Source: Candidatus Poriferisocius sp.
Lineage (GTDB): Bacteria > Actinomycetota > Acidimicrobiia > Acidimicrobiales > Bin134
NCBI RefSeq assembly: GCF_965214065.1
Contig: NZ_CBDCAT010000027.1
Span: 823,968 to 887,967 of the forward strand
Reading direction: 5' to 3'
DNA: 64,000 nt
This document shows, in pieces, positions 1 through 64,000 of this stretch. The first letter of the stretch is position 1. The number at the start of each line of letters is the position of its first letter. Both the position numbers and the translations under genes were made by a program. Under the pieces are notes generated by a model. The model did no database searches and was not told the DNA's origin. It was given only the letters and a program-made list of their open reading frames with translations.

Positions 1-224
1 TAGGCGAACCGGGGGGCTATCAAGCCCCTCTGAACCATCTTGTCGACCACGCCGAAGCGTTCGAGCAGGTCGAGCGTGGCGGGGTGGAAGGTTGATGCCC
101 GCAACTCACGGGGCAACTCGAGAGAAGCTTCCAGCAGGGTCACGTCGACGCCGCCCGAAGCCAGCTCGGCGGCGGCGACGCACCCGACAGGGCCAGCGCC
201 GACGACGACCACGCGGGGCGGCAT
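1..224 (-). CDS. FAD-dependent (PHBH-type) monooxygenase, N-terminal part only; the gene runs off the left edge
   Basis: Reverse-strand translation from ATG (complement of 222-224) gives MPPRVVVVGAGPVGCVAAAELASGGVDVTLLEAS...RASTFHPATLDLLERFG. It has a GxGxxG dinucleotide-binding fold at the extreme N-terminus. It is absent from the ORF track because it is truncated by the window edge. Confidence 0.6.
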   Translation of the reverse strand, partial: MPPRVVVVGAGPVGCVAAAELASGGVDVTLLEASLELPRELRASTFHPATLDLLERFGVVDKMVQRGLIAPRFA

Positions 225-266
225 CGGTCAGAACTCGCCCAGTGTTATTCCGCTGTCCACAAGCGG

Positions 267-1037
267 TCAGAACTCACGCAGCATCATCCCGTGGCCCACG
301 AACTGGTCGTTGATGTCCAGCGTGCGCAGGGCATGCCACAGGCAGATGGCGTTGATGGCCAGCACCGGCTTGCCTAGCCAGCGCTCAGCCTGGTCGGCCA
401 CCTCGACCATGGACAGATTGGTGCCGCACTGGACGATGGCGTCGATGTCATCGCCATCGAGTCCTTTGAGCACCTCCACCAGAGTCTCTGGAGTCACGTC
501 GGCGATGGAAGTGGCCGAATCGCAGCGCAGCCCATGGACTCGTTTCACTTCGTAGCCGCACTCGGTGAAGTAGCCGTACACCTGCTCGTCGGCCGCCGGC
601 TGGTAGGGCGTCAGGCAGGCGATTCGCGACACGCCGAGCCGCTCCAGAGCCGCGTTGCAGGCCGCTGCTCCCGATGTGATTCCGATGTCGCCGGCGATTT
701 CCGTCACCCGAGCCTGGAATGCGGCGTTGCCCTCCTTACCTCCCCAGAAGGTCTCGGCCGACATCCCCATGAGCAGGTGATCGGGCTTGCACGTCATGAG
801 GTCGTGTACCGCGGTGGGGATGGTCTGGCGGATCAGGTCCAAGAAATGGAGAAATGCCTCGTCGCTGCTCAGATCGGGGGCCTCGACCAAAAAGCGCCCG
901 CTGTGGAACGTGACCCCTGGGGGCCGCACCCGGGCAAAATCATGCTCGACCACGGTGTTGGTCGACGGCACGATGACCCCGATCTTGGCCCGGTAGCCGA
1001 CAACATCAGGCATAGGCGTCCCTCTCGATTCGCTCAT
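267..1037 (-). CDS. Asp/Glu/hydantoin-racemase superfamily protein (maleate cis-trans isomerase / arylmalonate decarboxylase-like)
   Basis: 256-aa ORF with IGVIVPSTNTVVE near the N-terminus and a C-terminal IVQCGTNLS motif, as in maleate isomerase (NicE/MaiA). The first catalytic Cys position appears to be Met (LLMGMSAET). Confidence 0.7.
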   Translation of the reverse strand: MSESRGTPMPDVVGYRAKIGVIVPSTNTVVEHDFARVRPPGVTFHSGRFLVEAPDLSSDEAFLHFLDLIRQTIPTAVHDLMTCKPDHLLMGMSAETFWGGKEGNAAFQARVTEIAGDIGITSGAAACNAALERLGVSRIACLTPYQPAADEQVYGYFTECGYEVKRVHGLRCDSATSIADVTPETLVEVLKGLDGDDIDAIVQCGTNLSMVEVADQAERWLGKPVLAINAICLWHALRTLDINDQFVGHGMMLREF

Positions 1038-1122
1038 TTGCGGAATGATGTTCCGCTCTAAGGAACACTAGCCGTCCCTGTCTGAGCGGCAATTGTCGAT
1101 CCCTTGACCGTTGCCGGTTGGC

Positions 1123-1128
1123 TATAGT
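1123..1128 (+). promoter_or_regulatory. Candidate -10 box (TATAGT) for the tRNA-Gly transcript
   Basis: TATAGT lies 12 nt upstream of the mature tRNA 5' end. The only TTGACC (1104-1109) is 13 nt away, which is too close for a canonical -35, so this is a -10-only call. Confidence 0.3.
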
Positions 1129-1139
1129 TCTGGGCACCT

Positions 1140-1213
1140 GCGGGTGTAGTTCAGTGGTAGAACCCCAGCTTCCCAAGCTGATGACGCGAGTTCGATTCTC
1201 GTCACCCGCTCCA
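1140..1213 (+). tRNA. tRNA-Gly (anticodon CCC), CCA encoded
   Basis: Hand-folded cloverleaf. Acceptor GCGGGTG/CACCCGC. D arm GTTC-AGTGGTA-GAAC. Anticodon stem CCAGC/GCTGA with loop TTCCCAA (CCC). 4-nt variable region. T arm GCGAG-TTCGATT-CTCGT. Discriminator T followed by CCA. Total 74 nt. Confidence 0.9.
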
Positions 1214-1215
1214 CA

Positions 1216-2013
1216 ATGACGGGGCAGATCTATCTGGGCACGGTGGCCATCGAGCCGAACCGCTGGGGTTTGGCCGAACCCGGCGGGAATCCGCTGACCC
1301 GGGTGTCGGAGTGGCTGCCATCGATTGCCGATGCCGGGTTTGACGGCTTGGAGCTGTGGGAGCGCCACGCCCGCTCGGCTCCCGATGAGGAACTCGAAGC
1401 GCTGCTGGCATCGGAGGTGCCGATCAAGATCCTGAGTTGCTACACCAGCTGGGACGAGCCCGACGACGCCGACCGGGCCGAGACGGCGGCCTGGATCGAG
1501 CGAGTAGGAGCGCAGGGAATCAAGTTCAACGTGGGCAGCGACCCCGACGCCATTGCTGACTACACCGAACGGCTCCGCCGGTTCGAGGCCGAGGTGCCCA
1601 GCGGTGCCCGGTTGCTGTGCGAGTGCCACTTCGGAACGGTGGCCGAGGATCCGGCAGTGGCCCGCGACATGTTCGGCGCCGTCGCCGACGCCGACCGGCT
1701 GGGGGCCATCGTCCACGTCCACCCCATGGCCCGAGACGAGTGGTCGGAGCCGCTGGGGGTGCTCGGCAACTGGGTGCGCCACGTTCACGTTCAAGTGGCC
1801 GAAGTTCCTCAATCCACCAGCGCTGACGAATTGAGCGAGGTACTGCGCCCGGCCGCCGAAGCCATAAGCGCTGCATCCCCCAACACCACATGGACCATCG
1901 AATTCTCCTTCGGCATGTGGGGCTTCGGTCGCGACGACGCCGAGTTCGACAACCCGGCCTACATCCTCCAGTCCGCCCAACGCGACCTCGTGGCCCTGCG
2001 CGCCGCGCTCTGA
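1216..2013 (+). CDS. Sugar phosphate isomerase/epimerase (xylose-isomerase-like TIM barrel) family protein
   Basis: 265-aa ORF with strong GC3 bias. The pattern AGFDGLELWERH ... CECHFGT ... HVHVQVAE ... TIEFSF resembles AP-endonuclease-2/xylose isomerase-like TIM barrels. The ATG lies 2 nt after the tRNA CCA end. Confidence 0.65.
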   Translation: MTGQIYLGTVAIEPNRWGLAEPGGNPLTRVSEWLPSIADAGFDGLELWERHARSAPDEELEALLASEVPIKILSCYTSWDEPDDADRAETAAWIERVGAQGIKFNVGSDPDAIADYTERLRRFEAEVPSGARLLCECHFGTVAEDPAVARDMFGAVADADRLGAIVHVHPMARDEWSEPLGVLGNWVRHVHVQVAEVPQSTSADELSEVLRPAAEAISAASPNTTWTIEFSFGMWGFGRDDAEFDNPAYILQSAQRDLVALRAAL

Positions 2014-2036
2014 GCGGCCATTTGGCTCGGGGGCAG

Positions 2037-2237
2037 TCAGTAGCGGATGGCGCGGCTGGGGCAGAGGGTGGCGGCTTCTTCGACGGCATCTCGCTCGGAT
2101 TCGGGCGGACGCGGGTCGATCACGTGTGACAGGGCATCGTCGCCTAGTTGGAAGACCTCAGGCGCGACCCGCTCGCAATAGCCCACTCCTTGGCACTGTT
2201 GGTGGTCGACGGTGACGTGTAGCTTCTCGGCGCCCAT
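2037..2237 (-). CDS. 3Fe-4S ferredoxin (P450 redox partner type)
   Basis: 66 aa with CQGVGYC...CP cysteine spacing (CxxVxxC...CP, second Cys of a 4Fe-4S motif missing). It sits 7 nt downstream of a P450 gene. Confidence 0.8.
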   Translation of the reverse strand: MGAEKLHVTVDHQQCQGVGYCERVAPEVFQLGDDALSHVIDPRPPESERDAVEEAATLCPSRAIRY

Positions 2238-2244
2238 AGCTGGC

Positions 2245-3531
2245 CTACAGCTTGGTCAAAAGGATCAGGAAACGGCCGTAGGCGTCGTGGTGGCTGGCCT
2301 CGGTGTAGCTAGGGGGATCGTTGGGGTCGATCTGGATTCCGGCGTCGTAGAGGGCGCTGGCGATGTTGACCAGCGTGCCGTCGGTGCCCTCGTCATTGTC
2401 GGTTCGGGCTGAGAGGCCGGTGACCAAGGTACGCCCGATGCAGATGTGCTCGCCGCCGCCGAACGTGAGGCCCCAGGGCTTCACTGAGCCCACCTCCCGG
2501 TAGGGGTTGAACTTCCCGGCGTCGGAGCCGAATACCTCGGGGTCGCGGTTGGCCGGGGTGAAAAGGCAAGCCACCCGCTCGTCGGTGGCGATGGTCTTGC
2601 CGTTGCTCAGCGCGAAATCCTCGTTGGCGATCCGCAGCAGGGCGGGCGACGGCAAGTGCAGTCGCAGGGCCTCATGGGCGGCCCGCTTGATGTACTCCCG
2701 ATCCGACACCTTGGCCCGGTCTTCGGGGTGGGCGTCGAACCACTCGTCAAGGTGGGCGATGAGGTGGGGAACCGAGTGGGTGGTGGTCTGGGTGGCCGCC
2801 ACCAGGAACAAGCAGGCCTCCCGTATGGGCAGCCCCTCGTCCCAGTCGTCGTTCCAATGCAGGTAGAGCATGGTGATCAGATCGACGGGGAGCTCGTCAC
2901 GTTCGATCTCGCCTCGGTGGAAACGCTCGATGAGGGCCCGGCGGCGGGCCACCGATGAGGCGAAGAAGTCGCGGTCGAAATCATCCCTCACTGCCAAGAT
3001 GCGCCGAATCACCTCATCGTGGTCCTCGGTGGACCACTCGACGGTGGCACCGGTGCCCAACAACTCGACGTACTCCCGGAATGCGGTGGTGCGCTCTGGG
3101 GTGTCCACCCCGTCGATCCCGGTAGTGGCGGCGGCAATGCGGGCCAGCATGGTGCGCAGCAAGACACAGAGGTCGGCCCGCACGACACCGTCATTGCCCC
3201 GGTTGTCGCGGCACTCCTCCAGCGTCTTGCCGATCAGCGGAATCAGCTCGGTGTGCTCGTAGTACTCCAGCGCGGCCTTGGCGAACAGCGGAGCCTCCAG
3301 CCGTCTGCGCTCGAAGTGCTCGTCTCCGTCGATGGTCAAAAGGGAGCGTCCAAAGAACGGCTGGCTCTCCTGATGGGACCCCTGCCGAAAGCTCCTCGAC
3401 CGCAAGATCTCGTCGATCTCGGCATAGGTGGTGAAGTGCTGCAAATCAACGATGTGCGGAGGCGGGGGCATCTCTCGAATGGTGGGCTCTCTAGTCGGCA
3501 CAGCAATACCTCCATGTTCACCTTGGCGCAC
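2245..3531 (-). CDS. Cytochrome P450
   Basis: Heme-thiolate loop FGGGEHICIGRTL, ExxR (EALR), and I-helix LVAATQTTTH (atypical, Gln at the acid position). An alternative start is at MPPPPHIV. Confidence 0.9.
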   Translation of the reverse strand: MRQGEHGGIAVPTREPTIREMPPPPHIVDLQHFTTYAEIDEILRSRSFRQGSHQESQPFFGRSLLTIDGDEHFERRRLEAPLFAKAALEYYEHTELIPLIGKTLEECRDNRGNDGVVRADLCVLLRTMLARIAAATTGIDGVDTPERTTAFREYVELLGTGATVEWSTEDHDEVIRRILAVRDDFDRDFFASSVARRRALIERFHRGEIERDELPVDLITMLYLHWNDDWDEGLPIREACLFLVAATQTTTHSVPHLIAHLDEWFDAHPEDRAKVSDREYIKRAAHEALRLHLPSPALLRIANEDFALSNGKTIATDERVACLFTPANRDPEVFGSDAGKFNPYREVGSVKPWGLTFGGGEHICIGRTLVTGLSARTDNDEGTDGTLVNIASALYDAGIQIDPNDPPSYTEASHHDAYGRFLILLTKL

Positions 3532-3596
3532 CCGAAGATAGCCGGTGATCTCTAGGGAACCGGTTTGAGTTGTCGCACTACTAGTGTGCGGGGGGC

Positions 3597-3827
3597 ATGC
3601 CGGTGTTGTTGGGGGCTCTCGCGTCGGGGCTGATCGGGGTCTCGGACTACTTCGGGCGCTATTGCAGTCGGCGTGCCCAGGCCATGACCACGGTGGGTAC
3701 AGCCTTTGTGGGCGGTCTGGTCACCATCGCCTTGGCAGTGATATTCGACGACGACACCCTGCGGTGGTGGCAGGCCATCGGCATCGCCGCCGTCTTAGCT
3801 GGCACCACCATGATCACCATAGGGTGA
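3597..3827 (+). CDS. Small (76 aa) 2-3 TM membrane protein, EamA/DMT-like remnant
   Basis: Good GC3 coding signal. The N-terminal LLGALASGLIGVSDYFGR and C-terminal WWQAIGIAAVLAGTTMI resemble the first and last helices of an EamA half-domain with the middle missing. Confidence 0.4.
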   Translation: MPVLLGALASGLIGVSDYFGRYCSRRAQAMTTVGTAFVGGLVTIALAVIFDDDTLRWWQAIGIAAVLAGTTMITIG

Positions 3828-3851
3828 GTCCCACATACGCTATTGCGAGAT

Positions 3852-3867
3852 ATCGAAGCGTTTCGAT
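3852..3867. promoter_or_regulatory. LacI-type operator, copy 1 (ATCGAAGCGTTTCGAT)
   Basis: 16-bp near-palindrome with a CG centre, 70 nt upstream of the LacI-family gene. It is the exact reverse complement of the site at 5025-5040. Confidence 0.6.
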
Positions 3868-3936
3868 GCTGCTATCGTCTTGTCGGCGATGACGCTTCAG
3901 GCCGTCGGACAGGGAGATGGAAAGGGCACGTGAACT

Positions 3937-4962
3937 GTGGCAACGATGGCTGATGTCGCAAAGCTCGCTGGAGTTTCGTTGAGTACTGTCTCCTATGCAT
4001 TCAGCGGGGCCCGGCCAATCTCGGAAGCGACTAAAGCGCGCGTGATGAGGGCGGTGGAGCAGCTCGATTTCCAGCCCAACGCTATGGCTCGAGGACTCGC
4101 TGGACGGCGGACGGGATTTCTTGCCCTGCTGCTGCCCACCGACGAGGCGATTGCCGACCAGTTTATGGTGGATATCATCGTCGCTGCGGCCGAAACGGCG
4201 CGGGAGCGGGGCTACCACCTCTTGCTGTGGACGGAACCTGCCGGAGAGTCAACAGCCGTGAAGGACCTTATGCGGCGAGGCTTAATCGACGGTGCGCTGC
4301 TGCTTTCGGTTCGGCTCTTCGATGAGCGCGTTGGGGCTCTTCAGGAAGCTGGCGTGCCCCTCACCATGGTTGGTCGGACCCAAGATCCCGTCGACAGTCA
4401 TTACGTGGACAGCGATGCCGAGCAGGCCGCAGAGCTGGCTATTTCCCACCTTGCTGAACTCGGCCACACAACTGTGGCTTATCTCGGTCCGCCACAGAGT
4501 GCCTACGACGATGGCATCGGCATCGTGGTGCGGGTTCACGACTCCCTTGTCGAGTCAGCCCAACACCACCGGGTGAAACTCATCTCGGTCTTCTCGGAGC
4601 GCAACGCAGCCGCTTCGGCCGAAGCCATGAGCCAGCTCATGACCGCAGAGCCCGAAGTTACTGCCGTCCTCGCCCTTGATGACTCCGCCGTCGCCGGGAT
4701 ACTCAATGGATTGAGATCGCTGGACCTCGCTGTTCCCGGCGACGTCTCGTTGGTCGGCCTGTTCACTTCACCCCAGATTGCCGAACTCACCTGGCCCCAT
4801 GTGACATCGGTTTCTCACGATCCGAGGGATCTGGGCCGCCTAGCCTCATTGACGATGATCGATTCACTCAATGGCACCAGCGGCTTTGGTACTCAGACGC
4901 TGCTTCCCAGCGAAGTGTTCAGGCGGTCGACCACCGGGCCACCTCCCGCTGCTAATCGCTGA
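3937..4962 (+). CDS. LacI-family transcriptional regulator
   Basis: N-terminal HTH MADVAKLAGVSLSTVSYAFSG followed by a periplasmic-binding-protein-like effector domain. GTG at 3937, with an alternative ATG at 3946. Confidence 0.9.
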   Translation: MATMADVAKLAGVSLSTVSYAFSGARPISEATKARVMRAVEQLDFQPNAMARGLAGRRTGFLALLLPTDEAIADQFMVDIIVAAAETARERGYHLLLWTEPAGESTAVKDLMRRGLIDGALLLSVRLFDERVGALQEAGVPLTMVGRTQDPVDSHYVDSDAEQAAELAISHLAELGHTTVAYLGPPQSAYDDGIGIVVRVHDSLVESAQHHRVKLISVFSERNAAASAEAMSQLMTAEPEVTAVLALDDSAVAGILNGLRSLDLAVPGDVSLVGLFTSPQIAELTWPHVTSVSHDPRDLGRLASLTMIDSLNGTSGFGTQTLLPSEVFRRSTTGPPPAANR

Positions 4963-5024
4963 GGCTGCTCAATTCCCGCAGAATTCTGCAACTTCTTGCG
5001 AAGCAGGTCGAGTTGCGATACGTT

Positions 5025-5040
5025 ATCGAAACGCTTCGAT
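5025..5040. promoter_or_regulatory. LacI-type operator, copy 2 (ATCGAAACGCTTCGAT)
   Basis: Directly upstream of the AGGAGGG ribosome-binding site and ATG (5051) of the SBP gene. It is the reverse complement of 3852-3867. Confidence 0.65.
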
Positions 5041-5050
5041 AGGAGGGAAA

Positions 5051-6451
5051 ATGCGTACCAGAACAATGAGGCTTTTGGCCTTGATATTTGCGCTTGTACT
5101 CGTTGCGTCCGCGTGCGGAAACGACGACGACACGACAAGTACGGAGCCAACCCCAGAACCGACCAGCGCGCCGGCTGAGCCGGCCGACGAGCCGGTTGAT
5201 GAGCCGGAAGGTACGAGCTTGATGGACGGGGAGATCCCCTGCGAGCAGCAGTACGCCGGCCGGCAGGTATCGATTATCTCTCCGGTTCGCGACAGCGAGG
5301 ATGACCAACCGGTCGCCGACTTCGTAGCTGCCTATCAGCCGCTGATGGACTGCACCGGCGTCGAGATCGTTTGGGAGGGTACCGATCAGTTCGAGACCGA
5401 GATCAATGTTCGGCTCGAGGGGGGCGATCCGCCCGACGTCATCGACTACCCCCAGCCTGGGCTCATGACTCAGCACGCCCGACAGGGCCATTTGGCTCCC
5501 CTTCCCAACGACGTGGCTGCCCACCTGGCAACCGACTACATCGCGGGCTGGGATACCTACGCCACTGTGGATGGCGTGATTTATGGGCTGCCCGGCCGGT
5601 CCAACATCAAGTCGCTGGTCTGGTACAGCCCGGGTGCATTCGCCGAGGGCGGGTACGAAGTGCCAAGCAGCTTGGGCGAGCTGAGAGACCTCTCGGACCA
5701 GATCGTGGCCGATGGGGGTATTCCCTGGTGCATTGGCGCCGAGTCCGGTGTGGCAACTGGCTGGGTCCTCACCGACTGGATGGAAGACTTCATGTTGCGC
5801 ACCCACGGTGCAGAGGTCTACGACCAGTGGGTGAATCACGACATTCCGTTCAACGACCCGAGGGTCGTCGAGGTAGTGGATGCGGTCGGGTCGTTCGTGA
5901 AGAACGCCGACTACCTCGGCGGAGAGAACCTGGTGAAGGCAATTGCCACCACCAAGTTCCAAGACGGTGGCCTTCCCATCCTCGAAGGCGACTGCTACAT
6001 GCACCGCCAGGCCAGCTTCTATTCCAACTTGTGGCCAGCAGGCACCACGATTGGCGAGGACGGCGATGTGAACGTCTTCTATCTGCCTAGCCCGGCCGAC
6101 GGCCCGGCCTTCATGCTCGGCGGTGGCGACATCTACGCCGCGGCGACCGATAAGCCAGAGACGTTCGACGTCATCCGCTACACCGGCTCACTGGACTACA
6201 TGACCAATGTGGCCAATGTGAGGGGCGAATTGGTACCGCACCTTGACATAGACACCGGCGCCTACACCGATCCGTTCCTGGCCAAGCTGGCAGAGCTCCA
6301 ACTCGGGGCGGACGTGTTCAGATTTGATGGCTCGGACCTCATGCCCGGAGCAGTGGGCGCCGGAACATTCTGGACTGAGGTGACCGATTGGGTGATCGGT
6401 GGCAGCACCGAAGACTTCGTGAACAACGTCGAGGCGAGCTGGCCGGGCTGA
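5051..6451 (+). CDS. ABC transporter sugar (alpha-glucoside type, AglE-like) substrate-binding lipoprotein
   Basis: Start chosen at MRTRTMRLLALIFALVLVASAC|GNDDD (signal peptide plus lipobox) with AGGAGGG 4 nt upstream. The longer track ORF (4871) overlaps the LacI gene. It is the first gene of an SBP-permease-permease-glucosidase-ATPase operon. Confidence 0.85.
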   Translation: MRTRTMRLLALIFALVLVASACGNDDDTTSTEPTPEPTSAPAEPADEPVDEPEGTSLMDGEIPCEQQYAGRQVSIISPVRDSEDDQPVADFVAAYQPLMDCTGVEIVWEGTDQFETEINVRLEGGDPPDVIDYPQPGLMTQHARQGHLAPLPNDVAAHLATDYIAGWDTYATVDGVIYGLPGRSNIKSLVWYSPGAFAEGGYEVPSSLGELRDLSDQIVADGGIPWCIGAESGVATGWVLTDWMEDFMLRTHGAEVYDQWVNHDIPFNDPRVVEVVDAVGSFVKNADYLGGENLVKAIATTKFQDGGLPILEGDCYMHRQASFYSNLWPAGTTIGEDGDVNVFYLPSPADGPAFMLGGGDIYAAATDKPETFDVIRYTGSLDYMTNVANVRGELVPHLDIDTGAYTDPFLAKLAELQLGADVFRFDGSDLMPGAVGAGTFWTEVTDWVIGGSTEDFVNNVEASWPG

Positions 6452-6479
6452 ACCCCCTCCACAGCGAAAGCTAGCTAGC

Positions 6480-6508
6480 GTGGGGGCCGGGCAACACCCG
6501 GCCCCCAC
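6480..6508 (+). promoter_or_regulatory. Intercistronic GC-rich stem-loop (12-bp perfect stem, 5-nt loop) after the SBP gene
   Basis: GTGGGGGCCGGG-CAACA-CCCGGCCCCCAC with no U tract. It is positioned like the mRNA-stabilising or attenuating hairpins that separate SBP genes from permease genes. Confidence 0.5.
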
Positions 6509-6547
6509 TGCCTTACAAGCGCCAGAGGACCAAAGGGGACAGGTAAA

Positions 6548-7573
6548 ATGGGGGACGTAATCAGCGCAATCGTTATTACCGCGATTGCCTTAGCCGCGCT
6601 GGCTGGGCTCCTAGGCGCCGTGTATTGGGTAGTCGGGCGATTGCCGAAGAAGTGGCGAGAAGGGGCTCGTGCATGGGTCTTCCTTTTCCCCACCGCGGTC
6701 GCCGTGACGATCGGGCTGCTCGTGCCCGCAATCAGAACCATCTACCTGAGCCTCCTCGATGACAGCGGTGAGAAGTTCGTTGGTTTCGAGAACTACGCCG
6801 ATGTCTTTACAACCACCGGGACTCGGCTCACGGTTTTCAACAGTCTCACTTGGGTGTTGATTGGCACCATCGCCACCGTGGCAGTGGGTCTGGCCATGGC
6901 CCGCTTCGCCGACGGCATGCGGATTGAGAGCGCCGCGAAGTCGGCCATTTTCTTGCCTGGTGCCATTTCCCTGGTCGGTACCGGGCTGATTTGGGGATTT
7001 GTTTATGCCGGGCCGCCGTTCGACGTGGGGTTGCTCAACGCGGTTACTGAGGGCATTCCCGGATTGCCCGACAGCTGGGGAGGTGGTGGCGACCGGCTGT
7101 GGCTTCTAGAAAGAGGATTTGGAGGAGTCGACCCGCCGGACTCTGCACCAGGTGTAAACACCTTCCTCCTGATCGTGGTGTTCATCTGGGCCCAAGCTGG
7201 CATCTCCACCGTCATCTTCTCGGCCGCCATCAAAGGGGTGCCCGACTCGCTGATCGAAGCGGCCAAGGTGGACGGGGCTACCGACCAGCAGACGTTCCGC
7301 CGAGTGACGCTGCCCTATATCCGTTCGACGATCGTGACCGTGGCCACCCTCACAACAGTTGCCGGGCTCAAGGCGTTCGACATCGTGGCGGCAACTACTG
7401 GCGGGCGGTTCGGCACCAGCACCATCGCCAACGAGTTCTACGTGGTCCGATTCGTGCAAGGACGAAGCGGGGTGGGTGCCACCCTCGCCGTGCTGATCTT
7501 CATTCTGGTGATTCCGGTGATGATCTTGAACCGCCGGGCGCAGGCTAGGGCCGAGGAGATGATGGGCGGATGA
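6548..7573 (+). CDS. ABC sugar transporter permease (MalF/AglF-like)
   Basis: 341 aa and multi-TM, with the EAA-type loop IEAAKVDGATDQQTFRRVTLP. Confidence 0.9.
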   Translation: MGDVISAIVITAIALAALAGLLGAVYWVVGRLPKKWREGARAWVFLFPTAVAVTIGLLVPAIRTIYLSLLDDSGEKFVGFENYADVFTTTGTRLTVFNSLTWVLIGTIATVAVGLAMARFADGMRIESAAKSAIFLPGAISLVGTGLIWGFVYAGPPFDVGLLNAVTEGIPGLPDSWGGGGDRLWLLERGFGGVDPPDSAPGVNTFLLIVVFIWAQAGISTVIFSAAIKGVPDSLIEAAKVDGATDQQTFRRVTLPYIRSTIVTVATLTTVAGLKAFDIVAATTGGRFGTSTIANEFYVVRFVQGRSGVGATLAVLIFILVIPVMILNRRAQARAEEMMGG

Positions 7574-8550
7574 GCGTGACGAAGCAATTGACAGCGCTCA
7601 AGCCCTCGATTGGCGAAGGCCTGCGCAACCGCCGGACCAAGAAGCGCCACGAAGCCTCTCTGGGCCGCTCAGCAGCGGCAACCCTGAGCAGCAGGCCGGG
7701 TCGGATTTTGGTTTATCTGCTGGTATTCCTCTGGACCATCCCCACGTTTGGAATCTTCATCTCGTCGTTCCGACCGGAGATTGACGTCAAGACCTCGGGC
7801 TGGTGGAACTGGTTCGCCGATCCGAGCCTCACGCTCGACAACTATCGCAGCGTCCTGTCGTCGGGCCCAGGCCAAGATGACCTTTGGACGTTCTTTTTGA
7901 ATTCGGTGAGAATCACCGTCCCTTCGGTCATCTTGTCGGTAGGCCTCGGGCTGATGGCCGCGTACGCCTTGTCGTGGATAAAGTTCAGGGGCCGAGACTG
8001 GATCTTTGTCGGCATAGTGGGGCTGCTCATGGTCCCGCTGCAAATGGCGCTGATTCCCATGCTCCAGTTGTTCTCCGGTGGTGCCCATATCGGCAGCGTG
8101 ACCATCTTCCCCGACCTGGACCTGACGGGCGAGGTCTACGGTGTGTGGCTAGCCCACACCGCATTCGGGCTACCACTGGTGGTATTCATTTTGAGGAACT
8201 TCGTCGCCGCCCTGCCCAGGGACATCTTCGAGGCAGCCCGTGTTGATGGTGCGGGACACCTGACGATTTTCCTCCGCCTTGTCGTGCCCCTTTCGGTGCC
8301 TGCAGTGGCATCTGTGTCCATCTTCCAGTTCATGTGGATCTGGAATGACTACCTGATCGCCTTGATCTTCGCCGGACGCGAAAACGCCCCAATCGTCCGC
8401 CAACTGGCAACGTTGACGGGGACACGCGGGCAGTCGTATCACCTGCTGACCGCCGCGGGCATGATCTCGATGATCGTGCCGGTTGCCGTTTTCTTCGCGC
8501 TCCAGCGATATTTCGTGCGCGGTCTGCTAGCTGGAGCTGTGAAGGGATGA
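7570..8550 (+). CDS. ABC sugar transporter permease (MalG/AglG-like)
   Basis: ATGA overlap with the upstream permease. EAA loop FEAARVDGAGHLTIFLRLVVP. Confidence 0.9.
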   Translation: MSVTKQLTALKPSIGEGLRNRRTKKRHEASLGRSAAATLSSRPGRILVYLLVFLWTIPTFGIFISSFRPEIDVKTSGWWNWFADPSLTLDNYRSVLSSGPGQDDLWTFFLNSVRITVPSVILSVGLGLMAAYALSWIKFRGRDWIFVGIVGLLMVPLQMALIPMLQLFSGGAHIGSVTIFPDLDLTGEVYGVWLAHTAFGLPLVVFILRNFVAALPRDIFEAARVDGAGHLTIFLRLVVPLSVPAVASVSIFQFMWIWNDYLIALIFAGRENAPIVRQLATLTGTRGQSYHLLTAAGMISMIVPVAVFFALQRYFVRGLLAGAVKG

Positions 8551-10205
8551 GTGACGCACCTGAGCCAGTGAACGATAGGAACGCGTGGTGGCGGTCGGCT
8601 GTCGTCTACCAGATCTACATTCGGTCATTCGCTGACGGAAATGGCGACGGTATCGGCGACATAGCAGGACTCCGAGCCCGGCTGCCGTACCTAGCCGAGT
8701 TGGGCGTGGACGCTATCTGGATCAACCCGTGGTATCCGTCACCGTTGCACGACGGAGGCTACGACGTCGTCGACTTTTGCGACATCGATCCGGTGTTCGG
8801 CACGCTGGACGAGGCTGATCTGCTGGTGGACGAAGCACATGGCTACGGAATCAAGGTGCTCATCGACATCGTCCCCAACCACACGTCGAATCTGCACAAG
8901 TGGTTCCAAGAGGCGCTGGCTTCACCTCCGGGTCACCCTTCGCGAGATCGCTATCACATTCACGACGGCCGGGGTCCGAACGCATCGGAGCCGCCAAGTA
9001 ACTGGCTCTCCGTTTTCGGCGGTCCGGCCTGGCAGCAGATGGCCGACGGCCAGTGGTACCTGCACCTCTTCGACGTCAGCCAGCCCGACCTCAATTGGGA
9101 GAACCCGGAAGTACTCAGGGAGTTCGAGTCGATTCTCCGATTCTGGCTGGACCGCGGGGTCGATGGTTTCAGAGTGGACGTGGCCCACGGCCTGTTCAAG
9201 GATCCCTCCTACCCGGACATCGCAGAAGTTGGCGATCTGTCGGTTCCCCGGCAGCAACTCGGTCACCCCTTCTGGGACCGCGACGAAGTTCACGAGATCT
9301 ACCGTCGCTGGCGCTCGATTCTCAATGCCTATAGCGACCGGATGATGGTCGCCGAGGCGTGGGTTCACCCCGACCGACTGCCCTTATACATCCGAGATGA
9401 CGAATTCCATCAATCATTCAACTGGGACTTTCTTGCGGCGGAGTGGGACGCAAATGAAATGGCTCGAGTTATCGCGGAGTCGTATCAGCGAGCCCGCAAA
9501 GTCGGGGCCAGCCCAACCTGGGTCCTGTCTAACCACGATGTGATGCGCCACAGCACCCGCTATGGCCTGCCCCGGGGCACCGACTGGCACCGATGGCCAA
9601 CGGAAGGACCCCATGAAGCTCTCGATGTCGCCGCGGGGCTTCGTCGGGCGAGAGCGGCCGCGCTCATCACGCTCTCGCTTCCCGGGTCGGTCTACCTATA
9701 CCAAGGCGAGGAACTTGGGCTTCCCGAGGTATGGGATCTTCCCGAATCGGTGCTGGAAGACCCCACTTGGGAGCGATCCGACCGCAAAGTGCGGGGCCGA
9801 GACGGATGTCGAGTTCCGCTGCCCTGGTCGTTGGAAGGGCCAGCCCTGGGATTCAGCACCGCTGAGCCGTGGCTGCCGCAGCCAGCAGCATTCGTCGGTT
9901 TGGCTGCCAGCAGTCAAGCAGAGGACGCAGAGTCAATCCTGACGCTGTACCGCCGGGCCCTGGCCCTTCGCGGAGAATGGCTCACGGCCGATGAAGAATT
10001 CGAGATGATCGACCTGGGGGCAGACACGCTCTCCTATCGCAAGGGGTCCAGGATGACCTGCGTCGTCAACATGGGGTCAGCCGACCTGCCTTTGCCCGTC
10101 GGAGAAGTGATCTTGACGTCTGCACCGCTCAAGGGCGGTGAGCTTCCACCCGATGCGGCCGCCTGGATTTCTCTGGCACCAAGTACAGCAAGTTCGACCG
10201 ACTAG
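8547..10205 (+). CDS. GH13 alpha-glucosidase (oligo-1,6-glucosidase / AglA-like)
   Basis: GH13 conserved regions are present: [19 protein letters not shown] (nucleophile Asp), MVAEAW (acid/base Glu), VLSNHD. The N-terminal [25 protein letters not shown] is also typical. ATGA overlap with the permease gene. Confidence 0.9.
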
Positions 10206-10216
10206 GAGACCCGAAT

Positions 10217-11386
10217 ATGGCCACCATCACGCTCGACAAGATCAACAAGATCTATCCCAACGGGTTCCATGCCATTCACGACCTCGACCTCGACATTGCC
10301 GATACCGAGTTCTTGGTTCTGGTCGGGCCATCGGGGTGCGGAAAGTCCACTGCGTTGCGCATGGTTGCCGGACTCGAGGAGATCACCGAAGGGGAGATGC
10401 GCATTGGCGACCGCGTTGTCAACGATGTGGAGCCGAAAGATCGCGACATCGCAATGGTCTTTCAGAACTATGCGCTGTACCCGCACATGTCGGTGTACGA
10501 CAACATCGGCTTTGCGCTCAAGTTGGCCAAGACGCCTAAGGCCGAGACCGACCGCCGCATCCGCGAGGCAGCCCGAATTCTTGAGCTAGAAGAACAGCTT
10601 GACCGCAAGCCCGCCCAGCTCTCAGGTGGCCAGCGTCAGCGGGTTGCTATGGGCCGGGCCATCGTGAGGCAGCCAGCGGCATTTCTGATGGACGAGCCGC
10701 TATCAAACCTCGACGCCAAGCTCCGGGTTCAAATGCGTGCTGAGATTGCCAGCTTGCAACGCGAACTCGGCGTAACCACGGTCTACGTGACCCACGACCA
10801 GGTGGAGGCGATGACCATGGGAGACCGGGTTGCGGTGCTGAAGGACGGATTCCTCCAGCAAGTGGATACCCCCCAGAATCTATATGACCGGCCCCAGAAC
10901 GTGTTCGTTGCCGCGTTCATAGGCTCGCCTTCGATGAACTTGTTCGAGGGCACTTTGAACCTTGACGGCGGCAGCCAGCAGGGCAAGTTGACTCTTGGCT
11001 CCCAAACGTTGTCTATCCCCTCCGAGGTTCTTGCCTCAAGGCCAGCGCTTGCTGGCTATGACGGGAAGTCGCTGATCTACGGCATACGCCCCGAGGACAT
11101 GGAGGATGCCTCGCTCGATGAACGGCCCGAAGATCAGTGCATCAGCGGCGAGGTCAGCCTTGTCGAAGCGCTCGGAGCAGAGATCCTGGTCCATTTCGGT
11201 ATCGATGCTGCCCCAGTAGATTCCGGCGACCCCGACGCGGTAGCCGAGCTCGGCGACACAGCGGTGGTTGTGGGAAGGTTCAATCCGAGGAGTCGAATCC
11301 GCCTGCGAGATTCTGCCAAGGTCGCCGTCCACGCCGAGCGCATAAGCTTTTTCGACCCCTCTACACGCCTTGCGATCTGGGACTGA
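10217..11386 (+). CDS. ABC sugar transporter ATP-binding protein (MalK/MsiK/AglK-like)
   Basis: Walker [10 protein letters not shown], signature [14 protein letters not shown], Walker [12 protein letters not shown], plus a C-terminal TOBE-like regulatory domain. Confidence 0.9.
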
Positions 11387-11404
11387 TCCTCACGCGGGGA
11401 ATTC

Positions 11405-12616
11405 GTGCGGCTTCAGCTAATAACAACGCACGACCCCCTGCCCGACTACCTTGAACTGCCACTCCGTCAGCCGCTTGCTGAGTGGACCCATCCTGGACTG
11501 GTCGAGTTTCCAATTGGCATTCATCGCCACGTGGTCCGCTTCTTCGAGTCGGAGCAGGGTCTCTTTGCCCTTAAGGAATTGCCCGGGCGTCTAGCCGATC
11601 GGGAATTCGCGCTGCTGCGCCACCTTGCCGAAGAGGGCGTGCCAGTGGTGGAAGTGCTCGGAGTCATCTCGGAACGCGGTGATGACCTTGAAGACATCCT
11701 CATCACACGGCACTTGGAGTTCAGCCTGCCTTTTCGATTCCTGTTTACCAGATCAGGCATATCCAGTTTGCGTGAATCGATAGTCGACTCAATCGCAGTG
11801 CTGTTGGCGCAGCTCCATCTCGTCGGGTTCTTTTGGGGAGACTGCTCTTTGTCCAACATCCTGTTTCGGCGCGACGCCGGGGCGCTGGCCGCTTGGGTAG
11901 TGGACACCGAAACCGGGGAACTACACGATCAGCTGTCGCCAGGGCAACGGGAACTCGACCTGGACATTGCGCAGATGAACATTTTCGGGGGTTTGCTGGA
12001 TCTTGAAGCTTCGGGCCGGTTGCCATCTGACATCGATCCGACGGAGTTAGTGGAGAACCTCGCTAGCAGGTACGGGCAGCTTTGGGAGGAACTCACCGCA
12101 GAGCAGTCAGTGGAGGTTGCCCAACGTCATCTTATCGACGCTCGCCTGGCTCGTTTGAACGAGCTTGGATTCGACACCACTGAGGTGTCGATCACAACGG
12201 GAAAGGACGGATCGCAAATTCGATTTCGGCCTGCTGTCGTCGAAGCAGGACATCACGCTCGGGAACTCGAGCGCCTCACCGGTCTCCGACTCCTTGAGAA
12301 TCAGGCGCGGCGAATGCTGAATGACGTTCGATCCTACGGCGCATGGCTGGCCAGACGAGACGGATGTGAGCTGCCGGAGGCAGTGGTTGCCTATCGGTGG
12401 CTCAACGAGATCTTCGAACCAACCATAGACGCCATCCCACAGGACCTTCGCGATCGCCGCTCCCGTGGTGAGCTGTTTCACGAGATCCTCCTCCACCGTG
12501 ACGCTCTCCAATCGGTGTTCCAGGCTGACGTCAGCATGGAGGCCGCCGCGGCGGACTACGCATATGAGGCGCTGCCGTCCTCCCTTGAAGAGCGGTCTCT
12601 TCTCGAACAGGACTAA
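11405..12616 (+). CDS. DUF4032-type protein-kinase-like fold protein
   Basis: 403 aa with a GTG start 18 nt after the ABC ATPase gene. Kinase-like motifs are FALKE (VAIK-like Lys), FFWGDCSLSNILF (HGD..N catalytic-loop analogue) and VVDTETG (DFG/DxD analogue). Confidence 0.65.
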   Translation: MRLQLITTHDPLPDYLELPLRQPLAEWTHPGLVEFPIGIHRHVVRFFESEQGLFALKELPGRLADREFALLRHLAEEGVPVVEVLGVISERGDDLEDILITRHLEFSLPFRFLFTRSGISSLRESIVDSIAVLLAQLHLVGFFWGDCSLSNILFRRDAGALAAWVVDTETGELHDQLSPGQRELDLDIAQMNIFGGLLDLEASGRLPSDIDPTELVENLASRYGQLWEELTAEQSVEVAQRHLIDARLARLNELGFDTTEVSITTGKDGSQIRFRPAVVEAGHHARELERLTGLRLLENQARRMLNDVRSYGAWLARRDGCELPEAVVAYRWLNEIFEPTIDAIPQDLRDRRSRGELFHEILLHRDALQSVFQADVSMEAAAADYAYEALPSSLEERSLLEQD

Positions 12617-12717
12617 TCCTTGGTCAAACCCGGTTCATTTTCGTTGTCTTCCCCAGCAAGGAAGTTCATTGTCGCATTAGGGGCCGTTCACCTTGGCTTT
12701 ATTCGGGTTTTAGGCCA

Positions 12718-13398
12718 TTGAAGGACAATAGGGAGATGGATGAGGAAGTCCCTATGGAGCCGCAGGTCAAGCTGACCACTGAAGAGATCTTGTTGATCAA
12801 GCAGGCTGCCCAGCGGCTTGAGGCCAAGTTCGAGGGCACGTTCAACGCCGAGACCGTCGAGCGGCACATCATCGACTCGCTGACCCGACTTGATAGCCGG
12901 GCCAAGTTCGCCGCCTGGATGCCGGTGCTGATCGAGCGCTTCACCCACGACCGCCTTATTGCTCTGTCCCGTTTGGAGGTGGGCACCCTGGACCGGCCCG
13001 GCGTGCTGTTTTTGTGCGTCCACAATGCAGGGCGCTTGCAGATGGCAGCCGGCTACCTCCGACACTTTGCCGGTGACCGGGTGGACGTGTTCACCGGCGG
13101 GTCCGCCCCGGGTTTCGGCACCAACAAGGTGGTTGTGGCGGCTATGGCTGAGGAGGGCATCGACGTTTCCCAGGAGTACCCCAAACCGTGGGCTGACGAG
13201 ATCTCCCGGGCCGCCGACGTGATCGTGAGTATGGGCTGTGGCGACGCCTGCCCCATTTACCCCGGCAAGCGCTACGAGGACTGGGAATTGGACGACCCCT
13301 CCGGACAGTCCATTGAGGCAGTCCGCCCAATTAGAGACGACATCAGGGGTCGCGTCGAGGCCTTGCTGGTCTCCTTGGAGCTGACCCCAGTTTCGTAG
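12718..13398 (+). CDS. LMW protein-tyrosine-phosphatase / arsenate-reductase (ArsC) family protein with a ~90-aa N-terminal helical extension
   Basis: P-loop LFLCVHNAGRLQMAAG (CX5R followed by Leu rather than Ser/Thr), then SMGCGDACP and DDPSG. The start is uncertain: TTG 12718, ATG 12736, or ATG 12754 with GAGGA upstream. Confidence 0.7.
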   Translation: MKDNREMDEEVPMEPQVKLTTEEILLIKQAAQRLEAKFEGTFNAETVERHIIDSLTRLDSRAKFAAWMPVLIERFTHDRLIALSRLEVGTLDRPGVLFLCVHNAGRLQMAAGYLRHFAGDRVDVFTGGSAPGFGTNKVVVAAMAEEGIDVSQEYPKPWADEISRAADVIVSMGCGDACPIYPGKRYEDWELDDPSGQSIEAVRPIRDDIRGRVEALLVSLELTPVS

Positions 13399-13461
13399 CC
13401 GCCGCCCATAGCCCGCCGAGCCGCCGTGCGGGATTTCTCCTCAGCGTCTAAATTACGGTCG

Positions 13462-13506
13462 AGCCGGGGAGAGGAGGTCGGGAGGGGGGCAATCCTCTCC
13501 CCGGCT
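13462..13506. terminator. Bidirectional GC-rich hairpin between convergent genes
   Basis: Perfect 14-bp stem AGCCGGGGAGAGGA / TCCTCTCCCCGGCT with a 17-nt loop and no U tract (actinobacterial I-shaped type). Confidence 0.5.
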
Positions 13507-13524
13507 GCGACTTCGCCATTGCTT

Positions 13525-14868
13525 TCAGTCGATTAGAGCCTGGACTTCGGCCACTCTTTCTTGCACTTCGTCGGGAGTGGGGGCTTCCAGGTTCAGCCGC
13601 AGAAGGGGCTCGGTGTTGGAGGGGCGCAGGTTGAACCACCAGTCGCCCAGGTTCACGGTGAGGCCGTCGAGGCGGTCTTGATCAGCATCGGCGTAGGCCG
13701 TGGCCACTCGTTCGATCACCGCGGCGGCATCTTCCACCACAGTGTTGAGCTCGCCCGAGGCGGCATAGCGGTCGAGATCGGACACCAGGTCGGCGAGCCC
13801 GGACGGGTGGCGGCTGATGGCCTCCAACACCACTAGGGCGGCGATCAGTCCGCTGTCGGCTCGGAAATTGTCCCGGAAGTAGTAGTGGCCGGAGTGCTCG
13901 CCGCCGAATACTGCCCCGGTCTCGGCCATGGCCTGCTTTATGTAGGAGTGGCCCACCCGGGTGCGTACTGCCGTTCCGTGCCCCTCGGCGATCACCTCGG
14001 GAACCGTTCGGGAGCAGATCAGGTTGTGGATCACCGTGGCGCCGGGATCGCGGGCCAGGATCGAGCGGGCGATAATGGCGGTGGTTAGCGACCCCGACAC
14101 CGGCCGGGCCGTCTCGTCCACCAGGAACACCCGGTCGGCGTCACCATCGAAGGCCAACCCGATGTCGGCGCCCACTGCCAACACCCGGTCTTGTAAGTCC
14201 CGCAGGTTCTCGGATTGGAGGGGGTCGGCCGGATGGTTGGGGAAGGTGCCGTCCAGCTCGGGATACAAGTGGTCGAGCACTAAGGGCAGCCCGTCGAATA
14301 CCGCGGGCACCACCAGGCCGCCCATGCCGTTGGCGGTGTCGGCCACCACCAGCAGCGGGGACAGTGCATCCAGGTCTACGAACGAGCGCACGTGGTCGAC
14401 GTAGCCGCTCAGCAGGTTGCGGGTGGTGCGGATGCCCTTGGCCGCCGCTGGGTCGGGGCCGGCGATGGCCATGGCCTTGATGGCCCCGAGCCCGGAGTCA
14501 GCGCTTATCGGCGCGGCCCCGGTGCCGCACATCTTGATCCCGTTGTAGCCCGCGGGATTGTGGGAGGCGGTGAACACCGCGCCGGGCAGGTTGAGCGTTC
14601 CCGAGGCGTAGTAGAGCATGTCGGTGGCGCACAGACCCACGTCCACCACGTCTACCCCGTGGTCTATTGCCCCGTCGCCGAAAGCGGCAGCGAACTCCTC
14701 GCCCTCAGGGCGCATGTCCCGCCCGACCAGGACCGCCCTCGCTCCCGACGCGGCCGTGAACCGGGCGAACGCCCCGCCGATGGCCCGGGCCCCATCAGCG
14801 TCGATCTGGTCGCCCACCGTGCCCCGCACGTCGTAGGCCTTGAAGATGGCGTCGTAGTCGGTGGCCAT
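13525..14868 (-). CDS. Phosphomannomutase/phosphoglucomutase
   Basis: Active-site phosphoserine loop TASHNPAGYNGIK and metal loop GLAFDGDADRV. 447 aa. Confidence 0.9.
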   Translation of the reverse strand: MATDYDAIFKAYDVRGTVGDQIDADGARAIGGAFARFTAASGARAVLVGRDMRPEGEEFAAAFGDGAIDHGVDVVDVGLCATDMLYYASGTLNLPGAVFTASHNPAGYNGIKMCGTGAAPISADSGLGAIKAMAIAGPDPAAAKGIRTTRNLLSGYVDHVRSFVDLDALSPLLVVADTANGMGGLVVPAVFDGLPLVLDHLYPELDGTFPNHPADPLQSENLRDLQDRVLAVGADIGLAFDGDADRVFLVDETARPVSGSLTTAIIARSILARDPGATVIHNLICSRTVPEVIAEGHGTAVRTRVGHSYIKQAMAETGAVFGGEHSGHYYFRDNFRADSGLIAALVVLEAISRHPSGLADLVSDLDRYAASGELNTVVEDAAAVIERVATAYADADQDRLDGLTVNLGDWWFNLRPSNTEPLLRLNLEAPTPDEVQERVAEVQALID

Positions 14869-14951
14869 GCCGGAGTGCGGGCTAGTGCAGGTGGGGGATT
14901 GACGGCATCAGGCGGCTATTGCTTGTTGAGGTATCGAGACATTCAGCGCCC

Positions 14952-15779
14952 TTACTGCTTCTTTAAGTTCTGCTTCATCTCATCGAGTTGCATCAAGATG
15001 GGATAGCCGCTGACGCTGATGGCGTTGCCGTGGCCGGTGTGATGCACGTCGAAAACTGATTGGAGGGCGGTGTAGTAGCCCTGCACATCGAGGGTCTGGT
15101 TCACCGCTCGCTTGGCCTGGGCCAGGCCGAAGGCGTTGTTCTTGGCGATCTGGGCGGCCAGCTCGTGGGTGCGCTCCCAAAGCTGGTCGCGGGCCACCAC
15201 CTCGCGGGCCACCCCGATCTGCACGGCCTCTTCGGCCCCAAGTGTGCGCTGGGTGAAGAGCAGATCCTTGGCCCGGCGGGCACCCAGCTCCCAGGTGTGG
15301 CCGTGGTATTCCACCCCCCCGATGGCCATAAGCACCACCGGGTCGGAGAACTCCACGTCGTCGGCCACCACCAGCAAATCCAGGGGCCAGATCAGATTCA
15401 GGGCCCCGGCTATGGCCTTGCCCTGTATGGCGCCGAGGGTCGGCTTGGGGATGTTGCGCCAGTGCCAGGAGTAGCCCAGGTACTTGCGGGCCTCCCAGCG
15501 GTAGATCTTGTTGAGCTGCCAGCTTCCGTCGGGTTCGTTCAGTGACACCGCGTCGGGATCGGGGTCGCCGCCGCCCAAATCATGGCCCGCGGAGAAGTGC
15601 TTGCCCTCGCCTCGCAACACGATGACCTTCACGTCGTCGTCGTATTCGGCGGCCAGAAAATGGTGGTGCAGCTCATCGAGCATGCGCTCGTTCTGGGCGT
15701 TGGCCTTCTCGGGCCGGGCCAGCGTGATGGTGGCCACCGCGTCGGCGGTCTCGTACTCAACGAATTTGAACTCGTCCAT
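14952..15779 (-). CDS. Enoyl-CoA hydratase/isomerase (crotonase) family protein
   Basis: ITLARPEKANAQN ... VIVLRGEGKHFSAGHDLGG, an oxyanion-hole type motif. Confidence 0.85.
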   Translation of the reverse strand: MDEFKFVEYETADAVATITLARPEKANAQNERMLDELHHHFLAAEYDDDVKVIVLRGEGKHFSAGHDLGGGDPDPDAVSLNEPDGSWQLNKIYRWEARKYLGYSWHWRNIPKPTLGAIQGKAIAGALNLIWPLDLLVVADDVEFSDPVVLMAIGGVEYHGHTWELGARRAKDLLFTQRTLGAEEAVQIGVAREVVARDQLWERTHELAAQIAKNNAFGLAQAKRAVNQTLDVQGYYTALQSVFDVHHTGHGNAISVSGYPILMQLDEMKQNLKKQ

Positions 15780-15910
15780 GGAGGGTCCTTGTTGGAATTG
15801 GTTGCTTCAGCCAGTAACCACTTGTATGGTGAAAAAAGCAGTCGGAACCGGCATCGCCCCAGAGCATAAAGGGTTCCCCTCAGAATCGAATAGACGACGA
15901 AGGGAACCAA

Positions 15911-16276
15911 ATGGCACTCACCGAGGTAGAGCGCACGGAGTTGGCTAACCGGCTGGTCTTGGCCATCGGCAAAGAGGCAACCGAGAAGCTCATGCAATGC
16001 ATCATCCCTGAGGGACGAGACCAACTGGCCACAAAGGACGACCTCAAGGTCTTGGAATCCTCCCTCCGAGGCGAGTTCGCGGAGTTCAAGGGGGAGATGC
16101 GGAGCGAGTTCGCCGAGTTCAAGGGGGAGATGCGGAGCGAGTTCGCCGAGTTCAAGGGGGAGGTCAAGTCGGAACTCAACTCGGCGCTGGCCAAACAGAC
16201 CCGCATGTATCTGACGACTTTGGCGGGGTTCATGCTCACCACGTGGGCCGCTCTGATTGTGCCCGCTGTGGTGTGA
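15911..16276 (+). CDS. Small tail-anchored coiled-coil protein (DUF1640/CCDC90-like) with three 11-aa tandem repeats
   Basis: 121 aa with good GC3. LATKDDLKVLESSLRG is followed by EFAEFKGEMRS x2 and EFAEFKGEVKS, then a C-terminal TM helix LTTLAGFMLTTWAALIVPAVV. GAAGGG ribosome-binding site upstream. Confidence 0.6.
   Translation: MALTEVERTELANRLVLAIGKEATEKLMQCIIPEGRDQLATKDDLKVLESSLRGEFAEFKGEMRSEFAEFKGEMRSEFAEFKGEVKSELNSALAKQTRMYLTTLAGFMLTTWAALIVPAVV
16073..16171 (+). repeat. 3 x 33-bp in-frame tandem repeat
   Basis: Units at 16073-16105, 16106-16138 and 16139-16171. Units 1 and 2 differ at one base (gcg/gcc). Unit 3 diverges in its last 10 nt. Confidence 0.95.
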
Positions 16277-16295
16277 TGGACCACTAGGCCATCAC
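16273..16295. terminator. Short hairpin containing both convergent stop codons
   Basis: GTGATGG-ACCACTAGG-CCATCAC. The TGA of the + gene (16274-16276) and the TGA of the - gene (complement of 16292-16294) lie in opposite arms. Confidence 0.35.
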
Positions 16296-18952
16296 GCGTA
16301 GCGGAGGGCAGCGGCTTCGAGTACGGCCAAGGTCCTATCAGCGATGGGTTCCCAGTCGAAGGCTGGGCGGCGTTCGATCAGGGCTTGGCGGGAGCGTTCC
16401 AAGTTTTTGGGAGCGAGCTCGTCGAGGCAGCGGGTGAGGTCTTCGACGGTGGAGCCATAGCGGATATCAGCCCCTTCAAAGGTCTCGTCGAAAAAGTCCC
16501 AGTCGCTGGTGATGGCGGGCACGCCCGCCCCCAGGCAGTCGAACGCCGTGCCGGTGGTGAGCATCCCAGACGGGGCGAACGGGAGGATCACCGCGTCGAA
16601 AGCCTTCATGCGCCGCAGGTACTGATTGAAGTCGAGATGGCCGTGCTCGGCAATAATCCGAGGGTCGTCGGGCACGGCCACCGACAGGTCCACCCGGATG
16701 ACGAGTTGGATGTCGTCCCGGCGGCAGGCGGCTACCGCGTCCACCACCAGCTGGAGGTCCTTTTCCACCCGGGGGGTGCCGATGACCGCCACCCGCAGAC
16801 CGCACGGCGCCCAGCCCTCGGACAGCTCCACGTCCTCTCGGGTCGTGTTGGCCACGGCCACATACTCGCGACCCCAGTGGCCGTGGGGGATTACCTGGTG
16901 CTCGGTGTGACTGCCGTAGTTGTAGGTAGCCAGGGCCACATCCCGACCTACTGCGCTGTGGTGGATGACCGCGTCGGCCGCCTCGGCCCAAAGCTGGTAG
17001 CTGGCCGCCGCCTCGTCGGTCTTGAAGAAGTGGGGAAGAAGGTTGTGCTGGGTCCACACGATTGCCGTGCCGGTGGCCTTGACCTGGGCCAGCACCTCGG
17101 CGGTGCGCTGGGGGTCGACGCCGCTCCACCACTCGGGCCAGGCCATGTGCAAGACATCTATGTCACGCAGTCTCCGCACCAGCTTGTCGTCGGGAATGCC
17201 CGCGCCGGTGGCCACCACCCGGTTGGCGAGCGGGTCATACAGCGACCGGTCGTAGGGGTGGCCGTGGATGGTGCTGGCCACCCGCAGGCGGGGGGTGATC
17301 TTCCAGGTGAAGTTCACTGCCGCGGCGGGCTCTAGCTCAGCCTGGTATACCCGGGGCAGCTCACCCCAGAAGCTGCGCCATTCGGCGATACCGGCGGTGT
17401 CGACGACCTGGAGCGGGCCCGAGTCGATCTCCACATCAATGGGGCGAGACTCTGATTCAGCCACCGAGATGGTGAGCGGCCCCGGCAGACCATTGGGATC
17501 GTCGAAACGAAGTTGCTCGGACACCACCAGCGAACGGCCCTTCACCTGGTAGGTGGCCGTTCTGGTTCCGGCAACGGTTGCCTCGCTGCTGCCCGCTGGA
17601 GCCCAGCCGTTGTGGATGGTGGTGACCGTCCCCGGGGAGTGCTCCACCGAGGTGGGCAAACCTGCGGGCACGAGGGGCGCATAGCTGGTACCAGCCATGT
17701 CGTCTCGGCCTCGCGGCGTGATCACCGGCAGCATTACCGGATGGCCGCTCGTGGGCTGCTCCAACAGAACAGGACCCCGGGGCGAAGGGGCGTAGTCGGC
17801 CGAGAAGCCGAAAACGGTAGGCAGAGCGAACGACAGCGACTTTGAGCGATACGACCACACTGTGGCTCGCTCGGAATCGTCGAATCGGACGAAGCGCTCT
17901 GCGGGCAGGAAGGCATCGGTGGACGGCGCGCCGACTATCTCTGGTCTGCGCCGCAGTTCCAGTGCGGACAACAGGAGCTTTCCGTAGATGTCCAAGGTCA
18001 TCTGAAGCCGTCGGGCTGGGCCTCGGTAGAACATGGCTGCCCTGTATTGGTGGGCGGCGATGACGCCACCGGGAAACCACTCCAGCAGATCGTCGAGCGT
18101 GGCGTCGGCCCGGGCCAGCCAGCGGTCTTGAGGGGCTCTTAGGTCACGCCCCGCCGCGATGGCGGCCAACTCGATGGTGATGGCCATGCCCAGCGCGCCG
18201 ATGGAGCGTCCCCACACGATGGTCCCGCCCGGCTGGGCCACTTCGTCGAGATCGCGAAGCACCAGGGACAGTCCGTCGGCCCACCTCGGTCCGAGTAGGT
18301 CCACTAGGGGTTCGGCGAACAGGTACATGTCGGGGGTGTAGATGTCGTAGTGGACCCAGTCGCCCATGCCGTCGTTGAGCCATCCGGTGGGGCTGGTGAA
18401 CATCGAACGCACCCGCTCCAGCAGCCGAGAAAGCTCGGCAGGCTCGTCGTCTCCCCGGAGGCGAGCCAGGGCCCGCAGACATCGGGCGGCCACCACCGCG
18501 AAGTTGGGAGGGATGGCGTCGGTGTCGTCGAGCCGGGCGATGATCTCCTTGGAGTGCACGGCGTCGAGCACGGTGTGGTGCAGCTCAGCAGGCAGCGCAT
18601 CGAGCCCGCCCAGCCGCAAGACGGTTTCCCCGACCCGATAGCTATAGAAGCCCTCGACTGCGGAAGGGTCGAGCGAGGCGACGAGCGGGGGGATTCGATC
18701 CTGCAGGTCGCAGCCGGCGACTTCGTCTACCCCGCATTCGACGAGCAAACCCAGCACGTACAGCAAGTCGGCGGTGGTGTCGTCCAGCACCGGATGCCCG
18801 GCGTACAGGCTGGGCAGCTTGAAGCCGGGAGCGGCGTTCTGCTCGAACTCGGCCATCTTCTCGGCCGTCGTCGACACCAAGCGGTTGGCCAGTTCTCCGG
18901 CGTTGGTGGTCCCGCTCAGCGGCGGCTCGGGCATGCGGAGGTCCAAGCTCAT
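16292..18952 (-). CDS. 886-aa two-part protein: ~560-aa unknown N-terminal domain fused to a GT-B (GT4-like) glycosyltransferase-like C-terminal domain
   Basis: The C-terminal ~320 aa (about 16292-17260) shows GT-B-like features: IVWTQHNLLPH, VIPHGHW, VAVIGTPRVEKDL, LPFAPSGMLTTGTAFDCLGAGVPAITSD. I recognise no motif in the N-terminal part, which looks helical-repeat then beta-rich. Confidence 0.7.
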   Translation of the reverse strand: MSLDLRMPEPPLSGTTNAGELANRLVSTTAEKMAEFEQNAAPGFKLPSLYAGHPVLDDTTADLLYVLGLLVECGVDEVAGCDLQDRIPPLVASLDPSAVEGFYSYRVGETVLRLGGLDALPAELHHTVLDAVHSKEIIARLDDTDAIPPNFAVVAARCLRALARLRGDDEPAELSRLLERVRSMFTSPTGWLNDGMGDWVHYDIYTPDMYLFAEPLVDLLGPRWADGLSLVLRDLDEVAQPGGTIVWGRSIGALGMAITIELAAIAAGRDLRAPQDRWLARADATLDDLLEWFPGGVIAAHQYRAAMFYRGPARRLQMTLDIYGKLLLSALELRRRPEIVGAPSTDAFLPAERFVRFDDSERATVWSYRSKSLSFALPTVFGFSADYAPSPRGPVLLEQPTSGHPVMLPVITPRGRDDMAGTSYAPLVPAGLPTSVEHSPGTVTTIHNGWAPAGSSEATVAGTRTATYQVKGRSLVVSEQLRFDDPNGLPGPLTISVAESESRPIDVEIDSGPLQVVDTAGIAEWRSFWGELPRVYQAELEPAAAVNFTWKITPRLRVASTIHGHPYDRSLYDPLANRVVATGAGIPDDKLVRRLRDIDVLHMAWPEWWSGVDPQRTAEVLAQVKATGTAIVWTQHNLLPHFFKTDEAAASYQLWAEAADAVIHHSAVGRDVALATYNYGSHTEHQVIPHGHWGREYVAVANTTREDVELSEGWAPCGLRVAVIGTPRVEKDLQLVVDAVAACRRDDIQLVIRVDLSVAVPDDPRIIAEHGHLDFNQYLRRMKAFDAVILPFAPSGMLTTGTAFDCLGAGVPAITSDWDFFDETFEGADIRYGSTVEDLTRCLDELAPKNLERSRQALIERRPAFDWEPIADRTLAVLEAAALRYA

Positions 18953-19000
18953 GCTGAAAGCTCGCCAATGGTACTCATGTGGAGTTTCTCGCGTTGGCAG

Positions 19001-19999
19001 TCATGCCATGGTGGCCAGTCGATCTCGGGTGACCTCGTTGAGGGCCTGCTCTCGCACCGACCACCGGCGGACTTCCTCGATCACGTTGTCGGTCATGCGG
19101 GCCAGCTCGGTGCCTTGGCTGCCGGCCAGATGTGGGCTGATCCACACGTTGGGCATATCCAGCAGCGGGCTGTCTTCGGGCAGCGGCTCGGGATCGGTCA
19201 CGTCCAAGATGGCGTGGAGCCGCCCCGACGCCAAGTGGGGCATGAGCGCCTCGTGGTCGATCAGCGGGCCCCGGGCGGTGTTGATCACCGTGGCCCCATC
19301 GGGCAATGCCGCAAGCTGGGCCGGGCCGATCAAGTGCATGGTCTCGGGCAGGGCCGGCGCGTGGATGGACAGCACGTCGGCCCCCGCGCACAGCTCGTCG
19401 AGCTCGAGTTTTTCTACCCCCAGCGATGCCGCCTCCTCGGAGGTCACATAGGGGTCGTATAGCGTCACCTTCAAGTGGGGGAAGGCCCGCAGCAGCTCGA
19501 CCACCCGGCGACCGATTAGAGACGCCCCGACAATGCCGACGGTGCGGCCGTAGTTGCCCCATTGGCGGTCGCCCATGTCTGATAGGGCCGAAAAGTCCGC
19601 TGGGCCACGGCGCCACAGCACGCCCTTGTTGGCGAACAAGATGGCCGCCAGGGTGAACTCGGCCACCGGCTCGGCATTGGCGTTGGCCCCGCTGGTCACC
19701 CGGATGCTCCGATCCCACACGGCGTCGGTCAGGGTCATCTTGACCGTTCCCGCCGCGTAGGCGAACAAACCGAGCCGGGGGGCCCGATCCAGCATGGCCG
19801 CGTCCAGAGGCGGGCACCCCCAATGGCCGACGACCACCTCGGCATCGGCTAACAAGGCGTTGGCTTGGTCGTCCCAAGCCCCGATGGGCTCGGTATTCAA
19901 CAGAGTCCCCAGCGCCCGAAAACGGTCGAGGTCGGCATTGCCGAATAGCTCCAATCCCGGCCAGTGGGCGATGGCGATGTTGGGCTGCCCTCTGCTCAT
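19001..19999 (-). CDS. D-isomer-specific 2-hydroxyacid dehydrogenase family protein
   Basis: GIVGASLIGRRV NAD fold, INTARGPLID, AILDVTDPEPLP, ISPHLAGS (catalytic His). Start chosen at MSRGQPNIAI (19999) so it does not overlap the divergent SDR gene. Confidence 0.85.
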   Translation of the reverse strand: MSRGQPNIAIAHWPGLELFGNADLDRFRALGTLLNTEPIGAWDDQANALLADAEVVVGHWGCPPLDAAMLDRAPRLGLFAYAAGTVKMTLTDAVWDRSIRVTSGANANAEPVAEFTLAAILFANKGVLWRRGPADFSALSDMGDRQWGNYGRTVGIVGASLIGRRVVELLRAFPHLKVTLYDPYVTSEEAASLGVEKLELDELCAGADVLSIHAPALPETMHLIGPAQLAALPDGATVINTARGPLIDHEALMPHLASGRLHAILDVTDPEPLPEDSPLLDMPNVWISPHLAGSQGTELARMTDNVIEEVRRWSVREQALNEVTRDRLATMA

Positions 20000-20061
20000 T
20001 GCAAGAAGTCTCCCAATATCGGCTAGACCATTCACAAGTAAGACCAAAAAGGGGAGCGGCA

Positions 20062-20913
20062 ATGGCTGATCTGGTCAACTACGAGGGCAAGCGGGTGCTG
20101 GTGGTGGGCGGCGCCACCGGGATGGGGGCGGCGGCGGCCCAAAAGGCAGCCTCGTTGGGTGCCCACACCATCGTTTTGGACATTGCTGACGTGGCTTACG
20201 AGTGCGACCAGTACATCCATGTGAACTTGGGCGACCAGTCCAGCGTGGATGCGGCGGTCGAGGCCATCGAAGGGCCGGTTCATACGGTGCTGGCTTGTGC
20301 GGGAGTGGCCGACGGAACCGGCAACCTCATGCTGATCAACTTCACATCTCAGCGCCACCTGATCGAAGCGCTGATCAAAGGCGCCAAGCTGGGCCGAGGC
20401 GGCTCGGTGAGCTTCATTTCCTCGGCAGCCGGTTTGGGCTGGATGAGCAACCTGGAGCAGGTACAGGACTTTCTGGCCACCCCCGACTGGGATACCGCCG
20501 CAGCATGGATCGATGAGAACGAGGGCACCGACAGCTACATGTTCAGCAAGCAGGCCATCAACGGCTATGTGGCTGCCCAGGCATTCCCCTTCCTGCAAAG
20601 GGGCATTCGCATCAACTCAATCATGCCCGGCCCCACCGACACCCCCTTGGCACGGGCCAACGCCGATCTGTGGCTCGGGTTCGGGGCCAGCTACCGGGAA
20701 GCCGCCGATGTGCCCACCCTGGTTCCCGAGCAGATGGGCGACACGCTGCTGTTCCTGAGCAGCGACGCGGCCAGCGGGATCAACGGGATCAACTTGCTGG
20801 TTGACCTAGGCCACACAAACGCCTCGCTGGTGGACGCCTGGGACGACCCATTCGTGAAGGTCATGGCCGGCATGATGGATTTCGACCCGGCCATGTTCGG
20901 GATGGACGAGTGA
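20062..20913 (+). CDS. Short-chain dehydrogenase/reductase (SDR)
   Basis: VLVVGGATGMGAAAA glycine-rich loop and YMFSK (YxxxK). Start at MADLVNY with AGGGGAG upstream. Confidence 0.85.
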   Translation: MADLVNYEGKRVLVVGGATGMGAAAAQKAASLGAHTIVLDIADVAYECDQYIHVNLGDQSSVDAAVEAIEGPVHTVLACAGVADGTGNLMLINFTSQRHLIEALIKGAKLGRGGSVSFISSAAGLGWMSNLEQVQDFLATPDWDTAAAWIDENEGTDSYMFSKQAINGYVAAQAFPFLQRGIRINSIMPGPTDTPLARANADLWLGFGASYREAADVPTLVPEQMGDTLLFLSSDAASGINGINLLVDLGHTNASLVDAWDDPFVKVMAGMMDFDPAMFGMDE

Positions 20914-20926
20914 GCCGTAGCGCCCT

Positions 20927-21766
20927 ATGAGCGGCGAACTGCCTGACATCTTGGAGCTCACCGAGGTCGGTGAGCAGCGTTACCACGTCTTTCAGCCGGC
21001 GGAGTCGGCCGAGGGGCGCGATGTGGTGTTCAGCGGCCAGCTCATGGCCCAGATGATGATGGCGTCAGATCGGGAAGCGGGCGGGACCAAGGACATCCGC
21101 TCAGTCCACTCCATCTTCGCCCGGGCCGGCACTTACACCCTGCCCATCGAGGTGGACGTCGACTCCATGCAGGCCGGGCGCACGTGGGCCAGCGACACGG
21201 TGACTGCCACCCAGGGGGGCAAGCTGCTCAGCCGGGCCATGATCCTGATGAGCACGGTGGACGACGACCTGATGCACCACGAACCGGCCATGCCCGACGT
21301 GCCCGGAGCCGACGGGCTGGACCCCGGTTTCGCCTTCGTCTTCCCCGGCGCCGAATGGCGTCCGGTGCCCGGCGAACCGGAAATCGATGGCGTGCCGGTA
21401 GAGCGGGCCTGGCACCGCTATGAGCCAGGGGCGGGATCTCAAGCGGCCAACCAGGGCATCGCCGGCTGGGCCACCTGCGGCAGCATCATCGGATTGGCTA
21501 TGCGCCCCCACCGCGACACCATCCGTATCGAAGACGCCCATCGCACCCTGTCTACCGGGGTAATTGCCCACACCTTGCATTTCTTGGACCGCCTGGACGT
21601 GTCCCAGTGGCTGTTAGTCCAGCTTCGGGGCACCAAAGCGGCCAACGGCCGGATCTACGGCCAAGGCGAGGTATTCGCCGCCGAGGGCCAGCTGGTGGCC
21701 ACCTTCCACCAAGACTCCATGGCCAGAGCCGCCCCCGGCGCCATGGACCCCTCGCGCTCCATGTGA
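20927..21766 (+). CDS. Acyl-CoA thioesterase II (TesB-like double hotdog)
   Basis: VFSGQLMAQMMMAS and VHSIFARAGT resemble the TesB motifs vfGGqvlaQal and HSLHaYFLrpG. Confidence 0.7.
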   Translation: MSGELPDILELTEVGEQRYHVFQPAESAEGRDVVFSGQLMAQMMMASDREAGGTKDIRSVHSIFARAGTYTLPIEVDVDSMQAGRTWASDTVTATQGGKLLSRAMILMSTVDDDLMHHEPAMPDVPGADGLDPGFAFVFPGAEWRPVPGEPEIDGVPVERAWHRYEPGAGSQAANQGIAGWATCGSIIGLAMRPHRDTIRIEDAHRTLSTGVIAHTLHFLDRLDVSQWLLVQLRGTKAANGRIYGQGEVFAAEGQLVATFHQDSMARAAPGAMDPSRSM

Positions 21767-21806
21767 GCGGGGCCGCATCGGGATAGACGACATATTGATG
21801 AAGGAC

Positions 21807-23258
21807 TCATCGAGTGGTGTCGTCGAGGATCATCAGGGTCTTGAGGTCGCTGTGGAAGTCGAGGGCGTAGTCGCCGCCTTCGCGGCCGATGCCGGAGATG
21901 CCACAGCCGCCGAAGGGGGCGGTGAGGTCTCGCACCAAGAAGGTGTTGACCCATACCAGCCCGGCCCGTATGGCTGCTCCTACTCGTTCGGCTCGGGATT
22001 GTGACGAGGTCCAGATCTGGGCCGACAGGCCGTAATCGGTGCTGTTGGCCAGTGCGATGGCCTCTGCCTCGTCGGCAAACGTCTGCATCGTGAGCACCGG
22101 GCCGAAGATCTCTTGTTGAACCACCTCGCTGTCGTTGGAGGCCGGTTCGATGAGGGTCGGCTCGTAGTGGAGGCTGCCGTCGGTCGGGTGTCCGCCCCGC
22201 ACGATCACATCACCTGCGGCGCGAGCCCGCTCCACGAACTGGTGGACCCGGTCGCGGTGGTCGGGATGAGCCAGGGGGGCGATGTCGGTGGCTGGATCGC
22301 GGGGATCGCCCAGCACTAGGGCGTCGGCGTGGTGGTGGAATCGCTCGAGGAATTCCTTCCGGACTTCCTCGGCGACGAGCAGCCGGGTGCCGGCCAGGCA
22401 CACTTGCCCGGAATCATCGAATTGCCAGGCCGCCCGGTGGGCGGCGGCGTCGAGATCGGCATCAGCAAATACGACGAATGGCCCCTTGCCGCCTAGCTCA
22501 GCAGTGAACGGAACAATGTTCGCCGCGGCGGCCTGACCAATGTGGCGGGCGGTCTCCGGTGACCCGGTGAATGTGATGCGCTTCACCCGGGGGTCGGACA
22601 CCAGCGCAGCGCCCACCTCTTCGCCGATGCCCTGCACAAGGTTGAACGCTCCGGGAGGAAAACCGGCGTCGATGGTGAGCTCGGCCAGCAGCGCCGCCGA
22701 CAGCGGCGACCACTCGGCTGGTTTGTGGATGACGCTGTTGCCCGCGGCCAGCGCGGGGGCCAGCTTCCACGTGCTGAGCATGAACGGGGCATTCCAGGGG
22801 GTGATGACCACCGCTGGTCCGGCGGGCATGCGCTGCACCTGGTTCCTCATGCTCTTGGCGTCCCAAGTGCGGTTCTCGTGCTCAGTGATCAGGTCGGCGT
22901 AGGTGCGGAAGTTGAGGGCCCCCCGGGCCACCAGACGCTGTTTCATCGACTCGAGGAGAAAGCCCATATCGAGGGTTTCCACCAGGGCGATCTCATCGGT
23001 ATGGTCCTCGATCAAGTCGGCCAGCCGGCAGAGCACATCGGCTCGCTTTTCGACGCTGAAGGCGCTCCAGGCCTCGAAGCCCTCCACGGCGGCGGATACC
23101 GCGGATTCCGCCGTGGCCTCGTCACCGCGTGCAACGTCGGCCAAATGCTCCCACCCCATCGGCGACCGGGACTCGAATCGTTGGGGCGAGGACACCCAAG
23201 ACCCGCCGATCAGGTGGTCGACTGGTACCGAGACCCCGCCAACGTCGTGGCGTGTCAC
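21807..23258 (-). CDS. NAD-dependent aldehyde dehydrogenase (5-carboxymethyl-2-hydroxymuconate-semialdehyde dehydrogenase HpaE/HpcC-like by context)
   Basis: ELGGKGPFVVFADAD and GQVCLAGTRLLV (catalytic Glu and Cys). GTG start at 23258, 4 nt after the upstream FAH gene stop. The longer 595-aa track ORF overlaps that gene out of frame. Confidence 0.85.
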   Translation of the reverse strand: MTRHDVGGVSVPVDHLIGGSWVSSPQRFESRSPMGWEHLADVARGDEATAESAVSAAVEGFEAWSAFSVEKRADVLCRLADLIEDHTDEIALVETLDMGFLLESMKQRLVARGALNFRTYADLITEHENRTWDAKSMRNQVQRMPAGPAVVITPWNAPFMLSTWKLAPALAAGNSVIHKPAEWSPLSAALLAELTIDAGFPPGAFNLVQGIGEEVGAALVSDPRVKRITFTGSPETARHIGQAAAANIVPFTAELGGKGPFVVFADADLDAAAHRAAWQFDDSGQVCLAGTRLLVAEEVRKEFLERFHHHADALVLGDPRDPATDIAPLAHPDHRDRVHQFVERARAAGDVIVRGGHPTDGSLHYEPTLIEPASNDSEVVQQEIFGPVLTMQTFADEAEAIALANSTDYGLSAQIWTSSQSRAERVGAAIRAGLVWVNTFLVRDLTAPFGGCGISGIGREGGDYALDFHSDLKTLMILDDTTR

Positions 23259-23262
23259 TGAG

Positions 23263-24147
23263 TCATTCCTCTTCGACGGTGGACTCGTAGTGCTGGGCAC
23301 CGGGACCCAAGGGTGCTCGGATGCCGCGGAACTCCCAGTCCCCGCCTTTGGCGGTGGACTGCACCTCTTCGGAGTTCGACGGCTGCGCCCCCACATCGTC
23401 CCGGATGGGCGTGGGACCGGACACGATGGTGTTGGTGAGCGCGCCCAGGCCCTCCACTTCCACGGTGACCACGTCGCCGGGTTGCACCGGGCGGGAATTG
23501 GCTGGCGTACCCGACAGCAAGATGTCTCCCGGCACCAAGGTGATGGTGCGGGCGATGTCGGCCACGATGTAGTGCATGTCCCATTCCATCTCATCGGTGG
23601 TGGCGTCTTGTTTGACGTCTCCGTTCACGATGGTCTGGATTCGCTTGCCCCTAAAGTCCCACCCGGTGACCAGGCCGGGGCCCACCGGGCACAGGGTGTC
23701 GCTGCCCTTCACCCGCAGCATTGAGCCGGCATCGGTGTCGCGGAAATCGTGGAGCCCGTAGTCGTTGGCCACCGAGTAGCCGGCGATGTAGTCCCCGGCC
23801 TCGGCGGGCGACACGTTGCGGCAGGTCTTGCCGATCACAATGGCGATCTCGCCCTCGTAATTCAGCCACTGACAGCCTTCTGGCCGCACCACGTCACTCT
23901 GGTGGCCCGTCAGGGCTGTGATCGGCTTGTGGAAATAGGTTGGCGCGGCTGGCAGTTTGGTCATGAACTCCTCTACACGGCTGCGGTAGTTCAGATGGAT
24001 GCAGATGATCTTGGTGGGCGTCACTGGTGGCAAATGGACGGCATCGTCGATGGCTGCCGATCGTCCGTCGCCAGATACGAGCCGGTCGCCAATGCGTTCA
24101 ACGTGGCAGGGGTAGCCGTCCATGAGGATGCGGCGATATTCGGACAT
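23263..24147 (-). CDS. Fumarylacetoacetate hydrolase (FAH) family protein (HpaG/HpcE-type isomerase/decarboxylase domain)
   Basis: GEIAIVIGK, GYSVANDYGLHDFR, KGSDTLCPVGP, PGDILLSGTP. Start chosen at MSEYRRILMDG (24147). Confidence 0.85.
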   Translation of the reverse strand: MSEYRRILMDGYPCHVERIGDRLVSGDGRSAAIDDAVHLPPVTPTKIICIHLNYRSRVEEFMTKLPAAPTYFHKPITALTGHQSDVVRPEGCQWLNYEGEIAIVIGKTCRNVSPAEAGDYIAGYSVANDYGLHDFRDTDAGSMLRVKGSDTLCPVGPGLVTGWDFRGKRIQTIVNGDVKQDATTDEMEWDMHYIVADIARTITLVPGDILLSGTPANSRPVQPGDVVTVEVEGLGALTNTIVSGPTPIRDDVGAQPSNSEEVQSTAKGGDWEFRGIRAPLGPGAQHYESTVEEE

Positions 24148-24172
24148 GTCTGGCAATCTACCCATTGATCCC

Positions 24173-24679
24173 ATGGCAACCGACTCCAATCCCGGTGAAC
24201 GTCTGCTCGATGCCGAAGTAGACATTCAGGCTCGGCTGGGTGACCAGCCCCTCGACTTCGACTCGATGCAGGCCATATCCAACATCTACCGGGCCGCCGC
24301 GGCCGTGCGGCGCCGGGCTGAGCGGGAGTTGTTGGCCGAGGCGGGACTGTCGTGGGGCGGCTTCACCATATTGTGGGTGCTGTGGGTGTGGGGGGAGATG
24401 GAAGCGGCCAAGCTGGCCGCCGAATGCGATTTGGCCAAGGGCACCCTGACCGGGATGGTGACCACCCTGGAGAAGCAAGGCAGGGTCGAGCGCACCCGCA
24501 TGCAGACGGACCGCCGCCGAGTCAAAGTGGCCCTGACCCCCGCAGGACTCTCGACCATCGAGCATCTGTTTCCCCAGTTCAACGACTTCGAGGGCAAGAT
24601 GAGCGGAGGCCTCAACGTCGCCGAAAAACACGAACTGGCCCGCCTCCTGCGGGCAGTAACCACGAACGCCTCTGAGTAG
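24173..24679 (+). CDS. MarR-family transcriptional regulator
   Basis: Winged HTH AAKLAAECDLAKGTLTGMVTTLEKQGRVERT. It is divergent from the FAH/ALDH pair. The start is uncertain (24122, 24146 or 24173). Confidence 0.85.
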   Translation: MATDSNPGERLLDAEVDIQARLGDQPLDFDSMQAISNIYRAAAAVRRRAERELLAEAGLSWGGFTILWVLWVWGEMEAAKLAAECDLAKGTLTGMVTTLEKQGRVERTRMQTDRRRVKVALTPAGLSTIEHLFPQFNDFEGKMSGGLNVAEKHELARLLRAVTTNASE

Positions 24680-24680
24680 G

Positions 24681-26144
24681 TCAGCCAATAACAAACGGGT
24701 CGCGGGTGGCGCCGGTGAGCTCTACCCAGACGGTTTTGGTCTGGAGGAAGCCGTCGAGGGCTTCTAGGCCGTTGTCGCGGCCGTAGCCTGATTGCTTGTA
24801 ACCGCCGAAGGGGGCCATGTAGCTGACGTTGCGGTAGGTGTTGATCCACACCGTGCCCACCCGGAGCGCCCTCGACACCCGGTGGGCACGGCGGATGTCA
24901 TTGGTCCATATGCCGGCGGCCAGCCCGTAGTCGCTGTCGTTGGCGAGCTTGACCACCTCGTCTTCGTCTTCGAAGGCAATCACGGCCAGAACCGGGCCGA
25001 AAACCTCCTCCCGGACGATGGTGGACTGGTTGGTCACGCCGGTGATCACGGTGGGCCGCACGAACCGACCGCCGAGTTCGGGGTCGACCACACCGCCGGC
25101 GGCGATGGTGGCCCCCTCTCTGCGGGCCTGGTCGATCATGGCCAGGATCCGGTCCCGCTGGGCGTCGGACGCTGCCGGGCCCATCTCGGTGGCCGGATCG
25201 GAGGGATCACCGAGCACCAGTTCATTGGCCCGATCCACGACCCGTCCGATTACCTCATCGAAGATGTCGCGGTGTACGTAGGCCCTGGATCCGGCAATGC
25301 AGGTCTGGCCACTGGCCGCGAAGATCCCGGCCAAGAGCCCGTTGGTCACCGCCGCGGGGTCGGCGTCGGCGAAGATGATTTGGGGTGATTTACCGCCCAG
25401 CTCCAGCACTGTAGGCGTCAGATTGTCGGCCGCCGCCCGGGCCACGTGCTTGGCGGTGGCCCCGCCGCCGGTGAAGGTGATCTTGTCGATGTCAGGGTGG
25501 GCGGTGATGGCCGCGCCCACCTCGGCCCCTCCGGTCACGACGTTGACGACTCCGGGAGGAAACCCGGCCTCCCCTGTCCGCTCGGCCAGCATCAGCGCGG
25601 TGACCGGGGTGATGTCGGAGGGCTTGACTACCACGGTGCACCCGGCGGCCAGGAGCGGGGCGAGCTTCCAGGTCAACAGGGCCAGCGGCGAGTTCCACGG
25701 GATGATGGCTCCCACTACCCCGATGGGCTCGCGCTCGGTGTACACCAGAAAATTGGGCGATGGGCTGGGCAATTGCTCACCGCCGATTTTGTCGGCCATC
25801 CCGGCGAAGAAGTCGTAATAGCCCTGCAAGCCCTTGGCCTGGGCCGACGTCTCCCGGATGATCTTGCCGTTGTCCCGGGTCTCAGCTTGGCCCAACTGCT
25901 CGGCATCGCGGCTCAGCAGCTCGCCCAAGCGGCGCATAAGCCGGGCCCGCTCGGTGGCGGGCATAGTGGCCCAGGGGCCGTCGGTGAACGCCCGCCGAGC
26001 CGCCCGGACGGCGTCGTCCACCGCGGCGGGGTCGTCGGCCACCTCGGCCCAGGGTTCCCCGCTGAACGGGTTGGCCGTCGCCATGCGCTGGCCGTTGGGT
26101 GGGGGAGCGAAACCCCCGTCGATCCAGTTGTCGTAGGTTTCCAT
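24681..26144 (-). CDS. NAD(P)-dependent aldehyde dehydrogenase
   Basis: LELGGKSPQIIFADAD and SGQTCIAGSRAYV. Its ATG overlaps the ferredoxin stop (TGATG). Confidence 0.9.
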   Translation of the reverse strand: METYDNWIDGGFAPPPNGQRMATANPFSGEPWAEVADDPAAVDDAVRAARRAFTDGPWATMPATERARLMRRLGELLSRDAEQLGQAETRDNGKIIRETSAQAKGLQGYYDFFAGMADKIGGEQLPSPSPNFLVYTEREPIGVVGAIIPWNSPLALLTWKLAPLLAAGCTVVVKPSDITPVTALMLAERTGEAGFPPGVVNVVTGGAEVGAAITAHPDIDKITFTGGGATAKHVARAAADNLTPTVLELGGKSPQIIFADADPAAVTNGLLAGIFAASGQTCIAGSRAYVHRDIFDEVIGRVVDRANELVLGDPSDPATEMGPAASDAQRDRILAMIDQARREGATIAAGGVVDPELGGRFVRPTVITGVTNQSTIVREEVFGPVLAVIAFEDEDEVVKLANDSDYGLAAGIWTNDIRRAHRVSRALRVGTVWINTYRNVSYMAPFGGYKQSGYGRDNGLEALDGFLQTKTVWVELTGATRDPFVIG

Positions 26145-26368
26145 CAGAGCTCCTTGTCAAGATTTTCTTCAACGATGGCGATGGCCTGGCCTGGGCAGCG
26201 ATCCACCACTGCTTCGGCTCGGTTACGGGGCAGTAGGCCGTCGCTGATGACCGAGGAGATGACCACGTCGTCGTCCAGTTCGAACACCTCGGGTTCGAGC
26301 ATCTCGCAAATCCCGCCGCCGATGCACAGCTCCTGGTCGACTGCCACTCGTACGGAGTTGCCGCTCAC
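26144..26368 (-). CDS. 3Fe-4S ferredoxin
   Basis: 74 aa with CIGGGIC ... CPGQAI. Its GTG start overlaps the P450 stop (GTGA). Confidence 0.8.
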   Translation of the reverse strand: MSGNSVRVAVDQELCIGGGICEMLEPEVFELDDDVVISSVISDGLLPRNRAEAVVDRCPGQAIAIVEENLDKEL

Positions 26369-27618
26369 CGGGCGCTCCGTTGCTGCATGCCTACCGATAG
26401 CACGCCGTGGACGAAGTTCGACCGGGCCCGCACCGGCTCGGAGGTCTGCTCCAGGCAGATCGACCGCTTGGCCATCTCCTCCAGCAGCACTGTCACTTCA
26501 AGGCGGGCCAAGAAGGCCCCCAGACACAAATGCGGACCGCCTCCGCCGAACGCGAAATGCTCGTTGTCGGTCCGGCCCAGATCGAAGCGGAACGGATCCT
26601 CGAACACGGCCTCGTCGCGGTTCGCCGAGGCGTACCACATCACCACCTTGTCGCCCTCGGCGATCTCGGTTCCGGCCAGCTCGGTGTCGGTGGTGGCCGT
26701 ACGCCTCATGTGCATAATCGGGGTGGCCCACCGCAGGATCTCCTCGGTAGCCGACTCGACCATCGATGGGTCGTTGAGCACCCGCTGCCACTCATGGGGA
26801 TTGGCGGCCAGCGCCATTGCCCCGTGGCTGAGGGCGGTGCGGGTGGTTTCGTTGCCGGCGAACACCAGCAGGTGGAACATGTTGCGGTATTCGCTCAGCG
26901 AGAAGCGCTCCCCCTCAGATTCGGCCTGCACCAAGTGCGAGACCAAATCGTCCTGGGGGTCGTTGCGCCGCTGTTGGTGCATGCCCTCGCCGTACTCGAA
27001 CAGAGCGTGGCTGGCCGGGCTGTTGAAGGGCAGCAGACGCAACTCGGTGGTGTTCCCGAATGCGTCGGGGGGAATGGACTGGGAGTCGCCGGTGCCCTCC
27101 ACCAGGTAATTCGACAACTCCACCAGGTAGTCGGAATCCTCCACGGGCACGCCGAGCATGGTCAAGATCACTTGGATGGGAAGCGGTGCGGCAACCATGG
27201 CAACCCAGTCGCCGCCGCCCTGGGCCGCGAACTCGTCCAGCAGCTCGCAGGTGATCTCGCGGACCACCTGCTCCCAGCGCCGGATGTTCTTGGGGGTGAA
27301 TGCGCCGGCCACCAGGCGCCGGAGCCGGGTGTGGTCGGGGGCGTCGGTGTCGATGAGCGACCGCCGGGCCTCCAGCGCATCGGCCTCCAAGTCCCACAGG
27401 TTGGTGTGGCCGATGGCCGACGAGAACAGCTCGGGGTTGCGGGACACATAACGCGCCTCGGCATGGCGGGTGACAGCCCAAAACCCACTGTCCTCATAGG
27501 GATGCCAGGCCAATCCATCGATGGCCCGAATCTGGGCGAATCGATCGTGGGGAATTCCTTGGAGGTACAGGCTGGGATCGGTGACGTTCGGCGTCTCTCC
27601 CACGGCGGTATACGCCAT
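26365..27618 (-). CDS. Cytochrome P450
   Basis: FGGGGPHLCLGAFLARLE heme loop, I-helix VFAGNETTRT, EILR. Start is ATG 27618 (1 nt after the GS-like stop, GGAG upstream) or ATG 27636. Confidence 0.9.
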   Translation of the reverse strand: MAYTAVGETPNVTDPSLYLQGIPHDRFAQIRAIDGLAWHPYEDSGFWAVTRHAEARYVSRNPELFSSAIGHTNLWDLEADALEARRSLIDTDAPDHTRLRRLVAGAFTPKNIRRWEQVVREITCELLDEFAAQGGGDWVAMVAAPLPIQVILTMLGVPVEDSDYLVELSNYLVEGTGDSQSIPPDAFGNTTELRLLPFNSPASHALFEYGEGMHQQRRNDPQDDLVSHLVQAESEGERFSLSEYRNMFHLLVFAGNETTRTALSHGAMALAANPHEWQRVLNDPSMVESATEEILRWATPIMHMRRTATTDTELAGTEIAEGDKVVMWYASANRDEAVFEDPFRFDLGRTDNEHFAFGGGGPHLCLGAFLARLEVTVLLEEMAKRSICLEQTSEPVRARSNFVHGVLSVGMQQRSAR

Positions 27619-27619
27619 C

Positions 27620-28963
27620 TCAGCAGTGCTCCGCATAACGGGCCCGCTCCCAGTCGTTCACATCGTCGGGATGAGGCGAGTGCTCTGGAGCCATGGCCAG
27701 CTCGTGGTCGGCCAACGTCAGGAAGCCATCCGAGAACACCTTCCCCAGCATCTCGGCCAGAGGGCTGTCCCGGTAGGCGGCGATGGCCCCGGCCAGATCG
27801 GCTGGCAGCGGAAGCGAGTCGCCGGGGTCGGCGTACATGTCGCCGTCGCTCATGGGCGGCAGGGGAAGTGCCCGCTCGATCCCGTCTAGGCCTGCGGCCA
27901 AGATGGCGGCGATCATCAGGTAGGGGTTGGCGTCCGCGCCCGACGAGCGGTGCTCTACCCGGTTGGCCTGCGAGCCGGGTTCGCAGATGCACCGGCACAG
28001 CACCGAGCGGTTGTCCAAGCCCCAGTGCACATGGGTGGGTACGAACGTATAGGGGCGGATGCGCTTGGGGCCGTTTATGGTGGGCGCACCCAAAAGCGTC
28101 ATGGCATCAGCGTGCTCGAGTAGACCGGCGACCCAGTGCCCCATGAGCTGGTTGGGCATGCCGTCGGAGTCGGCAAAGGAGTTGGCCCCGCCCTCAGACA
28201 GGCTGGTGTGGATATGCATGCCCGATCCCGACGGCTCGGTCCAAAGCTTGGGCATGAAGGTGGCCCGCATCCCGTGTTGGACGGCTACCTGCTTGACGAT
28301 GCTCTTGAGCAGCACGGTGTTGTCGGCACAGGTCATGGCGTCGGCGTGGCCGATGTTGATCTCCATCTGGCCCGGGCCGTACTCGGGGTTGGACGATTCC
28401 AACTCCAGGCCGGCCCCAAGCAAGCCGTGGCGCATGTCCCGCACGCAATCCTCCAGCTCCAGGGCGTCGGTGAGCGAGGAGTACTGGATGTGGTTCTGCA
28501 CCGGCGTCCAGTCGGGGGCGCAGATGTAGAACTCCAATTCGGTGGCCACCACCGGGTCCAACCCGGCTTGGCGGCACCGCTCGACCTGGTTGGCCAGCAC
28601 GTTTCGGGGTGAGGCGGGGTGGGGCTCGCCGTGGGGGTCGAAAGTGTCGGCGAACACCAACGCGTAGCCGGGGCGGTGGGAGAAGATGCGGGCGGTGGAC
28701 ATGTCGGGCACGAGGTGGCAGTCGAGGAAGCCTGAATCCATGTTGATGTAGGGGTGATCGGGCAGGTCGTTTTGCATGTCGAACGCGAAAATGGCGTCGG
28801 CGATGTTGAGTCCGCCTTCGACGGTCGTCGAGAAGAACCGCTGCACCGGTACCCGCTTGCCCCGGATATGGCCCATCGTGTCGGGCGCGGCCACTTCGAC
28901 GGTGTGGACATCCGCCTGCTCACAGGCGGTGCGGAAATCGTCGATGGTGGTGGTCTCAGCCAT
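27620..28963 (-). CDS. Glutamine-synthetase-family gamma-glutamyl ligase (PuuA/IpuC/GlnA3-4-like)
   Basis: 447 aa with a GS catalytic-domain pattern: ELEFYI, PEYGPGQMEIN, FMPKLWTEPSGSGMHIHTSL, NRVEHR. It is the first gene of a 4-gene coupled operon. Confidence 0.85.
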   Translation of the reverse strand: MAETTTIDDFRTACEQADVHTVEVAAPDTMGHIRGKRVPVQRFFSTTVEGGLNIADAIFAFDMQNDLPDHPYINMDSGFLDCHLVPDMSTARIFSHRPGYALVFADTFDPHGEPHPASPRNVLANQVERCRQAGLDPVVATELEFYICAPDWTPVQNHIQYSSLTDALELEDCVRDMRHGLLGAGLELESSNPEYGPGQMEINIGHADAMTCADNTVLLKSIVKQVAVQHGMRATFMPKLWTEPSGSGMHIHTSLSEGGANSFADSDGMPNQLMGHWVAGLLEHADAMTLLGAPTINGPKRIRPYTFVPTHVHWGLDNRSVLCRCICEPGSQANRVEHRSSGADANPYLMIAAILAAGLDGIERALPLPPMSDGDMYADPGDSLPLPADLAGAIAAYRDSPLAEMLGKVFSDGFLTLADHELAMAPEHSPHPDDVNDWERARYAEHC

Positions 28964-28986
28964 GATTCGAATACCTCGCTGATGGG

Positions 28987-29154
28987 CTAGTGGTGTGTCT
29001 TGGGTTTAGCGCCGTGGATTGCGACGGCAGCGGCGTTCCTCGCAAGGCGCACCGACGCAGCCATACCCGGAGCGTACGGCAAGGAGGGGCAACGCCGCGA
29101 GGGGCTTCGATGCCTAGCAGGACACGCGCGAATAAACCCAAGACACACCACTAG
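28987..29154. repeat. 168-bp element bounded by perfect 22-bp terminal inverted repeats (MITE-like or long structured RNA)
   Basis: CTAGTGGTGTGTCTTGGGTTTA (28987-29008) is the exact reverse complement of TAAACCCAAGACACACCACTAG (29133-29154). A 124-bp non-coding core lies between them. The right arm contains the TAG stop of the ADH gene. Confidence 0.6.
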
Positions 29155-30131
29155 TTGGCATGGGCTTGGTCGATCAGGAGCACCAGGCGGCCTTCGACGT
29201 CGCCGGCGCGCAAACGGTCGTGGGCCATCTGCGCATCGGTGAATGCCATGGTCTCCACCGGGGCGATGATGGACGGTTCCCGGCGGGCCAGGTCGAGGAG
29301 CTCGCCCAGCTGTGTTCGGGTGCCCCAGATGCTGGACATGAAGCGGGCCTCGTGGGGAACGGCTCCAACGCCAAACGGGACGCGGCCGCCGTATAGGCCG
29401 ACTGCCACCACCACACCCCGCCGGGCCACCGCACCGGCAGCCGTGGCCAGCGTGGCATCGAGTGCAACGAAATCAACCACCGCATCGAACAGCGGCAGAT
29501 CGTCGTCGGCGTCAAACGCCCCGTCGGCGCCGATGGCCACCGCGGTGGCCCGCTTGTCGGGTGCTCGGTCGAGGGCGTAAACCTCGGCGTCGGTCAACAG
29601 CTTGAGGTAGCGCAGCGCGAACTGACCTATCCCCCCGGCGCCGATCACCAGAACCCGGCGCTTCCGGCCAGGACGGCGCAGCGTCTCCAGGGTTTGCTGC
29701 ACCGCCCGATAGCCGGTGAGGCCCCCGCAGGCCAACGGCGCGCTGGCCACAGGGTTAAGATCGCCCAGCGGGTAAAGGTAGGCCCGATCGGCGATGCCCA
29801 TGCGCTCGGCGTAGCCCCCGTCGACCACCAGGCCGGCCTCGGTGGCATCGGCGCAGATCATCTCGTATCCGTCAGCGCACTCCCGGCATCGCCCGCACCC
29901 CCACGGGGCGTACACCATCACCGGCCCCAGTTCGGGGTGGTTCCCGGTGACCTCGTGGCCCAGCACGATGGGGAGCGGGCTCGGGAATTCGCCGGCCACT
30001 ACGTGCAAGTCGGAGTGGCACAGCCCGCAAGCAATGACGTCGATGACCTCGCTGCCGTTGGCATCGGGCTCGGGATAGTCATCCACCACCTTCAGGGGCG
30101 AGTTCCGGGCTTCGAGGACGACGGCGCGCAT
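29151..30131 (-). CDS. Zinc-dependent alcohol dehydrogenase (MDR family)
   Basis: CGLCHSDLH, GHEVTG, structural-zinc CGRCRECADGYEMIC, and VIGAGGIGQFA Rossmann motif. Confidence 0.9.
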   Translation of the reverse strand: MRAVVLEARNSPLKVVDDYPEPDANGSEVIDVIACGLCHSDLHVVAGEFPSPLPIVLGHEVTGNHPELGPVMVYAPWGCGRCRECADGYEMICADATEAGLVVDGGYAERMGIADRAYLYPLGDLNPVASAPLACGGLTGYRAVQQTLETLRRPGRKRRVLVIGAGGIGQFALRYLKLLTDAEVYALDRAPDKRATAVAIGADGAFDADDDLPLFDAVVDFVALDATLATAAGAVARRGVVVAVGLYGGRVPFGVGAVPHEARFMSSIWGTRTQLGELLDLARREPSIIAPVETMAFTDAQMAHDRLRAGDVEGRLVLLIDQAHAN

Positions 30132-30197
30132 AGGCGTATCAGCAGCTCTTGGGCAGGCCTAGGCAATGGCAGAGATCGTAGAAGAAGGCCAGCTCAC

Positions 30198-32090
30198 TCA
30201 TGACGCCGACGATCCGAGGTACGCGGCTTGTACCGTGGGGTCGGCTTGGATCTCTTCGGGGGTGCCCTCGGCGATGACGGTGCCGCGGTCCAAGCAGTAG
30301 ATGCGGTCGCAGATCCCGATTATGAAGTCCAGATCGTGGTCGATAACCACCACGCCGGCGCCCACCAAAGCAGCCATGGTCTGCACCTGTTCGACCATGG
30401 CCAGCGACTCGGTGTCGCTCATTCCCGATGTGGGCTCGTCGAGCAGCAAGAACAGCGGTCGGGCCGCGGCGGCTCGGGCCAACTCCAGCCGACGGGAGTT
30501 GCCGTAGTCGAGTTCCCCGGCCCGTCGGTCCCGGTGGTCCCACAATCCGGCGGCGGCCACCAGGACGTCGGTCTCGGGGTTGGAGCGATCGTTGTGCTCG
30601 GCTATGGCCACGAGGCGAGTCACCTCTACGTTCTCCCGGACGGTGAGCGACCCGAACAACCGCAGATTCTGGAACGTGCGAACCAACCCGGCCCGGGCGA
30701 TTTCGTGCGACGGGGTGCCGACGAGGTCGGTGCCGTTCAGCCGGACTCGCCCCGAGTTGGCGGGGACGAGCCCGGTGACGACGTTGAGCATTGTGGTCTT
30801 TCCCGCGCCATTGGGGCCGATGATTCCCACCACCTCCCCGCTGCCCACCTCGAAACCCGACTGGGAGAGCGCCTGGAATCCGCCGAAGGAGACGCTGACG
30901 TCGGTTACTTCAAGTCGGGCCTTATGCGTAGAGCTCATTGAGACATCTGGCACCGTCGGAGCGCTTTGCACCCGGGTGAATCGGCGGTAGAGCCACTCGT
31001 CGAACTCCCAGTCGCTGAGCAGGCCTTTGGGCCTCCAGATCATGAAGCCGAGCATGGCTGCGCCGAAGAACACCGTCTGGAGGTTCTCCCGGAAGATCCA
31101 GTCCAATGGCGCGCTGTCCAGGCCGAGGCCGAACACCTCGAAGCCGTCCTGGCCCAGTCGGCGGGCGAGTTCCCGGCCCACGGTCATGACGGCCACCCCG
31201 AACAGGGCACCGGTCACGCTGTTTCGCCCACCGACAATCAGCATGGCCAAGGTCAGCAGTGTGTAGTCGAAGAAGAAGTTCTCCGGCAGGATCGAACCGG
31301 TCTCATAGACCCGCAGGCTGGCCCCCACCGACACCACCACCACCGAGATCAACAGCGCGATCATCTGCTGAACCATGGGGTTGACCCCCATGGCCCTCGC
31401 CGCCAGATCGTCCTCCCGCCCTGCTTTGGCCAAGCGGCCTCGCCGGCTTTGGGCAAAGATGCGGGCCAGCACAAGGGCGCTGGCCAGCGCCAAGAAGATC
31501 GGCATTCGGGTACCGAGGGCGCCGCCGATTCGGAACGACAGCCCAGCGCGCTCGCCGCCGGTCAACTCCGGCCAGTTGCGGGCCACTTCGTGGGTCACAA
31601 ACAGCAGTGCCAGCGTGATGACGGTAGCGGCGACCGCCCCCGACTCGGCTCCCGAGCGGGTCAGGCCGATGCCGACGAAGACAGCGGCTACCACCGTTAC
31701 GGCGATGGCCACGCCCGCAGCCGCCCAAGAGCCCATGTCCACATCGGTAAGGCCCAGCGGCGCGTCGGGAATGCGCTTTGCCTTCTCCAAGGGGGCGATG
31801 GCGAATATGGCGAATGTGTAACCGGCAATGGCCCCGAACCCGATGTGGCCGAACGACAGCACCCCGGTGTTGCCCACATAGATCTGGATACCGAGCACGA
31901 TGATGGCATCGATGAGGGCAATGGTGACCAGACGCTCTGCCGCCCCGCCGAAGAAGCTCTGGTAGAACAGCCCGACGGCGACGAACACGCCGAACAGCAG
32001 CCCCATCCCGACAATGGGGAAGGCCACATCTCGGCGAAGATCGGGGAACATTCCCGCGTGGGCTGCGGTCGGGCCGCGCTGTTCGGCCAT
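30198..32090 (-). CDS. Fused branched-chain-amino-acid-type ABC permease (LivM-like) and ATP-binding (LivG-like) protein
   Basis: 631 aa from MAEQRGPT (ATG overlaps the livH stop, TGATG). The N-terminal ~350 aa are multi-TM. The C-terminal part has GPNGAGKTT, YGNSRRLELARA and LLLDEPTSGMS, with no stop between the two parts. The upstream part of the 945-aa track ORF overlaps livH out of frame. Confidence 0.8.
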   Translation of the reverse strand: MAEQRGPTAAHAGMFPDLRRDVAFPIVGMGLLFGVFVAVGLFYQSFFGGAAERLVTIALIDAIIVLGIQIYVGNTGVLSFGHIGFGAIAGYTFAIFAIAPLEKAKRIPDAPLGLTDVDMGSWAAAGVAIAVTVVAAVFVGIGLTRSGAESGAVAATVITLALLFVTHEVARNWPELTGGERAGLSFRIGGALGTRMPIFLALASALVLARIFAQSRRGRLAKAGREDDLAARAMGVNPMVQQMIALLISVVVVSVGASLRVYETGSILPENFFFDYTLLTLAMLIVGGRNSVTGALFGVAVMTVGRELARRLGQDGFEVFGLGLDSAPLDWIFRENLQTVFFGAAMLGFMIWRPKGLLSDWEFDEWLYRRFTRVQSAPTVPDVSMSSTHKARLEVTDVSVSFGGFQALSQSGFEVGSGEVVGIIGPNGAGKTTMLNVVTGLVPANSGRVRLNGTDLVGTPSHEIARAGLVRTFQNLRLFGSLTVRENVEVTRLVAIAEHNDRSNPETDVLVAAAGLWDHRDRRAGELDYGNSRRLELARAAAARPLFLLLDEPTSGMSDTESLAMVEQVQTMAALVGAGVVVIDHDLDFIIGICDRIYCLDRGTVIAEGTPEEIQADPTVQAAYLGSSAS

Positions 32091-32977
32091 CACACCCGCT
32101 CCGCGTGGGCTACCCGGATGAGGCCTTGGGGTCGGAAGATGAACAGCAGGGCGATCAGCAAGAACACGAAGCCCTCGGTGAGGCTGGCCACCGAATCGGG
32201 CAGTCGGGATCTCAGCAGGACTTCGGCCAGTCCGAGCACGAAGCCGCCCAGCACTGCGCCTCTGAGGCTTCCCAATCCGCCGATCAGCGCGGCCAGGACC
32301 CCCTTGAGCATCGGGGTGATACCAGCGCTCGGCACCGTGTTGCCAGCCCGCATGAGCCAGAAGACTCCGGCGATGCCGGCCAACAGACCGGAGAGGGCGA
32401 ACGCACCCCGGATCACGGTGTCCGAGCGCACCCCCATGAGCCGGGCGGTGTCGAAGTCGGCGGCCGCGGCCCGCAGGGCTAGGCCGAACATGGTGCGCTG
32501 AATGAGCCACGAAGTACCCAGCAGGGTGACCAGGGTCACCCCGATCACCACCGTGTCGAACACCTCGACGTTCAGAGACCCGATGGGGTAGGTGTTGGTA
32601 ACCCAACCGGGTCGTGAGAACGTCTTGACCGACGCGGAAACGTAGAGCAAGAAGATGGCGAACACCACGAAATGAACGCCGAACGAGGTCAACAGCAGCG
32701 TGAAGTCGGAGCTTCCTCGGACGCGGCTGAACGCCACCCGTTCGATGACCAGCGAGGTCATGATGGCGGTCCCGATTATGGCCGGGGTGACCAGGTACCA
32801 CGACCAGCCCTCGTTGATGGTCCAGAAGGCCACATAGCCCGAGACGGTGATCAGCTCGCCGTGGGCGAAGTTGAGAAGGTGCATGACGCCGAAGATCACA
32901 GCCACGCCCAGGGCCAGCAACGCGTAGATGCTGCCCCGGCCCAGGCCGTCGATGAGGTTCTGGAGCAACTCGGTCAT
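32090..32977 (-). CDS. livH: Branched-chain-amino-acid-type ABC permease (LivH-like)
   Basis: 295 aa, multi-TM, starting MTELLQNLIDGLGRGSIYALLALGVAVIFG, a typical LivH N-terminus. Confidence 0.85.
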   Translation of the reverse strand: MTELLQNLIDGLGRGSIYALLALGVAVIFGVMHLLNFAHGELITVSGYVAFWTINEGWSWYLVTPAIIGTAIMTSLVIERVAFSRVRGSSDFTLLLTSFGVHFVVFAIFLLYVSASVKTFSRPGWVTNTYPIGSLNVEVFDTVVIGVTLVTLLGTSWLIQRTMFGLALRAAAADFDTARLMGVRSDTVIRGAFALSGLLAGIAGVFWLMRAGNTVPSAGITPMLKGVLAALIGGLGSLRGAVLGGFVLGLAEVLLRSRLPDSVASLTEGFVFLLIALLFIFRPQGLIRVAHAERV

Positions 32978-33684
32978 TTGCCGCTGCCTCCCACGAAGGT
33001 GTCGAACAGGTCGGGGCGTTCTCGCAGCTCTGCACCGGTGCCTTCGGCCACCACCTCTCCCGATCTCAGCACGTAGGCCCGGTCGGCCACCTCCAGCATT
33101 CGGGTGGCATTCTGCTCGACGACCAGCAGGGTGCGCCCTTGATTGCGAAGTGTCTCGATCAACTCGAAAACCACGTCCACCAGCACGGGGGCCAGCCCGA
33201 GGGATGGCTCGTCCATCATCAGCAGTCGAGGCTTCGACATAAGGGCCCGGGCGATGGCCAGCTGCTGGGCCTCTCCGCCTGATAGGTAGCCGGCGGACAC
33301 GTTCCGCTTTTCCCGCAGCACCGGGAATCGCTCGCCCATTTCGTCCAGCAGTCTGGCCCGCTCATCGCGAGGCTGGGTGATACCGCCGATTCTCAGGTTT
33401 TCCTCAACGGCGAGGTCGCCGAAGATCCGCCGGTGCTCGGGTACCAAGGCCACCCCTAGGCGCAGGAGCTTTTCCGGCGACTGGCCGGTGATGTCGGCGC
33501 CCTCGAAAGCCACTGTTCCGGCTGCGGGGGAGAGCAGTCCGGCGATCGACCCCAACAGCGTGGTCTTGCCCGCACCGTTGGGCCCGATGAGGCCGACGAC
33601 CTCACCGGACCCTACGTGCAGTTCAGCGTCTCGAAGTGCTGAGATCGCACCGTATCGGGTAGTCAATCTCGAGACTTCGAGCAT
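32974..33684 (-). CDS. livF: Branched-chain-amino-acid-type ABC ATP-binding protein (LivF-like)
   Basis: GPNGAGKTT, LSGGEAQQLAIARA, LMMDEPSLGLAP. Confidence 0.9.
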   Translation of the reverse strand: MLEVSRLTTRYGAISALRDAELHVGSGEVVGLIGPNGAGKTTLLGSIAGLLSPAAGTVAFEGADITGQSPEKLLRLGVALVPEHRRIFGDLAVEENLRIGGITQPRDERARLLDEMGERFPVLREKRNVSAGYLSGGEAQQLAIARALMSKPRLLMMDEPSLGLAPVLVDVVFELIETLRNQGRTLLVVEQNATRMLEVADRAYVLRSGEVVAEGTGAELRERPDLFDTFVGGSGK

Positions 33685-33731
33685 CGCGCTAATCGTATGT
33701 GAGCATCAGGCCCTAGTGGTAGGGCCTGGCC

Positions 33732-34949
33732 TTAACCGATGGTGGCGACCAGGGTGTCCACGCCGTTCACGATCTGGTTGATCGGCACGGCCTTGGGTGG
33801 AATCCCGTTGGTGCCGGCGAAGGTGATCGCGCCGGACAGACCCCGGAAGCCTTGGATCTGGGCCACTGCGGCGCCGATCTCGGCCGGGTCGGTGCAGCCG
33901 CAGTCCAAGATCCCCTGGATGCCCAAGAACATCGAGTCCACGTACAGGGCCATGAAGCCCCGGCTCTCCAGCGCCTCGCCCTTGGCGGCCTCATAGTCGG
34001 CCAGCATCCGGTCGATGCGGTCACCCGGCGAGATGCTGGTATGGGGAGTGTGGGCGATGCCCTCGTTGTTGTCCTCGAACTGGATGCCGGTGGCGTCCAG
34101 AGCGTCGGTGCCCAGGTAGGTGAGGCCGTCGAGACCTTGGCCCTCGAGTTGGCCCCGCAGGGCGGTGACCTGGAAGCCGAGGGCGGCAGAGAACACCACC
34201 TCGTTGTTCTGGGAGATGCCCGCGATCTCGTTGACCTGGGCGGAGAAGTCGGTGTCACCCGCCCACACGTAGGTCTGCACGCTGACCACCTCGCCGCCAA
34301 GTTCCTCGAACTTGGCCATGAAGGCGTCGGGGTTCACACCGGTGTAGGGAATGCCATCGCCCTCGGTGAACACAATGGCCCGGTTGATGCCCTCATTGTA
34401 AGCCCACTGGGCCGCGGCCTCCGACATGCCGTAGTCGTCGAAGGTCACCAGGAACGAGTTGATCGCGGCATCGGCCAGGGTCGGCTCGGTGGAGGCGGCC
34501 ACGAACAGCGGTACCTGGCCCTCGGTGGCCTGGAGGATCGGCAGAGCGAAATCAGCGAACGGCGGGCCAATCAGGAAGTGGGCGCCCCAATCCAGGAGCT
34601 CCTGGGTGGCCAGCACGGCGTCGTCTCCGACCTCGGCCACACGGACCTCGACCGGCGAGCCGTAGATGCCGCCGGTGCAGTTGACCTTCTCGGCGATGAA
34701 AGGCACCAGCTTGGAGCCGGGGATGTCCACGAACCCGACAACGTCGCTGAAGTCCATGGCCATACCCACCCGGATGGGATCGCCGGTGGGTGCGTCGGCG
34801 CAGTCGTCCAAGTCGGCGGCCAGGATTCCGTCGATGTCCACCGCGGCACCATCAGGCGCTGAGGTTGCCCCGCCGTCATCGTCGTTGCCGCAGGCGGCGA
34901 CTACCAGGGCAAAAATCGCCAAGAGTGCCAACAAGATCTTGAGTTTCAT
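33732..34949 (-). CDS. Liv-type (type I periplasmic binding fold) substrate-binding lipoprotein
   Basis: MKLKILLALLAIFALVVAAC|GNDDDG lipoprotein signal. 405 aa. First gene of the SBP-F-H-MG operon. Confidence 0.85.
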   Translation of the reverse strand: MKLKILLALLAIFALVVAACGNDDDGGATSAPDGAAVDIDGILAADLDDCADAPTGDPIRVGMAMDFSDVVGFVDIPGSKLVPFIAEKVNCTGGIYGSPVEVRVAEVGDDAVLATQELLDWGAHFLIGPPFADFALPILQATEGQVPLFVAASTEPTLADAAINSFLVTFDDYGMSEAAAQWAYNEGINRAIVFTEGDGIPYTGVNPDAFMAKFEELGGEVVSVQTYVWAGDTDFSAQVNEIAGISQNNEVVFSAALGFQVTALRGQLEGQGLDGLTYLGTDALDATGIQFEDNNEGIAHTPHTSISPGDRIDRMLADYEAAKGEALESRGFMALYVDSMFLGIQGILDCGCTDPAEIGAAVAQIQGFRGLSGAITFAGTNGIPPKAVPINQIVNGVDTLVATIG

Positions 34950-34989
34950 GAACTCCCCCTCCTCGGTCAGGTTGCGCGAACTTTATGGC

Positions 34990-35013
34990 AAAAGTCGTTT
35001 GGGAGCAAACGAC
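34990..35013 (-). terminator. Candidate intrinsic terminator after the NicX-like gene
   Basis: The minus-strand RNA is GUCGUUUG-CUCC-CAAACGAC followed by UUUUG. It is 8 bp and rather weak. Confidence 0.45.
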
Positions 35014-35081
35014 CCTCGCATTCGGAAATGAAAGCACTCTTCGTCCTAGAAGCTTTCAATGACCGGCAAAACAGGCCTCAT

Positions 35082-36122
35082 TCAGGCGGGACGGAGTTCC
35101 GCCGCCAACTCACCGCCTGCTACCACCGGGTTTCCGTCCAGAGTCACCGTGCAACCCCGCATGGGCAGATCGAAGTGACCTCGGCAATACCGCCCTGCCA
35201 CCTCGTTGGCGCCGGTCGAGTACAAGAAGTTGCCGGCGAAAGCCCGCAGCTCAGTGCCGTTGTGATCGGCCTTGTCCCATAGGGCCATGGCCTCCCACCG
35301 GGCCGAGGTGTTCATCCCCCAGCCCACGTGGCTCACTGCGTAGGCGTTGGGCTCCTCGAATGCGGCCAGATAGGACCGGAACAGCTCGGCGTCAACCCCG
35401 TCTCCCGCGATGTCGGTGATGTAGTCGTCCACCACGGTCAGCGCCACTGGCTCGCGGATGTACTCCTTGAAGGTGAGGTTCACGTCGCCAGGGGCCAGCA
35501 CCACCGTTCCGTTCACCGTGGCCGCGGCGGGGAACGCCAACACCAGACCGCCGGGCCAGTGGGCGATCGTCCCCGGCTCAGCGCACCAACCGTGCGACCC
35601 GGCCCGCACCGCGCCGAAGAGATCGATGGTCAGATCGGTACCGGCGCCAGAGGCCACCGTCATCATCTTGGCCTGCTCCAACATGGCGACCCCGGTTGCC
35701 ACCCGATCGGCCAGTGAGGGGTCGTGGGGCCACCGCTCGGTGTTCTCGGGATGCTCGTTGGAGACCATAAGCACTCGGGCCCCGCTGGCCAGGATCTGTC
35801 CGAGCTCTGGGGCATGCAGCAGCCCCTCCACCGTGCAGTCCACGATGAAGTCGGCATTGGTCAGCGCACCCAGCGCCACCGCGTTGGCGGCCAGCGCCAC
35901 CGATGCCCCGGTGGAGCGGATAGGAAGCGGCCCCGCATTGGGCGGGGTGGTGACCACCACATCGACGGGAGCAACCCCGCAAAGCGATAGGGCCGAACGA
36001 GCGGTCTGCACAATCTCGGAGCGGCTCCGGGTCTCTGACAGCACCACCGCGGTCTCGGTGGAAACCAGCCTGCAGGCCTCGAATTGCTCGGCGTATCGCC
36101 TGACCCAGGAGCTCTCAATCAT
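35082..36122 (-). CDS. 2,5-dihydroxypyridine 5,6-dioxygenase (NicX)-like, aminopeptidase-T (M29) fold Fe(II) dioxygenase family
   Basis: The C-terminal VSHVGWGMNTSARWEAMALWD...RAFAGNFLYSTGANEVAGRYCRGHFDLPMRGC closely parallels, from memory, P. putida NicX ISHIGWGL...FYGNFLFSTGPN...CHLDIPLRNC. The His/Ser/His/Asp iron ligands appear conserved. Confidence 0.65.
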   Translation of the reverse strand: MIESSWVRRYAEQFEACRLVSTETAVVLSETRSRSEIVQTARSALSLCGVAPVDVVVTTPPNAGPLPIRSTGASVALAANAVALGALTNADFIVDCTVEGLLHAPELGQILASGARVLMVSNEHPENTERWPHDPSLADRVATGVAMLEQAKMMTVASGAGTDLTIDLFGAVRAGSHGWCAEPGTIAHWPGGLVLAFPAAATVNGTVVLAPGDVNLTFKEYIREPVALTVVDDYITDIAGDGVDAELFRSYLAAFEEPNAYAVSHVGWGMNTSARWEAMALWDKADHNGTELRAFAGNFLYSTGANEVAGRYCRGHFDLPMRGCTVTLDGNPVVAGGELAAELRPA

Positions 36123-36139
36123 GGATCAACCCTCATCGC

Positions 36140-37351
36140 TCACACCGGGGTCTCTTCTGCGTCGTCGAAGAGCCCCGCCCGGCCGAGGCGGTCGAGGCAC
36201 ACATCCACGCTCCAGGGATGCATGGCCGCGCCGCACCGGGCGTCACGGTAGTGCTGCTCCAGCCGCGACGGTCGCAGCAGGGCGCGCCCGCCGCACACCC
36301 GCAGCGCAAGCGAAGCCAAATCAGGGGCGCCGTCCATGGTGGTGACCATCGAACTCCACGCCCTTCGCACCGCGGCGGGCTCGGGATCGACTCCGCACTC
36401 GCCCAGCACCCGATAGCACAGCGCCTGGGCGCGGTCGTAGATGAGGTTCATTTCCGCCCAGCCCTGCTGCTTGATGGAGTGGGAGCGCCGGGCCGCAGGT
36501 CCGCCGTCGCCGATGAGGTACTCGGCGGTGGCGTCTATGACGGCCCTCATCAGCCCCAGATAGGCGAACGACAAGGTCATGAAGAAGTACGGCCATCGGG
36601 CAGCGGCTTGGTCGAACATCCCCGGCGGGATCCACTCGTGCTCTTGCGGGACGAACACGTTTTCCAACAACAGGTTGCGGGAGTCGGTGGCCCGCATGCC
36701 CAGCGGATCCCAGTCGCCCTCGATGTGGAGGCCTTTTGAGTCGGCGGCCACGCCCAAAAGGCGCACCCGGGGGTCGCCTTCAACCACGCACACGACGTTG
36801 TGGATGTCGGCGGCTCCGCTGAGCGAGGCGAAGATTTTCCGCCCGCTGACCCGGTAGCCGCCCTCGACCGCCACCGCGGTGGTGGCATAGCCCTCGGTGG
36901 CCCCGGCCGCTATCCCCTCCGAAAACGGCTGGCTGTGGATGTGCCCCTGCTCCACGATGCCCTTCCATAGCGACGCTCTTCTGCGGTGCAGCACCGATCG
37001 CTCCTCTGAGCTCAACTCCATGTCGTCGGCGATCTGGCCCACCATGAGTGTGGTGGCCGAGTGCATGTTGAAGGTCAATGCGGTGGCCGCACAGTGCCGG
37101 GCGAGCTCTTCAGACGCCAGGGCGTAGCCCACGAAGTCGGCGCCTAGCCCGCCGGCCGATTCCGGTATGCAGACACCCAGCAAGCCGGCATCGGAGAGGT
37201 CGTGCCAGTTCTCAAAGGGGAAGGCCGCGTCCCGGTCGTACTTGGCCGCTCGAGCCGCCAGCTCAGGGCCGATGGCTCGAACCCGCTCCACGATGGCTGA
37301 CCGCTCAGGGGTCAGCAGCCCGCCGCCTGCCGCGAGGTCGACAAGAGTCAC
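36140..37351 (-). CDS. Acyl-CoA dehydrogenase family flavoprotein
   Basis: 403 aa with a GTG start. Three-domain ACAD-like pattern: GLGADFVGYALASEELARHC, middle beta domain GYRVSGRKIFASL, and C-terminal YRDARCGAAMHPWS. Confidence 0.8.
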   Translation of the reverse strand: MTLVDLAAGGGLLTPERSAIVERVRAIGPELAARAAKYDRDAAFPFENWHDLSDAGLLGVCIPESAGGLGADFVGYALASEELARHCAATALTFNMHSATTLMVGQIADDMELSSEERSVLHRRRASLWKGIVEQGHIHSQPFSEGIAAGATEGYATTAVAVEGGYRVSGRKIFASLSGAADIHNVVCVVEGDPRVRLLGVAADSKGLHIEGDWDPLGMRATDSRNLLLENVFVPQEHEWIPPGMFDQAAARWPYFFMTLSFAYLGLMRAVIDATAEYLIGDGGPAARRSHSIKQQGWAEMNLIYDRAQALCYRVLGECGVDPEPAAVRRAWSSMVTTMDGAPDLASLALRVCGGRALLRPSRLEQHYRDARCGAAMHPWSVDVCLDRLGRAGLFDDAEETPV

Positions 37352-37462
37352 CGGGTTGCTTTGTGTTCGCAGGGCACAGTCACTGTCTCGACTCTATTGT
37401 TGATAACCCCGGCCGCGACAGTCCGGTTGAATCGTTTGGTACCGAATGATTATACTGCCGCC

Positions 37463-38278
37463 GTGGCCGACCTCAAGGGGTTCATGTATCCCCGCTCACC
37501 CTCCGGTGCCGCTGGCATCCTGCCCGGTCCGCCGTGGCACTACTCGGGCGAGATGCTAACAGTGGAGTTCCGCACCGATCCGGCCAACGTGGCCGAGCTG
37601 CTCCCCGAGCCGCTGAAGCCAGTTGATGACGACCCCGGTGCCGTCGCCCTTATCTGGGCCGACTGGCAGAGTTGCAGCGACAGCTTCGAGGAGATCCTCG
37701 ACCCGGCTCGGGCCCAGTACAAAGAAGTGTTCTTGGTGGTGCGCTGCTCCTATCAGGGCCAGGTCTTCAGCCGGGCGGCCTACATCTGGGTGGACAAGGA
37801 CTTTGCCATGGCCCGGGGCCACATCCAGGGCTACCCCAAGAAGATGAGCGAGATCTGGATGACCCGGCCGGTGGCCTACGGCAAAGCCGGTCCCCGGCTC
37901 GAGCCCGGCGGGCAGTTCGGCGCCACCCTCAGCACCTGGGGGCGGCGGATCGCCGAGGCCCGGTTCACCATCCAGGGCACCGCCGAGGCGCCCGGATTCG
38001 TCAACGGCCACCCCATGCTGCACAGCCGCCAGATGCCGTCTATCGAGATGGACGGGCGCGACTCGCTGGACGAGCTGGTGACCATGCGGGGCTACGACGC
38101 CGACTTGGGCCCGGTGTTCAGCGGCGATGCCGAGCTAGTGCTGCCCGAGAGCCCCACCGAGGAGCTCACCCGCCTGGCGCCCTTCGAGGTCATCGGCGGC
38201 TATTACCGGCAAGTGGGCAACTCCATGGCCGGGGGCACCACGCTGTGGGCCGCCCCCAACCCGATGGAATCCGATTGA
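37463..38278 (+). CDS. Acetoacetate decarboxylase (ADC) family protein
   Basis: GTG start giving VADLKGFMYPRSPSGAAGILPGPPWHYSGE, the characteristic ADC-family N-terminus. The stop overlaps the P450 ATG (TGATG). Confidence 0.7.
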   Translation: MADLKGFMYPRSPSGAAGILPGPPWHYSGEMLTVEFRTDPANVAELLPEPLKPVDDDPGAVALIWADWQSCSDSFEEILDPARAQYKEVFLVVRCSYQGQVFSRAAYIWVDKDFAMARGHIQGYPKKMSEIWMTRPVAYGKAGPRLEPGGQFGATLSTWGRRIAEARFTIQGTAEAPGFVNGHPMLHSRQMPSIEMDGRDSLDELVTMRGYDADLGPVFSGDAELVLPESPTEELTRLAPFEVIGGYYRQVGNSMAGGTTLWAAPNPMESD

Positions 38279-39549
38279 TGGGCGCCCAGACCTATGTCGA
38301 TAGCTACTTGGCCGACCTCGGCCCCGATGACGCTGACATAACAGACCACGACACCTATGTGGCCGGCGTGCCCCACGCCACCTTCACTCGGCTGCGGGCC
38401 GAAGATCCGGTGCATTGGACCGAGGAGGCCGATGGTGCCGGGTTCTGGTCGATCCTGCGCTACGACGACTGCCTGGCAGTGAGCCGCGACGTTGAGACGT
38501 TCACCTCGTCGCTGGGCATCCGCTTGGAGGAGATGGACGCTGAGCAGACTGAGGCCCGGCGCACCATGATGGAGATGGACCCGCCCGAGCACACCCGTTA
38601 TCGGCGCTTGGTGAACAAGGGCTTCACCCGCCGCACGGTGGAGACCTTCGAATCCTCAATCCGGGAGCTGGTGGGCGAGGTGCTTGACAAGGCGCTGGCC
38701 AACGACGAGTTCGACTTCGTTCACGACATCGCCGAGGAGCTTCCCATGAGGATGCTCGGCCGCCTGCTGGGCACCGACGACGAGGACGGCCGCAAGCTGG
38801 TGGCCTGGGGCGACGCTCTGCTGGGCAACACCGACCCCGACTTCACCGATTTTCCGGTTGACCTCACCGACACCGAGCAGTTTCGGATGGTTCCTTTCCG
38901 TAGCCCCGCCGCCATCGAGATCTTCCGCTACGCCCAAGAGCAGGCCGCCGACCGGCGGGGTTGCCCCCGTGACGACATCATCACCAAACTGCTGGCCCCC
39001 GCCATCGACGGCGAGCCGCTGACCGACTTGGAGTTCAACAACTTTTTCACCCTGCTGGTGGCCGCCGGCAACGACACCACCCGCTACACCATGACCCACG
39101 GTATGTGGACCATGCTGAACCACCCTTGCCTGTGGGAGTCGTGGCAAGCCGACCCCGGCTTGACCGACACGGCGGTGGAGGAGATCTTGCGAACCGGGTC
39201 GGTCACCATGCACTTCCGACGAACCGCCACCCGCGACGTCGAACTGCGGGGGTCGCATGTTCGTGCCGGCGACAAGGTGGTTGTCTGGTTCGTGGCCGCC
39301 AACCACGATCCTGGGGGGTTCGAGCGGCCGTTCCGCTTAGATCTTGGGCGTGAGCCCAACGACCACATGGCGTTCGGCCGCAACGGACCCCACTTTTGCC
39401 TGGGGGCCTGGCTGGCCCGTATGGAGGTGCGGCTGGTGTTCGAAGAGCTTCTGAAGCGGGTGAGCCGCTTGGAGCCCGCTGGCGCCATCGACCGGCTGCG
39501 GTCCAATTTCATCTCGGGAATCAAGCGACTTCCGGTCAAGGTGGTGTGA
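38278..39549 (+). CDS. Cytochrome P450
   Basis: FGRNGPHFCLGAWLARME heme loop, I-helix VAAGNDTTRY, EILR. The 625-aa track ORF upstream part overlaps the ADC gene out of frame. Confidence 0.9.
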   Translation: MGAQTYVDSYLADLGPDDADITDHDTYVAGVPHATFTRLRAEDPVHWTEEADGAGFWSILRYDDCLAVSRDVETFTSSLGIRLEEMDAEQTEARRTMMEMDPPEHTRYRRLVNKGFTRRTVETFESSIRELVGEVLDKALANDEFDFVHDIAEELPMRMLGRLLGTDDEDGRKLVAWGDALLGNTDPDFTDFPVDLTDTEQFRMVPFRSPAAIEIFRYAQEQAADRRGCPRDDIITKLLAPAIDGEPLTDLEFNNFFTLLVAAGNDTTRYTMTHGMWTMLNHPCLWESWQADPGLTDTAVEEILRTGSVTMHFRRTATRDVELRGSHVRAGDKVVVWFVAANHDPGGFERPFRLDLGREPNDHMAFGRNGPHFCLGAWLARMEVRLVFEELLKRVSRLEPAGAIDRLRSNFISGIKRLPVKVV

Positions 39550-39598
39550 TGCAAGATCCAATTGCTGGAATCCGGCTCCCCTCGATCCAGGGGGCAGC

Positions 39599-40462
39599 GT
39601 GATGGGCGCCATTGTCGGCGCCGGGCTGGTCTCCCACGTTCCGCCGCTGGTGATGCCCGAGGCGATTCGCCGCCTGCTCAACAACGGCGAGGACACCACG
39701 CTCTACCAGGGTCTCCACGACTTGGGCGCTGAGCGGCTGGGCCCTCTGAGCGCCGACACCGTGGTGGTGGTGGACACCCACTGGTTCACCACCGTCGAGC
39801 ACATAGTGACTTCCGCCGACCGCCGGTGCGGACTGTTCACGTCCGAAGAGCTGCCCCGGGGCATGAGCCAGATGCCCTATGACATGCCTGGCGACCGGGA
39901 GCTGGCCGAGGCGTGGGCCTCCCAGGCCGCCGGTCGGGACGACACCTGGGTAACCGCCATCGACGACCCCCATATGCCGGTCCACTATCCCACCATCAAC
40001 CTGCTGGGGTTCTTGCAAGGTGACGAGGCGTGGATTTCGGCCGGCATCTGCCAGACCGCCGAACCGGAAGACTTCCTCTTGTTCGGCGAGCTGCTGGCTC
40101 AGGCGGTGGCGAGCCTGGACCGCCGGGTGGTGGTGTTGGCCAGCGGCGGGCTGAGCCACCGGTTCTGGCCGCTGCGCCAGTTCCGCGACCACGAAGGAGC
40201 CGATCCCGCTCTGCATCTTCGCACTCCTGAGGCGCGCGCCGCCGACGAGCACGTCATCGACTGCCTCACCAGGGGTGACCATGCCGGGGTGCTCGACTTC
40301 TTGCCCGAGTTCTCCACCCACGCCCCCGAGGGGTTCTTCGGCCATTACCTGACCATGGTCGGCGCTCTGGGCGGGGCGGACTGCACGACCCCTGGCGAGC
40401 AGTTCGGCCAATATGAGGCGGTCGCCGGGACAGGACAGATCCATCTATGGTTCAGCCCGTGA
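39599..40462 (+). CDS. hpaD: Class III (LigB-superfamily) extradiol dioxygenase, homoprotocatechuate 2,3-dioxygenase (HpaD/HpcB)-like
   Basis: VSHVPPL, VVVVDTHWF, FTSEELPRGM..PYDMPGDRELA, VVVLASGGLSHRF, EGFFGHYLTMVGALGG, GTGQIHLWF. From memory, these parallel E. coli HpcB segment by segment. Confidence 0.7.
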   Translation: MMGAIVGAGLVSHVPPLVMPEAIRRLLNNGEDTTLYQGLHDLGAERLGPLSADTVVVVDTHWFTTVEHIVTSADRRCGLFTSEELPRGMSQMPYDMPGDRELAEAWASQAAGRDDTWVTAIDDPHMPVHYPTINLLGFLQGDEAWISAGICQTAEPEDFLLFGELLAQAVASLDRRVVVLASGGLSHRFWPLRQFRDHEGADPALHLRTPEARAADEHVIDCLTRGDHAGVLDFLPEFSTHAPEGFFGHYLTMVGALGGADCTTPGEQFGQYEAVAGTGQIHLWFSP

Positions 40463-41166
40463 AGCGCGCTCTGGCCATCGCCCACGAGGTGGACGGTCTG
40501 CCCGGCCAGATTGCCACCCGTTTGCGCCAGCGGGGCTATGAAGTCCACATCCACGTTGTTACCCACGACTACGACCACCCCAACGTCGCCGTGCCGTTTC
40601 CGCCCATGGACGACTACGACCTGCTGTTGCCCATGGGCTCGGTGCGCTCGCTCACCGACAAGGCCGAGATCGATACTTGGATCTATGAAGAGCTCGACAT
40701 GATCAGACAGGCCCATGAGGCGGGCAAGCCCGTGTTGGGAATCTGCTTCGGCGGACAGCTGATCTCCGAAGCGCTCGGCGGCACAGTCGAGGTGTCCCCG
40801 GTGACCGAGATCGGCTGGTTCGAGCTCGGCGACGGCGAAGACGGCCCCAACCCGGCCGGGCCGGGGCCGTGGATGCAGTGGCACCACGACCGCTTCACCC
40901 CGCCCCCCGGATCTGAGGTGCTGGCCCGCAACGACAGCTCGGTGCAGCTCATCAGGATCGACCGCACGGTGGGAACCCAGTTCCACCCCGAGGTCGACGT
41001 GGCCCACGTCGAGTCGTTCCTCAGGTTGGCCCCGAAAGACTACTTGGACGAATGCGGGGTGGACTTCGACCAGCTCATGGAGGAGACCCGCCAGCACGAG
41101 ATGGCCAACATCAAGCGGTGCCACGCCTTTGTCGACTGGTACCTCGACGAGGTGCTGGCCGATTAG
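40447..41166 (+). CDS. Class I glutamine amidotransferase-like protein
   Basis: VLGICFGGQLI (nucleophile Cys) and GTQFHPE (His-Glu). It overlaps the dioxygenase gene by 16 nt. Confidence 0.8.
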   Translation: MVQPVKRALAIAHEVDGLPGQIATRLRQRGYEVHIHVVTHDYDHPNVAVPFPPMDDYDLLLPMGSVRSLTDKAEIDTWIYEELDMIRQAHEAGKPVLGICFGGQLISEALGGTVEVSPVTEIGWFELGDGEDGPNPAGPGPWMQWHHDRFTPPPGSEVLARNDSSVQLIRIDRTVGTQFHPEVDVAHVESFLRLAPKDYLDECGVDFDQLMEETRQHEMANIKRCHAFVDWYLDEVLAD

Positions 41167-41187
41167 CGCACCCCTCAGCCGGGTTTC

Positions 41188-42501
41188 TCAGTGGTACATG
41201 AGGTATTCGTCGAGCTCCCACTGGGTTACCTCGCCTCCGGGCACGTCCCCGCCAACCGCGGCGATATAGCGGTCCCACTCGGCCTGCTTGTTGGCGATGA
41301 AGTTCTGGCAAAGGTCGTCGCCCACTGCGGCCATCAACGCGGGATCGGCCTGAAGATGCTCTAGTGCGGCGGCAAGGCTGGGCGCCGCGCCGACATCGGT
41401 GTTGACCTCTTCGAATCCGTCGGTGGTCAGCGGACCGGGGCATTCCAGCTCATCGACCACGCCGAGCCGGGCCGCTTGAAGGACGGTGGCCACCCCCAAG
41501 TGGATGTTGACCGCGCCGTCGCCAACCCGGTTCTCGATCCGGGTGGCCGCTCCTCTCGCCTCCGGTATGCGATTGGCCGCGCAGCGATGGTCGTGGCCCC
41601 AGTTGGCCCAATAGCCGTTGAGCTCTGCGGGCTGGAGCCGCCGGTAGGCGTTCACCGTGGGGGCGCACAGCGCGGTGAGCCCCTGATGGTGGGCCACCAG
41701 GCCGGCCAGGCACCCCTTGGCCAGGGCAGATAGGCCGTCGTCGGCCGAGGTGTCGTTGAAGGCGTTATGGCCGTCGGCGTCGACCAGAGAGAAGTTCACA
41801 TGTACGCCGCTGCCGGCCACCCCGACAAACGGCTTGCCCAAGAAAGTGATGTCCAGGCCGTGGGCCAGGGCCACCTCTCGGGCCAGCACCCGGAACAAGA
41901 ACGCCTCGTCGGCCGCTTTGAGGGCGTCGTCGTATTCCAGCGTAAGCTCGAACTGGGACTCGTCGTACTCCGCGTTGATGCTCTCCATCCGGAACCCGCA
42001 CCTCCAAGCGGTGCGGGTGATGTCGTCGATCAGCCCGGTGGGATCAGCCGAGCGCCCCGTGCCGTAGACGAACGACCGGGGAGTGTCCCAGCGCTCCCAG
42101 CCGCCCTCGCCGTCGGGCTGGAGCACATAGGCCTCTAGCTCGATGCCCACCTTGGGCGTATACCCAAGCTCGGCCCACGCGGCGATGGCCTGCTGGAGAG
42201 CGAAACGGGTTGAGACGGTGTAGGGCTGGCCCCTGAAGTCCAGATGACCCACGACCACACCGGTAGCGTCGTCCTCCCAGCTGGGGCGAACCTCGTCAGG
42301 ATCGAAGCTGGCCACTACGTCGGGTAGCCCTTCCAGCAGATAGGTACCCGGAGCGGGAATCAGGCTGCGGTCGTAACCGAGGGCGAAGGTGGTGATGCAG
42401 TGCCCTGTGCCCTGCTCGGCCAGGTGGACAGGCAGATACTTGCCCCGGGCCAAGCCGAGATGGTCGGGCCACAGCACGCGAATCCGGTCGTAGTCGCTCA
42501 T
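41188..42501 (-). CDS. Glutamine-synthetase-family gamma-glutamyl ligase (second copy)
   Basis: 437 aa with ELEAYVL, NAEYDESQFELTL, FLGKPFVGVAGSGVHVNFSL, TRIENR. Confidence 0.85.
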   Translation of the reverse strand: MSDYDRIRVLWPDHLGLARGKYLPVHLAEQGTGHCITTFALGYDRSLIPAPGTYLLEGLPDVVASFDPDEVRPSWEDDATGVVVGHLDFRGQPYTVSTRFALQQAIAAWAELGYTPKVGIELEAYVLQPDGEGGWERWDTPRSFVYGTGRSADPTGLIDDITRTAWRCGFRMESINAEYDESQFELTLEYDDALKAADEAFLFRVLAREVALAHGLDITFLGKPFVGVAGSGVHVNFSLVDADGHNAFNDTSADDGLSALAKGCLAGLVAHHQGLTALCAPTVNAYRRLQPAELNGYWANWGHDHRCAANRIPEARGAATRIENRVGDGAVNIHLGVATVLQAARLGVVDELECPGPLTTDGFEEVNTDVGAAPSLAAALEHLQADPALMAAVGDDLCQNFIANKQAEWDRYIAAVGGDVPGGEVTQWELDEYLMYH

Positions 42502-42537
42502 GGAGTTATTCCTCTCATGACGGAGAGATTTGTTGTC

Positions 42538-43371
42538 TTATCTTTGCTGAATCGCTGGCAAGGAACCCAAGAACTCGCCAACAAGCTCATTGAACGCTTC
42601 AGGGGCTTCTGCCGGGCTGAGGTGACCTGCTCCAGGGATGACTTCCAGCCGGCTGTTCTTGATGCCCGCATGGAGCACGTCGGCATAGGCCGGAGGGGTC
42701 TCCTCGTCGAGTTCGCCGACGACCACCAGCGTGGCAGACTCGACCTCAGAGAGCCGGTGGAGCACATTATGAGAGGGGATCAGCTGGCACGAGGCCCGGA
42801 ATCCCGTCTCGGGGATTCGGGCGAACGCGGCGGCGGTGCGGTCGCGCTCGATCCCCTCGAATCCCGGGGCTGCGATGCCGGCGATCACTTCGTCGGCAAT
42901 GTTGGCCAGCGAGAGCCCGGCATCCAGAGGGGCGGTCCGCGATTCGCGCCACTCGTCGGGATCGGTTCCGTCGCCGCCGAATACTGCGCTGGTGTCGGCC
43001 AGCACCAGCGACCGGATCCGGTAGGGGTGGCGCAAGGCGGTGTGCAGCGCATGGTGTCCCCCAAACGACAGCCCGCACAGATGAGCTGACTCCACGCCCA
43101 GCCGATCGAGAAGTTCGGCCACCGCGTCGGCGACGGCCTCGAATGTGAGCGGGGTTACCGGCGATGACTCGCCGTAGCCGGGCATATCCCAGGCCACACA
43201 GCGCCACCGGTCGCTAAGAGCCTCAAGCTGGGGTTCCCACGAAGTGCGCGACCCGGCCAAGCCATGGAGGAACAGCACAACATCGCCATTGCCTGCTTCA
43301 CGCCATGCGATGGCACCATCGACATCTCGCACCCGGACAGCCACCACAGACCAAACTAACGTTCTCGGCAA
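42538..43371 (-). CDS. Alpha/beta-fold hydrolase
   Basis: VVLFLHGLAGS and GLSFGG nucleophile elbow (GxSxG), with a C-terminal IPGAGHLSP His. The start is uncertain (TTG 43371, or GTG 43347/43344). Confidence 0.8.
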   Translation of the reverse strand: MPRTLVWSVVAVRVRDVDGAIAWREAGNGDVVLFLHGLAGSRTSWEPQLEALSDRWRCVAWDMPGYGESSPVTPLTFEAVADAVAELLDRLGVESAHLCGLSFGGHHALHTALRHPYRIRSLVLADTSAVFGGDGTDPDEWRESRTAPLDAGLSLANIADEVIAGIAAPGFEGIERDRTAAAFARIPETGFRASCQLIPSHNVLHRLSEVESATLVVVGELDEETPPAYADVLHAGIKNSRLEVIPGAGHLSPAEAPEAFNELVGEFLGSLPAIQQR

Positions 43372-43395
43372 GAGCGAATAGAAGCGAACAGTTCT

Positions 43396-44103
43396 ATGGC
43401 CACGAAACCCCCCCTGATCGGATTGCCCGGCCGGCGCAAGCGCGGCTCAGAGGTACGCGGCTTGCTGAAGGTGCTAGATGACTGCGACCTCGACCTGTAC
43501 TTCGCCGATTACGCCCGCGGCGTCATCGAGGCGGGCGGGATTCCGGTGCACATTCCCATCGACGTTGATCCGGCTGCTGTCGGCGAGCGGCTCGACGGGC
43601 TGGTGTTGCCCGGGGGAACCGACATCGACCCGATTCGATACGGGGCCGATCCCGATCCTGAATTGCTGGCTCCTGAATTGGAACGCGATGACTTGGAGTT
43701 GGGGCTGCTGTCAGCTGCGTTGGATGCCGACATCCCGGTGCTCGGCATCTGTCGGGGTATCCAGGTACTCAACGTCCACCAGGGGGGCACACTGCACCAG
43801 CACGTCCCGGAACACAACCGCCTCGACATTTCCATCCATTCCGCTACTCACCGGGTGAACTTCGCCGAGGACTCCACCCTTTATGAGCTTTATGGCCCGT
43901 CAGCCCAGGTCAACAGCCTCCACCATCAAGCGGTGGCCAACGTGGGTCGCGATCTCACCGTCACCGCCCAGACCGACGACGGCACCATCGAGGGTTTGGA
44001 GATGGGCGACTCAGTAGTGACCGTGCAATGGCACCCGGAGATGATGCCCACCCGCCCCACGGATCCGATCTTCCGCTGGCTGGTGGATCGAGCGTCTTGC
44101 TAG
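43396..44103 (+). CDS. Gamma-glutamyl-gamma-aminobutyrate hydrolase (PuuD)-like peptidase C26
   Basis: VLGICRGIQVLNV (Cys nucleophile), VQWHPE, LPGGTDIDP. Confidence 0.85.
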   Translation: MATKPPLIGLPGRRKRGSEVRGLLKVLDDCDLDLYFADYARGVIEAGGIPVHIPIDVDPAAVGERLDGLVLPGGTDIDPIRYGADPDPELLAPELERDDLELGLLSAALDADIPVLGICRGIQVLNVHQGGTLHQHVPEHNRLDISIHSATHRVNFAEDSTLYELYGPSAQVNSLHHQAVANVGRDLTVTAQTDDGTIEGLEMGDSVVTVQWHPEMMPTRPTDPIFRWLVDRASC

Positions 44104-44170
44104 TCCTGCTTGCGGCCGTGGAGAAAGTACATGGGCGTGAAGATGCCGAGTTCGCCCGCCTCGCCCACCA

Positions 44171-45754
44171 CTAAGGCAGAGCGGCATGAAGGATCCGCTC
44201 GTAGTCGGCTTCTTCGGTCGGCAAGGTCTCGACCAACCGCCCTCGGCTCATAACGTGGATCACGTCGGCCACTGCGAGCAGCTCCTCGAACTCTGACGAT
44301 GCCACAACAACGCCGAATCCGTGTTCCTGCACCAACCGGCGAATGAGAGCAAGGATCTCTGCCTTGGCCGCGACATCGATCCCTTGAGTTGGCTCGTCGA
44401 GCAAGAGGACGTCAGGTTTCGAAACCAGAGCTCGCGCCAGGGCAAGTTTTTGCTGATTGCCTCCACTGAGGTTACCGGCAAGTATCTCTGTGTTGGATGG
44501 GCGGATTCCGAACGCTTCGACGTGCTCACTGGCCAATTGCCGTTCTTTTCTGATTCGGCGCATTCCACCGCGGCTCGCCCCGGAGTGGATGGGAAGCGTG
44601 AGATTGGCTCGAACTGACAGCTGCGAGACGATGGCCGACGCGCGGCGGTCAGCCGGAACGAGGACGACCCCAGCACGGTATGCGCCTCTGATCATGCCAG
44701 GGTGGAGGGCATGACCGCGTACGGCGATAAGACCGCGGTCGTACCCGTCTACACCGGCAATCGCGCGCAGAAGGTGGCCGTGTCCTGATCCTTGAACTCC
44801 GGCCACACCAACGATTTGCCCTGAGTGCAAACGAAGCGAGACGTCGGCGAGATTGGGCTCTCGCGTCAGTCCGTCAACTTCAAGCAGAGGCCTTCCATTG
44901 GTCGCTTCCACCGAAGAGGAGCGGAAGGTGCCCGAAGGAGGACCATTTTGATCAGTGAGCCTGCTGGTCTTGGTCATGAGGGCGACGATCTTGTCCTTGT
45001 CGAGTTCTGCCCGGGGGAACGTGCCCACTGCACAGCCATCGCGCAGAACGGTGATCCGGTCGGCGATGCCGAGAACTTCGGTCAGCCGGTGGCTGACAAA
45101 GATGATCGCCTTCTGCTGGTCGCGCAGTAGCCGTAGCCTGTCTAGCATCGCCGCTGCATCGTTCTCGGACAGGGCTGCGTTGGGTTCGTCGAGGACGATG
45201 ACGTCGCCGGGATGCAAGAGTGTCCTAGAGATCTGCGCGAGCCGAAGCTCCGGGATGCTCAGCTGGCCTGACAGCGCCGATTCGCTGAAAGCAGCGCCGC
45301 AACGGTCCAATGCATCCCTGGTTTGCTCCCGCTCCTTGGAGGAGAGCTTCCCTTTTCGGTCAAATGGCCCTTCGAAGCCCAAGAGCATGTTGCGCCCGAT
45401 ACTGAAATCTGGCACCGCCTGCACTTCTTGGGGGACGTGGCTGATTCCACGTCGCTGGGCGTCTCGGGGACCGTGGAATACCACATCTGAATCGTCCAGC
45501 AAGATACGACCGGAGTCGGGAGGGATCAGCCCAGCCAGGATCTTCACCAAGGTCGACTTGCCCGCACCGTTCTCGCCTAGGAGTGCATGAACTTCGCCTC
45601 GCCGCACGTCGAAGCTGACGTCGTCGAGTGCCTTCACTCCTGGAAATGACTTGGTTATCCCGTCTAAGCGCGCCGCGGGAACATCGCCGGGCAGTTCCAC
45701 CCCGCAGGACGTTGCGCTCAGGTCAGGCTCAGATTCGGAGTCAGGCGGTGTCAT
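44171..45754 (-). CDS. Sugar (ribose/Mgl-type) ABC transporter ATP-binding protein with duplicated nucleotide-binding domains
   Basis: GENGAGKST in NBD1 and LSGGNQQKLALARA / LLLDEPTQGID in NBD2. Start chosen at MTPPDSE (45754), overlapping the permease stop by 14 nt. Confidence 0.9.
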   Translation of the reverse strand: MTPPDSESEPDLSATSCGVELPGDVPAARLDGITKSFPGVKALDDVSFDVRRGEVHALLGENGAGKSTLVKILAGLIPPDSGRILLDDSDVVFHGPRDAQRRGISHVPQEVQAVPDFSIGRNMLLGFEGPFDRKGKLSSKEREQTRDALDRCGAAFSESALSGQLSIPELRLAQISRTLLHPGDVIVLDEPNAALSENDAAAMLDRLRLLRDQQKAIIFVSHRLTEVLGIADRITVLRDGCAVGTFPRAELDKDKIVALMTKTSRLTDQNGPPSGTFRSSSVEATNGRPLLEVDGLTREPNLADVSLRLHSGQIVGVAGVQGSGHGHLLRAIAGVDGYDRGLIAVRGHALHPGMIRGAYRAGVVLVPADRRASAIVSQLSVRANLTLPIHSGASRGGMRRIRKERQLASEHVEAFGIRPSNTEILAGNLSGGNQQKLALARALVSKPDVLLLDEPTQGIDVAAKAEILALIRRLVQEHGFGVVVASSEFEELLAVADVIHVMSRGRLVETLPTEEADYERILHAALP

Positions 45755-46856
45755 CGCTCGACGTGTCTGTCTTTGAGGCCGGGCCGGCAAGCCTCCAGGA
45801 TTGTCCATCGAATCCGATGAAGAGTCGCTTCAGCGTCGGCAGGAGATCAGAGAATTGGCGGAAGCTTCCTCCCCTTATCTGGCTGATCAACACTGCGACC
45901 ACGAGGGCGATGCCGATCGCCATCTGCTGCTGGAAGGTACCGACACCAGTCACAGCAAGCCCCACAGTCAGGCATGTCATCAGAGCTACCCCGAGAAAGA
46001 CCCCGCTTAATCGGCCTTTGCCCCCGCCGATGACTGCACCCCCAATAACCGCTGCGGCAATTGATCGCAATTCGAAACCGGCACCGAGCCCGGTCTGGCC
46101 AACCGATACTCGGGCGGTGAGCATGATCCCGCCTGCACCGGCGAGCATGCCGGTGATCATGTAGGTAATGGTCTCGTAGCGGGCTACGGGAATCCCGGCC
46201 AGCCGACATGTCTCGCGGCTGCCGCCAATGGCGTACACATAAAGGCCGATACGCGTTCTTCCGGTGAACGCAACTGCCAACAGCAGGATGATGATGCCGA
46301 TTCCGATCGTCGATGGCATGAAACCCCAGTCGCGGCCACCGAACCACTTGAGGGTGGGATCGTTCGCGATAACTGAGGCTCCGTTGCTTCGCACGCCGCC
46401 GTAACCGGTCAAAAAGGTCAGCATCGCCATGGTCACGACGAACGGACTCACACGCAGCTTGGCGATCAGGATCCCGTTGACGAGCCCAATAGCGGCACCG
46501 GTGAGAAGCCCGATGACTATGGCCGCCGCCACCCCGTGGTCTGCCATCGCTTGGGCAGTGACGATGCTGGTGAAACCCATGTTCGCCCCAACAGAGAGGT
46601 CGAACCCGCCGACGGTTATGGCGAACATCTGGCCGATTGCCACCACGAGGAGCACGCCCGCCTGGCGCGATATGTTCTGAACGTTGGCTGTAGTTGGGTA
46701 GATTGACGGCTCGAGGAGCGAGAAAATGGCGATCATCGCGGCGAGCCCAGCCAGAAGCTGGAGTTCGGTTGAATACTTGAAAGCCCAGTCTCGGATGGAG
46801 AGCCTGTGACTCCTGGCCGTAAACGAGGTGTGAGCAGCCAACGATTCTTCGGTCAC
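45741..46856 (-). CDS. Sugar ABC transporter permease (RbsC-like)
   Basis: 371 aa, about 9-10 TM, glycine-rich helices typical of the RbsC/AraH family. Confidence 0.85.
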   Translation of the reverse strand: MTEESLAAHTSFTARSHRLSIRDWAFKYSTELQLLAGLAAMIAIFSLLEPSIYPTTANVQNISRQAGVLLVVAIGQMFAITVGGFDLSVGANMGFTSIVTAQAMADHGVAAAIVIGLLTGAAIGLVNGILIAKLRVSPFVVTMAMLTFLTGYGGVRSNGASVIANDPTLKWFGGRDWGFMPSTIGIGIIILLLAVAFTGRTRIGLYVYAIGGSRETCRLAGIPVARYETITYMITGMLAGAGGIMLTARVSVGQTGLGAGFELRSIAAAVIGGAVIGGGKGRLSGVFLGVALMTCLTVGLAVTGVGTFQQQMAIGIALVVAVLISQIRGGSFRQFSDLLPTLKRLFIGFDGQSWRLAGPASKTDTSSDDTA

Positions 46857-46946
46857 AGAAGCCCCCTCAAGAGCATAGTTCTATTCCACTACCGCTCTCC
46901 GGCCTGCTAGAAGGCAGCCGCGAGGCCGCCTCCTAACTGATTGGCA

Positions 46947-47858
46947 TCAGCCGTCCAACCCTGCCCAAGATTCGGGCGGGCGTGCTTTCGCCCCTGTCAA
47001 ATAGGGGTTCTTCTCCACCCATTCGTCGAGAGGGTTCTCACGGCGGAACTTCGCTGCCAGATCGCCGAGTGTGCTGAAGGTTCGTCCTTCGCCCTCCATA
47101 TAGTCGATCAGCTCCTCAAGCATCTTGATACGCGACCCGCGGCCGATGAACTGTGGGTGGCAAGTGAGAACGTACATCCCACCCGGGCAGTTCTCGATCA
47201 TGTAGTCAAACTCCCCCTGCCACAGCTCTCGAACCTGTGAAGGAGTATTGGGACCCTGGTTCATACCCCAGACGTATTCAAACGGCGGAAAGTCGTCCAG
47301 TCCCCAACTGGGAGGGAGTTCCACGATGTCGATCGGTGTGCCGAACACGAAGGGTTCGTTCGCAGGGAATTCGTCACCATCTCGCAAGTAGTAGGGGTAG
47401 AAGTCACTCGCCATGAATGTCGACGAATAGTCGAGATCGAACTCTTTCATGAGATCCAAGGTGTTGGGGCTGAAGTCCCATGCCGCGGTGCGACACCCGG
47501 TAGGACGAACACCTGCGGCGTAGTCGATAGCTTCGAAGCCCAGTTCGAAGTCTCGTCTCTCTTCTTCCAAGGAGAGTTTGGTGGGGTTGCGGTGGCTCCA
47601 CCCGTGGTGCCCGATCTCGTGACCCTTGTCCACGATCTCCTTGACGAGGTCTGGGTAGAGGTGGGCCGAGTGACCCGGGCAGAAGAAGGTGCAGGGAATA
47701 TCCCGATCTTCCAGGACCTTGAGAACACGCTTCAGCCCCGGAACGGCGAATTCCCCCCGAGAGCACATGCTGGGTGTCTCAGCTCCAAATGAGCCTAGCC
47801 AGAGGCAGATTGCATCGAAATCAAAGGTCAGGCAGATCGTGTGATCTTTGTTAGTCAT
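46947..47858 (-). CDS. Polysaccharide deacetylase (CE4 / NodB-homology) family protein
   Basis: ICLTFDFD (motif 1) and IGHHGWSH (HxxxH motif 2). 303 aa with no signal peptide. Confidence 0.8.
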   Translation of the reverse strand: MTNKDHTICLTFDFDAICLWLGSFGAETPSMCSRGEFAVPGLKRVLKVLEDRDIPCTFFCPGHSAHLYPDLVKEIVDKGHEIGHHGWSHRNPTKLSLEEERRDFELGFEAIDYAAGVRPTGCRTAAWDFSPNTLDLMKEFDLDYSSTFMASDFYPYYLRDGDEFPANEPFVFGTPIDIVELPPSWGLDDFPPFEYVWGMNQGPNTPSQVRELWQGEFDYMIENCPGGMYVLTCHPQFIGRGSRIKMLEELIDYMEGEGRTFSTLGDLAAKFRRENPLDEWVEKNPYLTGAKARPPESWAGLDG

Positions 47859-47892
47859 CTATTTCTCCTTGCTAGGCGTTGATACAGGGAAC

Positions 47893-49071
47893 TTAGCTGA
47901 CCTCAGCCTGCCACCCGGCGGGGATCAGCTCGATCTGGACCCAATCCTCGTTGACGTTGGACGGGTCGACTACGGGGAAGGGCACGCAGTTGATGCGAGG
48001 CACGTCATCTCCGTTCAGCACCGAAACCGCAGTTCCGAGACCGATGTAGCCCATCCAGTACGGACTCACGAGGAACAGGGCATCAGCGCTGCCGTCGTCG
48101 ATCCAAGGAGCTGAGAAATTGGTGAAATCGGACGCTATGTAGGGGACGTCCTGGTATTCCTCAGGAATGGAGGGAGGCAGCAGCAATGCGAAGTGGGCCG
48201 CATAGATCCAGTCGATTTCCGGGTTTCCGGTAACCACGTTCAAGAAATCGGCGAGGCCTTCCTCGGGATCGACCAACTGGTTGGGCGCAGCGATTATCTC
48301 GAGATTCGGATGGGCTTCTTCTACCCGGTCTCTGAAGCCTTCGGCCCGCTTGCGAGACCAGGTGGCATTGGCGGGACCCGCCATAACGACACCCTTCCCG
48401 CCTTCGGGAACCAGTTCGGCGATGGCATCGGCGCCTGCTTTGCCGAACAGGTAGTCGTCCTGCATGATCATGAAGACCCTGCCGTCGGGAACCTCTGTCG
48501 AGACGTTCACGACGGGCACGCCCGCGTCGGTTGCCGCATCCACAATTGCAACCGAGCCAGCCGTGTCCACGGGAGCCAGAATGATGGCATCGGGGTTGCG
48601 CTGGAGAATGTTCTCCGCGTCTGCGAGCTGGTCGGCGGGACCCGTATAGCCCACGCCCGCCGTATGCCGGACCGTGACGGTCCCGCCGCCGGCTGCCGAG
48701 ACGTCGGCTGCCGCTTGCTCCGCGCCGTAGGCCATGGCCTGGTAGTACTCAGCGGCCAGGCTCACTTGCATGAAGTCGATCTCGTAGGAAGCGTCAGCCG
48801 CAGGTGGGGCATACGCCAGCAAATCGTCGGTCGTGGAATTCACATCGCAATCCAGCGGAGTTCTGAAGTACTCATCGTTGATCTCTACCGGCTCGGGGGC
48901 GCTCTCAGGGGTAGGCGCAGGGGTAGGGGCAGCAGTCGGCGCAGGGGTAGAAGCGGCAGTCGTCTCCGGGGCCGAAGTCTCCCCCGGGTCGTCGTCATTT
49001 CCGCACGCTGATGCGACCAGTACGAGTGCCGCAATAGTGCCCAAGACCGCCCACAGCTTCATCCGTCGCAT
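47893..49071 (-). CDS. Sugar-type (PBP type I) ABC substrate-binding lipoprotein
   Basis: MRRMKLWAVLGTIAALVLVASAC|GNDDDPG, then a Pro/Ala/Thr-rich linker. AGGTAGGA ribosome-binding site upstream of ATG 49071. Confidence 0.85.
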   Translation of the reverse strand: MRRMKLWAVLGTIAALVLVASACGNDDDPGETSAPETTAASTPAPTAAPTPAPTPESAPEPVEINDEYFRTPLDCDVNSTTDDLLAYAPPAADASYEIDFMQVSLAAEYYQAMAYGAEQAAADVSAAGGGTVTVRHTAGVGYTGPADQLADAENILQRNPDAIILAPVDTAGSVAIVDAATDAGVPVVNVSTEVPDGRVFMIMQDDYLFGKAGADAIAELVPEGGKGVVMAGPANATWSRKRAEGFRDRVEEAHPNLEIIAAPNQLVDPEEGLADFLNVVTGNPEIDWIYAAHFALLLPPSIPEEYQDVPYIASDFTNFSAPWIDDGSADALFLVSPYWMGYIGLGTAVSVLNGDDVPRINCVPFPVVDPSNVNEDWVQIELIPAGWQAEVS

Positions 49072-49132
49072 ATCGGTTCCTACCTTCCGGTCAGAGCGCA
49101 CCGCCCCTGATGAGCGGTCCAACTGAGATCGA

Positions 49133-49147
49133 ATATTATAGCATAAT
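49133..49147. promoter_or_regulatory. AT-rich palindromic operator candidate, copy A (ATATTATAGCATAAT)
   Basis: 62-76 nt upstream of the SBP start. It is followed by a tandem ATAATCCA-GG-ATAATCCA. The same 15-mer occurs at 49755. Confidence 0.5.
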
Positions 49148-49221
49148 CCAGGATAATCCAGCCCGTGGGCCTCGTCAACCGTCGAGTCTGGGTGCCAGTG
49201 GGGGACTCGCGCTGCTTGAAC

Positions 49222-49689
49222 CTATGAGATGATCTGAAACACGCCTTCAGCCTCGACGGCGAGCCCGAGTGGCAGTGCAGCCATTCCCACAGTCGAACGG
49301 GCATGTTTCCCGTTTTCGCCGAAAACATCGACCATCAGGTCGGAGGCGCCGTTTGCGATCATCTGGTGTCTATCGAAATCCGGAGCCGAGTTGATCATGA
49401 TGAGCAGCTTGACAACCCTCTTTATCCGACTCAGCTCGCCAAACTCGGCCTTGAGGGTAGAGAGCATGTTGAGAGCGACAAGCTGGGCTGCCTCTACTGC
49501 GGTTTCGACGTCCATGTCCTCACCCACTCGACCCTTGTGAATGAGCTCGCCGTCTTTGAACGGGCCATGCCCAGCCACGAAGACGAGGTCGCCGACGGTG
49601 ACTGTTCCCAAGTAATTTGAGGTGTTCGGCGGGCACGGCGGCAATGTGAGCCCAAGCTCCTCGAGCCGAGACTCTGGGGAGACTTTCAT
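49222..49689 (-). CDS. RidA/YjgF/TdcF-family reactive-intermediate (enamine/imine) deaminase
   Basis: 155 aa from MKVSPESRLEELGL with GGAGG 8 nt upstream. C-terminal ARSTVGMAALPLGLAVEAEGVFQI is the typical RidA signature region. Confidence 0.8.
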   Translation of the reverse strand: MKVSPESRLEELGLTLPPCPPNTSNYLGTVTVGDLVFVAGHGPFKDGELIHKGRVGEDMDVETAVEAAQLVALNMLSTLKAEFGELSRIKRVVKLLIMINSAPDFDRHQMIANGASDLMVDVFGENGKHARSTVGMAALPLGLAVEAEGVFQIIS

Positions 49690-49754
49690 GGGGGCACCTC
49701 CTTGGGATCCCATGGGCGGCCCGTCAAGACCCCTGAGAGTCCTTTGCGATGTAG

Positions 49755-49771
49755 ATATTATAGCATAATAT
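49755..49771. promoter_or_regulatory. AT-rich palindromic operator candidate, copy B (ATATTAT-AGC-ATAATAT)
   Basis: 7-3-7 perfect palindrome in the divergent region between the RidA gene and the 249-aa gene. ATAATCC follows at 49782. Confidence 0.5.
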
Positions 49772-49820
49772 AGGAATACCGATAATCCCGTAGTAGTCCA
49801 TCCGTGAATGGAGACTCCTG

Positions 49821-50570
49821 ATGCTGTTAGCCAACCCACGAGGCGGATACCGCTTCCTCATGGGAATAGACCCCTACTCTTGTGGCGTAGTTGCCGACCC
49901 TGGCTACGAAATCGTCCACGCGACCCTGCGAACTCCGCTGCCCTGGCGGGAGGGCTTTGAGAAGATCGATTCCCATCTTCGGGAGATCGGTCGATCCCGT
50001 CACGCCCTCTGCGGAGTTGAGCTTCGGTCCCCCACGCCCTACAGCATGGAGGGATTCATCGAGTTCAACGTGGGCTATTGCGATTTGGTCCAGACATGGG
50101 ATCTATATGTTGGCGACCTCAATCCTGTCGCCCGGACAAACGTTGCTCCGGCTGATTCTCCCCCGGCCACCCCTGTATTGCACGGCTTCTCCTACACCGC
50201 TCCCGAAATGCAGGACGCCCCGATGACATTCGTCGTCGCGGGTGCTGCGGAGTTGCGCGAGGCCGCCCTGGACGAGGACGACATCATCCGAAGAGGGGAG
50301 TCCGGGCCCGACGCCCTGCGGGAGAAGGCGGGCCATGTGATCGGGATCATGGAGTCACGCCTTCATGGTCTAGGTGCCAGTTGGGAGCTGGTCACTGCAA
50401 TTGACGTGTACACCGTGCTCCTGCTGGAGGGGTTGCTAGAGGACTCAGTTCTACCGAAGGTAGGAGTGGCGGGACGCCACGGGCTTTGCTGGAGTCGGGC
50501 GAGGCCGCCAGTTCTCGGACTCGATTTCGAAATGGACATGCGCGGCGTGCGGTCCGAAATCAAGTTGTAG
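49821..50570 (+). CDS. Conserved hypothetical protein; the C-terminal half looks RidA/YjgF-like
   Basis: 249 aa with GGAGAC upstream. Residues ~135-249 (ALREKAGHVIGIMESRLHGLGASWELVTAIDVYTV ... LGLDFEMDMRGV) follow the helix-strand pattern of YjgF-fold proteins. The N-terminal half is unrecognised. Confidence 0.55.
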   Translation: MLLANPRGGYRFLMGIDPYSCGVVADPGYEIVHATLRTPLPWREGFEKIDSHLREIGRSRHALCGVELRSPTPYSMEGFIEFNVGYCDLVQTWDLYVGDLNPVARTNVAPADSPPATPVLHGFSYTAPEMQDAPMTFVVAGAAELREAALDEDDIIRRGESGPDALREKAGHVIGIMESRLHGLGASWELVTAIDVYTVLLLEGLLEDSVLPKVGVAGRHGLCWSRARPPVLGLDFEMDMRGVRSEIKL

Positions 50571-50589
50571 CCGGCGGGAAGGACTACCT

Positions 50590-51450
50590 GTGAAACTGAT
50601 TCGAGTCGGTGCCGAAGGCCAAGAAAGCCCTGCTGTTGTTGACCCCAAAGACGGGTCGGTTTTGAGCGCTGAATCCGTAGCCCCGGACTATGACGCCGAG
50701 TTCTTTGGGAGCGATGGTCTCGACCGCCTAAGGGAGGCACTTGACGCCGGAATCCTCCCGCCGCTCCAGTCGGGCAAGTCGCGCCTCGGCCCCCCCATCA
50801 AACGACCGGGCAAGATCATCGGCATCGGACTCAATTACCGAGACCACGCCGCGGAATCGAACATGCCGATCCCCGATGAGCCAATTCTGTTCATGAAGGC
50901 ACCCAACACCGTCATCGGTCCAAATGACGATGTGCGTATTCCGCCCGGATCGACCAAGACCGACTGGGAGGTTGAACTCGGCGTCATTGTCGGCCGGCAG
51001 GCAAGCTACCTGCGGACTCCGACGGAGGCGCTCCCGTACGTCGCTGGGTACACCATCTCCAACGATCTCTCCGAACGCGAGTATCAACTAGAGCGCGATG
51101 GCCAGTGGGACAAGGGAAAATCCTGCGACACCTTCAACCCTCTTGGCCCGTGGCTCGTGACGAGCGACGAGATTCCCGACCCGCAAACGCTGAACTTGTG
51201 GCTCAACATCGACGGTGGCCGTGAGCAGACTGGCCACACTTCCGACATGATCTTCTCTGTCGAACACATTGTCTGGTTTGTGAGCCAGTTCATGGTTCTT
51301 GAACCGGGCGACCTGATAAACACCGGTACGCCATCTGGGGTTGGACTCAGCAAGACGCCACCCCGTTACCTACAGCCTGGCCGTGAATTGCATCTCGGAA
51401 TCGACGCGCTGGGCGAGCAAAGGACGAGGACAATCGCAACCCCCCACTAG
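50590..51450 (+). CDS. Fumarylacetoacetate hydrolase (FAH) family protein
   Basis: GTG start. WEVELGVIVGR, GYTISNDLSERE, KGKSCDTFNPLGP, PGDLINTGTPSGVG. Confidence 0.85.
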   Translation: MKLIRVGAEGQESPAVVDPKDGSVLSAESVAPDYDAEFFGSDGLDRLREALDAGILPPLQSGKSRLGPPIKRPGKIIGIGLNYRDHAAESNMPIPDEPILFMKAPNTVIGPNDDVRIPPGSTKTDWEVELGVIVGRQASYLRTPTEALPYVAGYTISNDLSEREYQLERDGQWDKGKSCDTFNPLGPWLVTSDEIPDPQTLNLWLNIDGGREQTGHTSDMIFSVEHIVWFVSQFMVLEPGDLINTGTPSGVGLSKTPPRYLQPGRELHLGIDALGEQRTRTIATPH

Positions 51451-51479
51451 CAGGGTGGTCGCGTGCCCGCGCCGCAACG

Positions 51480-52163
51480 CTAGGGAACTTCCTCCACCCC
51501 GCCGTGTTCCTCGCGGCCCACGAAGCTTGCCGCCTCAACCGCGCCCCTGATCAATTCAACCGTGGATGCAAGATGGCAGCGCAAGGCTTCTGCGGCTGCG
51601 GATTGGTCGCCATTGCTAAGGGCATCCACTATCAACCGGTGCTCATCACTCGCTGCATCATGTCGGTAGTGAAGCGACAGCCGCTGATAGCGGGCGGAAT
51701 GCAGCCAGAGTTGGTCAATCAGCTTGAGTCGTCGAGGGGAACCAGCCAATTCATAGATCGCAAAGTGAAACTCGCGGTTCAGGGCGACAACCGCCGCGTG
51801 GTCGCCCTTGGCATGGCGCTCTTGGGCTTCACCGAGGTTGTTCAAGAGCATGTCGATCTTCTTCTCATCGCAGCCTGATGCTCGTCTCACTGCTTCACAT
51901 TCGAGCTCTGTGCGGACGATGTACAGGTCGTCGAGGTCTTCTACCGACATTGACGACACCCATGCTCCACGGTTGTGGAACACAGTGACGAATCCTTCAG
52001 ACTCGAGAATTCGAAACGCCTCGCGCACCGGAATGAAGCTCGTGCCGCACCTCTCGGCGATCACCTTCGGTTGAAGCTTCGACTCTGGCAGATATGTGCC
52101 ATCGATAATGCCCTCGCGGAGGTGGCGCACTACGAGTTCCACTGTGCTGTCGGGGTCATGCAT
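51480..52163 (-). CDS. GntR-family (FadR/FCD subfamily) transcriptional regulator
   Basis: N-terminal wHTH KLQPKVIAERCGTSFIPVREAFRILESEGFV and an all-helical FCD-like C-terminal domain. Confidence 0.9.
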   Translation of the reverse strand: MHDPDSTVELVVRHLREGIIDGTYLPESKLQPKVIAERCGTSFIPVREAFRILESEGFVTVFHNRGAWVSSMSVEDLDDLYIVRTELECEAVRRASGCDEKKIDMLLNNLGEAQERHAKGDHAAVVALNREFHFAIYELAGSPRRLKLIDQLWLHSARYQRLSLHYRHDAASDEHRLIVDALSNGDQSAAAEALRCHLASTVELIRGAVEAASFVGREEHGGVEEVP

Positions 52164-52198
52164 CGGGTTGAACCATTTTCGGCAAGTTCGGCGGCCAA

Positions 52199-52210
52199 AT
52201 ATTATATCAT
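52199..52210. promoter_or_regulatory. AT-rich operator candidate, copy C (ATATTATATCAT)
   Basis: 11/12 identical to the first 12 nt of copies A and B. It is embedded in CCAAAT-ATTATATC-ATTTGG, 36 nt upstream of the GntR start, in a region shared with the divergent VOC gene. Confidence 0.45.
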
Positions 52211-52390
52211 TTGGCTAGGAACTTTCACGGCTCGCTCCGCAGGCGACCCTGTCGAGTCGGGCCAGCATGCCCTGGCAGTCTCGTGGTCTCGACTCGATAA
52301 ACCAGTTCGACAAGCAGGCCGTAAGCGCCAGTCGGGGTGTAGCCGTGACGGACTGTACGCTCTGCATATGGCTGTCGGGAAGGAAAGCCG

Positions 52391-52897
52391 ATGATAAATG
52401 GGATTCACCACATCGCGCTGTCAACTGGGAACCTGGCCCGGTTGCGGGAGTTTTATGCCGAGCTGCTCGGATTCGAGGTTGTTGACGAGAGGGGCTGGAC
52501 CGACAACGAGGTGATCGACAGCATCGTTGGATTGGAAGATTCGTCGGCCACCAGCTTGATCTTGCGGGCTGGCAACGTGTTCATCGAGATCTTTCAGTAT
52601 CACCAGCCGATCGGAGCGCCGTCAGACCCCAATCGGCCGGTTTGTGATCATGGCTACACCCATCTTGCACTAAACGTGACCGACATTGATGCCGAATACG
52701 AGCGGCTACGGGCCGCCGGAATGCACTTTCACCGGCCGCCGCCCACGAAGGAGGAGTTGGGAGAGCGGGGAGAGATGCTGCAACTGCGGGCAACGTACGG
52801 GCGCGATCCCGATGGTAACGTGATCGAGCTCCAAGAGGTGCTCGACCCCGATATGCCATTTGCCATGGACAAGGCAGGATTCCGAACAGGGAATTAG
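52391..52897 (+). CDS. VOC (glyoxalase/bleomycin-resistance/extradiol dioxygenase) family protein
   Basis: INGIHHIALSTGNLARLREFY ... GYTHLALNV ... DPDGNVIEL. Confidence 0.85.
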   Translation: MINGIHHIALSTGNLARLREFYAELLGFEVVDERGWTDNEVIDSIVGLEDSSATSLILRAGNVFIEIFQYHQPIGAPSDPNRPVCDHGYTHLALNVTDIDAEYERLRAAGMHFHRPPPTKEELGERGEMLQLRATYGRDPDGNVIELQEVLDPDMPFAMDKAGFRTGN

Positions 52898-52952
52898 AGC
52901 CTATTGACGAACTGATCGCCTATACAGGTAGAGGTTCCATGCTGGCCATCCC

Positions 52953-53213
52953 CTATTTTCGCGTCTGATCGGACTCGACGATGGCGGTCACCGTTTTGCG
53001 GCCGAGTCCGGAAACTTCCGCGATCTGTCGAAGTGAGGCTCCGGCGCGGTGGGCGATCCGAATCATGTCATCTCGGATCACCATCTCTTTGTGAGCTCGC
53101 TCGGCGCTGAGACCGACCACAGACAGGGCAGCGCCTACCTCACCTTCTAGTCCACTCCGGTACTTATCCATCGCTGCATCGGCTGCGGACACGTCTGCTT
53201 GGCGATAGCCCAT
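52953..53213 (-). CDS. Small (86 aa) helix-turn-helix protein, function unknown
   Basis: C-terminal GASLRQIAEVSGLGRKTVTAIV looks like a resolvase/sigma-70-region-4-type HTH. Confidence 0.45.
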   Translation of the reverse strand: MGYRQADVSAADAAMDKYRSGLEGEVGAALSVVGLSAERAHKEMVIRDDMIRIAHRAGASLRQIAEVSGLGRKTVTAIVESDQTRK

Positions 53214-53225
53214 GGTTGCTTAAGC

Positions 53226-53648
53226 CTAAAGGCCGAAGCCGGTGAAGTCGCCGGACATGTCGGGTGGGCCGTAGTAGATGCGGTTGAGAGACCGGCGGGC
53301 GAACTTCCACTGGCCGCCTTCTAAGCAGTATTCATCGTCGTAGTAGCCATACATGGTCATGGGGTCTTCGCGGGGCCGCTTGAAGTGCTCGATCACGTAC
53401 CAGCGTCCGGTGCCGGTGCCCGCGGCTTCGTCGAGTTCGGCCCAGCCGTTTAGGTAGGCGTGGATCACCCCGTCGAGACGGGCCAGCATGCCCTGCCAGG
53501 AGGTGGATATCTCGTCCCGCCCGGTCTTGGTCATCGGGCCCATCTCCCATACTGCGTCGGTGGCCCAGGTCGACGCCCACTGTTCGGCGTCGAAGCGGCA
53601 CACCCCGTCGGAGTAGCGGGCCAACAGGGTGCGAATCTCTTCTGACAT
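53226..53648 (-). CDS. SnoaL-like / NTF2-fold protein
   Basis: 140 aa. IRTLLARYSDGVCRFDAEQWASTWATDAVWE is typical of the SnoaL_4/NTF2 family. Confidence 0.7.
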   Translation of the reverse strand: MSEEIRTLLARYSDGVCRFDAEQWASTWATDAVWEMGPMTKTGRDEISTSWQGMLARLDGVIHAYLNGWAELDEAAGTGTGRWYVIEHFKRPREDPMTMYGYYDDEYCLEGGQWKFARRSLNRIYYGPPDMSGDFTGFGL

Positions 53649-53654
53649 GGCGCC

Positions 53655-54392
53655 TCAGGCTAGTGGCGTGTAGCGCCAGCCGATGATCTGGTCGTAGTCC
53701 ATGGCGCCGTCGGGGAAGACGGTGAAGTCATTCCGCTGCTCTTCCAGCGCCGGCTTGGCTTCGGCATACGGGGTGCCCACTTCGTACATGACTAGGTGCT
53801 GGAACGGCATCCCATTGGGACTGATTTCACCATGGTCGATGGCCCATTGGGGGGTGAGGATGTTGTCGGCGGCCCAGTAGCGCCGCCCGGTGAGGAAGCC
53901 AGGAGTCGCCATGACCTCCCGATAGTGGATGGTGTACCAGCGCTCAAACCACTCAAGGTTGTCCTTGGTGGGGTTGGCCAGCGATATCCCGAGGTGGTCA
54001 ACCTCATCGGGGGTGGCCGCCCCTATCTGCGGACCGGTCTGGGTGAAAGCCCAACTGGCCACGGTGTCGTGGTCGAGACTGTCGTCGGACCGTATGGAAT
54101 AGTCGTCTTTGGTGGCAATGCCCTGGATGACCGAGGGCAGGTGACCCTCGATTTCATAGACGGCCAAGAACTCGAACGGCATCGGCAGATCGCTGCGATC
54201 GGCGTGGGTGCGCATCCACTCGGGCGTAAGCAAGTCGGCATCGGGGCTCATTCGGTAGCGCCGCCCGCTGACCACCCCCTCGCACGACGCAACCTCGCGG
54301 GTATGGACGTCGTGCCACTGGTGGTATTGGGCCTCCTGGCCAATCACCGGGTTGGAGAAAGTCAACAGCACATGTCGGTCGGAGTCGTTCAC
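53655..54392 (-). CDS. Protein made of two tandem ~115-aa homologous domains (ferredoxin-like / dimeric alpha-beta-barrel type), function unknown
   Basis: Clear internal repeat: HVLLTFSNPVIGQEAQYHQWHDVHTREVASCEGVVSGRRYRMS..PFEFLAVYEIEG versus HLGISLANPTKDNLEWFERWYTIHYREVMATPGFLTGRRYWAA..PFQHLVMYEVGT. Confidence 0.6.
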   Translation of the reverse strand: MNDSDRHVLLTFSNPVIGQEAQYHQWHDVHTREVASCEGVVSGRRYRMSPDADLLTPEWMRTHADRSDLPMPFEFLAVYEIEGHLPSVIQGIATKDDYSIRSDDSLDHDTVASWAFTQTGPQIGAATPDEVDHLGISLANPTKDNLEWFERWYTIHYREVMATPGFLTGRRYWAADNILTPQWAIDHGEISPNGMPFQHLVMYEVGTPYAEAKPALEEQRNDFTVFPDGAMDYDQIIGWRYTPLA

Positions 54393-54418
54393 AAGCCACC
54401 ACGGTACGCTGATCGCAG

Positions 54419-55189
54419 ATGGTCTTATGGGTGGCAGCGCTGGTGATCGCCGGGATGATGCTGGTGGTGTGGGTCATCAGCGTGGCGGTGCGGGACGCGG
54501 GCATCGTCGACATCCTGTGGGGCTTCGGCTTTGTGGTGGTGGCCTGGGTGAGCTGGCTGGTCACCGACGGGCACGATGTGAGGGCCGCGCTATTGGTGGC
54601 GATGGCCACCACCTGGGGGCTGCGCCTGGCCATTCATCTGGCGTTTCGCAACATCGGCCAGGAAGAGGATTTCCGCTATCGGTCAATGCGCCGCCGGGCT
54701 GGCGACCGCTTCTGGCTGACCAGCCTGGTGAGGGTGTTTGGGTTGCAAGCGGCGGCCATGTGGGTGATGTCGCTTCCCCTCATGATCGGCATCAGCGAAA
54801 CCGAGAGGGGATTTGCCGCCCTGTGGTTCATCGGCATGGTTGTCTTCCTGGTCGGGTTCGGGTTCGAGGCCATCGGAGACTGGCAGTTAGTCCGGTTCAA
54901 AGCCGACCCGGCCAACGCCGGGAAGCTGATGGACCGCGGCCTGTGGCGGTACACCCGCCACCCGAACTATTTCGGTGACGCCACCGCCTGGTGGGGCATT
55001 GGCCTGGTAGCAGCCTCAACTCCTATCGGGATTGTGGGGCTGGTCGGCCCCGCCATCATGACCTGGCTGTTGATGAAGGTGTCCGGCGTGCCGATGGTGG
55101 AACACCGCTTGGCCAAGACCCGCCCGGGCTATCTGGAGTACACCCAGCGAACCAGCTCATTCGTCCCCCGCCGTCCCAAATCTGCGTAA
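54419..55189 (+). CDS. DUF1295 / steroid-5-alpha-reductase-like membrane protein
   Basis: Multi-TM with the hallmark GLWRYTRHPNYFGD motif. Confidence 0.8.
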   Translation: MVLWVAALVIAGMMLVVWVISVAVRDAGIVDILWGFGFVVVAWVSWLVTDGHDVRAALLVAMATTWGLRLAIHLAFRNIGQEEDFRYRSMRRRAGDRFWLTSLVRVFGLQAAAMWVMSLPLMIGISETERGFAALWFIGMVVFLVGFGFEAIGDWQLVRFKADPANAGKLMDRGLWRYTRHPNYFGDATAWWGIGLVAASTPIGIVGLVGPAIMTWLLMKVSGVPMVEHRLAKTRPGYLEYTQRTSSFVPRRPKSA

Positions 55190-55269
55190 TCACGGGAACC
55201 CGACAGTGACGGCCCGGTTGTTCAAGCGGGATCTAACCCGATTGGAGGAGGTTCACGAATGTCGGCCGA

Positions 55270-56211
55270 CTAATGCACCCCTGGCATCACGCAGAGCATT
55301 TCGAAGAGGAGGTTGGCGGCGGTGAGGGCGGTGGCGCCGGTGGGGTCGTAGATGGGGGCTACTTCGACTAGGTCGCAGCCGACCAGGCTGAGGCCTCGGC
55401 AGCCTCGGATGATCTCGAGGGCTTGGGGGGCGGTGAGGCCGCCGATTTCGGGGGTGCCGGTCCCGGGGGCGAAGGAGGGGTCGAGGGCGTCGATGTCGAA
55501 GCTCATGTACACCGGCCCTCCGCCCACCTTGTCGCGTACCTCGGCCATGAGGGGCTCCAGCGAGCGGTTCCAGCACTCTTCTACTTGCACCACCCGGAAG
55601 CCCTGTTCCCGCGACCAGTCGAAGTCGTCGGCGGCGTAGCCTGTGCCCCGCACGCCGATCTGGGCCACCCGGTGGGTGTCGAGCAGCCCTTCTTCCACGG
55701 CCCGGCGAAACGGTGTGCCGTGGGCGATGGCCTCGCCGAACATGTGGTCGTTGATATCGGTGTGGGCGTCCACGTGGATCAGCCCCAGAGGGCCGTGCTT
55801 GCGCCGCATGGCCCGCATGATGGGCAGGGCGATGGTGTGGTCGCCTCCCATGGCCACCGCGATCACATCATGGCCGAGCAATTCGTCGTAGAAGGCCTCG
55901 ATGCGGGCCACCGCGTCGGCCAGGTTGTAGGGGTTGGTGGCCACATCGCCGATGTCGTCGATCCGCAGGCTGTCGAACGGTGCTGCTCGCGTGGCCATGT
56001 TGTAGGGGCGAATCAGCACCGACTCGTTGCGGATGCCCCTCGGGCCGAAGCGGGCCCCCGGCCGGTTGGACGTGCCGATGTCGATCGGCACGCCCACGAC
56101 GGCGACATCGAGGTCGTCCGCCGCCGACCGGCCGGGTAGCCGCATAAAGGTGGCGATGCCCGCGAAGCGGGGCATCTGATTGCCCCCGAGGGGTTGAGGC
56201 ATGTCGGCCAC
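55270..56211 (-). CDS. speB: Agmatinase (ureohydrolase family; guanidinobutyrase not excluded)
   Basis: Mn-binding motifs GGDHTIALP, HVDAHTDIND, SFDIDALDP. Confidence 0.85.
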   Translation of the reverse strand: MADMPQPLGGNQMPRFAGIATFMRLPGRSAADDLDVAVVGVPIDIGTSNRPGARFGPRGIRNESVLIRPYNMATRAAPFDSLRIDDIGDVATNPYNLADAVARIEAFYDELLGHDVIAVAMGGDHTIALPIMRAMRRKHGPLGLIHVDAHTDINDHMFGEAIAHGTPFRRAVEEGLLDTHRVAQIGVRGTGYAADDFDWSREQGFRVVQVEECWNRSLEPLMAEVRDKVGGGPVYMSFDIDALDPSFAPGTGTPEIGGLTAPQALEIIRGCRGLSLVGCDLVEVAPIYDPTGATALTAANLLFEMLCVMPGVH

Positions 56212-56246
56212 CTTAAATCTCCGGTATTCCTAGCGGACTGAGGCGA

Positions 56247-57365
56247 TCAGCCCTTGGCCTCGATGAAGGCGTCGGAGAACTTCACCTCGAAGTCGCCGGT
56301 GTCCTGGATCTCCTCCAAGATCTCCACTGGGGCAACCCCTGGCGTGCTGAGGAAGTCTTGGAGGTCTTCATCGAGCCCGCCGAATGCGGCCGCGTTCGGA
56401 GTGGAGTAGTAGTTCCAGTTCGACAAAGCGGCGCCCTGCTCGGCGGTGAGCAGCCAGTTGATGAAGGTGTGGGCCGTGCACGGGCTGCCGGCGTCGAACG
56501 GGATGGCCATGTTGTCGATCCAGCGGGTACCGCCCTCGTCGGGCACGAAGTACACGTACTGCGACGGATCGTCGGTCTCCAGGAACTGGGTGAACATGTC
56601 ACCGGAGTACCCGTGGGCGATCACCGTCTCACCGGTGGTCAAGAACTCGTCGGCCGAGTCGGTGTTGAACGCCGCGAGGCGACCCCGTGCGCTGGCCACC
56701 AGATTGGTGGCCTCCTCCAGCTCACCCTCATCGGTGGAGTTCAGCGAGTAGCCCAGGTACTTGAGGGCTGCGCCGATCGTCTCCCGAGGATCGTTGAGCA
56801 GCGAGATCGAGCCGCTGTACTCATCGGCGAGGGCCGGGTCGAAGATCAGACCCCAGGAGCGGGGGAAGTCGCTGCCCAGCGCCGCGGTGTCCACCGCGAT
56901 GCCGGTAGTGCCCCACTGGTAGGGCACCGAGTAATCCCCTGCCGGGTCGTAGATCAGGTTCCGGAAGTCCTCGGAGATGTTGGCGATGTTGGGGATGGCG
57001 TCTTTGTTGAGCGGCTGGACGGTTCCGCCGGCGATCAAGATGGCCACCATGTAGTCCGACGGCACGATCAAGTCGTAACCCGAGTTGCCGGCCGCCACGA
57101 TGGGCTGCATGGCCTCGTTGGAGTCGTAGACGTCCATGGTCACGCTCACGTCGTACTCGTCTGAGAACGCGGCAAGCTGCTCCTCGTCGATGTACTCGGC
57201 CCAGTTGTAGATGTTGAGATTGCCGTCGGTCTCGTTCACCTCGCAGTCGGCGATTGCACTTCCATCATCGTCGTCATTGCCGCACGCGGCGGCTACCAGC
57301 GCAAAGGCCAGCAGCACGCCTAGCAGACAAGACACTCTTCGGCCAGGAAGGTTTGTGATTGTCAT
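56247..57365 (-). CDS. potD: Spermidine/putrescine ABC substrate-binding lipoprotein
   Basis: MTITNLPGRRVSCLLGVLLAFALVAAAC|GNDDDDG, then LNIYNWAEYID, the typical PotD/PotF start. The ATG overlaps the potC stop (ATGA). Confidence 0.85.
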   Translation of the reverse strand: MTITNLPGRRVSCLLGVLLAFALVAAACGNDDDDGSAIADCEVNETDGNLNIYNWAEYIDEEQLAAFSDEYDVSVTMDVYDSNEAMQPIVAAGNSGYDLIVPSDYMVAILIAGGTVQPLNKDAIPNIANISEDFRNLIYDPAGDYSVPYQWGTTGIAVDTAALGSDFPRSWGLIFDPALADEYSGSISLLNDPRETIGAALKYLGYSLNSTDEGELEEATNLVASARGRLAAFNTDSADEFLTTGETVIAHGYSGDMFTQFLETDDPSQYVYFVPDEGGTRWIDNMAIPFDAGSPCTAHTFINWLLTAEQGAALSNWNYYSTPNAAAFGGLDEDLQDFLSTPGVAPVEILEEIQDTGDFEVKFSDAFIEAKG

Positions 57366-58276
57366 TGGGATATCCCCTCTTTGATTTGGGTGTTGGTTGT
57401 GGGTTTGGCGGATACGGCTTGCCGGGCGGCGCGCAGCGAGGGGCGCCCGCTGCGGCCGCTGAACTGCTGGAAGGCCAGCGACAGGGCCACTAGAAGTACC
57501 GATGCGGCCAGCATAAGCACCGAGGTGGCGTTGATGAGCGGGGTGACGCCCCGGCGGATGAGGCCGAACACGAACACCGGCAGGGTGGTGGCGCCCGGGC
57601 CGGCAGCGAACTGGGTGATGACCACGTCGTCGAGCGACAATGTGAGGGCCAGCAGGGCGCCGCCGGCTACTCCGGGGAGGATCTGGGGGAAGGTCACGTA
57701 GCGGAACGTCTTCCACCGGGTGGCGTAGAGGTCGAGGGCGGCTTCCTCAAGCACCTGGCTCATGCCCGCCAGTCGAGCCCGCACCACCACCGAGACGAAG
57801 CTGATGTTGAAGGCGATGTGGCTGATGGTGATGGAGCCGAGTCCCTTTTGGACATCCCAGCCGAACACCGAGTCGAGAATCTCGAAGAACTCCGAGAAGA
57901 ACAGCAGCATCATCACCGCCATGGTCACGTCGGGGATGATGATCGGCAGATACAGCAGGGCGTCGAACACCTTGCGGCCCCGGAACTTGAAGCGCTCTAG
58001 GGCCAGGGCGGCCAGCGTGCCCAGCACCACCGAGATGACCGTCGAGAGAAGGGCCACCCGGACCGACACCCACACAGCGTTTTGGAGCTGGCTGTGCTCC
58101 ACGAAATCTTGGTACCACTCCAGCGTGAAACCGCCCCACCGGCCCACGTTGCGGTCGTCGCTGAAGGAGAACACGATCAGCACGAAGATGGGGGCGAAGA
58201 AGAACAAGTAGACCAGCCAGGAGTGGGCCGTGAGCGCGATCTTGGTGGTGCCCCGAGGCTGGACGGTGCTGCTCAC
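57362..58276 (-). CDS. potC: Spermidine/putrescine ABC permease
   Basis: GTG start overlapping the potB stop (GTGA). Multi-TM with EAALDLYATRWKTFRYVTFP EAA loop. Confidence 0.85.
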   Translation of the reverse strand: MSSTVQPRGTTKIALTAHSWLVYLFFFAPIFVLIVFSFSDDRNVGRWGGFTLEWYQDFVEHSQLQNAVWVSVRVALLSTVISVVLGTLAALALERFKFRGRKVFDALLYLPIIIPDVTMAVMMLLFFSEFFEILDSVFGWDVQKGLGSITISHIAFNISFVSVVVRARLAGMSQVLEEAALDLYATRWKTFRYVTFPQILPGVAGGALLALTLSLDDVVITQFAAGPGATTLPVFVFGLIRRGVTPLINATSVLMLAASVLLVALSLAFQQFSGRSGRPSLRAARQAVSAKPTTNTQIKEGISQ

Positions 58277-59172
58277 AGGTTCCTGCCCCCGGTTCGGAAG
58301 TACACCAGGGTGGCCACCAGCATCACGGCCATCAGCACGAACGAGAGCGACGCCCCCACCGGCCAATTCCTGGCCGTAAGGAACTGGGTGACGATGTAGG
58401 AGCCCAGCAGGGTGGTCTTGGCGCCGCCCAGGATCTCTGGAGTCACATAGGCGCCCAGGCTGGGCACGAACACCAGGATCGACCCGGCGATCACCCCGGG
58501 CATCGACAGCGGGAGCAGAACCCGCCGAAATGCCTGGAATCCCGACGCGTAAAGGTCGCGGCTGGCCTCGATCAGGCTGAGGTCGATCCGCTCGATCGAT
58601 GCGTACAGGGGCAGCACCATGAACGGCAAGAAGCCATAGACCAACCCGATCACCACCGCCGAGGTGGTGAACAGCAGTTCCCGCTCTCCCAAGCCGAGGG
58701 CCTCTGAAATGTTGGTGAACAGTCCGTCGTTGCCCAACAGGACTCGCCACGCGTAGTTGCGCACCAAGAAGTTGGTCCAGAACGGGATCATCACGAAAAC
58801 CAGCATCAGGTTGCGGATAAGGGGGGTGCGGGTGGCGATGAAGTAGGCGAACGGATAGGCCACCACCAGGCAGATCAGCGTGGTGAGGATGGCCAGCCAC
58901 AGCGACCGGAACAAGATGTCCCGCACGATGGGCTCGCCCAGCTTGCGGTAGGCGTTGAGGTTCCAGCCCGATAGGTCGGTGCCGCCGAACCGGTTCCGGG
59001 TGGCGAACGAGTAGATCATCACGATCCCCAGCGGGACGGCGAAGAACAACACCAGGTAGGCGTAGGCCGGCAGCGACAGGAGGAAACCCCGCCGAGATGC
59101 GGCTCGGTTGGCCGCCTTTTCGAATTCGGGCGTGGCTACTTCGGCTTCCCGCCGTTCTTCGACGACCGTCAT
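58273..59172 (-). CDS. potB: Spermidine/putrescine ABC permease
   Basis: ATG (MTVVEER) overlaps the potA stop (ATGA). EAA loop IEASRDLYASGFQAFRRVLLP. Confidence 0.85.
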   Translation of the reverse strand: MTVVEERREAEVATPEFEKAANRAASRRGFLLSLPAYAYLVLFFAVPLGIVMIYSFATRNRFGGTDLSGWNLNAYRKLGEPIVRDILFRSLWLAILTTLICLVVAYPFAYFIATRTPLIRNLMLVFVMIPFWTNFLVRNYAWRVLLGNDGLFTNISEALGLGERELLFTTSAVVIGLVYGFLPFMVLPLYASIERIDLSLIEASRDLYASGFQAFRRVLLPLSMPGVIAGSILVFVPSLGAYVTPEILGGAKTTLLGSYIVTQFLTARNWPVGASLSFVLMAVMLVATLVYFRTGGRNL

Positions 59173-60263
59173 GCCCTGACCACCGTGACCGCGTCTGGCA
59201 TCCACGACACCGCCACATCGTCGCCGACGTAGGGCCGGAACCCGCCGGGCTGGTTCTCGAGTCGGATCTCCATTTCAGTCCATTCGTTGGTCACCATGTA
59301 TACCAACGCGTTGCCCAGGTAGGTGACGCTCTCCAAGCGGCCCGATATAGAGGTGTGGCCGGCGGGGACGGCAGTCACCGGGTGCATCTCAACCCGTTCC
59401 GGTCGAAGGCACAATGCCACCCGGGTGCCCACCGGCAGATCCGACCGGCCGGGGATATGGCTGCCGTCGGCCAAGCACACGGTGTCGACCGACACCACGG
59501 ATGCGTCGATCAGGTTGGACTGGCCGATGAAGTTGGCCACGAACCGGTTCACCGGGCACTCGTAGATGCCCTCGGGAGTGCCGACCTGGAGGAGTTCGCC
59601 CTCGTTCATCACGCCGATCCGGTCGGCCATGGTCAAGGCCTCTTCCTGGTCGTGGGTGACGAACACGAAGGTGATGCCCACTTCTCGTTGAAGCGCCTTG
59701 AGCTCGCGCTGCATTTCTTGGCGCAATTTTAGGTCGAGGGCGCCCAGCGGCTCGTCTAGCAACAGCACCTTGGGCCGATTGACCAGTGCTCTAGCCAACG
59801 CCACCCGCTGGCGCTGGCCGCCCGAGAGCTGTTGCGAACGTCGTTGCTCAAGGCCTTCGAGGCGGACTAGGCCGATGGCCTCCTGAACTCGGCCGGCGAT
59901 CTCGGCCTTGGCCACCCGCTGCATCTTGAGTCCGAACGCAACATTGGCTTCTACCGTCATGTGGGGAAACAGGGCGTAGTCCTGGAAGACTGTGTTGACC
60001 GGGCGTTTGTTGGGCGGAAGCGTGCCCACCTCGTTGCCGAAGATCTTGAGGCTGCCCTCGGTGGGGAACTCGAGTCCGGCGACCATGCGCAATGTGGTGG
60101 TCTTGCCGCACCCCGACGGCCCGAGCAGGGCGAAGAACTCTCCGTCGGCGATCTCCAGATCCACGTTGTCGACCGCTACAACGTCGCCGAATCTCTTGGT
60201 GATGGCCGAGAGCTGCACCGCTGCGCTGGCGTCGCTCACTGGATGATCCCCCCCGTCGCCCAT
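59169..60263 (-). CDS. potA: Spermidine/putrescine ABC ATP-binding protein
   Basis: [34 protein letters not shown], plus a C-terminal TOBE domain. Confidence 0.9.
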   Translation of the reverse strand: MGDGGDHPVSDASAAVQLSAITKRFGDVVAVDNVDLEIADGEFFALLGPSGCGKTTTLRMVAGLEFPTEGSLKIFGNEVGTLPPNKRPVNTVFQDYALFPHMTVEANVAFGLKMQRVAKAEIAGRVQEAIGLVRLEGLEQRRSQQLSGGQRQRVALARALVNRPKVLLLDEPLGALDLKLRQEMQRELKALQREVGITFVFVTHDQEEALTMADRIGVMNEGELLQVGTPEGIYECPVNRFVANFIGQSNLIDASVVSVDTVCLADGSHIPGRSDLPVGTRVALCLRPERVEMHPVTAVPAGHTSISGRLESVTYLGNALVYMVTNEWTEMEIRLENQPGGFRPYVGDDVAVSWMPDAVTVVRA

Positions 60264-60721
60264 TAGCCGGTGCCCCAGTTATAGGTCTGTTTGACCAGCC
60301 TCAAATAGTGCAGCGTCTCGATGTCGATGACCCCGGGAATGGCCCGAACCCGGTCGTTTACCACTGATATGAACGCCTCGCTGTCGGCGCAAACGATCTC
60401 GGCGATTACGTCGAACCGCCCGGCCACGATCACCACGTACTCGGCCTCGTTGATCTCGGCGAGGGCTTCAGCCACGCTTCGGGCATCGCCTGAGACGTTG
60501 ATGCCGATCCATGCCTGGTAGCCCACTCCCAGCCCCACCGGGTCGGTCACCGCCACGATCTGGACCACTCCCCGCTCCATCAGCCGGTTGACCCGTTGGC
60601 GGGTGGCGGCCTGCGAAAGCCCGACCATCGGTGCGATCCGGGCGTAGGGCATGCGGCCGTCATTTTGCAGCTCGCGGATGATGGCCTTGTCGATCTCGTC
60701 GATGTCGAACGCAGCAGCCAT
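60263..60721 (-). CDS. Lrp/AsnC-family transcriptional regulator
   Basis: IDKAIIRELQNDGRMPYARIAPMVGLSQAATRQRVNRLMERGVV plus a RAM/ACT-like C-terminal domain. The TAA overlaps the potA ATG (TAATG). Confidence 0.9.
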   Translation of the reverse strand: MAAAFDIDEIDKAIIRELQNDGRMPYARIAPMVGLSQAATRQRVNRLMERGVVQIVAVTDPVGLGVGYQAWIGINVSGDARSVAEALAEINEAEYVVIVAGRFDVIAEIVCADSEAFISVVNDRVRAIPGVIDIETLHYLRLVKQTYNWGTG

Positions 60722-60729
60722 CGTCGTAC

Positions 60730-62088
60730 CTAGAAGAGGGCCTGAGCCTCAGTGAGCGCTTTTCGCAGCGTCTGATTGATGCGGTCGAACTCGTCGGGGC
60801 CGGCGATGAGCGGCGGTGAGAGCTGGATCACCGGCTCTCCTCGGTCGTCGGCCCGGCAGATCAATCCCAAATCGAGGAGGCGGTTGGAGAGAAAGCTCCG
60901 CAGCAGCGATTCGGCTTCTTCGGAGGAGAACGACTCCTTGGTGTCGCGGTCTTTCACCAGCTCGATCCCGTAGAAGTAGCCCATGCCACGAACCTCGCCG
61001 ACGATCGGGAGGTCGCACAGGTCGTCCAGGGAGGCCCGGAAGGCTTCCTCGTTGGCCAGCACATGGTCGACCAGTTGCTCCTCTTCGATGATGTCGAGGT
61101 TGGCCATGGCCACCGCACAGCTCACCGGGTGCCCGGCGAAGGTGAAGCCGTGCAAGAACGACTCGTCGGTGCCCACAAACGGCTCGGCCAACCGGTCGCT
61201 GGCGATCATGGCCCCCATCGGCGCATAGCCCGATGTCAGCCCCTTGGCGCAGGTGATGATGTCGGGCAGATAGTCGAGCCGCTCGGAGCCGAACATGCTG
61301 CCGAGGCGGCCGAAAGCGCAGATCACCTCGTCGGAAACCAGCAATACCCCGTATCGGTCGCAGATCTCGCGCACCCGGGCGAAATAGCCGTCGGGGGGGA
61401 CGAAGCACCCACCGGCGTTTTGCACCGGCTCCACGAACACGGCGGCCACCGTCTCGGGGCCGGCCCGCAATATGGCCTGTTCTATGTCGTCGGCGCAGGC
61501 CAGCGTGCAGGATGGGCAGTCGGCGCACAGCTTGCACCGGTAGCGGTTGGTGTTGGCCGCGTGGGAGACACCGGGCACCAGCGGCTCGAAGGGCTCGCGC
61601 AAGACTTCGAGCCCGGTGATCGACAGCGCTCCCATCGAGGTGCCGTGGTACGAGAGCTGCCGGCTGATCACCTTGTGCCGCTCGGGCTGGCCGATCACCT
61701 TGAAGTACTGGCGGGCAAGCTTCCACGCAGATTCGACCGACTCCGACCCTCCGCTGGTGAAGAACACCCGGTTCAAGTCGCCGGGGGCAAGCGAGGCCAG
61801 GCGAGCGGCCAGCTCCACCGCCCCGGGGTGGGCATAGGTCCAGATGGGGAAGTAGCCGAGCTGCGACGCCTGTTTCCCGGCGGCCTCGGCCAGCTCGACT
61901 CGCCCGTGGCCCACCTGGGAGACGAACAACCCGGCCAAGCCGTCAAGGTATTCGTTGCCCTTTGTGTCCCAGACGTAGCAGCCGTCGCCCCGCTCCACGA
62001 TCCGTATTCGGTCGACCGCGCTGCCGAGGCTGCTGAAGTGGCCCCACAAGTGGCGGTCGGCCAAAGCAGCCAACTCATCGTGTTGCAT
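60730..62088 (-). CDS. Class III PLP aminotransferase (putrescine / omega-amino acid aminotransferase type)
   Basis: SGGSESVESA, LVSDEVICAFGRLG, ITCAKGLTSGYAP (PLP Lys). Start chosen at MQHDELAAL (62088). Confidence 0.9.
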   Translation of the reverse strand: MQHDELAALADRHLWGHFSSLGSAVDRIRIVERGDGCYVWDTKGNEYLDGLAGLFVSQVGHGRVELAEAAGKQASQLGYFPIWTYAHPGAVELAARLASLAPGDLNRVFFTSGGSESVESAWKLARQYFKVIGQPERHKVISRQLSYHGTSMGALSITGLEVLREPFEPLVPGVSHAANTNRYRCKLCADCPSCTLACADDIEQAILRAGPETVAAVFVEPVQNAGGCFVPPDGYFARVREICDRYGVLLVSDEVICAFGRLGSMFGSERLDYLPDIITCAKGLTSGYAPMGAMIASDRLAEPFVGTDESFLHGFTFAGHPVSCAVAMANLDIIEEEQLVDHVLANEEAFRASLDDLCDLPIVGEVRGMGYFYGIELVKDRDTKESFSSEEAESLLRSFLSNRLLDLGLICRADDRGEPVIQLSPPLIAGPDEFDRINQTLRKALTEAQALF

Positions 62089-62148
62089 CGATGGCGTCCC
62101 CCTGCTCCGAACGGTGATTACCGATTTAACACCAGAATGCCCACATGT

Positions 62149-62165
62149 GCAACCGAATCGGTTGC
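62149..62165. promoter_or_regulatory. 17-bp perfect palindrome GCAACCGA-A-TCGGTTGC in a divergent promoter region
   Basis: Located between the aminotransferase operon (start 62088, minus) and the aldehyde dehydrogenase gene (start 62271, plus). It is a candidate operator, for example for the embedded Lrp/AsnC protein. Confidence 0.4.
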
Positions 62166-62270
62166 TGAGGGTGAATTGACAACTATTTCTCAACCAAATG
62201 GGGGCTTGATTGTGCGGGTTTGGTGCTGCAATATGAGCGAAGCAACAGAAAGAACGGGGGCAGCGGGATC

Positions 62271-63692
62271 ATGCTGACGGACAACTACATCAACGGGGTA
62301 TTTCAACCGGCGATCGATGGGGCTACCGACTCGGTGGTGAATCCGGCCACCGGCAAGGTGATGGGCGAGGTTGCCTCGAGCTCGGCGGCCGATGTGGACG
62401 CCGCGGTCACCGCCGCAGCCGCAGCCTTCCCCGAGTGGTCGGCCAAGACGCCGAGGGAGCGCAGCGAGATCCTCCACAAGGTGGCCGACATCGTGGAGGA
62501 GAACGTGGCCGAGCTTTCCGCGCTCGAGTGCGAGAACGTGGGCAAGCCGGTGTCGATCATTGAGTTCGAGATGGATCAGCTGTGCGACAACTGGCGCTTC
62601 TTCGCCTCCGCCGGGCGCTTCTTGGATGGCAAGGCCGCTGGTGAATACCTCGAGGGTTACACCTCGATGGTGCGCCGCGACCCTATCGGGGTGGTGGGCT
62701 CCATCGCTCCCTGGAACTATCCGCTGTTCATGGCTACATGGAAGCTCGGCCCGCCGTTGGCAGTCGGTAACACGGTGGTGTTGAAGCCGTCGGAGCTCAC
62801 CCCCTACACCACGCTGCGTCTAGCCGAATTGCTCGACGATGTGCTTCCCCCCGGGGTCTTCAACGTGGTTTGCGGGCAGGGCCAATCCGCCGGTGTGCCG
62901 CTGGTGCAGCATCCCGACGTGGCTATGGTGTCGCTCACGGGTTCGGTGGCCGCCGGCAAGTCGGTGGCCCAAGAGGCGTCGGACTCGCTCAAGCGGGTCC
63001 ATCTCGAGCTGGGCGGGAAGGCGCCGGTGATCGTGTTCGACGATGCCGACATCGATGCAGTGGTGGCCAATCTGCGCGACAACAGCTTCTACAACACCGG
63101 CCAAGACTGCACCGCTCCGTGCCGGGTGATCGCCGGCGCCAAAGTGTACGACGACTTTGTGGCCCAGCTCACCGACGCGGCCGGGTCCGTGGCGACTGGC
63201 GACCCCATCGATGAAGACACTGAGATGGGCCCGCTGGTATCTGGTGTCCAGCTGGACCGGGTGTCAGGGTTCGTGGACCGGGCGGGCGAAGCCGGTGCGG
63301 AGATCACCACTGGTGGTTCCCGACGAGCGGGCGATGGCTATTTCTACGAGCCCTCGGTGGTTGTCGGGGTGGACCAGGCGTCGGAGATCGTGCAGCGGGA
63401 GGTGTTCGGCCCGGTCATCACCGTGCAGGCGGTACCTGACGAGGAGACCGCGCTGGGGTGGGCCAACGACTGCGACTACGGGCTGGCTGCCAGCGTGTGG
63501 ACCAACGACGTGGGCCGGGCCATGCGGATGGCCAAAGGGCTGCGGTTCGGAACGGTGTGGGTGAACGACCACATCCCGATCATCTCGGAGATGCCCCACG
63601 GCGGCTTCAAGCAGTCGGGCTACGGCAAGGACATGTCGCTGTACGCCCTCGACCACTACACCGAGCTCAAACACGTCATGGTGAAGCACTGA
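62271..63692 (+). CDS. Aminoaldehyde (gamma-aminobutyraldehyde-type) dehydrogenase
   Basis: LELGGKAPVIVFDDAD and TGQDCTAPCRVIA. Start at MLTDNYINGVF (62271). Confidence 0.9.
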   Translation: MLTDNYINGVFQPAIDGATDSVVNPATGKVMGEVASSSAADVDAAVTAAAAAFPEWSAKTPRERSEILHKVADIVEENVAELSALECENVGKPVSIIEFEMDQLCDNWRFFASAGRFLDGKAAGEYLEGYTSMVRRDPIGVVGSIAPWNYPLFMATWKLGPPLAVGNTVVLKPSELTPYTTLRLAELLDDVLPPGVFNVVCGQGQSAGVPLVQHPDVAMVSLTGSVAAGKSVAQEASDSLKRVHLELGGKAPVIVFDDADIDAVVANLRDNSFYNTGQDCTAPCRVIAGAKVYDDFVAQLTDAAGSVATGDPIDEDTEMGPLVSGVQLDRVSGFVDRAGEAGAEITTGGSRRAGDGYFYEPSVVVGVDQASEIVQREVFGPVITVQAVPDEETALGWANDCDYGLAASVWTNDVGRAMRMAKGLRFGTVWVNDHIPIISEMPHGGFKQSGYGKDMSLYALDHYTELKHVMVKH

Positions 63693-63739
63693 GCGTTCAG
63701 ACTTGGGCTTCGCAAGCCCTGGGCGCGGCGCGCCCCGCG

Positions 63740-64000
63740 GTGTACTGGTCGGATCGCGACGATGCCCCGGCCCCGGCAGCGGCGCTGTCGGGGACAATGG
63801 AAGCCGATTTGGCGGTGATCGGCGGCGGTTTCACCGGGCTTTGGGCCGCGCTCCAGGCCTTGGAGGACCAACCCGGAATGCGTGTGGCGGTGCTGGAAGC
63901 CGAGCAGTGCGGGTTCGGGGCCAGCTCTCGAAACGGCGGCTTCTGCGATTCTTCGCTGACCCACGGGCTGGCCAACGGACTCTCTCATTGGCCCGCCGAA
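63740..64000 (+). CDS. FAD-dependent oxidoreductase (gamma-glutamylputrescine-oxidase PuuB-like), 5' part only
   Basis: The frame reads ...VYWSDRDDAPAPAAALSGTMEADLAVIGGGFTGLWAALQALE...EAEQCGFGASSRNGGF (DAO-type GxGxxG). The start is uncertain (GTG 63740, ATG 63797, or a non-canonical start nearer 63692). The gene runs off the right edge. Confidence 0.65.
   Translation, partial: MYWSDRDDAPAPAAALSGTMEADLAVIGGGFTGLWAALQALEDQPGMRVAVLEAEQCGFGASSRNGGFCDSSLTHGLANGLSHWPAE

Follow-up and report, generated by a model that had tools for sequence, protein, structure and literature searches.

In the window, the 64,000-nucleotide stretch of Candidatus Poriferisocius sp. DNA analyzed here, four minus-strand genes adjoin one another with near-zero spacing, as the first-pass annotation had reported, and all four open reading frames are present at the positions listed for them. 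The first, GS1 (27620–28963; 447 amino acids; Gln-synt_C, 283 bits), is predicted to encode an ATP-dependent γ-glutamyl ligase of the glutamine synthetase (GS) family and of the organic-amine type. It is followed by a cytochrome P450 with a p450 domain (P450_1; 26365–27636; 423 amino acids), a single-cluster ferredoxin of the 3Fe-4S type (26144–26368; 74 amino acids; Pfam Fer4_15, Fer4_19 and Fer4_13) and an NAD(P)-dependent aldehyde dehydrogenase (ALDH1; 24681–26144; 487 amino acids; Aldedh, 563 bits). The junctions can be read directly. The GS1 stop codon TGA (27622–27620) and the P450 ATG at 27618 form TGAgATG, and an alternative in-frame ATG at 27636 would instead create a 17-nt overlap with GS1; the P450 stop and the ferredoxin GTG start share GTGA (26368–26365), and the ferredoxin stop and the ALDH1 start share TGATG (26146–26142). 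GC3 values of 0.85–0.87 in the three core genes of at least 100 amino acids support real coding; the 74-residue ferredoxin fell below the size cut of the GC3 script and was left out.

The core genes and their junctions thus stand as first described, but the operon is not limited to four genes, because a Liv-type ABC importer and a Zn-dependent alcohol dehydrogenase (Zn-ADH) belong to the same minus-strand unit, giving the order importer, Zn-ADH, GS1, P450, ferredoxin, ALDH1. The conserved unit begins with a Liv-type solute-binding protein (33732..34949; Pfam Peripla_BP_6) that has an N-terminal signal-like sequence, accompanies GS1 in 62 of 80 loci and has as its top PDB match the branched-chain amino-acid-binding protein 3td9 (E = 1e-14). 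Next come a LivF-like ABC ATPase (32974..33684; Pfam ABC_tran) and a LivH-like BPD_transp_2 permease (32090..32977; GC3 0.87), both assigned to the unit also by synteny, and then a fusion of a LivM-type permease with a LivG-type ATPase (30198..32090; Pfam BPD_transp_2, ABC_tran and BCA_ABC_TP_C), which matches a 630-residue ortholog (locus L046) over its full length. The Zn-ADH (29151..30131; Pfam ADH_N and ADH_zinc_N) retains the zinc-ligand motifs CHSD and GHE. Ancestrally it adjoined GS1 on the upstream side, a position that it holds in 63 of 80 loci; within the genus the spacer is 23 nt. In the window this junction is interrupted by a 168-bp MITE-like repeat (28987..29154, unstranded) bounded by 22-bp terminal inverted repeats, whose insertion at the Zn-ADH stop codon accounts for the 187-nt gap between the two genes; relatives lack the element at this junction and keep the 23-nt spacer intact. 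The repeat has 17 BLAST matches in the genome at 87–100% identity, and read-depth spikes and contig breaks occur at its position. At the other end, a plus-strand MarR-family regulator (24122..24679; Pfam) is convergent with ALDH1 and marks the end of the operon. This regulator probably belongs with the FAH and ALDH2 genes beyond, as the gene order MarR(-), FAAH, ALDH2 recurs past the operon end in relatives.

GS1 was proposed at the outset to act on an amine, and alignment to true GS agrees with this proposal, in that both the ammonium-site Glu327 and the Asp50′ loop are lost. GS1 and all 80 of its orthologs conserve every metal, ATP and glutamate ligand in our residue table (E129, E131, E212, E220, H269, E357, G265, H271, R321, R339, R344, R355 and R359). 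By contrast, the catalytic flap Glu327 is Phe in GS1 and in all 80 orthologs (it is Tyr in PuuA and Trp in IpuC), and the Asp50′ loop (FDGSS) is replaced, as in PuuA and IpuC, by a loop ~14 residues longer. Loss of Glu327 and the Asp50′ loop is described as characteristic of ligases that act on organic amines and not on ammonium (PMC11335346). One caveat is that GS1 keeps Tyr179 and has a Tyr at the adenylylation-aligned position, although the NLYDLPPEE motif is absent. Judged by these residues, GS1 carries the signature of an organic-amine γ-glutamyl ligase of the PuuA/IpuC/NpaA1 type (‘GoaS’) and not that of an ammonium-dependent GS. Among the named comparators tried (plasmid matches, E. coli PuuA and E. 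coli GlnA), the closest is the annotated ipuC product of Paenarthrobacter aurescens TC1 plasmid pTC2 (36% identity, 249 bits); PuuA is 32% identical, and the alignment to GlnA (35%) covers only 213 residues. In the reverse direction, TC1 IpuC and E. coli PuuA each find GS1 as their best match in the genome. GS1 falls below every NCBIfam equivalog cutoff, including that of the PuuA equivalog NF045547 (231 bits against 650). A true glutamine synthetase (GlnA I/II/III) was considered for GS1 and rejected: TIGR00653 gives 201 against 429 and TIGR03105 gives 209 against 470, and the flap Glu is absent. The genome encodes a separate, true GlnA elsewhere, which shares 53% identity with the E. coli enzyme.

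Catalytic motifs are intact across the operon's enzymes. The heme loop FGGGGPHLCLG and I-helix AGNETT of P450_1 are preserved, and the protein is 49% identical to the reconstructed CYP125 ancestor CYP125MRCA (8vxi) and 43% identical to CYP124A1 over 352 aligned residues; natural CYP125A1 chains give lower bit scores (257). These comparisons clearly place P450_1 in the CYP125/CYP124 clade, whereas placement in one CYP family, for which the nomenclature rule sets a minimum of 40% identity, would take a full-length comparison by the nomenclature committee. The nearest characterized relatives of P450_1 oxidize sterol side chains and methyl-branched lipids rather than small polar amides, a point that counts against the pathway proposed below. 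Within its own genome, where tblastn finds ~40–50 matches to P450 paralogs, P450_1 is 30–42% identical to the others. The ferredoxin motif is CIGGGIC...CP (CxxGxxC...CP), and we assign the protein to the 3Fe-4S type because none of 63 orthologs has Cys as the middle residue, which is instead G, V, A, I or S. The top NCBIfam models for ALDH1 are aminoaldehyde and betaine-aldehyde dehydrogenases (BADH, 508; ABALDH, 464; StyD, 456; PuuC, 391), all below cutoff. ALDH1 has its catalytic Glu252 and Cys282 and shares 40% identity with E. coli PuuC.

Comparison of 80 species-level Acidimicrobiia genomes from several families bears out the pairing of ligase and P450: P450_1 directly follows GS1 in 77 of the 80, with a median gap of 6 nt (at most 10 nt in 44 of 77 pairs, overlapping in 26), and its clade is GS-linked at 75 of 78 tree tips, as is the sister lineage. 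Importer, ADH, P450, ferredoxin and ALDH travel together with GS1, and ferredoxin and ALDH are separated by a median of −1 nt (at most 10 nt in 40 of 51 pairs). Many relatives add genes. First, a GntR regulator and an acyl-CoA dehydrogenase, whose catalytic Glu of the IVD/LCAD type is invariant, occur in 58 of 80 operons; the dehydrogenase would be unneeded in the sub-route that we prefer, and this too weighs against our reading. Second, another P450 is present in 43 of 80. Finally, 22 of 80 carry a GABA-transaminase-like (GabT-like) gene embedded between P450 and ferredoxin, in a PuuE-like position. Three P450 orthologs lack an adjacent GS gene (G021, L002 and G060), and we regard these as secondary losses because they are nested within the GS-linked clade. 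In L002, the importer leads directly into two P450s without a ligase. The G021 genome has no GS1 ortholog anywhere but retains P450, ferredoxin, ALDH and Zn-ADH, so this set can persist without the ligase, which is a further mark against the proposed pathway. The gene set is conserved in uncultured marine and sponge-associated actinobacteria.

The operon encodes neither a ferredoxin reductase nor a γ-glutamyl hydrolase, as had been noted from the window alone. The only reductase-type gene found in the genome is on a separate contig (C25), and a hydrolase gene is absent from the conserved operon in every lineage compared. The two hydrolase candidates named by the first-pass annotation are real, a class-I glutamine-amidotransferase-like protein (GATase; 40447..41166, plus strand; Pfam) and a Peptidase_C26 protein of the PuuD-type γ-glutamyl hydrolase family (43396..44103, plus strand; Pfam, 189 bits), but synteny places both in a separate module with GS2, LigB and P450_2. 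The C26 protein is the only one in the genome, and is its best match to both PuuD (32–33% identity) and the TC1 Ipu amidotransferase (37%). Either protein could possibly act in trans. In other genera, the GS2/LigB module, with C26, is 250–330 kb from the GS1 operon; a hydrolase that is missing from the operon and encoded up to 330 kb away counts against the pathway that we propose.

On balance, we think it likely that the operon serves γ-glutamyl-dependent catabolism of an imported organic amine, in the manner of the Ipu and Puu systems, a reading that is built from gene content, residues and synteny. The amine would enter through the Liv-type importer and be ligated by GS1, with ATP, to the γ-carboxyl of glutamate; the residue signature sets the class of this enzyme and suggests the reaction. 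The neutral γ-glutamyl amide would then be the substrate of P450_1, as the nearly invariant adjacency of the two genes and the Ipu precedent suggest, with electrons passing from a reductase encoded elsewhere through the 3Fe-4S ferredoxin. In the sub-route that we prefer, the P450 would hydroxylate a carbon remote from the nitrogen, the Zn-ADH would convert the alcohol to an aldehyde, and ALDH1 would convert the aldehyde to an acid, yielding a γ-glutamyl amino acid. A C26/PuuD-type hydrolase acting in trans could release the amino acid, which the GABA-transaminase-like enzyme might transaminate where its gene is present (22 of 80 genomes). The ligase signature and the ligase–P450 linkage partly uphold the γ-glutamyl amine oxidation originally proposed, and the Zn-ADH in the unit would supply the alcohol-to-aldehyde step that was missing from that scheme. 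The substrate could be a short, branched or cyclic aliphatic biogenic amine or an arylethylamine, for instance tyramine.

Several other readings of the same genes deserve consideration. In the first, which strikes us as rather unlikely, the P450 would instead hydroxylate the carbon α to the amide nitrogen, and the carbinolamide would collapse spontaneously to glutamine and a free aldehyde or, for a cyclic amine, open to a γ-glutamyl aminoaldehyde. ALDH1 would convert the aldehyde to an acid for β-oxidation via the operon's acyl-CoA dehydrogenase. For acyclic amines, such N-dealkylation would deliver the amine nitrogen directly as glutamine and need no hydrolase, in keeping with the lack of a hydrolase gene from the operon in all lineages, and the core of ligase, P450, ferredoxin and ALDH would be chemically self-sufficient. 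The acyl-CoA dehydrogenase with its invariant Glu in 58 of 80 operons would also find a function. There is chemical precedent: in the Rhodococcus thcB/thcA system, N-dealkylation by a P450 precedes an ALDH step, and the mycobacterial morpholine/piperidine P450s hydroxylate α-carbons. By contrast, this route gives no necessary role to the Zn-ADH (63 of 80) or the GabT-like transaminase (22 of 80), and the operon encodes no CoA ligase or CoA transferase. Moreover, in Ipu, the only experimentally described combination of a ligase with a P450 that we could trace, a methyl group is hydroxylated while the glutamyl group stays attached, and the CYP125/CYP124 clade is known for terminal methyl hydroxylation.

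We consider it distinctly unlikely that the operon initiates an arylethylamine pathway, in which an amine of the tyramine, dopamine or phenylethylamine type would be glutamylated, its ring hydroxylated by the P450 and then cleaved by the neighboring LigB, HpaE-like and HpaG-like enzymes with the glutamyl group retained, leaving ALDH1, C26 and the transaminase to turn a fragment of the γ-glutamyl-aminobutyraldehyde type into GABA. Within the genus, the HpaE-like ALDH2, HpaG-like FAH, LigB, an ADC/MppR-fold protein, P450_2, GS2, GATase and C26 do occupy the same island, and GS1 and GS2 are jointly present or jointly absent across 23 genomes from it; MarR, FAH and ALDH2 genes also follow the operon in many lineages despite reshuffling of gene order. 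However, of 57 fully flanked loci, just 27 have genes of the ring-cleavage type no more than 10 kb from the operon. Genomes of the Aldehydirespirator type keep the operon on its own, equipped with an importer and a GntR regulator and 250–330 kb from GS2/LigB. A GS1-type gene occurs in G060 with no GS2-type counterpart, and G057 shows the opposite. The acyl-CoA dehydrogenase would have no role in such a pathway, and aromatic hydroxylation would be a departure for the CYP125/CYP124 clade.

Finally, it is very improbable that P450_1, Zn-ADH and ALDH1 oxidize the end of a nitrogen-free compound of lipid, terpenoid, hopanoid or sterol-like nature, taking a methyl group through the alcohol and the aldehyde to the acid as CYP125 and CYP124 systems do, with the GS-like gene serving a separate function such as amine detoxification or assimilation: the nearest solved relatives of P450_1, the many P450 paralogs in the genome, the ligase-free arrangements in G021 and L002 and the frequency of the acyl-CoA dehydrogenase would fit, but the ligase is directly upstream of the P450, often overlapping it, in 77 of 80 loci, the GS-less cases are secondary losses, the Liv-type importer and GabT-like transaminase suit small nitrogenous solutes and not sterols, and the unit holds no other steroid-degradation genes.

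The proposed γ-glutamyl pathway has parallels in several characterized systems. The best sequence matches of P450_1, mycobacterial CYP125 (a steroid C26-monooxygenase) and CYP124 (a methyl-branched lipid ω-hydroxylase), share with it the AGNETT I-helix and an FGGGGxHxCLG heme loop. P450_1 differs from both by an insertion of ~11 residues in the F-G region, and its gene is part of an amine-ligase operon with a small-solute ABC importer rather than a sterol or lipid catabolic cluster. A GS-like gene beside a P450 and ferredoxin, as in the window, is also found in loci for cyclic-amine breakdown. For example, the CYP151 genes (PipA/MorA) of mycobacterial pip/mor loci have a GS-like neighbor, and the pip genes of Pseudomonas sp. 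KU43P include a GS-like gene next to a P450 and ferredoxin. Pyrrolidine and piperidine are broken down to GABA and 5-aminovalerate, products that would fit the GabT-like transaminase of relatives. In the pipA/bioI loci of Gulosibacter molinativorax, ferredoxin (435), ferredoxin reductase (436), P450 (437) and GS (438) are encoded by consecutive genes (PMC9477822). These loci have their own ferredoxin reductase, however, and the operon here has none; the nearest solved relatives of P450_1 are CYP125 and CYP124.

The Puu pathway of E. coli matches our proposal in the order of its steps (ligation, oxidation to a γ-glutamyl aldehyde, ALDH, C26 hydrolase, GABA transaminase) and in homologous proteins: GS1 is 32% identical to PuuA, ALDH1 40% to PuuC and C26 33% to PuuD, and a GabT-like enzyme for the PuuE step is encoded in relatives. 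In contrast to Puu, the C26 gene is outside the operon, and the FAD oxidase PuuB is replaced by the P450 and ferredoxin (with the Zn-ADH), which implies that the oxidized carbon bears no second amino group. For the Ipu system, we compared the pathway of Pseudomonas sp. KIE171 and the annotated ipu clusters on pTC1/pTC2 of P. aurescens TC1. The P450 system of the Ipu pathway is held to hydroxylate γ-glutamyl-isopropylamide (PMC6776027), and the literature thereby confirms the earlier statement that it acts on the γ-glutamyl amide. Both systems combine a GS-family ligase (IpuC in Ipu) with an ADH, an ALDH and a class-I P450 served by a small ferredoxin; both replace the flap Glu with a bulky hydrophobic residue (Trp in IpuC, Phe in GS1); and the conserved co-location of ligase with P450/ferredoxin that marks an Ipu-type system is seen in 77 of 80 loci. 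The components are just 30–36% identical to those of TC1 (ligase, 36%; P450, 30% and from a different clade; ferredoxin, 35%), which counts against our reading: the two systems share a logic but are not orthologous. Moreover, the TC1 cluster includes a ferredoxin reductase and an amidotransferase-type hydrolase, both missing from the conserved unit here, Ipu uses an amino-acid permease in place of the Liv-type ABC importer, and relatives of the present operon add GntR, acyl-CoA dehydrogenase, a GabT-like transaminase and a second P450. The proposed strategy is already known from Ipu and Puu, but the combination of enzymes that would carry it out here is undescribed.

Four minus-strand genes lie where the first-pass annotation had placed them, and Pfam agrees on the identity of each: the GS-like ligase GS1 (window 27620–28963, 447 aa), the cytochrome P450_1 (26365–27636, 423 aa), the ferredoxin Fdx (26144–26368, 74 aa, GTG start) and the aldehyde dehydrogenase ALDH1 (24681–26144, 487 aa). 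Reading base by base, we find the GS1 stop TGA at 27622–27620, then a single base, then the P450 ATG at 27618; an alternative in-frame ATG at 27636 would overlap GS1 by 17 nt. GTGA at 26368–26365 joins the P450 to the ferredoxin, and TGATG at 26146–26142 joins the ferredoxin to ALDH1. The claimed four-gene arrangement is confirmed. Amid many shadow ORFs, a GC3 of 0.85–0.87 marks GS1, P450_1 and ALDH1 as real genes, the script being restricted to genes of at least 100 aa and therefore leaving out the 74-aa ferredoxin. A scan for promoters and terminators performed no better than on shuffled sequence, and no Rfam family was found between 19 and 45 kb of the window.

MAGs labelled Candidatus Poriferisocius and Acidimicrobiales are the nearest named relatives of the assembly, which comprises 3.79 Mb in 28 contigs; a sponge metagenome is among the public runs that contain the window's sequence. 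A GS1 alignment, scanned against a single genome for each species, yielded 287 pattern-confirmed relatives, and the best 80 of these 287, which we analysed, are all Acidimicrobiia with GS1 identities of 64–94%. They span Poriferisocius, Aldehydirespirator(aceae), Ilumatobacter(aceae), Microthrix, and soil and sediment MAGs, and the habitats of these uncultured operon carriers include sponges, seawater, soil and activated sludge. A P450 orthologue directly follows GS1 in 77 of the 80 best genomes, with a median gap of 6 nt (10 nt or less in 44 of 77 pairs, 26 of them overlapping), and the Fdx-to-ALDH1 junction has a median gap of −1 nt (10 nt or less in 40 of 51 pairs). GS1 and P450 are adjacent in every fetched locus with enough flank, and in another family a P450 at 53% identity is ATGA-coupled to a GS of 55% identity. 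Within the genus, a P450 orthologue is present in 24 genomes, and all of these except G021 (23 of 24) have a GS1 orthologue too. In a tree, the P450_1 clade (78 tips, support 0.89) contains 75 GS-linked members and has a sister lineage that is GS-linked too; because its three GS-less members (G021, L002 and G060) are nested inside this GS-linked clade, they are secondary losses.

The first-pass annotation had treated the four genes as an operon; their joining stands, but they form the distal part of a longer unit. In relatives, the conserved order is a Liv-type solute-binding protein (SBP), LivF, LivH, LivM/G, an optional GntR regulator and acyl-CoA dehydrogenase (ACAD; both in 58 of 80 loci), the Zn-dependent alcohol dehydrogenase ZnADH, GS1, the P450, an optional GabT-like aminotransferase (22 of 80), Fdx, ALDH1 and an optional second P450 of about 50% identity (43 of 80). 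The window's genome has the minimal form, having lost all four optional genes. In same-genus relatives, 23 nt and an identical GAGG ribosome-binding site separate the ZnADH stop from the GS1 start. The intact spacer in these relatives identifies the four genes as a distal segment, set apart from ZnADH in the window by a 168-bp element (28987–29154) that has perfect 22-bp terminal inverted repeats and sits exactly at the ZnADH TAG stop. With 17 BLAST matches across the genome at 87–100% identity, this element is a MITE-like insertion. Public runs mapped on the window behave like DNA, and they show a read-depth spike and contig breaks at the element. Searches of public runs turned up no usable RNA, and the single mapped run labelled as RNA yielded nothing. 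Judged by sequence, five parts are kept as one unit: an organic-amine-type ligase and a P450 with its 3Fe-4S ferredoxin, both competent, a Zn-ADH, an ALDH and a small-solute importer.

The first-pass suggestion that the ligase serves amines rather than ammonia agrees with its active site. We aligned GS1 with E. coli GlnA and PuuA, IpuC of Paenarthrobacter aurescens TC1, the genome's own GS paralogues and the 80 GS1 orthologues. The metal, ATP, phosphate and glutamate ligands are all invariant. By comparison with true GS, both the flap Glu327 and the loop bearing Asp50' are gone, which is not the ammonium-GS pattern: Glu327 is replaced by Phe in all 80 orthologues (Tyr in PuuA, Trp in IpuC), a longer loop takes the place of the FDGSS loop, and Asn264 is Ser. 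This pattern characterises the glutamyl organic-amide synthetases, for which no use of ammonium has been reported (PMC11335346). Of the named comparators tried, the gene annotated ipuC on pTC2 of P. aurescens TC1 comes closest (36% identity), followed by PuuA (32%). From the residue pattern and these nearest comparators, we conclude that GS1 is by class an organic-amine γ-glutamyl ligase, whose reaction we infer. GS1 has both sequence features of this class and falls outside the Ipu, PuuA and GlnA equivalog groups. It reaches none of the NCBIfam equivalog cutoffs (PuuA, 231 against 650; GS-III, 209 against 470; GlnA, 201 against 429). In GS-family enzymes the amine pocket sits between subunits, so a monomer model could not settle specificity. 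The genome has five GS-family genes in all, including a true GlnA (53% identical to that of E. coli) and a second GlnA-like gene. In genome G015, a GS1 homologue (C1:840100–841104, 76% identity) matches residues 115–447 only and may be a truncated or decaying copy; G015 has no P450_1 orthologue.

P450_1 falls in the CYP125/CYP124 clade. Its best solved relatives are a reconstructed CYP125 ancestor (49% identity) and CYP124A1 (43%), followed by CYP125, CYP268, CYP142 and CYP153, enzymes that hydroxylate the termini of sterol side chains, branched lipids and alkanes. Against the TC1 ipu-cluster P450 its identity reaches only 30%. P450_1 retains both the heme-loop and the I-helix motif. The ferredoxin carries a CxxGxxC...CP motif whose middle residue is non-Cys in all 63 of 63 orthologues, which indicates a 3Fe-4S type. 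ALDH1 retains Glu252 and Cys282, is 40% identical to PuuC and scores best, always below cutoff, against betaine-aldehyde and aminobutyraldehyde dehydrogenase models. P450-like matches are unusually dense in the 3.8-Mb genome (contigs C23–C28), at roughly 40–50 when counted from a tblastn listing with a single P450 query.

As the first-pass annotation had noted, neither a reductase nor a hydrolase lies within the operon, and the hydrolase gene is also absent from the GS1 operon of every lineage examined. One FdR-type reductase was found in the genome, on another contig (C25:131045–132118). The two hydrolases proposed earlier, a class-I GATase at 40447 and a Peptidase_C26 protein (C26) at 43396, are real genes, and neither PuuD nor the TC1 Ipu amidotransferase has a better match in the genome than C26, but synteny rules them out as members of the GS1 operon. 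Within 10 kb of GS1, C26 occurs in only 6 of 80 loci and GATase in only 9 of 80; six genomes of the Aldehydirespirator type place their single C26 orthologue 250–330 kb from the GS1 operon, and in all three regions fetched from these six it belongs to a separate, conserved block with the gene order ADC-fold, P450_2, LigB, GATase, GS2, ACAD-fold, alpha/beta-hydrolase and C26. We therefore assign GATase and C26 to the neighbouring γ-glutamyl module around a second ligase, GS2 (window 37361–44103), with MppR/ADC-fold, P450_2, LigB, GATase, GS2, alpha/beta-hydrolase and C26 genes. Its P450_2 (about 38329–39549) is 41% identical to P450_1, and GS2 has flap Glu replaced by Leu and His271 by Asn. Within the genus the two modules form one island, jointly present or absent (23 genomes); outside it they can be unlinked or found singly.

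A 346-aa protein (35082–36122, minus strand) without a Pfam or NCBIfam match was considered as the missing hydrolase and rejected, being instead a clear homologue of the NicX-type 2,5-dihydroxypyridine 5,6-dioxygenase (PDB 7cn3, E = 1.8e-54) that is operon-linked only in this genus; this homology suggests that the island includes chemistry for cleaving pyridine or N-heteroaromatic rings. An ORF with ACAD domains (36140–37351, minus strand), which in other genera lies between the alpha/beta-hydrolase and GS2, matches a FadE16-type model best and scores on SfnB and other ACAD models, and also on models of ACAD-fold flavin monooxygenases (HsaA, DszC and the oxygenase component of p-hydroxyphenylacetate 3-hydroxylase); a hydroxylase function is therefore the likelier one, ahead of acyl-CoA dehydrogenation. 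A reduced island in the same-genus genome G021 (L034) reads SDR, thioesterase, ALDH1, Fdx, P450_1, ZnADH, GATase and C26, all intact and 80–97% identical to the window's genes; the importer, GS1, FAH, ALDH2, the NicX-like gene, ADC, P450_2, LigB, GS2 and the hydrolase-fold gene are missing, and no GS1 or island GS2 orthologue is present. About 35 kb from the operon, a class-III aminotransferase-like ORF (60730–62193, minus strand) adjoins two PuuB-like FAD amine-oxidase homologues, 30–31% identical to E. coli PuuB, that extend beyond the window's end (C27:887752–890276); this may be another amine catabolic locus.

The central idea of the first-pass annotation, oxidation of an amine after γ-glutamylation, survives with its operon boundaries, P450 family and hydrolase assignment corrected. 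In the Ipu pathway, IpuC forms γ-glutamyl-isopropylamide, which a P450 system hydroxylates before an amidotransferase-like hydrolase, an ADH and an ALDH act (PMC6776027; TC1 gene table). By analogy, we infer that the product of GS1 is the substrate of P450_1, and a general mechanism of the Ipu/Puu type, γ-glutamylation of an amine followed by P450 oxidation, seems to us reasonably probable. The P450 would hydroxylate the γ-glutamyl amide at a position remote from the nitrogen, ZnADH would convert the alcohol to an aldehyde and ALDH1 the aldehyde to an acid; γ-glutamyl hydrolysis would then occur in trans, and transamination would follow wherever the GabT-like gene is present. In the main alternative, the P450 would hydroxylate the alpha carbon, and the resulting N-dealkylation would release glutamine and an aldehyde. 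Such a reaction would account for the missing hydrolase and for the operon's ACAD, whose orthologues preceding ZnADH (for example L046:7829–8995) have an invariant Glu at the IVD/LCAD position (motif NAERI, 58 of 58) and none at the MCAD position, the usual arrangement in enzymes acting on branched or long acyl chains, but it leaves both the ADH and the transaminase unexplained. We prefer the Ipu/Puu-type route because it gives each conserved dehydrogenase a role and agrees with the P450 clade. A full hydrolase-free route, in which a γ-glutamyl-alkylamide is N-dealkylated, its nitrogen passing to glutamine and its carbon skeleton through aldehyde and acid to acyl-CoA, is an unlikely variant. 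It would occur widely among Acidimicrobiia of marine, sponge-associated, soil and sludge origin, and branched-chain biogenic amines, for example isoamylamine or isobutylamine, are its possible substrates. If true, it would offer a way around amine oxidases and dehydrogenases that depends on ATP and O2 and in which free ammonia is never released. A role for the operon's ACAD as a 3-sulfinopropionyl-CoA desulfinase is not supported (NCBIfam score 202 against a cutoff of 600; top PDB matches, generic ACADs).

The Liv-type importer, the P450 clade of enzymes acting on methyl-branched termini and the IVD/LCAD-type ACAD hint weakly at branched or short aliphatic amines as substrates; the SBP itself matches a branched-chain amino-acid binder only weakly. 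Because the operon spans lineages from sponges, seawater, soil and sludge, a common biogenic amine is a more plausible substrate than a sponge-specific metabolite. An arylethylamine is possible but not required, since ring-cleavage genes neighbour the operon in only about half of cases (27 of 57).

More broadly, oxidation after γ-glutamyl tagging is an established strategy for putrescine, isopropylamine, anilines and cyclic amines; the cases in the literature searched come from a few cultured soil bacteria. The literature we searched, including that on sponge Acidimicrobiia, contained no paper describing this ligase/P450 operon, and a text search for KU43P or γ-glutamylpiperidide gave no match. 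The operon would represent a known strategy in a new form: it draws on another P450 clade, brings an ABC importer of its own and lacks a dedicated hydrolase and reductase. At least 80 species-level genomes conserve it, with pattern-confirmed relatives numbering up to 287. Naming the amine would reveal an organic-nitrogen source that abundant symbionts and their free-living relatives draw from hosts or surroundings, and whether nitrogen can pass straight into glutamine, possibly a new chemistry; the ligase/P450 pair could also serve biocatalysis, in the regioselective oxidation of protected amines.

The Ipu and Puu pathways share the logic of the GS1 operon, and a GS gene next to a P450 gene has likewise been reported for the mycobacterial pip/mor loci and for Gulosibacter (PMC9477822). 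What sets the GS1 operon apart is its recruitment of a P450 of the CYP125/124 clade. Also its own are the ABC importer, the lack of reductase and hydrolase genes in the operon, the variable complement of ACAD, transaminase and second P450, and a host range among uncultured Acidimicrobiia.

Follow-up and report, generated by a model that had tools for sequence, protein, structure and literature searches.

A conserved gene island of Candidatus Poriferisocius that may combine gamma-glutamyl tagging of an aromatic amine with ring cleavage

Aniline degraders combine a GS-like ligase and a GATase-like hydrolase (TdnQ/TdnT) with an oxygenase. Genes of the same general types occur in a 64,000-nucleotide stretch of DNA (the window) from the sponge associate Candidatus Poriferisocius (Acidimicrobiia), where they form part of a gene island of about 22 kb (approximately 21.8–44.1 kb); positions 35082–44103 are its right-hand half. 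Whereas aniline degraders have a Rieske dioxygenase, the island has a P450, and the families assigned between 21.8 and 44.1 kb include no Rieske gene, as the initial annotation had implied in describing a gamma-glutamyl-type catabolic cluster with this replacement. In place of HpaH and HpaI of the homoprotocatechuate (Hpa) pathway we propose an ADC-fold enzyme, and the tail of the island resembles the Puu pathway in having a PuuC-like aldehyde dehydrogenase (ALDH) and a PuuD-like hydrolase. In our best reading, the island would thus join an Ipu/Pip-like front end (ligase and P450), a homoprotocatechuate-like meta-cleavage section in which the ADC-fold enzyme takes the place of hydratase and aldolase, and a Puu-like tail. 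We give about even credence to the proposal that the island is catabolic and that an aromatic amine keeps its N-gamma-glutamyl tag during ring destruction; most likely, glutamate would be attached to a tyramine/dopamine-like amine before the aromatic ring is opened. Keeping the nitrogen acylated would prevent the amine from cyclizing onto ring-fission carbonyls. We found no description in the literature of glutamate tagging and aromatic ring opening in one cluster, in line with the earlier failure to recognize this combination as a described pathway. All functions in the island were assigned from sequence and gene order.

The nine genes initially reported for the right-hand half are all present at or near the positions given, and each family assignment holds. 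A plus-strand operon begins with an ADC-fold enzyme of the MppR/Sbi00515 type (37463..38278; Pfam ADC, 5.8e-54), whose start is likely the GTG at 37463 and not position 37361. This protein scored 216 bits against the MppR model and only 29 bits against the true ADC model; it is nearest to MppR and Sbi00515, and the catalytic Schiff-base Lys and Glu are conserved. It may act as a hydratase-aldolase that releases pyruvate, and could alternatively be the pathway decarboxylase. An HpcH/HpaI aldolase gene lies 7–8 kb away in four related loci (L002–L005). The ATG of P450 number 2 (38278..39549, plus strand) overlaps the ADC stop codon (38276–38278) as TGATG. This P450 belongs to the CYP125/124/126 clan (top PDB match, a CYP125 ancestral reconstruction, 1.9e-122; CYP125 and CYP124, about 1e-75), and direct reading of the translation revealed the motifs FGxGxHxCxG and AGNDTT. 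Characterized members of the CYP125/124 clan hydroxylate the termini of sterols or branched lipids, not aromatic rings, and clan membership therefore counts against the role that our best reading gives to P450 number 2, the oxygenation of a gamma-glutamyl amide to a catechol. Next in the operon is an HpaD-like, LigB-type (class III) extradiol dioxygenase (39602..40462, plus strand; Pfam LigB, 5e-23), with 123 bits against the HpaD_Fe model (cutoff 316). Its metal ligands H13, H61, H187 and E244 align with HpaD residues and are invariant in 15 homologues. The last gene, a stand-alone class I GATase-like amide hydrolase (40447..41166, plus strand; Pfam GATase), is translationally coupled to LigB; the 16-nt overlap between them is borne out in the sequence, as is the TGATG junction. 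The GATase-like protein matches a stand-alone glutaminase of M. smegmatis (PDB 7D54, 1.4e-40) and carries GICFGGQ and HPE motifs by direct reading of the translation.

Beyond the operon lie GS-like ligase number 2 (41188..42501, minus strand), an alpha/beta-fold hydrolase (42538..43371, minus strand; Abhydrolase_1 and Abhydrolase_6) and a PuuD-like gamma-glutamyl hydrolase of the Peptidase C26 family (43396..44103, plus strand; Peptidase_C26, 1.6e-55). The ligase, in which Gln-synt_C (1.5e-74) is the sole domain detected, reached the cutoff of neither the type III GS model nor the gamma-glutamylputrescine synthetase model, and is the putative gamma-glutamyl-amine synthetase of the pathway. The top NCBIfam match of the C26 hydrolase is gamma-glutamyl-GABA hydrolase (81 bits), and its translation reads GICRG and HPE.

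The left half of the island, all on the minus strand except for the regulator, begins with an HpaE-like ALDH (21807..23195; NCBIfam HpaE, 494 bits, cutoff 638), the candidate for oxidation of the ring-fission semialdehyde, and a single-domain, HpaG-like FAH-family enzyme that may be an isomerase, decarboxylase or hydratase (23263..24147, start refined from sequence). Among domain models the latter best matches the HpaG C-terminal domain (196 bits, cutoff 276), although the generic FAH-family model PRK12764 outscores it (220 of 444). An HpaR-like MarR-family regulator follows (24173..24679, plus strand; NCBIfam HpaR, 48 bits, below cutoff). The second ALDH (24681..26144) is of the amino-aldehyde/PuuC-like type, with BADH, aminobutyraldehyde DH and PuuC-type enzymes as top models, and is proposed to oxidize a gamma-glutamyl-aminoaldehyde. 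A small ferredoxin (26144..26368; Pfam Fer4_15, Fer4_19, Fer4_13), likely the P450 redox partner, precedes P450 number 1 (26365..27636; Pfam p450), a paralogue of the operon P450 with about 41% identity. The first gamma-glutamyl module contains GS-like ligase number 1 (27620..28963; Gln-synt_C, 3.6e-84), for which the top NCBIfam match is gamma-glutamylputrescine synthetase (231 bits, cutoff 650). Together with P450 number 1, the ferredoxin and a Zn-dependent alcohol dehydrogenase (29151..30131; Pfam ADH_N, ADH_zinc_N), this ligase is best read as a putative paralogous Ipu-like module. A Liv-type ABC transporter (30198..34949; Pfam BPD_transp_2, ABC_tran, Peripla_BP_6) completes the left half, with a fused permease-ATPase (30198–32093), a permease (32090–32977), an ATPase (32974–33684) and a binding protein (33732–34949).

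The best curated-family matches of the island proteins are HpaD, HpaE and HpaR, with the HpaG C-terminal domain model for the FAH protein. None of these matches reaches its equivalog cutoff, a pattern suggestive of a paralogous pathway that acts on a related substrate. That substrate is probably a tyramine/dopamine-type amine, and we can postulate a sequence of activities for it. The amine would be taken up by the Liv-type transporter and joined to glutamate by GS-like ligase number 2 and ATP, after which P450 number 2, with ferredoxin, would convert the gamma-glutamyl amide to a catechol (for example, gamma-Glu-tyramine to gamma-Glu-dopamine). The LigB/HpaD-like dioxygenase would open the ring, and the semialdehyde would be oxidized by the HpaE-like ALDH and then isomerized or decarboxylated by the HpaG-like FAH enzyme; no HpaF-type isomerase was identified for the pathway. 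The ADC-fold enzyme, by means of its Schiff-base lysine, could hydrate the 2-oxo-3-enoate and cleave it by retro-aldol reaction to pyruvate and a gamma-glutamyl-amino-aldehyde, and would thereby replace both HpaH and HpaI. Oxidation by the second ALDH would yield a gamma-glutamyl-amino acid (gamma-Glu-GABA if the substrate is an arylethylamine), from which the PuuD-like C26 hydrolase would free glutamate. The LigB-coupled GATase-like enzyme would be a second gamma-glutamyl hydrolase, which may serve as a TdnT-like safety valve or act on another intermediate.

Conservation of the island extends from Acidimicrobiia associated with marine sponges to Streptomyces and Novosphingobium. The core gene order is repeated in 80 species-level Acidimicrobiia genomes and in other phyla, demonstrating that the operon arrangement is far beyond chance and the neighbourhood not fortuitous; LigB relatives occur in 338 species genomes. 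Genes were counted in the 51 species-level relatives whose 10-kb flanks are complete, using LigB as the search anchor, so that its own 51/51 is by construction. The P450 was present in 50/51 of these loci, the ADC-fold gene in 48/51, and the GATase-like gene, following LigB, in 45/51; the 16-nt overlap recurs in L001 and L002. The PuuD-like C26 hydrolase (33/51), the GS-like ligase (32/51), the HpaE-like gene (18/51) and FAH (13/51) were found less often within 10 kb of the anchor, partly because insertions move GS, FAH and HpaE-like genes past the flank, as in the window. The Liv transporter is linked to the core in 27–30 of the 51. In more distant clades the order ALDH< FAH< MarR> ADC> P450> LigB> recurs, with the HpaE-like ALDH (family f13), the HpaG-like FAH and MarR directly preceding the block (ALDH< FAH< MarR> ADC> in many loci); MarR is directly upstream of ADC in 30/80 loci. 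Their counterparts in the window lie at 21.8–24.7 kb, and the HpaG/HpaE-like genes among them (21.8–24.1 kb) are core members of the island, not simply related pieces lying elsewhere, as they had been regarded. A 93% identical orthologue of the second ALDH adjoins the ADC operon in L001/L009, and in a sister genome such an orthologue and a GABA-transaminase-like gene lie directly beside that operon. In both L053 and S. lunaelactis, LigB or FAH is followed by a gene for a group II PLP amino-acid decarboxylase, and the S. lunaelactis protein has tyrosine decarboxylases as its top models. These decarboxylase and GABA-transaminase-like neighbours, although limited to a few loci, combine with the Hpa-like matches to favour the tyramine/dopamine-like substrate that had originally been guessed.

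Orthologous clusters on Streptomyces, Embleya and Novosphingobium replicons place a GS-like gene beside P450, LigB, ADC, FAH, two ALDHs and a PuuD-like hydrolase. The S. canus cluster comprises GS-P450, ferredoxin, FAD reductase, ADC, ALDH, LigB, FAH, permease, ALDH and a member of the gamma-Glu-GABA hydrolase family, and that of Novosphingobium comprises ferredoxin, ALDH, FAH, ADC, ALDH, GS, P450, LigB and MarR; further clusters occur in Embleya and in S. lunaelactis, which is missing the P450. Identities to the window proteins across phyla were 72–77% for FAH, 56–62% for ADC, 50–57% for LigB, 45–46% for P450 and 35–48% for GS (48% for ligase number 2 with the Novosphingobium GS). The HpaE-like ALDH shares 52–66% identity with the LigB-adjoining ALDH of Streptomyces, Embleya and Novosphingobium, and the MarR regulator is 42–45% identical to its cluster counterparts in S. 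lunaelactis and Embleya. In both Streptomyces clusters, the hydrolase is 40–41% identical to the C26 enzyme and is adjoined by an ALDH 46% identical to the second ALDH.

The initial annotation described the locus as a hybrid N-heteroaromatic/arylamine cluster. Its observations are confirmed and its interpretation is partly supported, but not the N-heteroaromatic hybrid as a defining feature. The NicX-like Fe(II) dioxygenase (35082..36122, minus strand) gave no Pfam match; it aligns with P. putida NicX (PDB 7CN3, 1.8e-54), and residue counting in that alignment shows that each of the four Fe ligands (H265, S302, H318 and D320) is retained. The adjacent flavoprotein (36140..37351, minus strand; Pfam Acyl-CoA_dh_N, _M, _1, _2) has the ACAD fold, but its annotation as an acyl-CoA dehydrogenase is doubtful: nitrososynthase, DszC and HsaA matches are as strong as true ACAD matches, and by our own reading of the translation a His occupies what we take to be the catalytic Glu position of MCAD-type enzymes, so that it may be a group D flavin monooxygenase. 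A nic-like branch grafted on in the Poriferisocius lineage would use this monooxygenase to form a 2,5-dihydroxypyridine-type compound, NicX-like cleavage, the alpha/beta hydrolase as a NicD-like deformylase, and the GATase or C26 enzyme as amidase, with the heterocycle perhaps arising from a cyclized, de-glutamylated ring-fission product. We consider such a branch rather improbable. The NicX-like gene always adjoins the ACAD-fold gene (within ABH-ACAD-NicX-GS in L033), but occurs in only 21/80 loci, all from the Poriferisocius-like clade except L033, and in 16/51 full-flank loci (one clade and one further locus), indicating a lineage-specific add-on. The ACAD-fold gene (26/51) and the alpha/beta hydrolase gene (25/51, usually as ABH-ACAD-GS) also occur without it. 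The hydrolase is PcaD-like (top equivalog model, 147 bits, cutoff 256), with no NicD-type model among the best 25 matches listed; NicC and NicF homologues were not identified; and the NicE-like (Amdase/maleate-isomerase-family) gene at 267–1013, which had been counted as a related piece, is 34 kb away among unrelated genes. The NicX-like, ACAD-fold and alpha/beta hydrolase genes are best read as accessory to the island.

The island might instead hold two independent pathways that tend to be neighbours, one HPC-like meta-cleavage route for an aromatic acid or phenol without nitrogen chemistry (P450, LigB, ADC, FAH, ALDH), and one Puu/GlnA-type gamma-glutamyl route that handles putrescine, ethanolamine or other aliphatic amines (GS-like, GATase, C26, ALDH). 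The modest GS and C26 counts within 10 kb would fit this, as would the putrescine-type models that best match the ligases and hydrolases, the resemblance of the GATase to a mycobacterial enzyme presumably linked to glnA4, and the general richness of the window in amine catabolism (agmatinase, PotD-like transporter, aminotransferase and aminobutyraldehyde DH at 55–64 kb). We nevertheless regard it as unlikely, if deserving of serious weight, since in the three clusters of Novosphingobium, S. canus and Embleya, which span two phyla, the GS-like gene adjoins a co-oriented orthologue of P450 number 2 beside LigB, ADC and FAH; the GATase is coupled to LigB; and every cross-phylum cluster keeps two ALDHs. 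A tdn/atd-like pathway for an aniline-, aminophenol- or aminobenzyl-type arylamine, with the ring nitrogen glutamylated and the GATase as TdnT, is quite unlikely: the ligase, hydrolase and oxygenase trio parallels TdnQ/TdnT, and LigB matches 2-aminophenol 1,6-dioxygenase beta subunits (2.6e-11), but a P450 replacing the Rieske dioxygenase would need to introduce two oxygens, the best matches are consistently to the Hpa set and not to catechol or aminophenol pathway enzymes, and the decarboxylases and GABA-transaminase-like gene of related clusters indicate arylethylamines. Very improbable is a biosynthetic cluster in which extradiol cleavage, together with an MppR-like cyclase role of the ADC-fold protein, would yield a DOPA/dopamine-derived heterocycle (betalamic-acid or alkylproline type). 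MppR, a biosynthetic cyclase, is the top NCBIfam match of that protein, UniRef names the LigB protein DODA-type, and some of the related loci contain F420/LLM oxidoreductases. However, the cluster contains no NRPS, PKS or tailoring genes and lies among uptake transporters, HpaE-/HpaG-like lower-pathway enzymes, two ALDHs and MarR/GntR regulators, and its presence in hundreds of marine MAG species is better suited to nutrient use.

All nine genes at 35082-44103, which the initial annotation had read as a hybrid cluster for N-heteroaromatic or arylamine catabolism, prove to be genuine open reading frames with a strong GC bias at third codon positions, and their family assignments held in domain and model searches. 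The NicX-like product (35082-36122, minus strand) has no Pfam domain and aligns with the 2,5-dihydroxypyridine dioxygenase NicX of Pseudomonas putida (PDB 7CN3, E = 1.8e-54), with all four residues of the iron site conserved (His265, Ser302, His318 and Asp320, counted along that alignment). Its minus-strand neighbor (36140-37351) encodes a protein with three acyl-CoA-dehydrogenase domains. The plus-strand operon encodes an ADC-fold protein, a P450, a LigB-type dioxygenase and a class I GATase-like protein, packed as had been described: the P450 ATG at 38278 overlaps the ADC stop codon as TGATG, and the GATase-like gene (40447-41166) overlaps LigB by 16 nt. We refined the ADC start to a GTG at 37463 and the LigB start to an ATG at 39602. 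The genes for a glutamine synthetase (GS)-like ligase (GS-like number 2, 41188-42501) and an alpha/beta hydrolase (42538-43371) converge on the operon, and a Peptidase_C26 (PuuD-like) gene (43396-44103) diverges from them. Because these families hold and the metal ligands, whose loss had been named as counter-evidence, are retained in both the NicX-like and LigB proteins, the original observation is confirmed.

The ADC-fold protein (Pfam ADC, 5.8e-54) scores 216 bits with the MppR model versus 29 bits with the genuine acetoacetate decarboxylase model. With its Schiff-base Lys (aligned with MppR K156 and Sbi00515 K122) and acid/base Glu (E84) both present, and its poor fit to true acetoacetate decarboxylase, it has the features of the MppR/Sbi00515 branch. 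The LigB protein aligns with the 3,4-dihydroxyphenylacetate 2,3-dioxygenase 8IQ8 with His13, His61, His187 and Glu244 in place, residues that are invariant in 15 homologs; its score against the HpaD_Fe model is 123 bits with a cutoff of 316, and it is therefore not an HpaD equivalog. P450 number 2 (38278-39549) scores approximately 257 bits against Mycobacterium tuberculosis CYP125, 256 bits against CYP124 and 412 bits against an ancestral reconstruction, which supports placement in the CYP125/124 clan and extends to neither CYP125 family membership nor substrate. The only domain detected in GS-like number 2 is Gln-synt_C (1.5e-74), and the protein does not reach the cutoff of the GlnA, type III GS or gamma-glutamylputrescine synthetase model; from its context, a housekeeping GS role is unlikely. 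Two genes of gamma-glutamyl-hydrolase type lie nearby, one of the Pfam GATase and one of the Peptidase_C26 family, and their translations contain the motifs GICFGGQ...HPE and GICRG...HPE; the GATase-like protein resembles the stand-alone glutaminase 7D54 of M. smegmatis.

Proteins of Candidatus Poriferisocius share 83-91% identity with the LigB protein, and those of many MAGs from marine Acidimicrobiales approximately 75%. Among genomes scanned at one per species, 338 contained LigB relatives, and the best 80 of these were all Acidimicrobiia. Genes were called in these 80 loci with a codon-log-odds caller and their proteins clustered; full 10-kb flanks were available for 51 loci. Since LigB served as the search anchor, it is present in every locus by construction. 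The P450 was found in 79 of the 80 loci (50 of the 51 with full flanks), ADC in 73 (48) and the GATase in 63 (45), followed by the C26 hydrolase in 45 (33), GS-like number 2 in 43 (32), a Liv-type ABC transporter in 35-38 (27-30), the alpha/beta hydrolase in 35 (25), the ACAD-fold protein in 34 (26) and the NicX-like protein in 21 (16). The synteny that had been proposed as a check on the cluster is present, with ADC, P450 and GATase linked to LigB in 45-50 of the 51 full-flank loci and the GS-like gene in 32. Even the 16-nt LigB/GATase overlap recurs identically in two of the related loci (L001 and L002).

The cluster is larger than the nine genes. In more distant clades the genes recur in a set order, with ALDH and FAH on one strand, then MarR, ADC, P450, LigB and in some cases GATase on the other, and the three upstream genes of those clades are found in the window at 21.8-24.7 kb. 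They encode an HpaE-like ALDH (21807-23195, minus strand; best model HpaE, 494 bits, cutoff 638), an FAH protein (23263-24147) and a MarR regulator (24173-24679; best model HpaR). Among domain models the FAH protein fits the HpaG C-terminal domain best (196 of 276 bits), with the generic FAH-family model PRK12764 slightly higher (220 of 444); it is a single-domain protein, in contrast to the bifunctional two-domain HpaG. In the window, approximately 12.8 kb separates these genes from the ADC gene, a stretch that contains a second ALDH, a ferredoxin, P450 number 1, GS-like number 1, an alcohol dehydrogenase, an ABC transporter, and the NicX-like and ACAD-fold genes. A second recurrent sub-block consists of the alpha/beta hydrolase, ACAD-fold and GS-like genes with a divergent C26 gene. 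Comparison of the FAH-MarR and ACAD-ADC intergenic regions yielded no convincing shared operator motif, and comparison of the transporter binding protein with solved structures identified just a generic branched-chain amino-acid binder, with no clue to the ligand.

Within the intervening stretch, GS-like number 1, P450 number 1, a 74-aa ferredoxin and an ALDH lie on one strand at 24681-30131, with a Zn-dependent alcohol dehydrogenase upstream. This first gamma-glutamyl module resembles the Ipu/Pip design for alkylamines, and is also found near the core in five related loci (L036, L042, L053, L070 and L080). The gap that separates the GS-like number 1 gene from the alcohol dehydrogenase gene, within the stretch parting MarR from the ADC gene, contains a perfect 22-bp inverted repeat at 28987-29154 (CTAGTGGTGTGTCTTGGGTTTA and its complement) around approximately 124 bp. 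It occurs in just two copies in the window, compared to 0 expected by chance, and may represent a MITE-like element or form a large hairpin.

Related clusters are not confined to Acidimicrobiia. A megablast search of the 9-kb region against plasmids gave no match, so protein-level searches were needed; an exact-sequence lookup of the GS-like protein returned no record. Protein-level searches of plasmid and chromid records identified replicons that encode LigB, ADC and FAH orthologs together; they belong to Streptomyces lunaelactis, S. canus, two Embleya strains and Novosphingobium sp. EMRT-2. The set in S. canus is near-complete, with GS-like and P450 genes divergent from those for ferredoxin, an FAD-dependent oxidoreductase, ADC, ALDH, LigB and FAH, followed by a TetR regulator, a second P450 with ferredoxin, an LLM oxidoreductase, an APC permease, an ALDH and a gamma-glutamyl-GABA hydrolase family protein. 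The Novosphingobium genes comprise ferredoxin, ALDH and FAH; ADC; ALDH, GS and P450; LigB; and MarR. The orthologs of GS-like number 2 are WP_331722281 in S. canus and WP_136957708 in Novosphingobium. Identities to the window proteins across phyla are 72-77% for FAH, 56-62% for ADC, 50-57% for LigB, 52-66% for the HpaE-like ALDH, 46% for the second ALDH, 40-41% for C26, 45-46% for P450 number 2 and 35-48% for GS number 2. The S. lunaelactis cluster is without a P450. The GS-like and P450 genes, convergent neighbors in the window, are adjacent and co-oriented in the S. canus, Novosphingobium and Embleya clusters, which speaks for the ligase product being the substrate of the P450, as it is in Ipu and Pip. 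Just beside the S. canus cluster, at 487-3347 of the plasmid locus, lies a GcvT-like aminomethyltransferase gene with purU and folD, and upstream in the locus of a sister Poriferisocius genome (L001) there is a GCV_T gene together with one for a 716-aa OYE/Pyr_redox_2 protein; these neighbors hint at tetrahydrofolate-linked demethylation of N- or O-methylated amines.

From the enzyme families, the intact catalytic residues and the conserved linkage documented here we infer a substrate class, an order of steps, and a role for the ADC-fold enzyme as a hydratase-aldolase, not a decarboxylase. Following uptake of the amine, GS-like number 2 is predicted to glutamylate it, and P450 number 2 would oxygenate the resulting amide to a catechol. 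The LigB enzyme would then open the ring by extradiol cleavage, the HpaE-like ALDH would oxidize the product and the FAH enzyme would isomerize or decarboxylate it, after which the ADC-fold enzyme would hydrate the intermediate and cleave it by a retro-aldol reaction to pyruvate and a gamma-glutamyl-amino-aldehyde. The latter could be oxidized by the second aldehyde dehydrogenase (24681-26144, minus strand) and hydrolyzed by the C26 enzyme, with the LigB-coupled GATase as a putative second hydrolase.

The best curated-family matches are to the homoprotocatechuate pathway (HpaD, HpaE and HpaR, with HpaG as a domain model), all under their equivalog cutoffs, which points to a 4-substituted catechol other than homoprotocatechuate itself. 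Established Hpa chemistry applied to a catechol bearing a CH2CH2NH-gamma-Glu side chain would give pyruvate and gamma-glutamyl-4-aminobutanal, and these predicted products would match intermediates of the Puu route, where a PuuC-like ALDH, a PuuD-like hydrolase and a GABA transaminase act on them; hydroxybenzylamine or aminophenol substrates would yield beta-alanine or glycine conjugates instead. The S. lunaelactis plasmid pSLUN1 has a group II PLP decarboxylase gene after FAH (19241-20641 of its locus), with tyrosine decarboxylases as best models, and an Acidimicrobiales MAG has a Pyridoxal_deC gene (2e-65), also encoding a group II PLP amino-acid decarboxylase, directly after LigB (7755-9104 of locus L053). 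In the sister Poriferisocius genome (L001/L009), the ADC operon has as its divergent neighbors a GABA-transaminase-like gene (TIGR00700, 476 bits, cutoff 507) and a 93% identical ortholog of the second ALDH. Because of the Hpa-like matches, these neighbors and the match of the predicted products to Puu intermediates, we favor a tyramine/dopamine-type arylethylamine, with hydroxybenzylamine or aminophenol types less probable. Several points weaken the scheme: characterized members of the CYP125/124 clan are known for acting on lipid and sterol termini, not for ring hydroxylation; the S. lunaelactis cluster has no P450; no isomerase of the HpaF type was found; a gene for an HpaI-type aldolase (HpcH_HpaI) lies near the block in four loci (L002-L005); and decarboxylase and transaminase neighbors are rare among the related loci. 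A role in sterol or isoprenoid-lipid metabolism, raised by the P450 clan and by ACAD, thiolase and RPE65 genes near the L002 block, was dropped because those neighbors are not conserved, whereas GS, FAH, ALDH and LigB are.

The suggested hybrid with nicotinate-type catabolism is not borne out as a core trait of the cluster. The iron site of the NicX-like protein is intact, as in the NicX of nic clusters, and it is unlike NicX in being an accessory gene: it is confined to the Poriferisocius-like clade and L033, where it lies inside the hydrolase-ACAD-GS sub-block, is always beside the ACAD-fold gene, and is absent from 59 of the 80 loci. The linkage is therefore not conserved, and the nic partners NicC, NicD, NicF and NicE were not found alongside it; only the generic alpha/beta hydrolase and a distant Amdase-family gene turned up, and no NicC, NicF or NicAB. 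The ACAD-fold protein matches the flavin N- and S-oxygenases nitrososynthase, DszC and HsaA as strongly as it does true acyl-CoA dehydrogenases. At what we take to be the position of the MCAD-type catalytic Glu (RDAx...YEGT) it reads RDARCGAAMHPWS, with His in place of Glu, suggesting that it is a flavin monooxygenase; for its closest solved structures, 5Z8T and 5GJ7, no linked publication was found. The ACAD-fold and NicX-like proteins could form, together with the hydrolase, a small nic-like branch in the Poriferisocius lineage, without evident connection to the core and absent from most relatives. The gene at 267-1013, which had been counted as a related NicE-like piece, is an Amdase/maleate-isomerase-family gene far from the cluster; it and a third P450 (2245-3444) lie among sugar-transport and housekeeping genes that are unrelated.

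Compared with known pathways, the tyramine/dopamine-type route would work as if three designs had been fused, with the entry steps of Ipu/Pip, the meta-cleavage of Hpa in the middle and Puu steps at the end. In isopropylamine degradation by Pseudomonas sp. KIE171 (Ipu) and piperidine/pyrrolidine degradation by Pseudomonas sp. KU43P (Pip), the amine is first joined to glutamate by a GS-like ligase, then oxygenated as its gamma-glutamyl amide by a P450 with ferredoxin, and finally freed of the glutamate by a GATase-like hydrolase. Genes for corresponding components are present here, and the orthologous clusters share the GS-P450 adjacency. The Ipu and Pip substrates are aliphatic and undergo no ring cleavage, whereas the P450 gene here shares its operon with those of an extradiol dioxygenase and an ADC-fold enzyme. 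The hpa/hpc pathways of E. coli and Pseudomonas provide the best family matches (HpaD, HpaE and HpaR, with HpaG as a domain model), and the dioxygenase ligands are conserved, but the cluster differs from them in that a P450 stands in place of HpaBC and an ADC-fold enzyme in place of HpaH and HpaI, in the sub-equivalog scores, in the one-domain FAH protein and in the tie to gamma-glutamyl enzymes. No HpaBC, HpaF, HpaH, HpaI or Rieske protein was found among the family-assigned genes at 21.8-44.1 kb. As in the Puu pathway of E. coli putrescine catabolism and the GlnA2/3/4 systems of Streptomyces and Mycobacterium, there are a GS-like ligase, an aldehyde dehydrogenase and a PuuD-type C26 hydrolase, and the late intermediates predicted from an arylethylamine (gamma-Glu-aminobutanal and gamma-Glu-GABA) are identical to those of Puu; unlike Puu, there is no PuuB-type oxidase, and the aldehyde would arise by aldol cleavage of a ring-fission product. 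The aniline and 1-naphthylamine pathways (tdnQ/tdnT, atdA1-A5 and npaA1) likewise glutamylate an aromatic amine and have a GATase-like hydrolase able to reverse this, as is predicted here. However, they use a Rieske dioxygenase and release a nitrogen-free catechol, whereas the nitrogen here is predicted to remain attached to the carbon backbone throughout.

The ADC-fold enzyme is like the non-decarboxylase members of its superfamily MppR, Sbi00515 and Swit_4259 (E = 1e-53 to 1e-25, catalytic Lys and Glu conserved), although identity to them is moderate and none of them is known to have been placed in an aromatic meta-cleavage pathway. Sbi00515 catalyzes a pyruvate-aldehyde aldol-dehydration. 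The sequences contain the hallmarks of gamma-glutamylation-type catabolism, namely a non-housekeeping GS-like ligase, a nearby Cys-His-Glu hydrolase and an oxygenase coupled to the ligase; judged in the same way, the cluster does not qualify as an hpa operon, a tdn/atd system or a nic cluster.

We therefore advance, as a possibility in which our own confidence is limited, that biogenic aromatic amines such as tyramine, dopamine and their relatives are kept gamma-glutamyl-masked through hydroxylation by a CYP125-clan P450 and extradiol cleavage, that an ADC-fold aldolase-dehydratase replaces the hydratase and aldolase, and that the route merges into gamma-Glu-aminobutanal, gamma-Glu-GABA and GABA. 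Such a pathway would be widespread and so far undescribed, occurring in sponge-associated and free-living marine Acidimicrobiia, Streptomyces and sphingomonads. Literature searches on Poriferisocius, Aldehydirespirator, ADC-like enzymes, gamma-glutamyl compounds with P450 and gamma-glutamyl-tyramine/dopamine, together with a paper on homarine, gave no description of the cluster, and gamma-glutamyltyramine appeared mostly in papers on methanofuran/methylofuran biosynthesis and in metabolomics lists. If correct, the proposal would extend gamma-glutamylation as a strategy of amine catabolism, known to us so far for aliphatic amines and, with Rieske dioxygenases, for anilines, by a branch that acts on aromatic substrates and cleaves the ring. 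The enigmatic MppR/Sbi00515 branch of the ADC superfamily would gain its first physiological role in central catabolism, and a CYP125-clan P450 an unexpected substrate class. There would also be an explanation for a gene block shared by hundreds of Acidimicrobiia species, uncultured and of marine or sponge-associated origin, with a bearing on the use by symbionts of host or algal tyrosine-derived amines as sources of carbon and nitrogen. All functional assignments are predictions, and the occurrence of orthologous clusters in cultured S. canus, S. lunaelactis, Embleya and Novosphingobium sp. EMRT-2 makes the hypothesis directly testable.

An agmatine/putrescine utilization set at 55270-63692 includes an agmatinase over its equivalog cutoff, an omega-aminotransferase (PRK06541) and an aminobutyraldehyde dehydrogenase (PRK13473), both also over cutoff, a PotD-like ABC transporter and an AsnC regulator. 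The stretch at 44000-54000 has a GC content of 0.59-0.61, compared to approximately 0.65 elsewhere in the window, and contains a sugar-type ABC transporter, a polysaccharide deacetylase, a second FAH-family gene (50662-51450), a GntR regulator and a glyoxalase-fold protein. It adjoins the cluster in only a few relatives, and may therefore have been acquired recently.
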